Assembly (NCBI GenBank): GCA_964016885.1
Contig: CAXHJY010000371.1
Coordinates: forward strand, 1-52,624
Source of the DNA: Eledone cirrhosa
Lineage: Eukaryota
Direction: 5' to 3'
DNA length: 52,624 nucleotides
Shown: positions 1 through 52,624 of the stretch, piece after piece
How positions within the stretch are numbered: position 1 is the stretch's first letter
How the letters are laid out: each line of letters begins with the position of its first letter
The notes under the pieces: model-generated
Database searches by the model: none
What the model was told of the DNA's origin: nothing
What the model saw: only the letters and a program-made list of their open reading frames with translations
Position numbers and translations under genes: made by a program

Positions 1-1545
1 GTATCCGAAAGAACGTTTGTCTGGAAACTGGTGAGTCGAAAAAAAAATATCTCGGTGGTAGTAGCAAATATTCGTATGCGAAAGAAAAGATCTCGGTGGT
101 AGTAGCAAATATTCGAACGAGACATTCGTAGGCGAAAGAAAAATATCTCGGTGGTAGTAGCAAATATTCGAACGAGACATTCGTATGCGAAAGAACGTTT
201 GTCGGTGGTAGTAGCAAATATTCGAACGAGACATTCGTATGCGAAAGAACGTTTGTCTGGAAGTGGCGATCCATGCCCGGTGGATAGTTGGTTCCGGGTT
301 TTACTATGATTGTTGCAAAACAGAAACTTAAAGGGATTGACAGAATTTGCGATTACGGAGAGGGGGCGATCCGTCTGCTTGATTCCGATAACGAACGAGA
401 CATTCGTATCCGAAAGAACGTTTGTCTGGAAACTGGTGAGTCAGTGAGTCGAAAAAAAAATATCTCGGTGGTAGTAGCAAATATTCGAACGAGACATTCG
501 TATGCGAAAGAACGTTTGTCGGTGGTAGTAGCAAATATTCGAACGAGACATTCGTATGCGAAAGAACGTTTGTCTGGAAGTGGCGATCCATGCCCGGTGG
601 ATAGTTGGTTCCGGGTTTTACTATGATTGTTGCAAAACAGAAACTTAAAGGGATTGACAGAATTTGCGATTCCGGAGAGGGGGCGATCCGTCTGCTTGAT
701 TCCGATAACGAACGAGACATTCGTATCCGAAAGAACGTTTGTCTGGAAACTGGTGAGTCAGTGAGTCGAAAAAAAAATATCTCGGTGGTAGTAGCAAATA
801 TTCGTATGCGAAAGAAAAGATCTCGGTGGTAGTAGCAAATATTCGAACGAGACATTCGTAGGCGAAAGAAAAATATCTCGGTGGTAGTAGCAAATATTCG
901 AACGAGACATTCGTATGCGAAAGAACGTTTGTCGGTGGTAGTAGCAAATATTCGAACGAGACATTCGTATGCGAAAGAACGTTTGTCGGTGGTAGTAGCA
1001 AATATTCGAACGAGACATTCGTATGCGAAAGAACGTTTGTCGGTGGTAGTAGCAAATATTCGAACGAGACATTCGTATGCGAAAGAACGTTTGTCTGGAA
1101 GTGGCGATCCATGCCCGGTGGATAGTTGGTTCCGGGCTTTACTATGATTGTTGCAAAACAGAAACTTAAAGGGATTGACAGAATTTGCGATTCCGGAGAG
1201 GGGGCGATCCGTCTGCTTGATTCCGATAACGAACGAGACATTCGTATCCGAAAGAACGTTTGTCTGGAAACTGGTGAGTCAGTGAGTCGAAAAAAAAATA
1301 TCTCGGTGGTAGTAGCAAATATTCGTATGCGAAAGAAAAGATCTCGGTGGTAGTAGCAAATATTCGAACGAGACATTCGTATGCGAAAGAAAAATATCTC
1401 GGTGGTAGTAGCAAATATTCGAACGAGACATTCGTATTCGAAAGAACGTTTGTCTGGAAGTTGCGATCCATGCCCGGTGGATAGTTGGTTCCGGGCTTTA
1501 CTATGATTGTTGCAAAACAGAAACTTAAAGGAATTGACAGAATTT
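1..1545 (+). repeat. rRNA-derived satellite array (copy 1, truncated by window start); ~263-bp core plus variable numbers of a 54-bp subunit
   Basis: Tandem periods of 317 and 521 bp and a 54-bp subunit (CGGTGGTAGTAGCAAATATTCGAACGAGACATTCGTATGCGAAAGAACGTTTGT). It carries 18S-like motifs (GATTCCGGAGAGGG, GTCTGCTTGATTCCGATAACGAACGAGAC, GAAACTTAAAGGGATTGAC) and the 28S-like motif GATCTCGGTGGTAGTAGCAAATATTC. Confidence 0.9.
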
Positions 1546-1574
1546 TCGAATCGACATCAACTCGGCTACGGCTA

Positions 1575-1925
1575 TCCCGTCGAGTACGAGAGTATCGCGG
1601 GATCAGAGCAACGGTTTGCTAGGCTGCCTCTGAGCGATAACGGCTGAACGCCTCCTCTAAGCCGGAACCCTAGCCGGACCCGAGTTGTTTTTCGACAAGC
1701 GTCTCGACCTTCTTAAGGCCCATGCCTTAGTTTGGCGATTGCCGTCCGTTCGCCGACGGCGGCAGCGTCAGCGGAAATGCCATTCTGTGACGACTACGAC
1801 GATTCGTCGTCGTCGTCGTCCATTCGATTTCCTGAAAGAGATAGAGACTAAAGTGATCAAATTGTTCGGAGTTACGTGCTTAGTAGAGCAGCTACCACAC
1901 TGCAATCTATTGAGAGTTTTCTGAC
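1575..1925 (+). pseudogene. Degenerate 28S rRNA 3'-end fragment (copy 1)
   Basis: AGTACGAGAG (sarcin-ricin loop core) at 1583-1592, then GGCTGAACGCCTC..TAAG, then AGTAGAGCAGCTACC..TGCAATCTATTGA, in the canonical LSU 3' order but with large deletions. Confidence 0.8.
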
Positions 1926-2784
1926 GAACGATACAATCCGCCCACGTGGCGCCAGAAAGGGAGAAGAAAAGAAAAGTTAGACGCCGCCGATCGATCGGTT
2001 CGTTGTTTTACGTGTACACAGCTTGTGTGTGTGTCTGTATGTGATACAAGCCGCCTATCCGTCTTCCAAGTAAGTTTTGTGTGTAGACTGCGGAAAGAAA
2101 TCCAATCCGCCGTCTAGGCGGTTCTGCCGCCGACCCATACTTTTGCGAGTCGCTCCCGGGAAAGACAGGCGGCAAGACGGCGTGTATACACGACGCCTTC
2201 CGTCTTCCGCCTCGAACCCGGCAAACGTTCCTTTATTCGTCCACGCCTTCCCGCTTCGATCGCGAGAAAGTAATCAATCTGTTTTGTGTGTGTGTCTGTG
2301 TGTGATACAAATTTGTTTTCTTAATTTGATAACCATGAATTGTTTCAACACCGGCCCTTTTAAGGGCCACTTATATTTTCAATAATCAGTTTAAATGGGT
2401 TGCACCGTAGCCACTTGGTAATACACTGCAAATCTCCCGTCAATCTATGAAGGTTTTGTAGTAGATTAGATCAAAACACAATCAGCAAGACAGTAATGGA
2501 ATGAATAATATAAACATTTGTTTATAATTAAAGCCTTAAGATGTCCCTCCCTCCCTCCCTTCCTTCCTTCCTTCCTTCCTTCCTTCCTTCCTTCCTTACG
2601 ATATACACTTTAATAACATTGAAACTTATTTAATAAGTTTAAATTTTAAACACTTTTTATTCAGACGTACCGCGATAAGTAACTAGATATGTTCTAACGA
2701 ATAATCCGCGATGTGGCGAGGATTACCGCGATAGGAAATTAGATACGTTCCAAAGAAATATCCGCGAAAAGTGAACCGCGATAT

Positions 2785-2865
2785 AGCGGGTTCACCAGCC
2801 AGTGTATTACTGGTACTTTATTTTATCGACCCCCATAAGGATGAAAGGCAAAGTTAACTGTGCAA
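2785..2865 (-). mobile_element. SINE fragment (octopus-type tRNA-SINE body)
   Basis: Reverse complement of TTAACTTTGCCTTTCATCCTTA..GGGGTCGATAAAATAAAGTACCAGT, also present at 3.1, 8.2, 12.7, 24.3 and 27.9 kb. Confidence 0.65.
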
Positions 2866-2953
2866 TAACAAAGGGAGATAACCTCGTCTTTTTTTTTTTA
2901 CGGAGTTATTTCCCTTTAAATTTTATCTATTACTTATGATGATACAATTTAAT

Positions 2954-3085
2954 CAGTTCTTAGCTGTCGAGACACTGCATCCTTTAAAACCTCCATGGAA
3001 CAAGCTACCTGCAACAGTTGTTAGCTGTCGAGACACTGCATCTTTTAAAACCTCCATGGAACAAACTACCTGCATCAGTTGTTAG
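2954..3085 (+). repeat. 61-bp tandem repeat (~2.2 copies) derived from the 3' end of CR1 ORF2
   Basis: TTAGCTGTCGAGACACTGCATCCTTTAA and CATGGAACAAACTACCTGC match the reverse complement of ~15280-15340 (WNKLPASIVSCRDTASFK). Confidence 0.8.
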
Positions 3086-3143
3086 GGTCTGAGTTCAAAT
3101 CACGCCGAGGAGGTTAACTTTGCCTTTCATCCTTACGGGGTCG
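3086..3143 (+). mobile_element. SINE fragment with B-box-like GAGTTCAAATC
   Basis: Nearly identical to 12658-12712. Confidence 0.65.
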
Positions 3144-3351
3144 GTCGGAAAACGAACCATTCCCGGTTCGCTTTCGAAGCGGGTTTCCGAAAACAGCGCT
3201 TCTCTCGACCGGGCCCGTCGTCCGCTCGGCGGTGGTTTTCATCGTCCCAGGCACGGCTAACAGGCGGAGACGGGACAAACGCGCGTGTTCCTTTTTTTAT
3301 CAGCCGCAGCGCCGTTCGTATATATGCTTAGGTTGTTTTTTTTTTAAATAT

Positions 3352-3584
3352 CCTAAGTTAAGTTGGGGCTAAGTTAAGTTGGGGCTAAGTTAAGTTGAGG
3401 TTAAGTTGAGTTGGGGTTAAGTTAAGTGGGGGTTAAGTTAAGCTGGGGTTAAGTTAAGTTGAGGTTAAGTTAAGTTGGGGTTAAGTCAAGTTGGGGTTAA
3501 GTTAAGTTGGGGTTAAGTTAGGTTGGGGTTAAGTTAGGTTGGGGTTAAGTTAAGTTGGGGTTAAGTTAGGTTGCGGTTAAGTTA
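3352..3584 (+). repeat. 15-bp G-rich tandem repeat (GTTAAGTTAAGTTGGG-like), telomere-like
   Basis: About 15 copies of TTAAG-TTAAG-TTGGGG with TTAGG variants. Confidence 0.95.
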
Positions 3585-6500
3585 CATTCGCCGCCGGACT
3601 TCAGCTTCCTCATTTAGCATGGGCAGTTTTTCTTGAAAATCACACCACACACAGCAAATGTGTGTCCGCACATGTACCAGTAATTACAGATCGATTCCGG
3701 TGAAAATTCACTGAAAACGGGCCATCCGGCCCTGTGCGTCGATCGTGGGCCGGCCGGATGTTGACGGATCGATGTGTAATTAGAAGTACATGTGCGGACA
3801 CTCATTGGCTGTGCGTGGTATGCATTTCAGCAAGATATCTCCGTAACATCAAGAGTTATGGCTGTGGAGGCACACCTAGTCAAACGTAAACAAGGTCTGG
3901 AGCGTTTACGCTTCGCGATTTTGTTTACGTTTGACTAGGTGTGCCTCCACAGCCACAACTCTTGATGTTACGGAGATATCTTGCTGAAATGCATACCGCG
4001 CACAGCCAATGAGTGTCCGCACATGTACTTCTAATTACACATCGATCCGTCAACATCCGGCCGGCCCACGATCGACGCACAGGGCCGGATGGCCCGTTTT
4101 CAGTGAATTTTCACCGGAATCGATCTGTAATTACTGGTACATGTGCGGAGACACATTTGCTGTGTGTGGTGTGATTTTCAAGAAAAGCTGCCCATGCTAA
4201 ATGAGGAAGCTGAAGTCCGCCGGCGAATGGTGTGCTTCGAAGAAAACTAATTCGAAAATGACCGTTTGCAGGCGGAGTAACCTTTTCGATCGTGGGCCAG
4301 CCGCCCGTGGTGGGATCCATCTGTAATTACTGGTACATGTGCGGACATACATTTGCTGTGTGTGGTGTGATTTTCAAGAAGAACTGCCCATGCTAAATGA
4401 GGAAGCTGAAGTCCGCCGGCGAATGGTGTGCTTCGAAGAAAACTAATTCGAAAATGACCGTTTGCAGGCGGGGTAACCTTTTCGATCGTGGGCCAGCCGC
4501 CCGTGGTGGGATACATCTGTAATTACTGGTACATGTGCGGACACACATTTGCTGTGTGTGGTGTGATTTTCGAGAAAGACTGCCCATGCTAAATGAGGAA
4601 GCTGAAGTCCGCCGGCGAATGGTGTGCTTCGAAGAAAACTAATTCGAAAATGACTATTTGCCGGCGGAATCACCTTTTCGGTCCTGGTCCGGCCGGATCT
4701 TGCCGGATCGATCGGAAATTTGTGGACCATGTTCGGAAGGCCATTGTGCATGTGTGGTGAAAAAAATTTGTGTCGAAATCTTCTCGGAAAATAACGGATC
4801 GCCGGCGGAGATTGCCATTTCGATCGTGGGCCGGCCGGATCTTGTCGGATCGATTCGGACATATGTGCATCGTGTTCGCAAGGCCCTTGTCTATGTGTGG
4901 TGTGATTTTCATAAAGAAATTCCGAAAAACCCAGTTTTAAATCTGATTTCGCCAAAGAATTTTGGCTATCAGATCGGGTTGAAAGGTATGGTTTCAGGTC
5001 GATCTGAAAGTCTAAAATGGAATTCACTCGGTTAGCTAACTATTGATATTTCGGAGATATCTTTCTGAAAATCACACCACACACTCCCAATGAGTGTCTG
5101 CACATGTACCAGTAATTACAGATGGATCCCACCACGGGCGGCCGGCCCACGATCGAAAAGGTTACTCCGAAGCACACCATTCGCCGGCGGAATTCATTTA
5201 GCATGGGCAGTTTTTCTCGAAAATCACACCACACACAGCCAATGAGTGTCCGCACATGTACCAGTAATTACAGATGGATCCCACCACGGGCGGCTGGCCC
5301 ACGATCGAAAAGGTTACTCCGCCTGCAAACGGTCATTTTCGAATTAGTTTTCTTCGAAGCACACCATTCGCCGGCGGACTTCAGCTTCCTCATTTAGCAT
5401 GGGCAGTTTTTCTCGAAAATCACACCACACACAGCAAATGTGTGTCCGCACATGTACCAGTAATTACAGATCGATTCCGGTGAAAATTCACTGAAAACGG
5501 GCCATTCTGCCCTGTGCGTCGATCGTGGGCCGGCCGGATGTTGACGGATCGATGTGTAATTAGAAGTACATGTGCGGACACTCATTGGCTGTGCGTGGTA
5601 TGCATTTCAGCAAGATATCTCCGTAACATCAAGAGTTATGGCTGTGGAGGCACACCTAGTCAAACGTAAACAAGCTCTGGAGCGTATACGCTTCGCGATT
5701 TTGTTTACGTTTGACTAGGTGTGCCTCCACAGCCACAACTCTTGATGTTACGGAGATATCTTGCTGAAATGCATACCACGCACAGCCAATGAGTGTCCGC
5801 ACATGTACTTCTAATTACACATCGATCCGTCAACATCCGGCCGGCCCACGATCGACGCACAGGGCCGGATGGCCCGTTTTCAGTGAATTTTCACCGGAAT
5901 CGATCTGTAATTACTGGTACATGTGCGGACACACATTTGCTGTGTGTGGTGTGATTTTCACGAAAAACTGCCCATGCTAAATGAGGAAGCTGAAGTCCGC
6001 CGGCGAATGGTGTGCTTCGAAGAAAACTAATTCGAAAATGACCGTTTGCAGGCGGAGTAACCTTTTCGATCGTGGGCCAGCCGCCCGTGGTGGGATACAT
6101 CTGTAATTACTGGTACATGTGCGGACACACATTTGCTGTGTGTGGTGTGATTTTCGAGAAAGACTGCCCATGCTAAATGAGGAAGCTGAAGTCCGCCGGC
6201 GAATGGTGTGCTTCGAAGAAAACTAATTCGAAAATGACTATTTGCCGGCGGAATCACCTTTTCGGTCCTGGTCCGGCCGGATCTTGCCGGATCGATCGGA
6301 AATTTGTGGACCATGTTCGGAAGGCCATTGTGCATGTGTGGTGAAAAAAATTTGTGTCGAAATCTTCTCGGAAAATAACGGATCGCCGGCGGAGATTGCC
6401 ATTTCGATCGTGGGCCGGCCGGATCTTGTCGGATCGATTCGGACATATGTGCATCGTGTTCGCAAGGCCCTTGTCTATGTGTGGTGTGATTTTCATAAAG

Positions 6501-7415
6501 AAATTCCGAAAAACCCAGTTTTAAATCTGATTTCGCCAAAGAATTTTGGCTATCAGATCGGGTTGAAAGGTATGGTTTCAGGTCGATCTGAAAGTCTAAA
6601 ATGGAATTCACTCGGTTAGCTAACTATTGATATATCGGAGATATCTTTCTGAAAATCACACCACACACTCCCAATGAGTGTCTGCACATGTACCAGTAAT
6701 TACAGATGGATCCCACCACGGGCGGCCGGCCCACGATCGAAAAGGTTACTCCGAAGCACACCATTCGCCGGCGGAATTCATTTAGCATGGGCAGTTTTTC
6801 TCGAAAATCACACCACACACAGCCAATGAGTGTCCGCACATGTACCAGTAATTACAGATGGATCCCACCACGGGCGGCTGGCCCACGATCGAAAAGGTTA
6901 CTCCGCCTGCAAACGGTCATTTTCGAATTAGTTTTCTTCGAAGCACACCATTCGCCGGCGGACTTCAGCTTCCTCATTTAGCATGGGCAGTTTTTCTTGA
7001 AAATCACACCACACACAGCAAATGTGTGTCCGCACATGTACCAGTAATTACAGATCGATTCCGGTGAAAATTCACTGAAAACGGGCCATTCGGCCCTGTG
7101 CGTCGATCGTGGGCCGGCCGGATGTTGACGGATCGATGTGTAATTAGAAGTACATGTGCGGACACTCATTGGCTGTGCGTGGTATGCATTTCACTAAGAT
7201 ATCTCCGTAACATCAAGAGTTATGGCTGTGGAGGCACACCTAGTCAAACGTAAACAAGGTCTGGAGCGTTTACGCTTCGCGATTTTGTTTACGTTTGACT
7301 AGGTGTGCCTCCACAGCGACAACTCTTGATGTTACGGAGATATCTTGCTGAAATTCATACCACGCACAGCCAATGAGTGTCCGCACATGTACCTGTAATT
7401 ACACATCGATCCGAC
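3585..7415. repeat. Palindromic higher-order satellite, array 1 (1584-bp period, 196-bp subunits)
   Basis: Identical ORF translations recur at +1584 (4443 and 6027) and on opposite strands (3614- and 4009+). Palindrome centres at ~3907, 5687 and 7271. Confidence 0.95.
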
Positions 7416-7500
7416 GACGGACAGAGTATTCGGTTTATTTTCTTGACATATTTCTTTACATATTGTCCAGGCATGCACTTTTTCCATGATTAGTTCTGTT

Positions 7501-7555
7501 GACGGCCCGCTTTCCAAAATACCTTATCCTGTGCAACGCCGGGTACCACTGCTAG
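7501..7555 (+). mobile_element. Helitron-type 3' terminus
   Basis: Subterminal GC hairpin CCTGTGCAACGCCGGG, then CTAG (7552-7555), then T. This is the canonical Helitron 3' signature; a homologue lies at 10646-10700 (-). Confidence 0.75.
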
Positions 7556-7774
7556 TATATATATGTGTATGTATATATATATATATATATTGGTAAACGG
7601 AATAGAAAATTGTGACAAATTGTTCACAGTGAAAAATAGTTTAATTAGGAATAAGTGATAATTAGTAATAGTATTGGTTAGTATTAAGTTTTGGTTTTAA
7701 GTTTTACCGGTTGCGCATTTCTAATGCTTTTCAAAAATAATTTTGAGATAGAGCGTCCGTGATGTTTGCTCTGA

Positions 7775-7820
<46 letters not shown>

Positions 7821-7959
7821 AACAGTAGAAAGGAAAAAGATTTTTTCAGTAGAAATTGCTGAAGAGATTCTTTCAGTGTAATTTCAAAACATTAATTTAT
7901 TTATAAAGTGGATATTTCCACATTTAATAATGGCACTGGGTTCAGCATTATATACATTG

Positions 7960-8297
7960 TCAATTGTGGATTCTACTTTTGGCACAAGGGCTGCAATTAT
8001 CCAGTACATTACTGGTACTTTATTATTTATACAAATAATAATTGTTTCTACTTTTGGCACAAGGGCAGCAATTACCCAGTACATTACTGGTACTTTATTA
8101 TTTATACAAATAATAATTGTTTCTACTTTAGGCACAAGGTCAGCAATTACCCAGTACATTACTGGTACTTTATTATTTATACAAATAATAATTGTTTCTA
8201 CTTTAGGCACAAGGTCAGCAATTACCCCAGTACTTTATTTTATCGACCCCGTAAGGATGAAAGAAAAGTTAACCTCAACGGGATTTGAACTCAGTCT
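7960..8297 (-). repeat. 81-bp tandem repeat (~3 copies) amplified from a SINE tail, attached to the SINE body
   Basis: Three copies of ATAATTGTTTCTACTTTAGGCACAAGG..CCAGTACATTACTGGTACTTTATT, continuing into TTTATCGACCCCGTAAGGATGAAAG..GGATTTGAACTCAG. Confidence 0.75.
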
Positions 8298-8385
8298 GTA
8301 AAGGGAGGTAACTGCTGGATTAATTTGGTTAATTAAGTTAACAGAAATTATGAACCGGTTTCTACAGAGCCTTCTGGACATTTAA

Positions 8386-8606
8386 CCCTTTAGCATTTAA
8401 ACCAGCCATACCTAGCCAGAATACTCTCACATCTTTCTGTTCAAACCAGCCATAACTGGCCACTCATACTGACGTTAAGGTATTGTTCTCAATATAAATA
8501 ATATCAAAATCTCATAGATTCGATATTATATGAGATAATTATGTAAGATAAAGCCTTTACCACAAAAATACAATAGTATATATAGAGTAATAAAAATGCT
8601 AAAGGG
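8386..8606. mobile_element. piggyBac-like MITE (221 bp)
   Basis: TIRs CCCTTTAGCATTT and AAATGCTAAAGGG, flanked by TTAA (left) and TAAA (right, one mismatch). Confidence 0.8.
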
Positions 8607-8899
8607 TAAAAGTAGCTTATTATTTTGTGAGCTCTTGCTACTTATTGCTCTTGTGCATCAAGAACATACACAGCTTACATTTTGTTGCTAATCTCACTGA
8701 GATCCAACTACATCTCTTGTTTATCCATAGTTTGGAATTTCTACCTACTCCTTTCCTTTAGAATGATCAAGGCCATTTTCTTGTGGGGATCTAGGCCCTG
8801 TTTTCCTTTCTATTTTGCCAAGTTATCTTACATCACTTTCATTCTAGACCATGCTTCCAGGTTTGGAATTTCTCCTCTAATTTTACCACAGATTAAGTG

Positions 8900-10500
8900 A
8901 CAAGGGTTCAATCATGTGCATACAGGAGTTCCCATGGACAGCCAGTAATATGTAATAGCCTGCAGGATGATAATAAACAGAAGAGGGTTAATTACAGAGC
9001 CCTGATAGAGGGTTAATAACAGAGCCCTGATAGACTTGTTCACTCAACTCCTCACTATAGCCATCATTACTTTTAACCTTACTGACTGCTCCTCCATACA
9101 TGGCTTTTACTGCTCTCACAAGCCACTCATATACCCCTAGTTTTCTAAGTTATACACCAGATTAGGGAAGGGGGAAGTCTCACAGAAGCTCTCTCTGGGT
9201 CAACAAATGCCAAGTAGAGGGGCTTATTTTAGCTAGGTACTACTCTTGCAGTTGCCACACAAGGAAGAGGACATCAGTGGTACTTTTACCTGGCACAAAT
9301 CCAAACTTCATCTCATCTAGGTTAACTTGGTCCCTAATCAGCTGTGTTATAAATCTAACACCTTCATGAAGTGGTCCATCTAATATCTCTATAGTTTTCT
9401 AGCTCTAGTACATCTCCTTTGCCCTTGTAGCAGTTGATGATGATGATACTACACCATTTATTTGGTATGACACCATTTTGTATTACATGCTGTACGATAC
9501 CAGTGGTTAAGATGTGACCCACCATCCCAGATACTTTCAGTATCTCAGCAACTATCACCAATGGACAAGATACTTTCTCTGTCTTCATATCCTTAATTAC
9601 CTTACTTCATATCCTTAATTACCTTACTGCTTACTTGTATGGCTGGACCCTCTGTTGGGCCCACTTTCCGTAGACTATCTTCCTCCCATGCATTCTCCTC
9701 ATTCAGTAATCTTTCATAAAGGCATTTCCATGTTACAAAGGTTGGCTGAAAAGTTCATAGACTATCAATGATAGCATGATGCTAGAGCTGTGAAATCTTG
9801 CCTGCATTAATTTCAACTCTTCTTATTAATAACTGCATTGTTTCCTTCCAGGGACTATGTTGAAAAATAAACCTCATTTGGTCATTCCATGAGTGTATCT
9901 TGGTCTGCCTATGAACTTTTCAGCTGACCCTATTCAGCATCAGTGAGCCCAAATGCCCCATTATCATCCTGGACACACTTTACCCCAACATCACAATTTG
10001 CCCTCACACACTGCCTCACAATCCTGAACATCTCATGTATTTCATCCTCACATCATAAAACCAACTGAAATTATATATTCTCTGCTTCCCTCCTTGCAAA
10101 GAATACTTCTTGCCTAGCTTCCTGTAGTGTACCCTCCAGCTGCCTCCATTCTGCCATTATTCCATGCCTGTCTCTTGGCCTTAACTGTCTCATCTACCCT
10201 AGTGTTTCACCACCAAGATACTCTCCTCTCTGAAGCCCTGCTCCAGCCACAGATCTAGTTTGACACCTTCAGCAAAGGTTCTTTAAGGAACTCCCACTGT
10301 TCCCCTATATTGTATGTTTCTATTTGTTCTTCCTTACTGTTGTAAAGATCAAACAAAATATCTCTAAATTTGGAACTGGCTGAGGGGTCCTTTAACTTCC
10401 ATATCCTTCTCCTCCAAGTTGCCCTCAGTCTTCAAGTTCATCTAAGTCTATGAAATCACTAACTACTGGGTTATGTTGGGAGGTGCATTCTTCCCCAGGG
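8900..10500 (-). pseudogene. Decayed RTE-clade LINE reverse-transcriptase region
   Basis: Remnant YKGKGDVLELENYR and GFVPGKSTTD-like motifs, with many stops and frameshifts. Confidence 0.75.
9734..9934. mobile_element. Tc1/mariner-like MITE nested in the RTE remnant
   Basis: Imperfect TIRs TA-CAAAGGTTGGCTGAAAAGTTCATAG and CTATGAACTTTTCAGCTGACCCT. Confidence 0.65.
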
Positions 10501-10645
10501 GGTGGGGATTGTGTGTTTACAAATGTCAATATCTCATCTTCTGGTGAGGATAAAAATCTGACTGGCATGCTCCTCTGACCAATAGGTGTTGAAGTGGTTG
10601 TCGGGTAAACGTTAAGACCCTCTGATATACATATATATATATATA

Positions 10646-10700
10646 CTAGCAGTGGTACCCGGCGTTGCACGGGATAACGTATTTCGGAACGCGGGCCGCC
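10646..10700 (-). mobile_element. Helitron-type 3' terminus (second copy)
   Basis: A-CTAGCAGTGGTACCCGGCGTTGCACGGGATA is the reverse complement of the hairpin+CTAG end; it abuts a (TA)n tract. Confidence 0.75.
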
Positions 10701-10989
10701 ATCTTCCACTTCAGCCGGTCGCCCTAAAGTGTTGGCTATTCAGTCTACTTGAGGCCAGTTGGTGAGGGGGGGTAAAGCTTTCAGTGTGCTACTACCCTCA
10801 CGGTCAAATAGAAAGGGAGAGGAAGAAAAGTCAGCGTTAATATCGTGCTACACGTTTGAAAGGTTGGATGACCTTAGAGTTCACCAGGGTGGGGGGTTCT
10901 AAAAGTATCTATCTTGGTATTTTATCTTAGAAGTAATCATTACAGAGTGTACTGGGTGTATTTTAGTGGGCAGTAATTCCATAAAGAAC

Positions 10990-11770
10990 ACAGTATAATC
11001 TGTGGACACAAGCCTTGCAGTGTGATTACAGGCAGGTTAATGGGAAAGATAGATTATATATGTGACATGATGTACATGAGAAGTGAGGACACAGACCACA
11101 CATGAAATAGATTCCTACAACTGTCAGGGAGGCTCCCTAGAATTACAGATGACATATTTCAATATCTCGGTGATCAAGTTAGCAGTGGAGGAAGAATCTC
11201 TAAAAGTGTAATACCCAGGATAAGGACAGGCTGGAAGAAGTTTAGAGTACTGTTCCATCTGTTGACAACAAAGGGCTTCTCTCTCAGAATGGAGGCTAGA
11301 CTGCTTGATACTTATGTGTGGTCTGCAATCTACACCCCAGCCATGCCCCTTCCACTACCACTCCTTAGCTATTTCTCTCCATTAATACTCCTCACATTTC
11401 AAGCAGTTTTCTCATCTCAATGAAAGAAAAATATTGGGCTCAAGAGAAGTCTTCAGTTATGCCATGGTGTGGCAACCTCCCTAGGGTTGGGCAGAGTGTA
11501 AATGAGAGTGAAATTAGGTATGAGAGGGATCATATGCAGTATACAAGAGAGTAGATTACATTGGTATGGTCATGTGATGGGTATAAAGGATGACAGCTGT
11601 ATAAAAATGTGCTGGGCAATCAAAGTTGATGGAAGTTATGAAGGCGGAAGACCCAGGATGACCTGGGATGAGGTGATAAAAGATGACTTTGCACAATTGC
11701 AACTCTCAAAGACAATGACACAGGATAGAGATCTTGAGATGTATGCAGCAATACAGAAGGCCTGCTTTCC
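10990..11770 (+). pseudogene. Decayed RTE-clade LINE 3' region
   Basis: RLHWYGHVM..GGRPRMTWDEVIKDD is a typical RTE ORF C-terminus; upstream YLGD..SSGG..RIRTGWKKF-like remnant. Confidence 0.75.
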
Positions 11771-11864
11771 AATGTGCACGGACTCAAACATACATCTAGT
11801 AGGCCCCTCCTAACCACTATACTCCTTTCCAAACTCCCACACTCCCACTTCTGTACACACCACC

Positions 11865-12580
11865 TTTAGACTGTAAAGTGGTAGTGTACAAGTCACAACA
11901 AAAGCACCCAGTCCACTCTGTAAAGTTGATGTGTTGGTGTCATAACAAAAGGCACTCAGTCCACTCTGTAAAGAGGTTGTGTAAGTGTCACAACAAAGAC
12001 ATCTAGTCCACACTGTAAAGTGGTCATGTAGGTGTCACAACAAAAAGTACCAGTCATTATTGTAAAGTGGTTGTATAGGTGTCATAACAAAAAGCACCCA
12101 GTCGACACTGTAAAGTGGTTGTGTAGGTGTCAGAACCAAAAGCACCCAGTCCACACTGTAAAGTGGTTGTGTAGGTGTCATGACAAAAAGCACCTAGTCC
12201 ACACTGTAAAGTGGTCATGCAGGTGTCATGACAAAAAGCACCCAGTCCTCACTGTAAAGTGGTCATGTAGGTGTCATGTCAAAAAGCACCCAGTCCACCC
12301 TGTAAAGTGGTTGTGTAGGTGTCATGATAAAAAGCACCCAGTCCACACAGTAAAGTGGTCATGTAGGTGTCACTAAAAAAGCACCCAGTCTACTCTGTAA
12401 AGTGGTCATGTAGGTGTCATGACAAATAGCACCCAGTCCACCCTGTAAAGTGTTCATGTAGGTGTCATGATGGAGAGTAACCAGTCCACAATGTAAAGTA
12501 GCCATGTAGCTGTCACAACAAAGCACCCAGTCCACACTGTAAAGTGGTCATGTAGGTGTCATTTCAAAAAGCACCCAGGT
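11865..12580 (+). repeat. 48-bp minisatellite (~15 copies)
   Basis: Unit AAAAAGCACCCAGTCCACACTGTAAAGTGGTCATGTAGGTGTCATGAC; 16-aa periodicity in ORF 12032-12376. Confidence 0.9.
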
Positions 12581-12599
12581 CCATGGCTTGGCCTGCTAA

Positions 12600-12808
12600 C
12601 CGACGCTATACCCAAGTCGGTCGCCATGCTTTCCAGCATAGAGTTACGTCTCTTTATGGTCTGAGTTCAAATCACGCCGAGGTTAACTTTGCCTTTCATC
12701 CTTACGGGGTCGATAAAATAAAGCACCAGTAATGTACTGGGGTCGATTTAATCGACTTTCCCCTCCTCTGCCAAATGACACACACATGCATGGTTCGGGG
12801 GAACCTAC

Positions 12809-12810
<2 letters not shown>
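12600..12810 (+). mobile_element. SINE copy
   Basis: GAGTTCAAATCACGCCGAGGTTAACTTTGCCTTTCATCCTTACGGGGTCGATAAAATAAAGCACCAGTAATGTACTGGGGTCGAT, followed by (TA)n. Confidence 0.7.
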
Positions 12811-12870
<60 letters not shown>

Positions 12871-13749
12871 GTAGGTCACTGGTTGAGTCGGTATTAACCA
12901 CAGTAACTAAGGTACTCAATACATATTAGATATAGGTGTCTTTCTAATTGCTGGCCTTGTTCATAAGGTATACACAAGTATGATGTGTGTCTGTTTAACT
13001 GTACGTGTGAAAACATCGCGAAATTGCGCCTTTTAATATTTGAATATAAACAGTTAAAAAATAATTATTTTAGTAATTTTTAAATATCGATAATGTGTAT
13101 ATAAATATTAGAAATCAATTTAATTAGTTCAGTAACATTACTCGGAGTTAAGATAAACCTTCATTTGAAGAAATTCGAGATTTGACCAAATAAATAGATT
13201 ATGTGATCAATAAAAAAAATATGTATACGCGCTTGAACGACGGGTTGCAGACAGTCAGGCATACAGACACATATTTTAAAGCGTGCGACGTTAAAAGTGT
13301 TACTCTCTCTCTTTTTAGATAGATAGACTTAATTAAAGCAGTTTCACTCTCTCTATATTTCATCAGCTCCCTCTCTCTTAAATTGAAAGATTCATTAAGG
13401 CTGAAATAATCTAAACAGTAACATCATTTTTCGCCAGCTCTAGCTTGCGTCCAGAGATATACACACACATATATATATATTTTTTTTGTTATCGAGTTGA
13501 GCTTTGCCAAGCATAGAATTCCAAATTTGACCATCTCCACTGAAAATGTTCGTGAAATAGTCTTTAAGAAGCAATTTAATTTTTTCCAACTGAAACTGTA
13601 AGTATTTTAAAATTTATTTCAACATGGTCTTAAAAGATTGTTGGCTTTTTTTAAATTCATAACTATTTACTATGAAATATAAATTATTAAATCCAATTTA
13701 TTTGATAACCATGATTTGATTTTATAATTACCTGAATCACGTTAACATG

Positions 13750-13796
<47 letters not shown>

Positions 13797-14049
13797 GTGT
13801 GTGTATATATATATATATATAATAATTGTTTCTACGTTACGCAGTGTATTACTGGTACTGTATTTTACGATATTAAATATTAAATATTAACTATTAGATA
13901 TTAAATATTAAATATTAGATATTAGATATTAAATATTAAATATGATATCCCTGAAATATATATAATGAAATAAATATGGTTTTATAAATGTAATTTCCAT
14001 TTGTTTAATACCAAATATATATATATATATATATATGTATTTATGTATA

Positions 14050-14109
<60 letters not shown>

Positions 14110-14334
14110 GCAGACACAGACACAGAATATCGTATATATCACACACACACAATTAAGATTTGACGTGTTGCAGACAGCCAGACATACAGAGAGATATTTT
14201 AAAGCGTGCGACCTTACATTTCTTACTCTTTCTCTTATCAAAAGAGAAAGAGTAATGCTAACACTTACGTCTACTTCACGCTCTCTTGAACCGTTACAGA
14301 AATTGCATCACATCTAATTATAACTTTGTACGTT

Positions 14335-14962
<628 letters not shown>

Positions 14963-15242
14963 TAATAATAATAATAATAATGAAATGATTGTGTACAGTG
15001 CTCAGGTGCACTACAACTCATCAAAGGTGCATGTATAGTACATAGAATAATGTACAAATGTCAGGAAAATAAACAGTGTATGAGTCATGATATAATAACA
15101 ATAACAATAATGAAATATTGTGCACAGTGCCCAGGTGCACCACAACCCATCAAAAAAGTGCATGTACAGTACATAGGGCAATGCACAAACATCAGTAAAA
15201 TGAACAGTGCACACATGTGTGCATGTGTATGGAAGGGGCACA

Positions 15243-18008
15243 TCAGGTGTAGTTTTGGCGTATTTCGGGAAGCATGAGTGTCTTAAAGGATGCAGTGTCT
15301 CGGCAGCTAACAATTGACGCAGGCAGTTTGTTCCATGTTTCAGCAACTCTGAGCGTGAAAAAATGTCTGCGAAAGTCATGGGAGCTGTGCTGTTTTCTTA
15401 TCTTGTAGGCATGTCCACGTGTGTTAGACACATGGAGATCAAAGAGGCGCTCAGGGTTGCAGTTGGCGAGATGGTTAAAAACTTTGTGGGTATTCACCAA
15501 GTCCACTGCCAGATGTCGGAGCTTCAATGAATCCATGCCCAGGGAAGCAAGGCGTTCAGAGTATGGTAGGTGTCTGATGGAGGGTATGCGCTTGGTTGCA
15601 CGTCTCTGAACAGCTTCCAGGAGGTCAATGTTCCGAGCAAGATAGGGGTTCCAGACTGATGATGCGAATTCCAAGTGTGGTCGCACCATAGCTGTATACA
15701 GTTTTAAATAGATGGCTGGAGAGCGGCTAACAAAGGTCTTGCTGAGTGATGCCAAGACACCCTCGGCCTTCTTGACAATCTTAGAGACATGCTTTGTCCA
15801 ACGCAAATCGTTGCCGACAGTAATGCCCAGGTCACGTTCACAAGAGGACTTTTTGATGTCAGTGTTGTGGAGGGAGTATGTGGACGCTGGATTTTTCCTT
15901 CCAAAATGCATGGTGGTACACTTGTCCACAGCCAGCTTCAGTTGCCAGTCTGTGATCCATTGCTGCATTGTGTCCAGGTCTGATTTTAGGAAAGAGTTGT
16001 AAATTTCAGGATCAGTCCTTTTGATTTCAAGGTACAGCTTGATGTCATCTGCATATTTTAGTACCGTGGCATTCTGTAAGTTGGCATCTATGTCATTAAT
16101 ATATGCCACAAACAAAAGAGGACCAAGAACAGATCCCTGTGGTACACCAGATGACATCTCATATGGTGAAGAATGCTGTCCTAGAACCGTGACTACTTTC
16201 CTTCGGCTGAGAATGAAGGATTTCAGCCAGTCGAAAAGATCATCCCTCACACCCATTGCAGAGAGTTTTGCCATAAGTCTTTTGTGTGGCACAGAATTAA
16301 AAGCCTTAGCAAAGTCAAGGTAAACAACATCCACCCATGAGCCGCTGTCAGTGATCCGGGTGATGTCCTCAAGGAACTCGATAAGCTGATCACAGCAGCT
16401 GGAGTTAGGGATAAATCCAAACTGTGAGGGCCGGATGAGGCTGTGAGAGCTCCAGAAGTTCCAAAGTGTTTCTCTGACACAGGATTCCATCAGTTTGGCC
16501 ATACAGCTAGTAAGACTGACTGGACGATAGTTGACAGGTGACATGCGGTTGCCCTTTTTGAACAGGGGAATGACACTGGCAGTTTTCCACTGCTCCGGAG
16601 TAGCACCATTGCTGAGACAGTATTGAAAGAAAAAAGAAAGCTGGCGCAAAAGGAAATCCCCGCCACGTTTGAGAAGCAGGTATGTCACACCATCAAGACC
16701 AGGGGAGGCATAGTTGCGCTTATTCTTAAGGTGACGTCGCAACATTGCAGGTGTAAATTCCATAGTTGTTATGGAATTTGATGTTAGAGATGGTGGAGAT
16801 GGTACATTCTGGTTTTCAACAGTAAAAATACTTGCATAGCACTCAGCAATGAGTTCTGCGCATTCCTTGGGATCGTCAGTGATCTGGCTTGTGTGGGGAT
16901 TGCGAAGAGGACCAACTGGAGAGTGAGGTCTCTGCTTTGAATGAACATATTTCCAGAACACCTTACTGTCAGGATTGGTTGCGATGCACTGTTCAAATTC
17001 AAGCACTGCCTTCTTTGTCACTTGCTTGAGATGGTTAGAAGATTTATTCCGCTTTTTTCTGTTGGCATCTGATCTATGCAGTTTATATTCCCGTTCAGCG
17101 TTCCGACGTTCTTTCCTGGCAAGTCGGACTGCTGAAGTTTCCCAGATTGCACTTTTGGGGTGGTTATTTTTCCGCTTCCGTGGCACTGATGCTGCACACG
17201 CTATCCATATTGAGTCCAGGATGCTCTGGAGTATAGAGTTCACATCTCCAGAGTTATACATCTCATGCCAGTTTGGGCGCTGTAGCTCAGTGCAGTACAA
17301 GTTCCAATCCGCCCTCTTCCAATCAAAGCAAGCAGATTGGAGATGGCTCTGGTTTTTGTTGCTGCCCTCAAGTGCCAGATTGGCAATGATCATAGCATGA
17401 TCAGAGTCGCCTAGAGGTTCCTCAGTAGTACAACTGATAACCACTTCAGGAGTAGTGGTGAAGATCAGGTCCAAAGTGTTGTCACCTCTTGTTGGAGAGG
17501 TGACTACTTGTGACCAGTTTGAGTCCAGCACTAGTTCAAGGAAATCGTTTGCACCCTGTGGCCAACGAAAGGTTTCCCAATCGATCTCAGGATGATTGAA
17601 GTCACCTGCAATAAACACATAAGTGGCTGTTTTCTTGGCAGCAACTCTGAGGATATCGCAAAGCTGTGTGTCCTGATGGTAGTTTGGGGGGCGATAAACA
17701 ACACCAAGCAGAAGTGTTGACATGGTCATACGTATGTCACAGAAAAAAACTTCTTCCTGTGATTCGTTCAAATCAACGCAAGGAATTACCGAAAAGTTTG
17801 AACGAACGTAGACCATCACACCACCACCACGGCGGTTAATGCGGTCCTTGCGGAAAAGGTTGTACCCAGTAATGGTGAAAACCCCATCACAGAGTAAGGA
17901 ATGTGCCCATGTTTCCGTGACTGTGATGAAGTCAGGGTCGATGCTTCTGACGTAGGATTCGAACAGATGTATCTTGTTGCATAAACTGCGAGCATTTAAG
18001 GACAACAA
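15243..18008 (-). CDS. CR1-like ORF2: APE endonuclease plus reverse transcriptase (921 aa as called from a TTG; no ATG start)
   Basis: EN motifs LNARSL, VTETW, AGDFN, TLDL, SDH. RT motifs NYRPVSLTS, QFGF, YLDFAKAF, GVPQGSVLGP, YADD. CR1-type C-terminus TRGHAYKI..FFTLRVAETWNKLP. Confidence 0.95.
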   Translation of the reverse strand: MLSLNARSLCNKIHLFESYVRSIDPDFITVTETWAHSLLCDGVFTITGYNLFRKDRINRRGGGVMVYVRSNFSVIPCVDLNESQEEVFFCDIRMTMSTLLLGVVYRPPNYHQDTQLCDILRVAAKKTATYVFIAGDFNHPEIDWETFRWPQGANDFLELVLDSNWSQVVTSPTRGDNTLDLIFTTTPEVVISCTTEEPLGDSDHAMIIANLALEGSNKNQSHLQSACFDWKRADWNLYCTELQRPNWHEMYNSGDVNSILQSILDSIWIACAASVPRKRKNNHPKSAIWETSAVRLARKERRNAEREYKLHRSDANRKKRNKSSNHLKQVTKKAVLEFEQCIATNPDSKVFWKYVHSKQRPHSPVGPLRNPHTSQITDDPKECAELIAECYASIFTVENQNVPSPPSLTSNSITTMEFTPAMLRRHLKNKRNYASPGLDGVTYLLLKRGGDFLLRQLSFFFQYCLSNGATPEQWKTASVIPLFKKGNRMSPVNYRPVSLTSCMAKLMESCVRETLWNFWSSHSLIRPSQFGFIPNSSCCDQLIEFLEDITRITDSGSWVDVVYLDFAKAFNSVPHKRLMAKLSAMGVRDDLFDWLKSFILSRRKVVTVLGQHSSPYEMSSGVPQGSVLGPLLFVAYINDIDANLQNATVLKYADDIKLYLEIKRTDPEIYNSFLKSDLDTMQQWITDWQLKLAVDKCTTMHFGRKNPASTYSLHNTDIKKSSCERDLGITVGNDLRWTKHVSKIVKKAEGVLASLSKTFVSRSPAIYLKLYTAMVRPHLEFASSVWNPYLARNIDLLEAVQRRATKRIPSIRHLPYSERLASLGMDSLKLRHLAVDLVNTHKVFNHLANCNPERLFDLHVSNTRGHAYKIRKQHSSHDFRRHFFTLRVAETWNKLPASIVSCRDTASFKTLMLPEIRQNYT

Positions 18009-18064
18009 TTTGTACCCTGCTCGCAGTCTATGATGGTGTGTAGAGGGTGGCAGGTTGTTCTGGT

Positions 18065-18219
18065 TTAGTTTCCCAGAGTTGTAGCAGTTTTTACATTGCC
18101 AGTTATTGTGGGTAGATCACACTCAGACCAGCTGGTATCTCTCTTCCACGTTTCACCCGCCTTGACAAACCTCCAGATCTGCCCATCATCACGCAGACTG
18201 AAACTTTCATCTTGTGCTG
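18065..18219 (-). pseudogene. Probable C-terminal remnant of CR1 ORF1 (…KTATTLGN*)
   Basis: Open frame from the element 5' edge to TAA at 18067-18065, overlapping the ORF2 frame at -1. Confidence 0.6.
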
Positions 18220-18282
18220 TATATATATATATATACACACGTGTGTGTGTATTTATGTATATATATATATATACACACACAC

Positions 18283-18324
<42 letters not shown>

Positions 18325-18439
18325 GTGTGTGTGTGTATATATATTTATATATATATACACACACGTGTGTGTATATATATATATATATATACACGTGTGT
18401 GTGTATTTATATATATATATATATACACACACACGTGTG

Positions 18440-18470
<31 letters not shown>

Positions 18471-18490
18471 GTGTGTGTATATATATATAT
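18219..18490. repeat. Compound palindromic microsatellite (TA)n(CA)nCG(TG)n
   Basis: Directly visible. Confidence 0.95.
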
Positions 18491-18839
18491 CTGTCTCTCT
18501 CCCTGTCTCTCACTCTCCCTCTATCCCCCCTCTCTGTCTCTCTCTCCCCCCCCTCTCTCTCTCTAGTAGTAGAGAGAGACAAAGAGAGAGAGATATAAAC
18601 GTATAACCCTAACCAAACCCTAACCCCAACCCTAACCCTAACCTAACCCTAACCCATCTCTCTCTCTCTCTCACCCCCTCTCTCTCTCTCTAGTAGTAGA
18701 GAGAGAGACAAAGAGAGAGAGAGATATAAACGTATAACCCTAACCCAACCCTAACCTCTCTCTCTCTTCTCTCTCTCTCTCTCCCCTCTCTCTCTCTATT
18801 CCCCCCTCTCTATTTCCCCCCCCCTCTCTCTCTAGTAGT

Positions 18840-18870
<31 letters not shown>

Positions 18871-18901
18871 TATAAACGTATAACCCTAACCCAACCCTAA
18901 C

Positions 18902-18935
<34 letters not shown>
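18491..18935. repeat. Three ~130-140-bp units of (CT)n-AGTAGT-(AG)n plus degenerate (CCCTAA)n
   Basis: CTCTAGTAGTAGAGAGAGAGAC..ATATAAACGTATAACCCTAACC occurs three times. Confidence 0.85.
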
Positions 18936-18936
<1 letters not shown>

Positions 18937-19059
18937 TTTTTAACATTGTTTTGTTTTTCTTTTCTTTTCTTATTCAGATGACAAACGGCAGAGGATACAA
19001 CAGAAGAAAAGAACAAAGATAATTATTATTATTATTACTATTATTATTTGTTTTATTAT

Positions 19060-19430
19060 AATCAAAATATGCTGTTAGTTAGATCTGCATTGCGTACATT
19101 TTATATAATTTATGCCAGTTCCTTTTCTGCATATCGAACATGGCCATTTCCCTGACGGAATAGAGTTTTGTCCTCTTTCGTGACACAAAGTACAGCCAGC
19201 GGCATCATTGCGGACAGACTTAATCCCGAATTGCACTGACACACTGCCTCGCAATACGGAACACCGCACGTCTTTGATCTTCTTCCCGTCGATCAGCCTC
19301 CTTGCCATGCTAAGTACACCTGACGTCTAGCTTCTCTCTTAGCGGCGGCTTTATATTCTTCTCTACTCCCACTAATTTTCCAAGCATTCCATGCTAGCCT
19401 TTAGTCTCCAATGGCCCGATCTACCGTGCT
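19060..19430 (-). pseudogene. RTE-clade LINE fragments (zinc-finger region joined to C-terminus)
   Basis: SGKWPCSICRKGTGINYIKCTQC; duplicated at ~20975-21350. Confidence 0.7.
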
Positions 19431-20484
19431 GTCCCACCACCATGTCACTCTCTGTCTGGTTGGAACTCTGATCCAGCCACAAGTTTAATCAGTAGCCTGC
19501 AATAAGTTGTCACATAAGAAAATCGAGTTCTCATGTATGTCATACGACTGTGAATCGTCTTCTTTTTCGTCATACACATATTGAAGGGCTTTCCTAAATT
19601 TCTATTTTAGTGAAATCTCTTTTAGCTTCCAGACCTTTCTTTTTTCCACATCTTCCTGTATGTCTCAATCATACCTGGAGCTGTCCAACATGACCATTGA
19701 AATCCCCTGCTAGCATAACGATGTCTCCGTCCTGTCATTGTGGCTGTTTGTAAAAATTGCTTGTAAATGAAGTCTTTCTTTTCTTTACCTAGCAGAAGCA
19801 ATTAACACTAACCCAACTGTAACACTAACCCTAACACTAACTTATGCAGGCCTAGGTAAAGACAAGAAAGATAAAACAAGGAGTGATGCTTCTTGAATTT
19901 TGTGATGCAAGTGTTTTAACCATTTGCAAAACCAACTTCCACAAACCTGCCTCACTGCCGCCTAATAACCTACAAATCAGGCAAGCACAGAAGCCGGATT
20001 TCTCGGTAGTTAGGAAGCGAGACAGACAGATGGGGTGTGAAGTACCAGGGTGTGCCCCGGGGAGGAATGTTTCCCACAGCGTGGGTTGGTTGTTGGTGAT
20101 GTCTCGGTTATCTTGAGACGGAGTGAGACGTGCAGGAATACTCTCACGGAATCGCCAAATGAGGTTTATTTTTCAACATAGTCCCTGGAATGAAACAATG
20201 TGGTTATTAAGAAGAATTGAAATTAATGTAAGATTTCACAGATCTATGATCAATCCTTCACAGTCAGCTTACAAAGTTTTCAGCCAAACCTTGTGTATTT
20301 CCAACATTTCAAACCCTATCTAGGACTACATTATCTAATGTACAGTACAGTAGTTAGTATTAGTGGCTATCAGACATAGTGTATCTAAATGCAACATTTT
20401 TAACATTGTTTTTTTTTTCTTTTCTTTTCTTTTCTTATTCAGATGACAGACGGCAGAGGATACAATAGAAGAAAAGAACAATGA

Positions 20485-20907
20485 TAATTATTATTATTAT
20501 TATTGTTGTTATTCCTTGAATCTCAGTCATTGATGTTGGTTAACTGGAAAGTCCGTTGGAATGAATATCAAGCCACTACCTGCAGCCTCAGATATTCAGG
20601 ACGTATCGGAGGGTTCTTGCTGTTCCAAGCAAGCATGCCTTTTGAAGCATTCCAAAAAGCGTGAAGGGGCCGATTTTCTTTAACCATCCCTGGAAACTTT
20701 TGGAGATGGACAAAAAACTGGAACACAATAGACCTGACCTGGTGGTTGTGGACAAAGAAAAAAGATCGTGTCTGATTGTGGATGTGGCCTGCCCGTTCAA
20801 CACGAGAGTGCAAGAGAAGGAGAGGGAGAAAATTAACCGATACCAGGACCTAAAGTGGGAGGTGAAAAGGATTTGGAACTTCCATGAAGTCAAAGTGATC
20901 CCGATTG
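20485..20907 (-). mobile_element. R4/Dong-like RLE non-LTR retrotransposon, 5'-truncated with an inverted segment
   Basis: Plus strand: HNRPDLVVVDK..IVDVACP..EKINRYQDL..VIPI (PD-(D/E)xK endonuclease). Minus strand: LQKACLLGTARTLRYVL*, 3' UTR and (AAT)n. Both flanks are (TAT)n. Confidence 0.8.
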
Positions 20908-20948
<41 letters not shown>

Positions 20949-20974
20949 TATTATTTGTTTTATTATAATCAAAA

Positions 20975-21505
20975 TATGCTGTTAGTTAGATCTGCATTGT
21001 GTACATTTTATATAATTTATGCCAGTTCCTTTTCTACATATCGAACATGGCCATTTCCCTGACGGAATAGAGTTTTGTCCTCTTTTCTACTCATCAACAC
21101 TCATTCGTGACACAAAGTACAGCCAGCGGCATCATTGCGGACAGACTTAATCCTGATTTGCACTGACACACTGCCTCGCAATACGGAACACCGCACGTCT
21201 TTGATCTTCTTCCCGTCGATCAGCCTCCTTGCCATGCAAAGTACACCTGACGTCTAGCTTCTCTCTTAGCGGCGGCGGCTGTATATTCTTCTCTACTCCC
21301 ACTAATTTTCCAAGCATTCCATGCTAGTCTTTAGTCTCCAATGGCCCGATCTACAGTTTCTGTCTCAACTCGTCTATGCTTGGTCGTTCCCGCACATTGA
21401 CATTGCACATCCAACGGAGCATGCTTGCTTCATTTCTCTCCAGCCGTCGCATGTCCTCTGCAGTTGCTGCCCGTGTCTCACTACCATGCAGCATCGCGCA
21501 TCTAA
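20975..21505 (-). pseudogene. RTE-clade LINE fragments
   Basis: AMLHGSET..EDMRRLERNEASMLRWMCNV..ELRQKL. Confidence 0.75.
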
Positions 21506-21544
21506 ACCTGGCCCTTACCCTAACCCCAACCTCTTTGGTTTTCG

Positions 21545-22381
21545 TTTTCTCGACGGCTAGCCGCATTTCGTGATCCGCCTTTCGATTGCGCTTCCGTCGC
21601 GGCAAAAGAATTGCCTTTCCAGACCGCCGTCGCCCGACCGGACCCATGATAGAAGACGTTCGTTACCGTTGGAGCAACGCAAATTACTCCTCGGTTGACG
21701 CCAAAAACGAACGCCTTCCCGCCTCGCGCCGCCTTCTCCTCGCCGACCCTCGGCCTCGACGATTAGCCACTTTCCGTCACAGCAGTAGATACGCGTCCGT
21801 CGTAATAGCCGTCATTTTAACGCAGGAGAAACGCCTAATTGCCCTGCACCGCGTTTGACGGCGATCTACGACGGCGACGATGCGCGCACTCTTCCTTGCT
21901 GCGACGAAGGTTTCGGCTTTTCGTCGTGGACCCGGTCAGGTCATGCCGCTGACCTCGCGTTACGGCGACGCGAGAAGACGTTCGTTACCGCTGGAGCAAC
22001 GCAAATTACTCCTCGGTTGACGCCAAAAACGAACGCCTCGCGCCGCCGCTTCCTCCTCGGCCTCGACGATTAGCCGCTTTCCGTCACAGCAGTAGATACG
22101 CGTCCATCGTAATAGCCGTCATTTTAACGCAGGAGAAACGCCTTGACGACGATATACGACGGGTCGACGACGCGCGCACTCTTTCTGCTGCGACGAAGGT
22201 TTTGGCTTTTCGTTGTGGACCCGGTCGGGTCATGCCTCTGACCTCGCGTTGCGTCGCCACCGCCGCGGCGGGCTTGGGTTTAGCCGTAGCTACCCTCGTT
22301 TTGCCAACGGCGACGCGAGAAGACGTTCGTTACCGCTGGAGCAACGCAAATTACTCCTCGGATGAGGCCAAAAACGAACGC
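21545..22381 (+). repeat. Orphan copies of the GC-rich sequence found upstream of the 18S fragment (IGS/5'ETS-like)
   Basis: Shares AGAAGACGTTCGTTACCGCTGGAGCAACGCAAATTACTCCTCGGTTGACGCC (3 copies) and CGTCACAGCAGTAG..GGAGAAACGCC with 28701-29770. Confidence 0.8.
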
Positions 22382-22460
22382 TGAAGAGATATTGTCCATG
22401 GATATCGGGAATTTTACCCGCCCTAGATAGATAGATAGATAGGGATGTATGTATGTATGT

Positions 22461-22502
<42 letters not shown>

Positions 22503-22881
22503 GTATGTATCTTTCTCATTCTCTCTGTATGTATGTATGTATGTATATATATATAATTATATATTTATAGACATCCTGAAAGCTTTTTAAATGTCTGAGA
22601 GATTGGCTAAATATGTTTTGCAGGTATGACCAGTAAGAGAGAGGTAAGTTATTTCAAAACAATTCTTTGACCATTATTTTAAGGTACTATCTCAGTGTAT
22701 TTTTAAATTGACCTCTTGATAGGATGAAATGACCTGTATAATTTTTTTCATATTTAGATGGAATAGAAGAAAAACAAGAAAAATGAAATGAATTCAAACA
22801 GAAAATATACACCAATGCCAATGGAGGTATGATTTCAGTTTAATCTTAACCTAATGACCACTTTACAGAGTGTACTGGATA

Positions 22882-22962
<81 letters not shown>

Positions 22963-23394
22963 AGGAAGCTCCAACCGTTAAGGTTGTCTTTCCATTTATT
23001 AATATATTGTGTATTTACTCCACTAAACTGTTGAGTGCTTTATATCAGTTATAAAAAAATTTCAGCTTGTTGAATCCCAAAATAGTTGTTGAAACAGCCA
23101 CAGCTCAGCCGTCGGGGTCCTGAATATTTATCATATATATATACGTATGAGTGTGTGTGTTTTGAGAATTAATAATTATATAAACAAGTTTGTAATGAAC
23201 AATTTATTTCTTATCAAAACTGTATAAACATGATATTATTTACAGTAAGAATAACAATAATAATGATGGTTTCTAGTAAAGGTGGAAGGCCAGTAATTTG
23301 GGGGAGGGGAAAGTTGATTAAATCGAAGAGAGAAAGAAAGAAAAAACAGAACGGGAAGGAGAGGGGATGGCAAGAGGTCCGGTGTCGCAGGAGA

Positions 23395-23910
23395 GAGGGG
23401 AGGGTGGTTGAGCTTTGAGTCTAGGGCAAGAGGGCAGAAATGCTGCGCCCCACGGATAAGACGGCAAAAATATTCTCGCGGACGATGGCCAGAGATACCC
23501 AATGCAACAACCACCCAACCTCGCGGTGTTCCCTCCTCAGATGGGCTGCTGACTCTCCGATCTTTTGGAGGAGCTCGGCAGTACAAGGTCCAAGTACTCC
23601 TGGGGTCTCGACGTTGACTGGTGCAGAGAGGAAGTGGCCGGACAATCCTCGGTATTTGTTTATTTTACGTTCTTCTGCGAGGTGGGCTGCGATGCCGGGG
23701 TTTGTGACCGAAACGACTTGGAAACGAAGTTGTAGGCGGAGATTGTGTCGTAGCTGGTGGTGTCCCAGATGAGGGACCTACGTCCTTCGAATGGGAAGAG
23801 AGTGATTCCGTCGGGGCGCTTGCCATCTCCGGGACCTGTTGGCCCCAGTTGTGATGGGAAGCCAGCTGCGTCCAGGCTTCTTCTCAATATGTCGTTGACA
23901 ACGACGTGTA
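23395..23910 (-). pseudogene. CRE-like RLE non-LTR retrotransposon 3' fragment (frameshifted)
   Basis: GDGKRPDGITLFPF..SLIWDTT and VETPGVLGP..WLLHWVSLAIVREN, in different frames. Confidence 0.7.
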
Positions 23911-24454
23911 TCTATTCAATAATTATTTGAATATTGAAATTTTAGGTTTAACTACCTTTTAAACCAAATACATTAAGAAAGGCATGACCAACACCACATC
24001 ATTTTTATTTCTATTTTGAAAGTAGGTTTATAAGTATTAAATTTCAGTAGATTCTTATATCCTTCATGGTGGTCTGGTGGGAGATACGAGAGATGGTGGA
24101 GGTTCTGGTCTGGGGTTCAATCCTGCTCAGGAGATACTCTAAGGGGGTTCATACTAAACTTCTTCAGTGTTTCTTATCTCTAGAGACAAATATATATACA
24201 TAAGGTAATCTGGTAAAGTTGTTAGAACATCACATAGAATTCTTTGTAGTATTTTTTCCAGTTCTTCAATCTGAGTTCAACTTTACTTTTCTTCCATTCG
24301 GGGTTGATAATAACGTACCAGTCAAATACTAGGGGTTAATTCTTCCTCTATATCTCTTTCTCACTCTCTGTCTGTTTTATTAAGACCTGGAGAGGTGATG
24401 TACTCTACCAGGTTTTATAATGAGTGATGGGGTCATACCTGCCTGCTACACCTC

Positions 24455-24990
24455 TGTGTACTAAGTGTAGCATATTATATCCTTGTTCAGGGCCTTCCTG
24501 ACATTACTGTGTACTAAGGGTAGCATTTTATATCCTTGTTCAGGGCCATCTTAACATTGCTGTGTACTAAGTGTAGCATATTATATCCTTGTTCGGGGCC
24601 TTCCTGACATTAGTGTGTACTGAGTGTAGATTTTAACATCCTTGTTCTGGGCCTTCCTAACATTACTGTGTACTGAGTGTAGATTTTAACATCTTTGTTC
24701 AGGGCCTTCCTAACATTGCTGTGTACTAGGTGTAGCATATTATATCCTTGTTCAGGGCCCTCCTGACATTACTGTGTACTAAGTGTAGATTTTGATATCC
24801 TTGTTCAGGGCCATCCTAACATTACTGTGTACTAAGAGTAGCATTATATATCCTTGTTCAGGGCCTTCCTAACATTACTGTGTACTAAATGTAGATTTGG
24901 ATATCCTTGTTCAGAGCCTTCCTTACATTACTGTGTACTAAGTGTAGCATTTCATATACTTGTTCTGGGCCTTCCTAACGTTACTGTGGA
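24455..24990. repeat. 53-bp minisatellite (~10 copies)
   Basis: Unit TGTGTACTAAGTGTAGCATATTATATCCTTGTTCAGGGCCTTCCTAACATTAC. Confidence 0.9.
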
Positions 24991-25775
24991 AATAGTAGTT
25001 TATATCCAATATGTAATATAGATATGGATTCTACAGGACTAAAACTCATTAATATGAGGGGTATTAGTAGATTATATGCCATATTTAATAGAGAAATGGC
25101 TTCTACAAGACTAAAACTCATTAATATGAGGGGTATTACAGTTTATATGCCATATTTAATACAGAAATGGCTTCTAAAGGACTAGAACTCTTTAAATTGA
25201 ATAAAATAGTAGTATATATCCTATGTTTAATACAGAAATGCCTTCTAAAGGACTAAAACTCATTAATATGAGGGTATTAGTAGATTATATAACATATTTA
25301 ATACAGAAATGGCTTTTAAATTCAGGGACTCGTTAATTTGATGGAAATAGTAGTGTCTATGCAATATTTAATACAGAAATAGCTTCTAGAGGACTAAAAC
25401 TAATTAATATGAGGGGTATTAGTAGTATATGTGCCATATTTAATACAGAGATGGCTTCTAAATGGAGGGATCTCATTAATTCGATTGAAATGGTAGTGTA
25501 TATGCAATATTTAATACAGAAATAGCTTCTACAAGAATAAAACTCATTAATATGAAGGTTATTATTACATTATATGCCATATTTAATACAGAAATCGGTT
25601 CTAAAGGACTAGAACTCTTTAATTCAAATCAAATAGTAGTATAAAGCAATATTTACTACAGAAATGGCTTCTACAAGACTAAAAATCCTTAATATGAGGG
25701 GTATTGTTAGATTATATACCATATTTAATACAGAAATGGCTTCTAAATGAAGAAATCTCTTTAATTCGATAGTAA
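24990..25775. repeat. ~71-bp AT-rich minisatellite (~11 copies, two alternating variants)
   Basis: ATATTTAATACAGAAATGGCTTCTA recurs at 25081, 25152, 25223, 25294 and onward. Confidence 0.9.
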
Positions 25776-26427
25776 TAGTAATAATAATAATAGTAATAGT
25801 AATAATACAGCCAATTTTCCACGCAATACTTTTAGTTAGCACCCCGAACGCATAATTGGGAATATAATCACTTATTTCCTAATGTTTGTTGAGTGAGTTG
25901 GGAAAAAAAACTTGGGAAATATATTTTCAGGGTCTCAAAATCTTAAAGAGAAAAAAAAGTCCTGTGGAAGGTAGCAAAACAATTAGGAAGAAAATGGTTT
26001 GAAGTTGGTTGGTGAGTATAAGATTACAGTATCTTGTTGATTTCTATAAAGTTTACTTTTAACTGAATTGGTAAAAATGGATAAATTAGAAGACACAATA
26101 TAATAACTAATATTGTCTTCTAAAACAGGGAATAAAAATATGTTGGTGTATTGGAGGGGGGGGGGGGGTAAACATGTGAGTTAATGGGAATGTTTTTGTT
26201 TGTTTTTATTGAAACATATTCAATCTACAGATAGGTTGTTATAGTTATTTAGTCTCGGGTCTGCCATTATCTGCAGATTTATAATTGAGGGGTGTTCCAG
26301 GTGTGACCACCCTACATTATTCCTAGAGATTGTTACTCCTTCATTCTTCAGTCATCTTGGTCTTCTTATGAGATGGTGGTGTAGTCTTATTTATTGTTAA
26401 GGTTATGGTCTTCCTTTGTCCACACTC

Positions 26428-26465
<38 letters not shown>

Positions 26466-26739
26466 AAAGGCTTCCTTCTCTGGAAAAAGATGATTTAATA
26501 TTCACAACCATCTGTCTAATTGTTTTCTGATGAGAATAAAGTTAATCTTGCTTGTATGTCTACCTGATCAAATGACTGGCTGATATCTTGAAGTCATTTA
26601 CACCACAGAACTGTAGGAGTCTTGATCCCTCAAGCCATACCTCTAGCCATCATGTACTCCAAAAGAGTCTCACCTTGGTGCTACTCAACATGTCCATTAA
26701 ATTTAGCAGCAAGGATGCCCTCTTCTTAGTGAGAGACAA

Positions 26740-27500
26740 CTACAAGAGAGGTTCTTAGAGAAGAATAAGCCACTATAGTTAACTTTTGTTGACATAGAGA
26801 ACCCCGATCTGTCATCTGGTGGTCCTTAAGGAAACTAGGTGTAGGGGAATGGCTTGTGAGGACAGTGCAAGCTATGTACAAGGGTGCTGTCAGTAAAGTG
26901 AGAGGAGGAATTCCAGAAACAAAGTAGGTGTACATCAGGGTTCGGTCCTCAGTCCGCTCTTGTTCATTATAGTCCTCCCTCCCTCCCTCCCTCCCTCCCT
27001 CCCTCCAAGCCATAACAGAGGAGGAGTAGTTTAAGACTGGATGCCCATGGGAACTTCTCTATGCTGACGATCTGGTTCTTATAGCAGAATCAGTAGAGGA
27101 GCTAGCTAGAGAATAAATTCTGGCTATGGAAACAGCAGTAGTTGGAATCAAGAAGACTGAGAGTGAACCTAGCTAAGACAAAAGTGTTTATAAGTAGAAG
27201 AGAGGACAAAACTCTGATTCTGTCAGGGAAATGGCCATGTTCGATATGTAGGAAAGGAGTTGGCATAAATTCTATGAAATGTAGTACGCAATGCAGATCT
27301 TGGCTACACAAGAGATGTAGTGGGATAGCAGGAAAACTGACTGACAGGTAGGGAGAAATACGTATGCAGTAGATGTACAGGGAAATTTGACAGAGATTGC
27401 AGTGATAGACACATTTTTCAAATGCAGGTGGGATCTATAGAGGGAGTTGATAGCTTCTGATACCTAGGTGATCAGATTAGTAAGGGAGGAGGGTGATATA
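26740..27500 (+). pseudogene. Decayed RTE-clade reverse-transcriptase core
   Basis: GVHQGSVLSPLLF, GCPWELLYADDL, LRVNLAKTK and KWPCSICRKGVG; interrupted by (CCCT)n and stops. Confidence 0.85.
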
Positions 27501-28319
27501 AAATATATTGTTATCATGACTGTCTTTATTATTTAAATTACCTCTGTCTATTTACAGATTTTACAGAGTGTACTGGGTGCTTTTATGATGGGAGCAGCAA
27601 CTCTATACGATTTTACAGAGTGTACTTGGTGCTTTTATCATGGCACATGGCAGCAGCAGCAGCAGCAACTACGATTTTACAGAGTGTACTTGGTGCTTTT
27701 TACTCTGACATCAGCACTGAGGAAGTTGTCATATTTTCAGCTAAATTAATGAGTAGAAAAACCAAGTTTCTGCTACAAAAAATTCTCAGATTCAAGGGAG
27801 ACATTCAGTTTAAGTATGGTATACTGTCACTAAGGCAGCAAATTGGCAGAGTCGCTAGAATATCAGATAGCATTCTTTACATTATTTGTTTCAGCTCTCT
27901 GTTCTCTCAATTCAAATCCTGCTCAGGTCAACTTTGCCTTTCATCCATACAAAATAGATTAATAAAAGTACCAGTGTATTACTGGGGTCAATTCTTCTTC
28001 TAACTCTTCTGCACTTCCATTCTCTCACTCTCTCTCTCTCTCTCTCTCTCTCTATGCTTCTTTAGAACACATCTGCTGTATTCAGACCTGGAGCGGAGAT
28101 GGGCTCCACCAAGTTTTAAAAATTGCCCTTTAAGCGCTGTATGTCAATATGGTGCCCCTATGATTCCCTCCCTCAGGAGTTATGGGACCATAGATACTGT
28201 CAATTGTAAAGAATAACAGAGATATTCAGTGCTAGTGTGGTGTTCTGTCAGTTGTGGAGATTGATGAATCTAAACAGAAATATCAACAGCACTTTTCATT
28301 TCTGAGTAACACATTTGTT

Positions 28320-28475
28320 ACCAAGTGCTGCATGGCTGGAATGAAAATCAGTGCTGTGAAAACCAAGACATTCATCCTCTCAAGGAAGCTTGTGCAGTGC
28401 ACTCTACATGTAAATGGAGTCCCACTGAAGCAGGTAGAAAAGTTCATGTATCTCGAAGCTGTGTTCACGAGTGAT
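28320..28475 (+). pseudogene. Short LINE RT fragment (RTE-like)
   Basis: GMKISAVKTK..VNGVPLKQVEKFMYL..VFTSD. Confidence 0.6.
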
Positions 28476-28614
28476 GACAGAGACGGCAAAGGCACAACAC
28501 ACAACAGAAGAAAAGAACAATGACAATTATTATTATTATTATTATTATTATTTGTTTTATTAGTTTTATTATAATAAAAATTGTGCTGTTAGTTTGCTTG
28601 CTATACCATCATGT

Positions 28615-28702
28615 ACCCTAACCCTAAACCTAACCCCAACTCCAACTCTGACCCTAAACCTAACCCCAACCCCAACCCTAACCCTAACCCTAACCCTAAC
28701 CC
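28615..28702. repeat. Interstitial telomeric repeat (CCCTAA)n, partly degenerate
   Basis: About 14 hexamers; the last four are perfect and abut the 172-bp array. Confidence 0.9.
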
Positions 28703-29462
28703 ACGATAGAAGACGTTCGTTACCGCTGGAGCAACGCAAATTACTCCTCGGTTGACGCCAAAAACGAACGCCTTCTCGACGGCTAGCCGCATTTCGTGAT
28801 CCGCCTTTCGATTGCGCTTCCGTCGCGGAAAAAGAATTGCCTTTATAGGCCGCCGCCGCCGCCCGACCGGACCCACGATAGAAGACGTTCGTTACCGCTG
28901 GAGCAACGCAAATTACTCCTCGGTTGACGCCAAAAACGAACGCCTTCTCGACGGCTAGCCGCATTTCGTGATCCGCCTTTCGATTGCGCTTCCGTCGCGG
29001 AAAAAGAATTGCCTTTATAGGCCGCCGCCGCCGCCCGACCGGACCCACGATAGAAGACGTTCGTTACCGCTGGAGCAACGCAAATTACTCCTCGGTTGAC
29101 GCCAAAAACGAACGCCTTCTCGACGGCTAGCCGCATTTCGTGATCCGCCTTTCGATTGCGCTTCCGTCGCGGAAAAAGAATTGCCTTTATAGGCCGCCGC
29201 CGCCGCCCGACCGGACCCACGATAGAAGACGTTCGTTACCGCTGGAGCAACGCAAATTACTCCTCGGTTGACGCCAAAAACGAACGCCTTCTCGACGGCT
29301 AGCCGCATTTCGTGATCCGCCTTTCGATTGCGCTTCCGTCGCGGAAAAAGAATTGCCTTTATAGGCCGCCGCCGCCGCCCGACCGGACCCACGATAGAAG
29401 ACGTTCGTTACCGCTGGAGCAACGCAAATTACTCCTCGGTTGACGCCAAAAACGAACGCCTT
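28701..29462 (+). repeat. 172-bp GC-rich tandem repeat (4.4 near-identical copies); probable rDNA IGS/ETS subrepeat
   Basis: Exact 172-bp period (ORF ends at 28876, 29048, 29220, 29392); lies 350 bp upstream of the 18S 5' end. Confidence 0.85.
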
Positions 29463-29812
29463 CCGGTTCGGGCGACGTAAAAGTCTGTAGCCTTTTCGCC
29501 GATCCTCGACGATTATCCGCCTTCCGAACAACCGCCGTCACAGCAGTAGGTACTCGTCCGTCGTAATAGCCGTCATTTTAATGCAGGAGAAACGCCTAAA
29601 TGCACTGCGATTAACGACGATCTACGACGCGCTTACTCTTCCTTGCTGCGACGAAGGTTTCGTTCGGCTTTTCGTCGTGGACCCGGTCAGGTCATGCCGC
29701 TGATCTCGCGTTGCGTCGTTACCGCTGGAGCAACGCAAATTACTCCTCGTTTAACGCCAACATCGAACGCGCTTCGGTTCTCGGTCGTCGTTGTTTTGTT
29801 TCGTGCGGAAGA

Positions 29813-29996
29813 TACCTGGGTGATCCTGCCAGTAGTCATATGCTTGTCTCAAAGCTTAAGCCATGCAAGTGGAAGTTCATGCCGTAAACGAAAATGGTGA
29901 AACCGCGAATGGCTCAGGAACCGGATCTAATCCTCGGGACCGTATTCCTCACCGCGAGGAGAGGATAACTGTGGCAATTCTAGAGCTAATACATGC
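29813..29996 (+). pseudogene. 18S rRNA 5'-end fragment
   Basis: TACCTGGGTGATCCTGCCAGTAGTCATATGCTTGTCTCAAAGCTTAAGCCATGCA, GGTGAAACCGCGAATGGCTCA and GGATAACTGTGGCAATTCTAGAGCTAATACATGC match the universal eukaryotic SSU start with few substitutions. Confidence 0.95.
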
Positions 29997-30002
29997 AATT
30001 GA

Positions 30003-32517
30003 GATCGGAGAGGGAGCGATCCGTCTGCTTGATTCCGATAACGAACGAGACATTCGTATCCGAAAGAACGTTTGTCTGGAAACTGGTGCAGTCAGTGAGT
30101 CGAAAAAAAAATATCTCGGTGGTAGTAGCAAATATTCGAACGAGACATTCGTATGCGAAAGAACGTTTGTCGGTGGTAGTAGCAAATATTCGAACGAGAC
30201 ATTCGTATGCGAAAGAACGTTTGTCTGGAAGTGGCGATCCATGCCCGGTGGATAGTTGGTTCCGGGTTTTACTATGATTGTTGCAAAACAGAAACTTAAA
30301 GGGATTGACAGAATTTGCCATTCCGGAGAGGGGGCGATCCGTCTGCTTGATTCCGATAACGAACGAGACATTCGTATCCGAAAGAACGTTTGTCTGGAAA
30401 CTGGTGAGTCAGTGAGTCGAAAAAAAAATATCTCGGTGGTAGTAGCAAATATTCGAACGAGACATTCGTATGCGAAAGAACGTTTGTCTGGAAGTGGCGA
30501 TCCATGCTCGGTGGATAGTTGGTTCCGGGTTTTACTATGATTGTTGCAAAACAGAAACTTAAAGGGATTGACAGAATTTGCGATTCCGGAGAGGGGGCGA
30601 TCCGTCTGCTTGATTCCGATAACGAACGAGACATTCGTATCCGAAAGAACGTTTGTCTGGATACTGGTGAGTCAGTGAGTCGAAAAAAAAATATCTCGGT
30701 GGTAGTAGCAAATATTCGTATGCGAAAGAAAAGATCTCGGTGGTAGTAGCAAATATTCGAACGAGACATTCGTAGGCGAAAGAAAAATATCTCGGTGGTA
30801 GTAGCAAATATTCGAACGAGACATTCGTATGCGAAAGAACGTTTGTCGGTGGTAGTAGCAAATATTCGAACGAGACATTCGTATGCGAAAGAACGTTTGT
30901 CGGTGGTAGTAGCAAATATTCGAACGAGACATTCGTATGCGAAAGAACGTTTGTCGGTGGTAGTAGCAAATATTCGAACGAGACATTCGTATGCGAAAGA
31001 ACGTTTGTCGGTGGTAGTAGCAAATATTCGAACGAGACATTCGTATGCGAAAGAACGTTTGTCTGGAAGTGGCGATCCATGCCCGGTGGATAGTTGGTTC
31101 CGGGTTTTACTATGATTGTTGCAAAACAGAAACTTAAAGGGATTGACAGAATTTGCGATTCCGGAGAGAGGGCGATCCGTCTGCTTGATTCCGATAACGA
31201 ACGAGACATTCGTATCCGAAAGAACGTTTGTCTGGAAACTGGTGAGTCAGTGAGTCGAAAAAAAAATATCTCGGTGGTAGTAGCAAATATTCGAACGAGA
31301 CATTCGTATGCGAAAGAACGTTTGTCGGTGGTAGTAGCAAATATTCGAACGAGACATTCGTATGCGAAAGAACGTTTGTCTGGAAGTGGCGATCCATGCT
31401 CGGTGGATAGTTGGTTCCGGGTTTTACTATGATTGTTGCAAAACAGAAACTTAAAGGGATTGACAGAATTTGCGATTCCGGAGAGGGGGCGATCCGTCTG
31501 CTTGATTCCGATAACGAACGAGACATTCGTATCCGAAAGAACGTTTGTCTGGAAACTGGTGAGTCAGTGAGTCGAAAAAAAAATATCTCGGTGGTAGTAG
31601 CAAATATTCGAACGAGACATTCGTATGCGAAAGAACGTTTGTCGGTGGTAGTAGCAAATATTCGAACGAGACATTCGTATGCGAAAGAACGTTTGTCTGG
31701 AAGTGGCGATCCATGCCCGGTGGATAGTTGGTTCCGGGTTTTACTATGATTGTTGCAAAACAGAAACTTAAAGGGATTGACAGAATTTGCGATTCCGGAG
31801 AGAGGGCGATCCGTCTGCTTGATTCCGATAACGAACGAGACATTCGTATCCGAAAGAACGTTTGTCTGGAAACTGGTGAGTCAGTGAGTCGAAAAAAAAA
31901 TATCTCGGTGGTAGTAGCAAATATTCGAACGAGACATTCGTATGCGAAAGAACGTTTGTCGGTGGTAGTAGCAAATATTCGAACGAGACATTCGTATGCG
32001 AAAGAACGTTTGTCTGGAAGTGGCGATCCATGCTCGGTGGATAGTTGGTTCCGGGTTTTACTATGATTGTTGCAAAACAGAAACTTAAAGGGATTGACAG
32101 AATTTGCGATTCCAGAGAGGGGGCGATCCGTCTGCTTGATTCCGATAACGAACGAGACATTCGTATCCGAAAGAACGTTTGTCTGGAAACTGGTGAGTCA
32201 GTGAGTCGAAAAAAAAATATCTCGGTGGTAGTAGCAAATATTCGTATGCGAAAGAAAAGATCTCGGTGGTAGTAGCAAATATTCGAACGAGACATTCGTA
32301 TGCGAAAGAAAAGATCTCGGTGGTAGTAGCAAATATTCGAACGAGACATTCGTATGCGAAAGAACGTTTGTCGGTGGTAGTAGCAAATATTCGAACGAGA
32401 CATTCGTATTCGAAAGAACGTTTGTCTGGAAGTTGCGATCCATGCCCGGTGGATAGTTGGTTCCGGGCTTTACTATGATTGTTGCAAAACAGAAACTTAA
32501 AGGAATTGACAGAATTT
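30003..32517 (+). repeat. rRNA-derived satellite array (copy 2, complete)
   Basis: Seven units with periods such as 263, 575 and 317 bp; same 54-bp subunit as 1-1545. Confidence 0.92.
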
Positions 32518-32546
32518 TCGAATCGACATCAACTCGGCTACGGCTA

Positions 32547-32900
32547 TCCCGTCGAGTACGAGAGTATCGCGGGATCAGAGCAACGGTTTGCTAGGCTGCC
32601 TCTGAGCGATAACGGCTGAACGCCTCCTCTAAGCCGGAACCCTAGCCGGACCCGAGTTGTTTTTCGACAAGCGTCTCGACCTTCTTAAGGCCCATGCCTT
32701 AGTTTGGCGATTGCCGTCCGTTCGCCGACGGCGGCAGCGTCAGCGGAAATGCCATTCTGTGACGACTACGACGATTCGTCGTCGTCGTCGTCGTCCATTC
32801 GATTTCCTGAAAGAGATAGAGACTAAAGTGATCAAATTGTTCGGAGTTACGTGCTTAGTAGAGCAGCTACCACACTGCAATCTATTGAGAGTTTTCTGAC
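32547..32900 (+). pseudogene. Degenerate 28S rRNA 3'-end fragment (copy 2)
   Basis: AGTACGAGAG at 32555-32564; near-identical to 1575-1925. Confidence 0.8.
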
Positions 32901-34334
32901 GAACGATACAATCCGCCCACGTGGCGCCAGAAAGGGAGAAGAAAAGAAAAGTTAGACGCCGCCGATCGATCGGTTCGTTGTTTTACGTGTACACAGCTTG
33001 TGTGTGTGTCTGTATGTGATACAAGCCGCCTATCCGTCTTCCAAGTAAGTTTTGTGTGTAGACTGCGGAAAGAAATCCAATCCGCCGTCTAGGCGGTTCT
33101 GCCGCCGACCCATACTTTTGCGAGTCGCTCCCGGGAAAGACAGGCGGCAAGACGGCGTGTATACACGACGCCTTCCGTCTTCCGCCTCGAACCCGGCAAA
33201 CGTTCCTTTATTCGTCCACGCCTTCCCGCTTCGATCGCGAGAAAGTAATCAATCTGTTTTGTGTGTGTGTCTGTGTGTGATACAAATTTGTTTTCTTAAT
33301 TTGATAACCATGAATTGTTTCAACACCGGCCCTTTTAAGGGCCACTTATATTTTCAATAATCAGTTTAAATGGGTTGCACCGTAGCCACTTGGTAATACA
33401 CTGCAAATCTCCCGTCAATCTATGAAGGTTTTGTAGTAGATTAGATCAAAACACAATCAGCAAGACAGTAATGGAATGAATAATATAAACATTTGTTTAT
33501 AATTAAAGCCTTAAGATGTCCCTCCCTCCCTCCCTCCCTTCCTTCCTTCCTTCCTTCCTTCCTTCCTTCCTTCCTTCCTTACGATATACACTTTAATAAC
33601 ATTGAAACTTATTTAATAAGTTTAAATTTTAAACACTTTTTATTCAGACGTACCGCGATAAGTAACTAGATATGTTCTAACGAATAATCCGCGATGTGGC
33701 GAGGATTACCGCGATAGGAAATTAGATACGTTCCAAAGAAATATCCGCGAAAAGTGAACCGCGATATAGCGGGTTCACCAGCCAGTGTATTACTGGTACT
33801 TTATTTTATCGACCCCCATAAGGATGAAAGGCAAAGTTAACTGTGCAATAACAAAGGGAGATAACCTCGTCTTTTTTTTTTTACGGAGTTATTTCCCTTT
33901 AAATTTTATCTATTACTTATGATGATACAATTTAATCAGTTCTTAGCTGTCGAGACACTGCATCCTTTAAAACCTCCATGGAACAAGCTACCTGCAACAG
34001 TTGTTAGCTGTCGAGACACTGCATCTTTTAAAACCTCCATGGAACAAACTACCTGCATCAGTTGTTAGGGTCTGAGTTCAAATCACGCCGAGGAGGTTAA
34101 CTTTGCCTTTCATCCTTACGGGGTCGGTCGGAAAACGAACCATTCCCGGTTCGCTTTCGAAGCGGGTTTCCGAAAACAGCGCTTCTCTCGACCGGGCCCG
34201 TCGTCCGCTCGGCGGTGGTTTTCATCGTCCCAGGCACGGCTAACAGGCGGAGACGGGACAAACGCGCGTGTTCCTTTTTTTATCAGCCGCAGCGCCGTTC
34301 GTATATATGCTTAGGTTGTTTTTTTTTTAAATAT

Positions 34335-34567
34335 CCTAAGTTAAGTTGGGGCTAAGTTAAGTTGGGGCTAAGTTAAGTTGAGGTTAAGTTGAGTTGGGGT
34401 TAAGTTAAGTGGGGGTTAAGTTAAGCTGGGGTTAAGTTAAGTTGAGGTTAAGTTAAGTTGGGGTTAAGTCAAGTTGGGGTTAAGTTAAGTTGGGGTTAAG
34501 TTAGGTTGGGGTTAAGTTAGGTTGGCGTTAAGTTAAGTTGGGGTTAAGTTAGGTTGCGGTTAAGTTA
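34335..34567 (+). repeat. 15-bp G-rich telomere-like tandem repeat (copy 2)
   Basis: As 3352-3584. Confidence 0.95.
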
Positions 34568-37500
34568 CATTCGCCGCCGGACTTCAGCTTCCTCATTTAG
34601 CATGGGCAGTTTTTCTTGAAAATCACACCACACACAGCAAATGTGTGTCCGCACATGTACCAGTAATTACAGATCGATTCCGGTGAAAATTCACTGAAAA
34701 CGGGCCATCCGGCCCTGTGCGTCGATCGTGGGCCGGCCGGATGTTGACGGATCGATGTGTAATTAGAAGTACATGTGCGGACACTCATTGGCTGTGCGTG
34801 GTATGCATTTCAGCAAGATATCTCCGTAACATCAAGAGTTATGGCTGTGGAGGCACACCTAGTCAAACGTAAACAAGGTCTGGAGCGTTTACGCTTCGCG
34901 ATTTTGTTTACGTTTGACTAGGTGTGCCTCCACAGCCATAACTCTTGATGTTACGGAGATATCTTGCTGAAATGCATACCGCGCACAGCCAATGAGTGTC
35001 CGCACATGTACTTCTAATTACACATCGATCCGTCAACATCCGGCCGGCCCACGATCGACGCACAGGGCCGGATGGCCCGTTTTCAGTGAATTTTCACGGG
35101 AATCGATCTGTAATTACTGGTACATGTGCGGAGACACATTTGCTGTGTGTGGTGTGATTTTCAAGAAAAACTGCCCATGCTAAATGAGGAAGCTGAAGTC
35201 CGCCGGCGAATGGTGTGCTTCGAAGAAAACTAATTCGAAAATGACCGTTTGCAGGCGGAGTAACCTTTTCGATCGTGGGCCAGCCGCCCGTGGTGGGATC
35301 CATCTGTAATTACTGGTACATGTGCGGACATACATTTGCTGTGTGTGGTGTGATTTTCAAGAAGAACTGCCCATGCTAAATGAGGAAGCTGAAGTCCGCC
35401 GGCGAATGGTGTGCTTCGAAGAAAACTAATTCGAAAATGACCGTTTGCAGGCGGGGTAACCTTTTCGATCGTGGGCCAGCCGCCCGTGGTGGGATCCATC
35501 TGTAATTACTGGTACATGTGCGGACACACATTTGCTGTGTGTGGTGTGATTTTCGAGAAAGACTGCCCATGCTAAATGAGGAAGCTGAAGTCCGCCGGCG
35601 AATGGTGTGCTTCGAAGAAAACTAATTCGAAAATGACTATTTGCCGGCGGAATCACCTTTTCGGTCCTGGTCCGGCCGGATCTTGCCGGATCGATCGGAA
35701 ATTTGTGGACCATGTTCGGAAGGCCATTGTGCATGTGTGGTGAAAAAAATTTGTGTCGAAATCTTCTCGGAAAATAACGGATCGCCGGCGGAGATTGCCA
35801 TTTCGATCGTGGGCCGGCCGGATCTTGTCGGATCGATTCGGACATATGTGCATCGTGTTCGCAAGGCCCTTGTCTATGTGTGGTGTGATTTTCATAAAGA
35901 AATTCCGAAAAACCCAGTTTTAAATCTGATTTCGCCAAAGAATTTTGGCTATCAGATCGGGTTGAAAGGTATGGTTTCAGGTCGATCTGAAAGTCTAAAA
36001 TGGAATTCACTCGGTTAGCTAACTATTGATATATCGGAGATATCTTTCTGAAAATCACACCACACACTCCCAATGAGTGTCTGCACATGTACCAGTAATT
36101 ACAGATGGATCCCACCACGGGCGGCCGGCCCACGATCGAAAAGGTTACTCCGAAGCACACCATTCGCCGGCGGAATTCATTTAGCATGGGCAGTTTTTCT
36201 CGAAAATCACACCACACACAGCCAATGAGTGTCCGCACATGTACCAGTAATTACAGATGGATCCCACCACGGGCGGCTGGCCCACGATCGAAAAGGTTAC
36301 TCCGCCTGCAAACGGTCATTTTCGAATTCGTTTTCTTCGAAGCACACGATTCGCCGGCGGACTTCAGCCGCCTCATTTAGCATGGGCAGTTTTTCTCGAA
36401 AATCACACCACACACAGTAAATGTGTGTCCGCACATGTACCAGTAATTACAGATCGATTCCGGTGAAAATTCACTGAAAACGGGCCATTCGGCCCTGTGC
36501 GTCGATCGTGGGCCGGCCGGATGTTGACGGATCGATGTGTAATTAGAAGTACATGTGCGGACACTCATTGGCTGTGCGTGGTATGCATTTCAGCAAGATA
36601 TCTCCGTAACATCAAGAGTTATGGCTGTGGAGGCACACCTAGTCAAACGTAAACAAGCTCTGGAGCGTATACGCTTCGCGATTTTGTTTACGTTTGACTA
36701 GGTGTGCCTCCACAGCCACAACTCTTGATGTTACGGAGATATCTTGCTGAAATACATACCACGCACAGCCAATGAGTGTCCGCACATGTACTTCTAATTA
36801 CACATCGATCCGTCAACATCCGGCCGGCCCACGATCGACGCACAGGGCCGGATGGCCCGTTTTCAGTGAATTTTCACCGGAATCGATCTGTAATTACTGG
36901 TACATGTGCGGACACACATTTGCTGTGTGTGGTGTGATTTTCACGAAAAACTGCCCATGCTAAATGAGGAAGCTGAAGTCCGCCGGCGAATGGTGTGCTT
37001 CGAAGAAAACTAATTCGAAAATGACCGTTTGCAGGCGGAGTAACCTTTTCGATCGTGGGCCAGCCGCCCGTGGTGGGATACATCTGTAATTACTGGTACA
37101 TGTGCGGACACACATTTGCTGTGTGTGGTGTGATTTTCGAGAAAGACTGCCCATGCTAAATGAGGAAGCTGAAGTCCGCCGGCGAATGGTGTGCTTCGAA
37201 GAAAACTAATTCGAAAATGACTATTTGCCGGCGGAATCACCTTTTCGGTCCTGGTCCGGCCGGATCTTGCCGGATCGATCGGAAATTTGTGGACCATGTT
37301 CGGAAGGCCATTGTGCATGTGTGGTGAAAAAAATTTGTGTCGAAATCTTCTCGGAAAATAACGGATCGCCGGCGGAGATTGCCATTTCGATCGTGGGCCG
37401 GCCGGATCTTGTCGGATCGATTCGGACATATGTGCATCGTGTTCGCAAGGCCCTTGTCTATGTGTGGTGTGATTTTCATAAAGAAATTCCGAAAAACCCA

Positions 37501-40500
37501 GTTTTAAATCTGATTTCGCCAAAGAATTTTGGCTATCAGATCGGGTTGAAAGGTATGGTTTCAGGTCGATCTGAAAGTCTAAAATGGAATTCACTCGGTT
37601 AGCTAACTTTTGATATATCGGAGATATCTTTCTGAAAATCACACCACACACTCCCAATGAGTGTCTGCACATGTACCAGTAATTACAGATGGATCCCACC
37701 ACGGGCGGCCGGCCCACGATCGAAAAGGTTACTCCGAAGCATACCATTCGCCGGCGGAATTCATTTAGCATGGGCAGTTTTTCTCGAAAATCACACCACA
37801 CACAGCCAATGAGTGTCCGCACATGTACCAGTAATTACAGATGGATCCCACCACGGGCGGCTGGCCCACGATCGAAAAGGTTACTCCGCCTGCAAACGGT
37901 CATTTTCGAATTCGTTTTCTTCGAAGCACACGATTCGCCGGCGGACTTCAGCTGCCTCATTTAGCATGGGCAGTTTTTCTCGAAAATCACACCACACACA
38001 GCAAATGTGTGTCCGCACATGTACCAGTAATTACAGATCGATTCCGGTGAAAATTCACTGAAAACGGGCCATTCGGCCCTGTGCGTCGATCGTGGGCCGG
38101 CCGGATGTTGACGGATCGATGTGTAATTAGAAGTACATGTGCGGACACTCATTGGCTGTGCGTGGTATGCATTTCAGCAAGATATCTCCGTAACATCAAG
38201 AGTTATGGCTGTGGAGGCACACCTAGTCAAACGTAAACAAGCTCTGGAGCGTATACGCTTCGCGATTTTGTTTACGTTTGACTAGGTGTGCCTCCACAGC
38301 CACAACTCTTGATGTTACGGAGATATCTTGCTGAAATGCATACCACGCACAGCCAATGAGTGTCCGCACATGTACTTCTAATTACACATCGATCCGTCAA
38401 CATCCGGCCGGCCCACGATCGACGCACAGGGCCGGATGGCCCGTTTTCAGTGAATTTTCACCGGAATCGATCTGTAATTACTGGTACATGTGCGGACACA
38501 CATTTGCTGTGTGTGGTGTGATTTTCACGAAAAACTGCCCATGCTAAATGAGGAAGCTGAAGTCCGCCGGCGAATGGTGTGCTTCGAAGAAAACTAATTC
38601 GAAAATGACCGTTTGCAGGCGGAGTAACCTTTTCGATCGTGGGCCAGCCGCCCGTATTGGGATACATCTGTAATTACTGGTACATGTGCGGACACACATT
38701 TGCTGTGTGTGGTGTGATTTTCGAGAAAGACTGCCCATGCTAAATGAGGAAGCTGAAGTCCGCCGGCGAATGGTGTGCTTCGAAGAAAACTAATTCGAAA
38801 ATGACTATTTGCCGGCGGAATCACCTTTTCGGTCCTGGTCCGGCCGGATCTTGCCGGATCGATCGGAAATTTGTGGACCATGTTCGGAAGGCCATTGTGC
38901 ATGTGTGGTGAAAAAAATTTGTGTCGAAATCTTCTCGGAAAATAACGGATCGCCGGCGGAGATTGCCATTTCGATCGTGGGCCGGCCGGATCTTGTCGGA
39001 TCGATTCGGACATATGTGCATCGTGTTCGCAAAGCCCTTGTCTATGTGTGGTGTGATTTTCATAAAGAAATTCCGAAAAACCCAGTTTTAAATCTGATTT
39101 CGCCAAAGAATTTTGGCTATCAGATCGGGTTGAAAGGTATGGTTTCAGGTCGATCTGAAAGTCTAAAATGGAATTCACTCGGTTAGCTAACTTTTGATAT
39201 ATCGGAGATATCTTTCTGAAAATCACACCACACACTCCCAATGAGTGTCTGCACATGTACCAGTAATTACAGATGGATCCCACCACGGGCGGCCGGCCCA
39301 CGATCGAAAAGGTTACTCCGAAGCACACCATTCGCCGGCGGAATTCATTTAGCATGGGCAGTTTTTCTCGGAAATCACACCACACACAGCCAATGAGTGT
39401 CCGCACATGTACCAGTAATTACAGATGGATCCCACCACGGGCGGCTGGCCCACGATCGAAAAGGTTACTCCGCCTGCAAACGGTCATTTTCGAATTCGTT
39501 TTCTTCGAAGCACACGATTCGCCGGCGGACTTCAGCTGCCTCATTTAGCATGGGCAGTTTTTCTCGAAAATCACACCACACACAGCAAATGTGTGTCCGC
39601 ACATGTACCAGTAATTACAGATCGATTCCGGTGAAAATTCACTGAAAACGGGCCATTCGGCCCTGTGCGTCGATCGTGGGCCGGCCGGATGTTGACGGAT
39701 CGATGTGTAATTAGAAGTACATGTGCGGACACTCATTGGCTGTGCCTGGTATGCATTTCAGCAAGATATCTCCGTAACATCAAGAGTTATGGCTGTGGAG
39801 GCACACCTAGTCAAACGTAAACAAGCTCTGGAGCGTATACGCTTCGCGATTTTGTTTACGTTTGACTAGGTGTGCCTCCACAGCCACAACTCTTGATGTT
39901 ACGGAGATATCTTGCTGAAATGCATACCACGCACAGCCAATGAGTGTCCGCACATGTACTCTAATTACACATCGATCCGTCAACATCCGGCCGGCTCACG
40001 ATCGACGCACAGGGCCGGATGGCCCGTTTTCAGTGAATTTTCACCGGAATCGATCTGTAATTACTGGTACATGTGCGGACACACATTTGCTGTGTGTGGT
40101 GTGATTTTCACGAAAAACTGCCCATGCTAAATGAGGAAGCTGAAGTCCGCCGGCGAATGGTGTGCTTCGAAGAAAACTAATTCGAAAATGACCGTTTGCA
40201 GGCGGAGTAACCTTTTCGATCGTGGGCCAGCCGCCCGTGGTGGGATACATCTGTAATTACTGGTACATGTGCGGACACACATTTGCTGTGTGTGGTGTGA
40301 TTTTCGAGAAAGACTGCCCATGCTAAATGAGGAAGCTGAAGTCCGCCGGCGAATGGTGTGCTTCGAAGAAAACTAATTCGAAAATGACTATTTGCCGGCG
40401 GAATCACCTTTTCGGTCCTGGTCCGGCCGGATCTTGTCGGATCGATTCGGACATATGTGCATCGTGTTCGCAAGGCCCTTGTCTATGTGTGGTGTGATTT

Positions 40501-41031
40501 TCATAAAGAAATTCTGAAAAACCCAGTTTTAAATCTGATTTCGCCAAAGAATTTTGGGTATCAGATCGGGTTGAAAGGTATGGTTTCAGGTCGATCTGAA
40601 AGTTTAAAATGGAATTCACTCGGTTAGTTAACTTTTGATATATCGGAGATATCTTTCTGAAAATCACACCACACACTCCCAATGAGTGTCTGCACATGTC
40701 CCAGTAATTACAGATGGATCCCACCACGGGCGGCCGGCCCACGATCGAAAAGGTTACTCCGAAGCACACCATTCGCCGGCGGACTTCATTTAGCATGGGC
40801 AGTTTTTCTTGAAGATCACACCACACACAGCCAATCAGTGTCCGCACATGTACCAGTAATTACAGATGGATCCCACTACGGGCGGCTGGCCCACGATCGA
40901 AAAGGTTACTCCGCCTGCAAACGGTCATTTTCGAATTCGTTTTCTTCGAAGCACACCATTCGCCGGCGGACTTCAGCTGCCTCATTTAGCATGGGCAGCT
41001 TTTCTCGAAAATCACAACACACACAGCCAAT
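34568..41031. repeat. Palindromic higher-order satellite, array 2
   Basis: Centres at ~34890, 36670, 38254 and 39838; the last unit has an internal deletion. Confidence 0.95.
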
Positions 41032-41074
41032 GAGTTTAAAATACTCACCGTTTGATTTGGAAAAACTTAAAATG

Positions 41075-41110
41075 CTCACATATATATGTGTATGTATTTA
41101 TCTATGCATG

Positions 41111-41150
<40 letters not shown>

Positions 41151-41630
41151 TGTATTTATCTATGTATTTATCTATATGCATGGATATATATATATATATA
41201 TATATATTTATCTATGTATTTATCTATATGCATGGATATATATATATATATATATATGTATTTATCTATGCATGTATGAATATATAAAATATATATATAT
41301 ATATATGTGTGTATGTATTTATCTATGCATGTATGAATATATAAAATATATATATATATATATATGTATGTATTTATCTATGCATGTATATATATATAAA
41401 ATATATACATAAATATATATATATATGTATTTATCTATGCATGTGTGCATACATATATATATATATATATGTATTTATCTATACATGTATGTATATATAT
41501 ATATATACATATATAAGTATTTATCTATACATGTATGTATATATATATATACATATATATGTATTTATCTATACATGTATGTATATATATATATATATAT
41601 ACATATATATGTATTTATCTATACATGTAT

Positions 41631-41663
<33 letters not shown>

Positions 41664-42155
41664 AGTATTTATCTATACATGTATGTATATATAAAATATT
41701 GTCATGTTTACAAAAATATTTTTCTAATATCGTGTTTAATATTTTATATTGTCGTCTGCTTCTCTTCTCACGTGGTTACTTACTCTCTCACCCTCTCTCT
41801 CTTTCCCCTCTCATACAACCCCTTCTTTCTCTTTCTTTCCCCTCTCACACAACCTCTTCTTTCTCTCTCTTTTTGCCAGTCCCTTCTCTCACTCTCTCTC
41901 CCTCTTCCTTTTTTATCTCTTTCTTTCTGTCTCTGTTTCCCTCCTATAGACATTCTCTCTCTCTCTTTCTGCTCTCACTCAGCCTTCTCTCTCTTTCCCC
42001 TCTCACACAGTCTTCTCTCTCTCTCTTTCCCCTCTCACACAGCATTCTCTCTCTCTCTCTCTCTCTTTCCCCTCTCACACAGCATTCTCTCTCTCTCTCT
42101 CTCTTTATTTCCCCTCTCACACAGCCTTCTCTCTCTATCTATCTATCTCTCTCTC
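41075..42155. repeat. TA-rich minisatellite followed by CT-rich minisatellite
   Basis: Units ATGTATTTATCTATGCATGT(AT)n and TTTCCCCTCTCACACAGC(CT)n. Confidence 0.9.
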
Positions 42156-43149
42156 TGGAGATTTTTTAACACAAAGTCACACAAGGATTAGAAAAATGGC
42201 GATAATCACTTTGAAAGTAACAATTATGCAATAAATAGTTGTTATTGCCACGTCTCGTATCCTCCTTTGGCAATGTGTAAAATGTTAGCGAGATCGAGTG
42301 AACAATACACAAGTTATAATACTTTACAGACGGGACTTATACAGTAGATGTAGCAAAATGCGTAGATTACGATTCTTGAGACGAGATTAAAATATACGAT
42401 TATGGGATACTTTAAGAAGACGAGTAGATGTTTGAGTAGATTTAGCTGCTTTTTCTAGCATTTTTAGTTATACTTTGAAGCACATTTTTTTTGTTACTAT
42501 TATATTAAAAGTTATCTGGTTACGTTATTTGACTGGTATTTCTAGCATTTTACAAGGACCACGTGTGTGTTTTATTTAAGGAAGATCTAGTTGTTATTTC
42601 TGATATTTTCTTCATCAAGTTAGTTGCTATTTCCTGCATCCTCTTGAAGACAAGAAATAATAATGAATTAGCTGCTGTTTCTAGTAGGTTCTATGGTAGT
42701 GATGAGCGTGGGAGGGGGGTTTGACTGCTATTTTTAGCAGGTTCTAAGGCATTGAGGTTTATGTTTTACGAGAGATTTGGCTGTTATTTCTAACATGTTA
42801 TAATGGAGAGAGAGAGAGAGAGAGTATAAGATATACAGAGAGAGGGAGTATAAGATATAGAGAGAGGGGAAACGGCCGATGTTTACGTTGAGAAAACCTA
42901 ATAAAATGTTATAAATGGGTTTATAAAGAATAGAATGAGATAAACAAGACAAAGTTAGATAAAATAAATCAGCTGTAAGGATATTATACGATATATTTAT
43001 AATATTTTAATATATTTTTCCTGGTCGTCTGCTGCCATTGATAGAGAGAGGAGTGGTGGGAGGTAGCCATAACAACCGTGGTAGCAGCACTGAGGTTTGT
43101 TTTTAAAGAAGTGAATACAAGAAAAACAAGCAACTAAGAATATTAATCT

Positions 43150-43760
43150 CTTAAACCCTTCAAGATGTGTATGACAAGAAAGAAGACGTTTTAGAGTCGT
43201 ATGACATAGATGATAACTGGAAATTCTTACGTGACAACTTACTGCAGGCTACTGAAGAAACTTGTGGCTGGAGCAGAGCTCCGACCAGACAGAGAGTGAC
43301 CTGGTGGTGGGACAACACGGTAGATAAGGCCATTAGAGACAAAAGACTAGCATGGAACACTTGAAAAAATGGTGGGAGTAGAGACCGATACACAGCTGCT
43401 AAGAGAGAAGCTAGACGTCAGATGTACTTAGCACGCACGGAGGCTGAGAGTAGGAGGTTTGCCAATGTTCTGTGATGGGAAGATCAGAGGCGTGCGGTGT
43501 TCCACATTGCAAGGCATGGTGTCAGTGTAAATCAGGATGTTGTTGGAGATAAGTGTATCCGGAATGATGCCAGTGTACTTGGTGTCACGAATGATCAAAA
43601 AAAGGAGGCCTGGAAATATCATTATGAGAGGCTGATGAATTGTGGAGAATGAATGGGAGAGAGGGAAACTATCCCCAGTAGACTCAACAGAGGGACCAGC
43701 TATTGAGATTGGGGAATATAGGGTACAAGAGGCAATTAAGGAAATGAAGAATGGCAAGGC
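43150..43760 (+). pseudogene. Decayed RTE-clade LINE fragment (EN-RT linker)
   Basis: LLQATEETCGW..TWWWDNTV and VQEAIKEMKNGKA. Confidence 0.75.
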
Positions 43761-43761
43761 T

Positions 43762-46591
43762 ACATTTAACCCTTTAGCATTTAAACCAGCCATACCTAGC
43801 CAGAATACTCTCACATCTTTCTGTTCAAACCAGCCATAACTGGCCACTCATACTGACGTTAAGGTATTGTTCTCAATATAAATAATATCAAAATCTCATA
43901 GATTCGATATTATATGAGATAATTATGTAAGATAAAGCCTTTACCACAAAAATACAATAGTATATATAGAGTAATAAAAATGCTAAAGGGTAAAAGTAGC
44001 TTATTATTTTGTGAGCTCTTGCTACTTATTGCTCTTGTGCATCAAGAACATACACAGCTTACATTTTGTTGCTAATCTCACTGAGATCCAACTACATCTC
44101 TTGTTTATCCATAGTTTGGAATTTCTACCTACTCCTTTCCTTTAGAATGATCAAGGCCATTTTCTTGTGGGGATCTAGGCCCTGTTTTCCTTTCTATTTT
44201 GCCAAGTTATCTTACATCACTTTCATTCTAGACCATGCTTCCAGGTTTGGAATTTCTCCTCTAATTTTACCACAGATTAAGTGACAAGGGTTCAATCATG
44301 TGCATACAGGAGTTCCCATGGACAGCCAGTAATATGTAATAGCCTGCAGGATGATAATAAACAGAAGAGGGTTAATTACAGAGCCCTGATAGAGGGTTAA
44401 TAACAGAGCCCTGATAGACTTGTTCACTCAACTCCTCACTATAGCCATCATTACTTTTAACCTTACTGACTGCTCCTCCATACATGGCTTTTACTGCTCT
44501 CACAAGCCACTCATATACCCCTAGTTTTCTAAGTTATACACCAGATTAGGGAAGGGGGAAGTCTCACAGAAGCTCTCTCTGGGTCAACAAATGCCAAGTA
44601 GAGGGGCTTATTTTAGCTAGGTACTACTCTTGCAGTTGCCACACAAGGAAGAGGACATCAGTGGTACTTTTACCTGGCACAAATCCAAACTTCATCTCAT
44701 CTAGGTTAACTTGGTCCCTAATCAGCTGTGTTATAAATCTAACACCTTCATGAAGTGGTCCATCTAATATCTCTATAGTTTTCTAGCTCTAGTACATCTC
44801 CTTTGCCCTTGTAGCAGTTGATGATGATGATACTACACCATTTATTTGGTATGACACCATTTTGTATTACATGCTGTACGATACCAGTGGTTAAGATGTG
44901 ACCCACCATCCCAGATACTTTCAGTATCTCAGCAACTATCACCAATGGACAAGATACTTTCTCTGTCTTCATATCCTTAATTACCTTACTTCATATCCTT
45001 AATTACCTTACTGCTTACTTGTATGGCTGGACCCTCTGTTGGGCCCACTTTCCGTAGACTATCTTCCTCCCATGCATTCTCCTCATTCAGTAATCTTTCA
45101 TAAAGGCATTTCCATGTTACAAAGGTTGGCTGAAAAGTTCATAGACTATCAATGATAGCATGATGCTAGAGCTGTGAAATCTTGCCTGCATTAATTTCAA
45201 CTCTTCTTATTAATAACTGCATTGTTTCCTTCCAGGGACTATGTTGAAAAATAAACCTCATTTGGTCATTCCATGAGTGTATCTTGGTCTGCCTATGAAC
45301 TTTTCAGCTGACCCTATTCAGCATCAGTGAGCCCAAATGCCCCATTATCATCCTGGACACACTTTACCCCAACATCACAATTTGCCCTCACACACTGCCT
45401 CACAATCCTGAACATCTCATGTATTTCATCCTCACATCATAAAACCAACTGAAATTATATATTCTCTGCTTCCCTCCTTGCAAAGAATACTTCTTGCCTA
45501 GCTTCCTGTAGTGTACCCTCCAGCTGCCTCCATTCTGCCATTATTCCATGCCTGTCTCTTGGCCTTAACTGTCTCATCTACCCTAGTGTTTCACCACCAA
45601 GATACTCTCCTCTCTGAAGCCCTGCTCCAGCCACAGATCTAGTTTGACACCTTCAGCAAAGGTTCTTTAAGGAACTCCCACTGTTCCCCTATATTGTATG
45701 TTTCTATTTGTTCTTCCTTACTGTTGTAAAGATCAAACAAAATATCTCTAAATTTGGAACTGGCTGAGGGGTCCTTTAACTTCCATATCCTTCTCCTCCA
45801 AGTTGCCCTCAGTCTTCAAGTTCATCTAAGTCTATGAAATCACTAACTACTGGGTTATGTTGGGAGGTGCATTCTTCCCCAGGGGGTGGGGATTGTGTGT
45901 TTACAAATGTCAATATCTCATCTTCTGGTGAGGATAAAAATCTGACTGGCATGCTCCTCTGACCAATAGGTGTTGAAGTGGTTGTCGGGTAAACGTTAAG
46001 ACCCTCTGATATACATATATATATATATACTAGCAGTGGTACCCGGCGTTGCACGGGATAACGTATTTCGGAACGCGGGCCGCCATCTTCCACTTCAGCC
46101 GGTCGCCCTAAAGTGTTGGCTATTCAGTCTACTTGAGGCCAGTTGGTGAGGGGGGGTAAAGCTTTCAGTGTGCTACTACCCTCACGGTCAAATAGAAAGG
46201 GAGAGGAAGAAAAGTCAGCGTTAATATCGTGCTACACGTTTGAAAGGTTGGATGACCTTAGAGTTCACCAGGGTGGGGGGTTCTAAAAGTATCTATCTTG
46301 GTATTTTATCTTAGAAGTAATCATTACAGAGTGTACTGGGTGTATTTTAGTGGGCAGTAATTCCATAAAGAACACAGTATAATCTGTGGACACAAGCCTT
46401 GCAGTGTGATTACAGGCAGGTTAATGGGAAAGATAGATTATATATGTGACATGATGTACATGAGAAGTGAGGACACAGACCACACATGAAATAGATTCCT
46501 ACAACTGTCAGGGAGGCTCCCTAGAATTACAGATGACATATTTCAATATCTCGGTGATCAAGTTAGCAGTGGAGGAAGAATCTCTAAAAGT
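43762..46591 (+). repeat. Segmental duplicate of 8378-11207 (includes MITE 43770-43990, RTE remnant, mariner-like MITE and Helitron end at 46030)
   Basis: Constant offset of 35384 and identical ORF translations. Confidence 0.95.
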
Positions 46592-49500
46592 CACACCACA
46601 CACAGCCAATGAGTGTCCGCACATGTACCAGTAATTACAGATGGATCCCACCACGGGCGGCTGGCCCACGATCGAAAAGGTTACTCCGCCTGCAAACGGT
46701 CATTTTCGAATTCGTTTTCTTCGAAGCACACGATTCGCCGGCGGACTTCAGCTGCCTCATTTAGCATGGGCAGTTTTTCTCGAAAATCACACCACACACA
46801 GCAAATGTGTGTCCGCACATGTACCAGTAATTACAGATCGATTCCGGTGAAAATTCACTGAAAACGGGCCATTCGGCCCTGTGCGTCGATCGTGGGCCGG
46901 CCGGATGTTGACGGATCGATGTGTAATTAGAAGTACATGTGCGGACACTCATTGGCTGTGCGTGGTATGCATTTCAGCAAGATATCTCCGTAACATCAAG
47001 AGTTATGGCTGTGGAGGCACACCTAGTCAAACGTAAACAAGCTCTGGAGCGTATACGCTTCGCGATTTTGTTTACGTTTGACTAGGTGTGCCTCCACAGC
47101 CACAACTCTTGATGTTACGGAGATATCTTGCTGAAATGCATACCACGCACAGCCAATGAGTGTCCGCACATGTACTTCTAATTACACATCGATCCGTCAA
47201 CATCCGGCCGGCCCACGATCGGCGCACAGGGCCGGATGGCCCGTTTTCAGTGAATTTTCACCGGAATCGATCTGTAATTACTGGTACATGTGCGGACACA
47301 CATTTGCTGTGTGTGGTGTGATTTTCAAGAAGAACTGCCCATGCTAAATGAGGAAGCTGAAGTCCGCCGGCGAATGGTGTGCTTCGAAGAAAACTAATTC
47401 GAAAATGACCGTTTGCAGGCGGGGTAACCTTTTCGATCGTGGGCCAGCCGCCCGTGGTGGGATCCATCTGTAATTACTGGTACATGTGCGGACACACATT
47501 TGCTGTGTGTGGTGTGATTTTCGAGAAAGACTGCCCATGCTAAATGAGGAAGCTGAAGTCCGCCGGCGAATGGTGTGCTTCGAAGAAAACTAATTCGAAA
47601 ATGACTATTTGCCGGCGGAATCACCTTTTCGGTCCTGGTCCGGCCGGATCTTGCCGGATCGATCGGAAATTTGTGGACCATGTTCGGAAGGCCATTGTGC
47701 ATGTGTGGTGAAAAAAATTTGTGTCGAAATCTTCTCGGAAAATAACGGATCGCCGGCGGAGATTGCCATTTCGATCGTGGGCCGGCCGGATCTTGTCGGA
47801 TCGATTCGGACATATGTGCATCGTGTTCGCAAGGCCCTTGTCTATGTGTGGTGTGATTTTCATAAAGAAATTCCGAAAAACCCAGTTTTAAATCTGATTT
47901 CGCCAAAGAATTTTGGCTATCAGATCGGGTTGAAAGGTATGGTTTCAGGTCGATCTGAAAGTCTAAAATGGAATTCACTCGGTTAGCTAACTATTGATAT
48001 ATCGGAGATATCTTTCTGAAAATCACACCACACACTCCCAATGAGTGTCTGCACATGTACCAGTAATTACAGATGGATCCCACCACGGGCGGCCGGCCCA
48101 CGATCGAAAAGGTTACTCCGAAGCACACCATTCGCCGGCGGAATTCATTTAGCATGGGCAGTTTTTCTCGAAAATCACACCACACACAGCCAATGAGTGT
48201 CCGCACATGTACCAGTAATTACAGATGGATCCCACCACGGGCGGCTGGCCCACGATCGAAAAGGTTACTCCGCCTGCAAACGGTCATTTTCGAATTCGTT
48301 TTCTTCGAAGCACACGATTCGCCGGCGGACTTCAGCTGCCTCATTTAGCATGGGCAGTTTTTCTCGAAAATCACACCACACACAGCAAATGTGTGTCCGC
48401 ACATGTACCAGTAATTACAGATCGATTCCGGTGAAAATTCACTGAAAACGGGCCATTCGGCCCTGTGCGTCGATCGTGGGCCGGCCGGATGTTGACGGAT
48501 CGATGTGTAATTAGAAGTACATGTGCGGACACTCATTGGCTGTGCGTGGTATGCATTTCAGCAAGATATCTCCGTCACATCAAGAGTTATGGCTGTGGAG
48601 GCACACCTAGTCAAACGTAAACAAGCTCTGGAGCGTATACGCTTCGCGATTTTGTTTACGTTTGACTAGGTGTGCCTCCACAGCCACAACTCTTGATGTT
48701 ACGGAGATATCTTGCTGAAATGCATACCACGCACAGCCAATGAGTGTCCGCACATGTACTTCTAATTACACATCGATCCGTCAACATCCGGCCGGCCCAC
48801 GATCGACGCACAGGGCCGGATGGCCCGTTTTCAGTGAATTTTCACCGGAATCGATCTGTAATTACTGGTACATGTGCGGACACACATTTGCTGTGTGTGG
48901 TGTGATTTTCACGAAAAACTGCCCATGCTAAATGAGGAAGCTGAAGTCCGCCGGCGAATGGTGTGCTTCGAAGAAAACTAATTCGAAAATGACCGTTTGC
49001 AGGCGGAGTAACCTTTTCGATCGTGGGCCAGCCGCCCGTATTGGGATACATCTGTAATTACTGGTACATGTGCGGACACACATTTGCTGTGTGTGGTGTG
49101 ATTTTCGAGAAAGACTGCCCATGCTAAATGAGGAAGCTGAAGTCCGCCGGCGAATGGTGTGCTTCGAAGAAAACTAATTCGAAAATGACTATTTGCCGGC
49201 GGAATCACCTTTTCGGTCCTGGTCCGGCCGGATCTTGCCGGATCGATCGGAAATTTGTGGACCATGTTCGGAAGGCCATTGTGCATGTGTGGTGAAAAAA
49301 ATTTGTGTCGAAATCTTCTCGGAAAATAACGGATCGCCGGCGGAGATTGCCATTTCGATCGTGGGCCGGCCGGATCTTGTCGGATCGATTCGGACATATG
49401 TGCATCGTGTTCGCAAGGCCCTTGTCTATGTGTGGTGTGATTTTCATAAAGAAATTCCGAAAAACCCAGTTTTAAATCTGATTTCGCCAAAGAATTTTGG

Positions 49501-51418
49501 CTATCAGATCGGGTTGAAAGGTATGGTTTCAGGTCGATCTGAAAGTCTAAAATGGAATTCACTCGGTTAGCTAACTTTTGATATATCGGAGATATCTTTC
49601 TGAAAATCACACCACACACTCCCAATGAGTGTCTGCACATGTACCAGTAATTACAGATGGATCCCACCACGGGCGGCCGGCCCACGATCGAAAAGGTTAC
49701 TCCGAAGCACACCATTCGCCGGCGGAATTCATTTAGCATGGGCAGTTTTTCTCGAAAATCACACCACACACAGCCAATGAGTGTCCGCACATGTACCAGT
49801 AATTACAGATGGATCCCACCACGGGCGGCTGGCCCACGATCGAAAAGGTTACTCCGCCTGCAAACGGTCATTTTCGAATTCGTTTTCTTCGAAGCACACG
49901 ATTCGCCGGCGGACTTCAGCTGCCTCATTTAGCATGGGCAGTTTTTCTCGAAAATCACACCACACACAGCAAATGTGTGTCCGCACATGTACCAGTAATT
50001 ACAGATCGATTCCGGTGAAAATTCACTGAAAACGGGCCATTCGGCCCTGTGCGTCGATCGTGGGCCGGCCGGATGTTGACGGATCGATGTGTAATTAGAA
50101 GTACATGTGCGGACACTCATTGGCTGTGCCTGGTATGCATTTCAGCAAGATATCTCCGTAACATCAAGAGTTATGGCTGTGGAGGCACACCTAGTCAAAC
50201 GTAAACAAGCTCTGGAGTGTATACGCTTCGCGATTTTGTTTACGTTTGACTAGGTGTGCCTCCACAGCCACAACTCTTGATGTTACGGAGATATCTTGCT
50301 GAAATGCATACCACGCACAGCCAATGAGTGTCCGCACATGTACTCTAATTACACATCGATCCGTCAACATCCGGCCGGCTCACGATCGACGCACAGGGCC
50401 GGATGGCCCGTTTTCAGTGAATTTTCACCGGAATCGATCTGTAATTACTGGTACATGTGCGGACACACATTTGCTGTGTGTGGTGTGATTTTCACGAAAA
50501 ACTGCCCATGCTAAATGAGGAAGCTGAAGTCCGCCGGCGAATGGTGTGCTTCGAAGAAAACTAATTCGAAAATGACCGTTTGCAGGCGGAGTAACCTTTT
50601 CGATCGTGGGCCAGCCGCCCGTGGTGGGATACATCTGTAATTACTGGTACATGTGCGGACACACATTTGCTGTGTGTGGTGTGATTTTCGAGAAAGACTG
50701 CCCATGCTAAATGAGGAAGCTGAAGTCCGCCGGCGAATGGTGTGCTTCGAAGAAAACTAATTCGAAAATGACTATTTGCCGGCGGAATCACCTTTTCGGT
50801 CCTGGTCCGGCCGGATCTTGTCGGATCGATTCGGACATATGTGCATCGTGTTCGCAAGGCCCTTGTCTATGTGTGGTGTGATTTTCATAAAGAAATTCTG
50901 AAAAACCCAGTTTTAAATCTGATTTCGCCAAAGAATTTTGGGTATCAGATCGGGTTGAAAGGTATGGTTTCAGGTCGATCTGAAAGTTTAAAATGGAATT
51001 CACTCGGTTAGTTAACTTTTGATATATCGGAGATATCTTTCTGAAAATCACACCACACACTCCCAATGAGTGTCTGCACATGTCCCAGTAATTACAGATG
51101 GATCCCACCACGGGCGGCCGGCCCACGATCGAAAAGGTTACTCCGAAGCACACCATTCGCCGGCGGACTTCATTTAGCATGGGCAGTTTTTCTTGAAGAT
51201 CACACCACACACAGCCAATCAGTGTCCGCACATGTACCAGTAATTACAGATGGATCCCACTACGGGCGGCTGGCCCACGATCGAAAAGGTTACTCCGCCT
51301 GCAAACGGTCATTTTCGAATTCGTTTTCTTCGAAGCACACGATTCGCCGGCGGACTTCAGCTGCCTCATTTAGCATGGGCAGCTTTTCTCGAAAATCACA
51401 CCACACACAGCAAATGAG
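46591..51418. repeat. Palindromic higher-order satellite, array 3
   Basis: Centres at ~47054, 48638 and 50222; offset 10384 from array 2. Confidence 0.95.
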
Positions 51419-51459
51419 TTTAAAATACTCACCGTTTGATTTGGAAAAACTTAAAATGC

Positions 51460-51490
51460 TCACATATATATGTGTATGTATTTATCTATG

Positions 51491-51538
<48 letters not shown>

Positions 51539-51623
51539 TGTATTTATCTATGTATTTATCTATATGCATGGATATATATATATATATATATATATTTATC
51601 TATGTATTTATCTATATGCATGG

Positions 51624-51655
<32 letters not shown>

Positions 51656-51976
51656 TTATCTATGCATGTATGAATATATAAAATATATATATATATATAT
51701 GTGTGTATGTATTTATCTATGCATGTATGAATATATAAAATATATATATATATATATATGTATGTATTTATCTATGCATGTATATATATATAAAATATAT
51801 ACATAAATATATATATATATGTATTTATCTATGCATGTGTGCATACATATATATATATATATGTATTTATCTATACATGTATGTATATATATATATACAT
51901 ATATATGTATTTATCTATACATGTATGTATATATATATATATATATATGTATATAAGTATTTATCTATACATGTAT

Positions 51977-52009
<33 letters not shown>

Positions 52010-52558
52010 AGTATTTATCTATACATGTATGTATATATAAAATATTGTCATGTTTACAAAAATATTTTTCTAATATCGTGTTTAATATTTTATATTGTCG
52101 TCTGCTTCTCTTCTCACGTGGTTACTTACTCTCTCACCCTCTCTCTCTTTCCCCTCTCATACAACCCCTTCTTTCTCTTTCTTTCCCCTCTCACACAACC
52201 TCTTCTTTCTCTCTCTTTTTTTTTTGCCAGTCCCTTCTCTCACTCTCTCTCCCTCTTCCTTTTTTATCTCTTTCTTTCTGTCTCTGTTTCCCTCCTATAG
52301 ACATTCTCTCTCTCTCTTTCTGCTCTCACTCAGCCTTCTCTCTCTCTCTCTCTCTTTCCCCTCTCACACAGTCTTCTCTCTCTCTCTTTCCCCTCTCACA
52401 CAGCATTCTCTCTCTCTCTCTCTCTCTCTTTCCCCTCTCACACAGCATTCTCTCTCTCTCTCTCTCTCTTTCCCCTCTCACACAGCATTCTCTCTCTCTC
52501 TCTCTCTTTATTTCCCCTCTCACACAGCCTTCTCTCTCTATCTATCTATCTCTCTCTC
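51460..52558. repeat. TA-rich and CT-rich minisatellites (duplicate of 41075-42155)
   Basis: Same flanking sequence follows arrays 2 and 3. Confidence 0.9.
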
Positions 52559-52624
52559 TGGCCATCCCTAGCTGTCGTCTGTTCTACAGTGTGGATGTCA
52601 TTCACTTCGCACAGAAGTTTTGTT

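What the first reader, a model, noticed from the sequence alone, without database searches (positions are those of the whole stretch)
3585..7415. Satellite built as a chain of long palindromes (ten hairpin centres in the window)
Seen: 196-bp subunits switch strand twice per 1584-bp period. One switch is a near-perfect inverted repeat with arms of ~310 bp (centre 3907) to ~480 bp or more (centre 5687) around a 27-nt spacer, CTAGTCAAACGTAAACAA-[27]-TTGTTTACGTTTGACTAG. The spacer holds its own mini-palindrome, AGCGT(A/T)TACGCT. The other switch (~4890-5080) is a degenerate inverted junction. Head-to-head plus tail-to-tail concatemers are unusual for satellites. They resemble fold-back or rolling-hairpin replication products and should extrude cruciforms or yield long dsRNA if transcribed.
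Basis: partly seen in the sequence, partly recalled or inferred. Interest (0 to 1): 0.75.

Follow-up and report, generated by a model that had tools for sequence, protein, structure and literature searches.

The report
Palindromic satellite folded from ordinary repeat
This is a real DNA repeat whose 1.4-2 kb unit contains a near-perfect mirror-image copy of itself and is stacked head-to-tail about 400 times in this animal genome; it likely arose when the genome's ordinary 196-base repeat folded back on itself at a small built-in hairpin, which makes it a new example of a repeat type already known from flour beetles.

Summary
The ten hairpin centres are real: arms reach 480 bp at 98%, with a 27-nt spacer. 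Both junctions also occur in short-read contigs from other studies. Subunits switch strand four times per period, not twice.

It is not a rolling-hairpin concatemer. 123 of 124 spacers and 117 of 117 second junctions face the same way, and the arms keep fixed differences. It is a head-to-tail array of one internally palindromic monomer, about 410 copies genome-wide. The copies lie in a ~105-kb array on C18 and inside a gutted-rDNA macro-repeat (62 marker hits, 45 on C28). Intact rDNA spacers lack it.

The arms derive from the genome's abundant 196/227-bp satellite. The tip aligns with a weak short inverted repeat in a read-through monomer of that satellite, and a C2 locus keeps an apparent intermediate. 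Origin by fold-back at that site is inferred.

Closest known: Tribolium TmSat2/MAD2, the 1061-bp T. brevicornis satellite and TAUD2. The scan reported this satellite before on other DNA of this genome (e1-10311073).

The parts
3354..3584 (+). G-rich 16-mer array (TAAGTTAAGTTGGGGT x14.4). It abuts the satellite here and also partners the same satellite family on C2 and C3.
3585..7420 (.). Palindromic satellite array 1 (centres 3907, 5687, 7271; periods 1780 and 1584)
5194..6180 (.). Main palindrome A: arms 5194-5673 and 5701-6180, 480 nt, 98% complementary
5656..5718 (+). Tip A: 18-nt inner arms plus 27-nt spacer (5674-5700) with a 12-nt mini-palindrome; colinear with the short inverted repeat of the read-through satellite monomer
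   Evidence: 87-nt short-read contig 5644-5730 with 0 differences in X1 and X4
3876..3938 (+). Tip A, first unit (arms 309 nt, 5 mismatches)
7240..7302 (+). Tip A, last unit; right arm truncated at about 7420
5415..5608 (.).
5765..5960 (.). Inner axis C, right copy: the mirror image of the left copy across A
4815..5161 (.). Degenerate axis B centred near 4988 (nested pairs 76-93%; inner 25-nt arms, 7-nt loop)
   Evidence: one 492-nt short-read contig spans 4700-5116 in X4 and X8
4119..4695 (+). Tandem 196-bp subunits (2.9 copies), the monomer of the genome's ordinary head-to-tail satellite
7422..7555 (+). 3' end of a Helitron-like non-autonomous element (hairpin + CTAG; class label recalled). 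A secondary fusion, not part of the monomer.
   Evidence: a copy on C18 has the same 3' end and downstream flank but unrelated upstream sequence
34568..41035 (.). Palindromic satellite array 2 (centres 34890, 36670, 38254, 39838)
46588..51419 (.). Palindromic satellite array 3 (centres 47054, 48638, 50222)
1556..1938 (+). 28S rRNA 3' remnant of the gutted-rDNA macro-unit that carries the satellite
   Evidence: RF02543, model positions 3005-3399; 83% to intact rDNA
29812..30000 (+). 18S 5' remnant (187 nt, 96% to intact rDNA) followed by scrambled-rRNA repeats; start of the next macro-unit

Best explanation
This is a head-to-tail satellite whose 1.4-2 kb monomer contains a ~1-kb inverted repeat built from the genome's ordinary 196/227-bp satellite, likely created by one fold-back (template switch) at a short built-in inverted repeat and then likely copied as a passive unit by unequal exchange or rolling-circle amplification. 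Shown: the structure, the uniform orientation, the kinship to the ordinary satellite, and the colinearity of tip A with the short inverted repeat of a read-through monomer. Inferred order of events: (1) A patch of the satellite family beside the 16-mer repeat already held strand switches; a C-type axis followed by a read-through monomer survives on C3. (2) A 3' end just past the short inverted repeat folded back and copied the arm, mirroring axis C; a C2 hairpin keeps the ancestral 17-nt loop and turns back 12 nt past the repeat. (3) The right arm was later made nearly identical to the left and the loop gained a mini-palindrome. (4) The segment from old axis B to the next B was tandemly amplified, with 196-bp gains and losses. 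(5) It was carried inside a gutted-rDNA macro-repeat. The arms still trade variants without flipping the spacer, which points to non-crossover gene conversion. It most likely has no function of its own, although single strands are predicted to snap back into long hairpins.
For: Orientation: 123 of 124 spacers and 117 of 117 B junctions are '+' across the C18, C28 and window samples. Fixed arm mismatch at position 36: every listed hit of the A form is on a left arm and every G form on a right arm, except the one inverted C18 unit. In the window 10 of 10 left arms have A; right arms are 8 G, 1 A, 1 other. Source: one 18-mer of the ordinary satellite has 12,041 hits; L123 on C1 is head-to-tail with 0 inverted pairs. 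A 25-mer of the read-through monomer has 381 hits. That monomer carries a 19-25-nt, 76-79% inverted repeat with a 15-nt loop that aligns with tip A and with three C2 hairpins. C3 holds 16-mer, then a minus subunit, a C-type axis, and the read-through monomer, i.e. the unfolded version of window 3354-3900. Arm exchange, counted by hand: a T/C variant in C18 units is on the left arm only in 38, both arms in 8 and the right arm only in 11; no C28 locus is listed. Fold-back priming at short inverted repeats, down to 5-9 bp in repair-deficient yeast, is established (PMC7999016, passages; PMC4689423, passages).
Against: The seed repeat in read-through monomers folds no better than shuffles (z = -0.02, -1.69, -0.64). 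It could therefore be a decayed relic of an older hairpin rather than its seed, so the direction of history is inferred. The only other strand switch I examined in an ordinary array (C4, L133 near 6455) is not at this site. The intermediate-type junction occurs once in the genome. No long reads, RNA or chromatin data were available. The amplification route (unequal exchange or circle) cannot be told from sequence.
Confidence: 0.68

Rival explanations
1. Hairpin first: an old multi-hairpin patch like the C2 complex, possibly a transposon relic, is ancestral. Both the palindromic monomer and the read-through satellite monomers were cut out of it, so the short inverted repeat is a fossil tip.
For: The C2 patch holds at least five hairpins of 74-283-nt arms at 89-96%, more diverged than A, plus a C-like axis. 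Its arm carries the tip-A 18-mer. The seed in read-through monomers is weak.
Against: The C2 hairpin keeps CTCGTGGTG after the repeat. That is 2 nt out of register for a perfect mirror, but it is the normal start of the next subunit in read-through monomers. The C2 patch is single-copy, whereas the read-through family has thousands of copies. The final product and its head-to-tail amplification are the same under both readings.
Confidence: 0.17
2. An inverted-dimer circle (ODIRA or 'dog-bone' type, with junctions A and B) was rolled out and reintegrated, giving alternating junctions in one orientation.
For: This model predicts alternating junctions at short interrupted inverted repeats (PMC4689423, passages), and rolling-circle copying would keep one orientation, as seen.
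Against: A single circle gives two junctions of equal age and fully mirrored arms. Here A is 97-98% symmetric, while B is 71-93% with indels and unequal subunit numbers.
Confidence: 0.07
3. It is the subrepeated inverted termini of a foldback (FB/Tetris/Rehavkus-like) transposon, or the internal repeat of the adjacent Helitron-like element.
For: Foldback elements carry tandem repeats in their inverted termini and can seed satellites (PMC12581902, passages). A Helitron-like 3' end abuts the array.
Against: On C1-C17 the arm 16-mer has only 3 listed hits outside the C2 patch, against 2 genome-wide for the reversed control. The 2 lone 18-mer hits I fetched have no flanking homology. Array ends differ and show no terminal-repeat pair or target duplication. 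0 of 4 ORFs tested match Pfam. A copy of the Helitron-like end elsewhere has unrelated upstream DNA.
Confidence: 0.04
4. Rolling-hairpin concatemer of a parvovirus-like or other linear replicon.
For: Strands alternate and both junctions are fold-able. One C18 unit has an inverted spacer.
Against: Rolling-hairpin replication inverts the termini each round and gives flip and flop forms (PMC8195378, passages). Here 123 of 124 spacers and 117 of 117 B junctions share one orientation, and the arms keep fixed mismatches. The one flipped unit is inverted through at least 260 nt of both arms and sits at the array end. No phage match. The single 19-mer hit in viral contigs has unrelated flanks.
Confidence: 0.02
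5. Read-chimera or assembly artefact.
For: The window is a small unplaced contig (C398) of near-identical repeats, so the copy number and order of units could be misassembled.
Against: Short-read contigs span tip A (X1, X4: 87 nt, 0 differences) and junction B (X4, X8: 4700-5116, 1-2 differences). The same arm-specific mismatches recur on two chromosomes, which a fold-back chimera would erase.
Confidence: 0.02

Closest known systems
Tribolium madens TmSat2 (MAD2), PMC13081366 (find passages and section 7 part 1 read)
   Same: A complex monomer built wholly from subunits related to the genome's ordinary major satellite. The subunits are oppositely oriented, giving ~300-bp imperfect arms (~600-bp palindrome). 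Monomers are repeated head-to-tail, usually in short arrays.
   Different: Here the monomer is 1.4-2 kb with 480-540-bp arms at 95-98% and four strand switches. It is minor (about 410 copies, roughly 0.02% of the genome). It lies in a gutted-rDNA macro-repeat and one ~105-kb array, not intermixed with the major satellite on all chromosomes. Array-level macro-dyads are essentially absent.
Tribolium brevicornis 1061-bp satellite (two ~470-bp inverted subunits) and T. audax TAUD2 (~700-bp inverted subrepeats), as cited in PMC12581902 (passages; original papers not seen)
   Same: Satellite monomers above 1 kb made of long inverted subunits; arm length close to this one.
   Different: Those are major satellites of wide centromeric regions on all chromosomes. 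This one is low-copy at two main loci, and a likely precursor and intermediate are present in the same genome.
Short-inverted-repeat-primed palindrome formation: fold-back priming, tandem inverted duplication, ODIRA (PMC7999016, PMC4689423; passages)
   Same: The long palindrome is centred on a short interrupted inverted repeat whose loop is retained.
   Different: Those are experimental or somatic events giving single amplicons. Here the product is in the reference genome and has been amplified into a satellite, and the seed is imperfect and weak.
Foldback transposons with subrepeated termini (Tetris, Rehavkus; PMC12581902 passages)
   Same: Tandem subrepeats arranged in long inverted arms.
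   Different: No dispersal, matched termini, target duplication or transposase was found here.

Membership tests
Satellite DNA with inverted-subunit monomers (Tribolium type) | Long head-to-tail tandem array of one monomer | tested here: met
   62 consecutive centres over ~105 kb on C18 (6.747-6.853 Mb; 65 on C18 in all); uniform marker orientation
Satellite DNA with inverted-subunit monomers (Tribolium type) | Monomer contains long inverted subunits | tested here: met
   480-nt arms at 98%
Satellite DNA with inverted-subunit monomers (Tribolium type) | Subunits related to an ordinary head-to-tail satellite of the same genome | tested here: met
Satellite DNA with inverted-subunit monomers (Tribolium type) | (Peri)centromeric location on many chromosomes (a trait of the Tribolium cases) | tested here: inconclusive
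   Found on C18, C28 and small contigs. The C28 array starts beside a pure 16-mer block of at least 10 kb. No CENP-A data.
Rolling-hairpin (parvovirus-type) concatemer | Terminal loops in both flip and flop orientations | tested here: not met
   123 of 124 and 117 of 117 in one orientation
Rolling-hairpin (parvovirus-type) concatemer | Successive units are exact reverse complements between the two hairpins | tested here: not met
   71-93% with indels across B; fixed arm mismatches
Rolling-hairpin (parvovirus-type) concatemer | Rep/NS1 gene or viral homology | tested here: not met
   0 of 4 ORFs with a Pfam hit (13 ORFs of at least 80 aa listed, several being repeats of each other)
Foldback DNA transposon | Dispersed copies | tested here: not met
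   (place lists complete for C1-C17 only)
Foldback DNA transposon | Matched terminal inverted repeats with target-site duplication | tested here: not met
   Array ends read
Foldback DNA transposon | Match to a catalogued element (Dfam/Repbase) | not testable with these tools
rDNA intergenic-spacer repeat | Present in spacers of intact rDNA units | tested here: not met
   0 of 16 stretches (160 kb) around intact units on C4, C12 and C25 match the monomer or the 16-mer

The most novel reading that the evidence does not exclude
The animal's major satellite carries a fold-back hotspot that has repeatedly spawned long palindromes: tip A and three differently tipped C2 hairpins turn at the same short inverted repeat. 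One product escaped as an inverted-dimer circle and was rolled out into a new satellite. Precursor, intermediate and amplified product all survive in one genome, so the birth of a palindromic satellite could be traced and tested directly.
Probability: 0.2. Interest if true: 0.65.

Novelty: new member of a known kind. Interest (0 to 1): 0.36.

Why it matters
Long palindromes are usually unstable, yet this genome keeps about 410 tandem copies of a ~1-kb, 95-98% inverted repeat. Only 1 deleted tip was noticed beside the 124 intact ones counted. Satellites with such monomers were described in Tribolium beetles, where the papers I read leave the role of the dyads open. This case, in an animal that looks octopus-like (inferred, not tested), shows the architecture in a low-copy array. 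It also offers a plausible sequence-level route from an ordinary satellite, which argues that such dyads can arise as by-products without a centromeric role. It is a usable natural substrate for measuring arm-to-arm conversion and cruciform or dsRNA formation.

Tried and rejected
Rolling-hairpin concatemer, foldback transposon, Helitron internal repeat, functional rDNA-spacer element and read chimera were all rejected (see rivals and membership rows).

No RNA family in 3300-7600 at E <= 0.1. No tRNA scan was run.

Lone arm hits on C1 and C2:80 Mb have no flanking homology. The viral-contig hit is a lone 19-mer.

The idea that every strand switch in the satellite family uses the seed was rejected: the C4 switch does not. 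Three further stretches holding read-through monomers had no long hairpin at the seed.

Sequencing-run search: no RNA holder listed, which is no evidence on expression. Raw Hi-C run X23 gave 0 reads and is no test. X12 contigs do not cover tip A, but a hole proves nothing. The 20 holder runs carry 18 organism codes, probably cross-contamination or related animals; I did not resolve this, and X2 may be the source sample. An earlier-findings look-up by sequence returned nothing.

Literature: two searches found no paper on a cephalopod satellite of this kind, and one search found no closer case than Tribolium. The held library lacks most subscription papers. Supplements of the Tribolium papers were not read and may hold further palindromic monomers.

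A full subunit phylogeny and a scripted count of arm conversion could not be run; the conversion counts are by hand.
Full report
Observation. The window is a whole small contig (C398) of a 3.0-Gb animal assembly. It holds three arrays of the repeat: 3585-7420, 34568-41035 and 46588-51419. The palindrome at 5687 is 98% complementary over 480 nt and 95% over about 1.07 kb with gaps. A 255-nt piece folds at -149.7 kcal/mol against a shuffle mean of -31. The second switch (B) is a real but decayed axis near 4988, with three nested pairs at 76-93% and fold z = -9.5.

Not an artefact. Short-read contigs of runs X1 and X4 hold an 87-nt contig across tip A with no difference. X4 and X8 hold one contig across B with 1-2 differences. 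These runs belong to different studies, but their relation to the source animal is unknown. The arm-specific mismatches also recur in many units on two chromosomes, which a fold-back read chimera would not reproduce.

Genome context. The inner-arm 18-mer has 411 forward and 409 reverse hits, i.e. about 410 palindromes. 65 centres lie on C18, 62 of them in one continuous ~105-kb array. Most others lie as short runs inside a macro-repeat with 62 marker hits: 45 on C28 (124.69-126.46 Mb), 1 on C18 and 16 on small contigs. The macro-unit is a gutted rDNA copy: promoter-like 172-bp repeats, 187 nt of 18S, a satellite of scrambled rRNA pieces, the 28S end, and then the 16-mer and this satellite. Intact rDNA units on C4, C12 and C25 lack both the monomer and the 16-mer in 16 of 16 stretches, so the satellite is a passenger of the pseudo-unit. 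The Helitron-like end at 7422-7555 is a secondary neighbour: a copy on C18 has the same end and downstream flank but unrelated upstream DNA.

How the array is built. Spacer A and junction B are asymmetric and so report orientation. Among all centres in the fetched C18 and C28 stretches and the window, 123 of 124 spacers and 117 of 117 B junctions point one way (this samples about 30% of all centres). The exception is the last C18 unit, inverted through at least 260 nt of both arms. Periods are mostly 1388, 1584, 1780 and 1976, i.e. steps of 196, with some odd deletions. An A/G difference 36 nt from the spacer is fixed between left and right arms, apart from the inverted unit and one converted arm at 34927. 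Rolling-hairpin replication is expected to give flip and flop termini (PMC8195378, passages) and mirrored units; neither is seen. The array is therefore a head-to-tail repeat of one palindromic monomer. The arms do exchange sequence further out. A T/C variant about 180 nt from the spacer is on the left arm only in 38 C18 units, on both in 8 and on the right only in 11 (hand count; one search suggests 2 of the 38 also carry it on the right). A second variant is on 13 left arms and on 4 right arms of the same units, possibly one event. One tip on C28 has lost 24 nt including half of the mini-palindrome.

Where it came from. A loose contig end led to the ordinary form of the repeat. It is a head-to-tail 196/227-bp satellite with 12,041 hits of one 18-mer, seen on C1, C2 and C4. 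A related ~520-bp satellite with the 16-mer was present at all ten points sampled over 209.40-209.87 Mb of C2. A minority monomer (381 hits of a 25-mer) carries a 19-25-nt imperfect inverted repeat with a 15-nt loop. This aligns with tip A: same left half, related loop start, same right half. After it the ordinary monomer reads on into the next subunit, while A turns back. At the edge of the C2 array a single-copy 2.7-kb patch holds at least five hairpins. Three turn at this same site, and one keeps the A-type left arm, the ancestral loop and the read-through bases CTCGTGGTG before turning. A small island on C3 has the order 16-mer, minus subunit, C-type axis, read-through monomer, matching window 3354-3900 before the fold. 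One fold at the short repeat would mirror C and give the four-switch pattern. Fold-back priming at short inverted repeats is an established route to long palindromes (PMC7999016, PMC4689423; passages).

Limits of that inference. The seed folds no better than shuffled sequence, so it may be a relic rather than a cause. The different C2 tips could come from one old fold remodelled several times. The one other strand switch examined, on C4, lies elsewhere in the monomer. Function is untested. The 27-nt spacer lies between the 12-bp spacer that stalled eukaryotic forks and the 52-bp one that did not (PMC7999016), so hairpins in single-stranded DNA are likely and cruciform extrusion is uncertain.

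Comparison and verdict. T. madens TmSat2 is built from subunits related to the major satellite, inverted within a 704-bp monomer (PMC13081366). The T. brevicornis 1061-bp satellite and T. audax TAUD2 have ~470- and ~700-bp inverted subunits (cited in PMC12581902). The finding is a new member of that kind: longer, more nested, low-copy and outside intact rDNA. The octopus-like identity of the animal is an inference from genome character and earlier notes, not tested here. Interest 0.36.

Noticed in passing
window 1-1552 and 30006-32524: Satellite (54/263/317-bp periods) stitched from short 18S and 28S fragments, replacing the body of the rRNA gene in each macro-unit; up to ~10 kb per unit on C28. 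Already reported by earlier notes of this scan.
   Followed up: partly
window 2348-2392 and 33323-33367: Histone 3' UTR stem-loop (Rfam RF00032, 36.6 bits) downstream of the 28S remnant; no match to this piece in 16 stretches of intact rDNA.
   Followed up: partly
L053:2590-5340 (C2:209.874-209.877 Mb): Single-copy patch of at least five long hairpins with different tips flanked by TGTAAA(C/T)AAA, between a large 520-bp satellite near the middle of a 416-Mb chromosome and AT-rich 37/119-bp and 20-bp arrays.
   Followed up: partly
L154:3800-5400 (C3:184.746 Mb): A ~500-bp island of 16-mer plus satellite subunits embedded in an internal degenerate TAACCC array.
   Followed up: partly
L156 (C28:124.68-124.69 Mb): Pure 16-mer array (625 copies in 10 kb) directly beside the first macro-unit.
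   Followed up: no
L133:~6455 (C4:247.486 Mb): Array-level strand switch in the ordinary 196/227-bp satellite, at a site other than the short inverted repeat.
   Followed up: yes
window 5004 (run X12): In X12 a high-depth contig matches 4700-5004 exactly and then continues into sequence also seen at window ~19427 (LINE-like by recall): a multi-copy variant with junction B interrupted, perhaps another individual or species.
   Followed up: no
window 46588: Array 3 begins by a jump from macro-unit sequence (equivalent to ~11207) straight into a left arm, a partial re-duplication inside the macro-unit; a similar one is at C28:125.2695 Mb.
   Followed up: no
window 15200-18100 (minus strand) and 21540-22400: A LINE-like reverse-transcriptase region (label from reading the sequence, not searched) and a second, broken copy of rDNA promoter/ETS-like sequence are fixed parts of the macro-unit.
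   Followed up: no

Follow-up and report, generated by a model that had tools for sequence, protein, structure and literature searches.

A conserved slippery heptamer at the ORF1–ORF2 junction of a CR1-type LINE in Eledone cirrhosa suggests expression of ORF2 by −1 ribosomal frameshifting

Results and discussion

Organization of the LINE copy and its ORF1–ORF2 junction

The window analyzed here (52,624 nt, contig CAXHJY010000371.1 of Eledone cirrhosa, assembly GCA_964016885.1) carries a CR1-type LINE copy on its minus strand (Table 1). The 5′ truncation at about 18220 lies inside the microsatellite, and the start of ORF1 is absent from the window copy. The 3′ end of ORF1 reads CTG GGA AAC TAA, and the heptamer G_GGA_AAC was located at 18074–18068, right before the ORF1 stop, as the sequence-only reading of this DNA had claimed. 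This is the sole strict in-phase heptamer among the 455 positions of a full ORF1; random codon triples contain one in 0.125% of draws. The ORF2 frame is indeed open from 18116 and runs to 15243, with 957 codons open in the window, 941 of them after the slip site. It contains the Pfam domains PF03372, PF14529, and PF00078 and a C-terminal RGH..FF..R..WN.LP motif, which we take to be CR1-type. No protease domain was found in the LINE by domain search.

Table 1 Features of the LINE copy and its ORF1–ORF2 junction in the window.
Feature	Position	Strand	Remark
CR1-type LINE copy, 5′-truncated	14961..18220	-	in TA/CA microsatellite
3′ UTR	14961..15242	-	two copies of a ~131-nt unit, both with (TTA)n-like repeats at the end
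ORF2 frame (APE endonuclease + RT)	15243..18116	-	−1 relative to ORF1
First in-frame ATG of ORF2	17814..17816	-	residue 101, within endonuclease
Strong hairpin	17980..18032	-	15-bp outer stem (arms 18032–18018, 17994–17980); z −6.0
Endonuclease motif I (NARS)	17985..17996	-	
CCTGC/GCAGG stem	18016..18054	-	5 bp; weak, not conserved
33-nt junction core	18048..18080	-	families A and B differ at 1 position; flanks differ 14–27%
In-frame CTG	18051..18053	-	A at −3; first near-cognate codon past ORF1 stop
3′ end of ORF1 (51 codons plus stop)	18065..18220	-	
ORF1 stop TAA	18065..18067	-	adjoins heptamer
Slippery heptamer G_GGA_AAC (X_XXY_YYZ)	18068..18074	-	in phase with ORF1

ORF2 had been described as having no ATG until about residue 64. 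The lack of an early ATG holds, since the first one lies inside the endonuclease; its position, however, is residue 101, which is 61 residues into the endonuclease counted from motif I. In the two families described below, the first in-frame ATG lies 251 nt (family A) and 194 nt (family B) past the stop, within the endonuclease in both, and the first AUGs past the ORF1 stop are out of frame with ORF2. Two details of the earlier description needed correction. The slip does not lead directly into motif I, as 23 codons intervene, and simultaneous slippage under the standard model would give G-N-L at the junction instead of G-K-L. A junction core of 33 nt, whose boundaries were set after the alignment was viewed, is nearly invariant between families A and B.

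The LINE copy has been amplified within a repeated unit of ~31–40 kb: 29 of the 40 scored identical matches lie on contig C28 (124.7–126.35 Mb) at a spacing of ~35 kb, and blocks of the window itself recur about 31 kb apart (1–7800 and about 30000–40900). Elsewhere in the window, a degenerate match to eukaryotic LSU rRNA, covering its 3′ end (1556–1938, plus strand, 61.6 bits), and histone 3′ stem-loop matches (2348–2392 and 33323–33367, plus strand) were observed; no histone ORF was recognized by eye upstream of the 2348–2392 stem-loop. Upstream of the CR1 copy, a decayed endonuclease fragment of another LINE with a GDFNGHVG motif, presumably RTE-like, occupies 19150–19760 (minus strand). Interstitial telomere-like (TTAGGG)n-type repeats occur at 18604–18655, 28615–28702, and 3354–3584, among several satellite arrays.

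Type of the element

In full-length copies, ORF1 encodes 430–485 amino acids from its ATG and consists of a Cys/His-rich N-terminus, a Q/H-rich linker, and a coiled coil–RRM–CTD part like that of L1 ORF1p. In the structure model, the C-terminal half folds like human L1 ORF1p (pLDDT 84; best Foldseek E-value 1.7e-5), and the ten top Foldseek matches were human L1 ORF1p chains. The tail was modeled with low confidence (the two final blocks have pLDDT values of 55 and 44). According to passages of Metcalfe and Casane (2014, PMC4120745), CR1 ORF1s with an N-terminal PHD plus a type II part constitute type IIC. The element shares with that lineage, as those passages describe it, an APE-RT ORF2, an L1 ORF1p-like C-terminal half, and a Cys-rich N-terminus. 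It differs in that the PHD of that type lacks Pfam confirmation here: only weak zinc-finger matches with E-values above 1 were obtained for the N-terminus. With this reservation, the modeled ORF1 fits type IIC. Named ORF1 homologs come from Octopus vulgaris, and named matches of the ORF2 protein come from stork, turtle, Hydra, and fluke. In the ORF2 tree, built without an L2 outgroup, the subclade of the element did not join the stork/turtle pair.

Conservation of the junction in two young families and related species

The best 40 DNA matches of the window insertion were identical segmental copies of it and were rejected as evidence of conservation. A 25-mer spanning the junction had 444 exact matches spread over many places. 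With a pattern anchored in the flanks, the heptamer was kept in 98 and the heptamer together with TAA in 97 of the 100 matches listed, counted by eye (211 matches in total). Among 20 dispersed copies, six had a complete ORF1 and four an uninterrupted ORF2 of 941 codons. An in-frame ATG before motif I, which the sequence-only reading had named as evidence against its own proposal, was absent from all 20. Since family A, the family of the window copy, is young, conservation inside it is uninformative.

Protein searches with P0002 and P0122, in which the fetched copies belonged to families A and B, revealed family B as a young sister family 84% identical to family A. The heptamer was present in 32/32 fetched copies with the junction, 31 of which also had the TAA; this tally omits the truncated L163 and also L164, which belongs to family A and has its heptamer mutated. 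In family B, the ORF2 frame opens just three codons before the heptamer and no other heptamer lies there, so any slip must fall at G_GGA_AAC. In contigs of related species (runs X2 and X9; organisms A and B), both bases flanking the junction have changed (18075 and 18064) and in-frame indels occur upstream, yet no change was listed in the heptamer or the stop. No joints were seen in the X2 and X9 contigs, whose RNA origin is a guess, and this is no firm guide to expression or splicing. The conservation on which the sequence-only reading had made its proposal depend was found in family B, in the related-species contigs, and, as an amino-acid trace, in distant homologs. The window copy itself, which lacks the ORF1 start, only preserves the signal of its family.

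Degenerate patterns designed to reach remoter families returned either no matches or copies of families A and B alone in the animal's own genome. Loose ends in the related-species contigs pointed to a third family, for which the search gave no matches, and no relatives were found among the viral contigs searched. The N-termini of ORF2 homologs as set by gene callers were mostly uninformative and were discarded as evidence.

Two family B copies, L059 (−2) and L151 (+1), have ORF1 and ORF2 fused in one frame of 1348 amino acids by indels in an A6 run shortly before the heptamer, and they are natural mimics of the predicted fusion. They are also what would be expected if active elements had one continuous ORF, the break being either a defect or a gap bypassed by polymerase slippage in the upstream A-run. 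However, L059 and L151 represent two different single-copy indels, whereas the split layout occurs in hundreds of dispersed copies of both young families and in the related species. The two-ORF layout is therefore the family state, with a fused frame in only 2 copies examined, and the continuous-ORF explanation is largely refuted and has only a very slight chance of being correct.

Probable protein trace of the heptamer in distant ORF1 homologs

We searched for distant homologs with the C-terminal half of ORF1 and obtained 72 cluster representatives, most of them 24–48% identical. A tail was readable after the last conserved Trp in 64 of these, and the other eight were dropped. Gly-Asn occurred in 49 of the 64 tails and Gly-Asn, Lys-Asn, or Glu-Asn in 62, whereas shuffling within tails gave 8.5 and 20.7, respectively (maxima 19 and 33 of 5000). 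Gly-Asn was 26 times denser in tails than in protein bodies (4.4% vs 0.17% per position). Its position floats from 3 to 36 residues past the last Trp and from 0 to 23 residues before the stop. A residue without a G-ending codon never preceded Gly-Asn (0/49; expected 19.9%). Gly, Lys, and Glu are unlike as residues, yet all three fit heptamers of the X_XXA_AAC type. At the level at which these homologs were read, the dipeptides appear to be the protein trace of slippery heptamers, and they constitute the strongest evidence of this study. This evidence is at the protein level, with DNA read for L171 and linkage to ORF2 seen for a minority of homologs.

L171, the nearest relative with DNA, belongs to the same ORF2 subclade (support 1.0) and has A_AAA_AAC 6 nt after its ORF2 frame opens, with no ATG. 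P0149 and P0006, also of this subclade, form a pair double-coded along 14 residues (7 in the runner-up pair), and this double coding forces A_AAA_AAY before the stop. Counting against the frameshift, the first residue of P0006 is an in-frame Met, encoded 14 codons ahead of the ORF1 stop.

Alternatively, the dipeptides could serve the tail of ORF1p as a protein motif or reflect a different RNA signal; in that case, the heptamer would be a by-product and ORF2 would be expressed via an IRES, splicing, or an internal promoter. Ser or Gln precedes Gly-Asn in 40 of the 49 tails, which could mark a peptide motif, and some heptamers of the survey described below coincide with ORF1 protein motifs (AKNL and TPL). 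A protein motif is hard to reconcile with the exchange of Gly for Lys or Glu, with the variable position in a tail of low model confidence, with slippery codons wherever DNA was readable (P0149/P0006 and L171), and with the excess of heptamers over the synonymous null in the survey (18 vs 6.1). We regard this explanation as improbable.

RNA structure and a candidate near-cognate start codon downstream of the heptamer

A CCTGC/GCAGG stem had been put forward as a possible stimulator of the slip. The stem exists and begins 13 nt downstream, but it folds no better than shuffled sequences (z −0.10), is lost in family B, and was rejected as a stimulator. No stimulatory stem was detected 5–9 nt downstream of the heptamer (z −0.31 in family A and +1.02 in family B), and within 3–15 nt of it only helices of 5–6 bp start (z about 0). 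An ACAAC/GUUGU pseudoknot that could form in families A and B was considered unconvincing, having only 5 bp. A UGGGA overlapping the heptamer, which we assume to be a TURBS-like motif, was also rejected, as it lies too near the stop and related species have lost it.

A much stronger hairpin (18032–17980) starts 35 nt after the heptamer and covers two out-of-frame ATGs (17995 and 17982). Family B retains its 9-bp base, in which one A-U pair has become G-C, although the hairpin as a whole is weaker there (z −1.8) and carries mismatches in older subfamilies. Known stimulators lie 5–9 nt and at most 12–15 nt downstream, with spacers of 3–15 nt, in the sections of a review consulted here (PMC5009743); a distance of 35 nt exceeds these spacers. 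An effect of this hairpin through a trailing ribosome, or stimulation by poly(C)-binding protein via a C-rich stretch, is speculation.

An in-frame CUG sits 11 nt past the stop and 18 nt before the strong hairpin, and both families as well as the related-species contigs retain the codon together with its context, including the A at −3. This arrangement would suit termination–reinitiation of the SART1/L1 kind, in which the hairpin would pause scanning and hide the two out-of-frame AUGs, so that initiation at the CUG would yield a separate ORF2p. In keeping with it, the hairpin is strong in family A (z −6.0) and has one compensatory pair in family B, SART1 is stated to require RNA structure downstream of the ORF1 stop (excerpts of PMC10275272 and PMC3894237), and L1 ORF2 initiation is described as AUG-independent (excerpt of PMC5009743). 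However, reinitiation leaves unexplained both the Gly-Asn, Lys-Asn, or Glu-Asn of 62/64 ORF1 tails, which frequently lies many codons ahead of the stop, and the phase-specific heptamers of the survey. The weakening of the hairpin outside family A and the loss of the UGGGA in related species also speak against it, and no in-frame AUG was found at or just past the ORF1 stop. Reinitiation at the CUG as the route to ORF2p is unlikely, though less so than the other two alternatives; frameshifting and non-AUG reinitiation need not exclude each other.

Proposed mechanism and comparison with known systems

ORF2 lies in the −1 frame of ORF1, the heptamer is in phase with ORF1 and conserved, and no AUG precedes the endonuclease in frame. 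The inference of a gag-pol-style fusion drawn in the sequence-only reading is supported by this layout, phase, lack of AUG, and conservation. We infer that ORF2 is probably made as an ORF1–ORF2 fusion by programmed −1 ribosomal frameshifting at G_GGA_AAC (probability of roughly 0.75); the slip, its product, and its efficiency belong to the predicted part. At UAA, the majority of ribosomes would terminate, and ORF1p would be released. A few would slip, with tRNA-Gly moving from GGA to GGG and tRNA-Asn from AAC to AAA, and would read on through G-N-L into ORF2, giving a fusion of about 1400 residues (457 + 941 in copy L032). With slips this rare, the ORF1p:ORF2p ratio would be high. The heptamer may sustain the slip at its own low rate, with either slow termination at the neighboring stop or the conserved 3′ stretch as a helper. 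The part of PMC5009743 used here places both G_GGA_AAC and A_AAA_AAC with the heptamers most prone to shifting. We do not file the element as a proven gag-pol-type case, because it has no canonical stimulator and the slip is a prediction from sequence.

As in −1 frameshifting of viral and LTR gag-pol, as far as PMC5009743 was consulted, an in-phase heptamer ends an ORF for a nucleic-acid-binding structural protein, and the polymerase ORF follows in the −1 frame with no downstream start codon. In contrast to the gag-pol cases of that source, the present element is of the non-LTR type; a protease domain was not found in it, a stem or pseudoknot is missing at 5–9 nt, the stop adjoins the heptamer, and the frameshift is a prediction. 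In two APE-type non-LTR elements, Dictyostelium TRE5-A and TRE3-A, ORF2 is stated to depend on a −1 frameshift (excerpts of a review, PMC5911963); these are amoebal tRNA-targeting elements, not CR1 (the same excerpts). With SART1 and L1, the element has in common a bicistronic LINE RNA, and with SART1 a structure past the ORF1 stop, which SART1 needs (portions of PMC2881922, PMC3894237, and PMC10275272). SART1 and L1 reinitiate at an AUG at or past the stop (portions of the same papers and of PMC5009743), whereas here no in-frame AUG precedes the endonuclease and the heptamer is conserved. The translation of LINE ORF2 is called an open question in a passage of PMC3894237, and the worked examples given in the review passages at hand (SART1 and L1) are cases of reinitiation.

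No paper on frameshifting in CR1 appeared among the results listed by our literature searches. Older papers on chicken or turtle CR1 or on mosquito T1/Q may have suggested it. The word "frameshift" does not occur in the portions available of PMC4120745 (nor does "overlap" there) and PMC13343379, and the corresponding portion of PMC1925062 uses it only for broken copies.

If ORF2 is expressed by −1 frameshifting, ORF2p would be tethered to the trimer domain of ORF1p and made at a fixed low ratio. Frameshifting would also explain the many CR1 ORF2s that lack a start codon, alter their annotation, and provide a large natural collection of −1 sites from animals, which seem to function without a canonical stimulator. 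The conserved slippery site allows a direct and cheap test.

Survey of CR1-like elements

To the distant homologs we added two scans comprising 160 CR1-like loci from JGI metagenomes and from contigs binned into prokaryote MAGs, the CR1 contigs in the latter being taken to be host DNA. An endonuclease start was present in 82 loci (78 dropped) and an ORF1 candidate in 61 of these (21 dropped), and 57 elements remained after removal of four near-duplicates. ORF2 overlapped ORF1 in the −1 frame in 27 elements and in the +1 frame in 11, whereas 14 same-frame and 5 non-overlapping elements were left unscored. A strict in-phase heptamer was found in the overlap of 18 of the 27 −1 elements, compared with 4.4 after codon shuffling, 6.1 after synonymous resampling (maximum 13 of 3000), and 2 and 4 when the two wrong phases were read; the lineages are related, and these counts are not independent. 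The heptamer rate was 15 per 1000 codons in the overlap and 2.5 in ORF1 bodies, and none of the 11 +1 elements had a strict heptamer. The second set alone, although small, gave 4/8 (p 0.004).

A strict heptamer was missing in nine of the 27 −1 elements, and an in-frame ATG lay near the junction in 11 of the 19 JGI −1 elements. Downstream structure with z below −2 accompanied one of the 18 sites; short hairpins about 11 nt downstream were seen in L071 and L072. U_UUA_AAC directly precedes the ORF1 stop, with ORF2 in the −1 frame, in L071 and L175/L176. Compared with esterase-type CR1 carrying U_UUA_AAC, the element described here has another ORF1 type, G_GGA_AAC, and an invertebrate host, so the slip signal is not tied to one ORF1. 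The predicted −1 mechanism is common but not universal among CR1-like elements. That it is an ancient and general route to RT for a large part of CR1-type LINEs has, in our judgment, slightly better than even odds.

Several other layouts were observed in the survey. A −1 overlap subclade without a strict heptamer (L087, L107, and L119) shares xxG GGG GAA, a G-run, in the overlap, which is possibly a non-canonical slip site. ORF2 is in the +1 frame in the CR1-like subclades of L092, L099, L104, L109, L120, and L123. In the 14 same-frame loci, ORF2 lies behind a single stop, and several frames start right at the ORF1 stop. The arrangement of the +1 and same-frame lineages suggests +1 slippage, readthrough, or reinitiation. 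Finally, animal-type CR1 LINE contigs occurred in many GTDB prokaryote genome bins (loci L171–L250), where they are probably host contamination.
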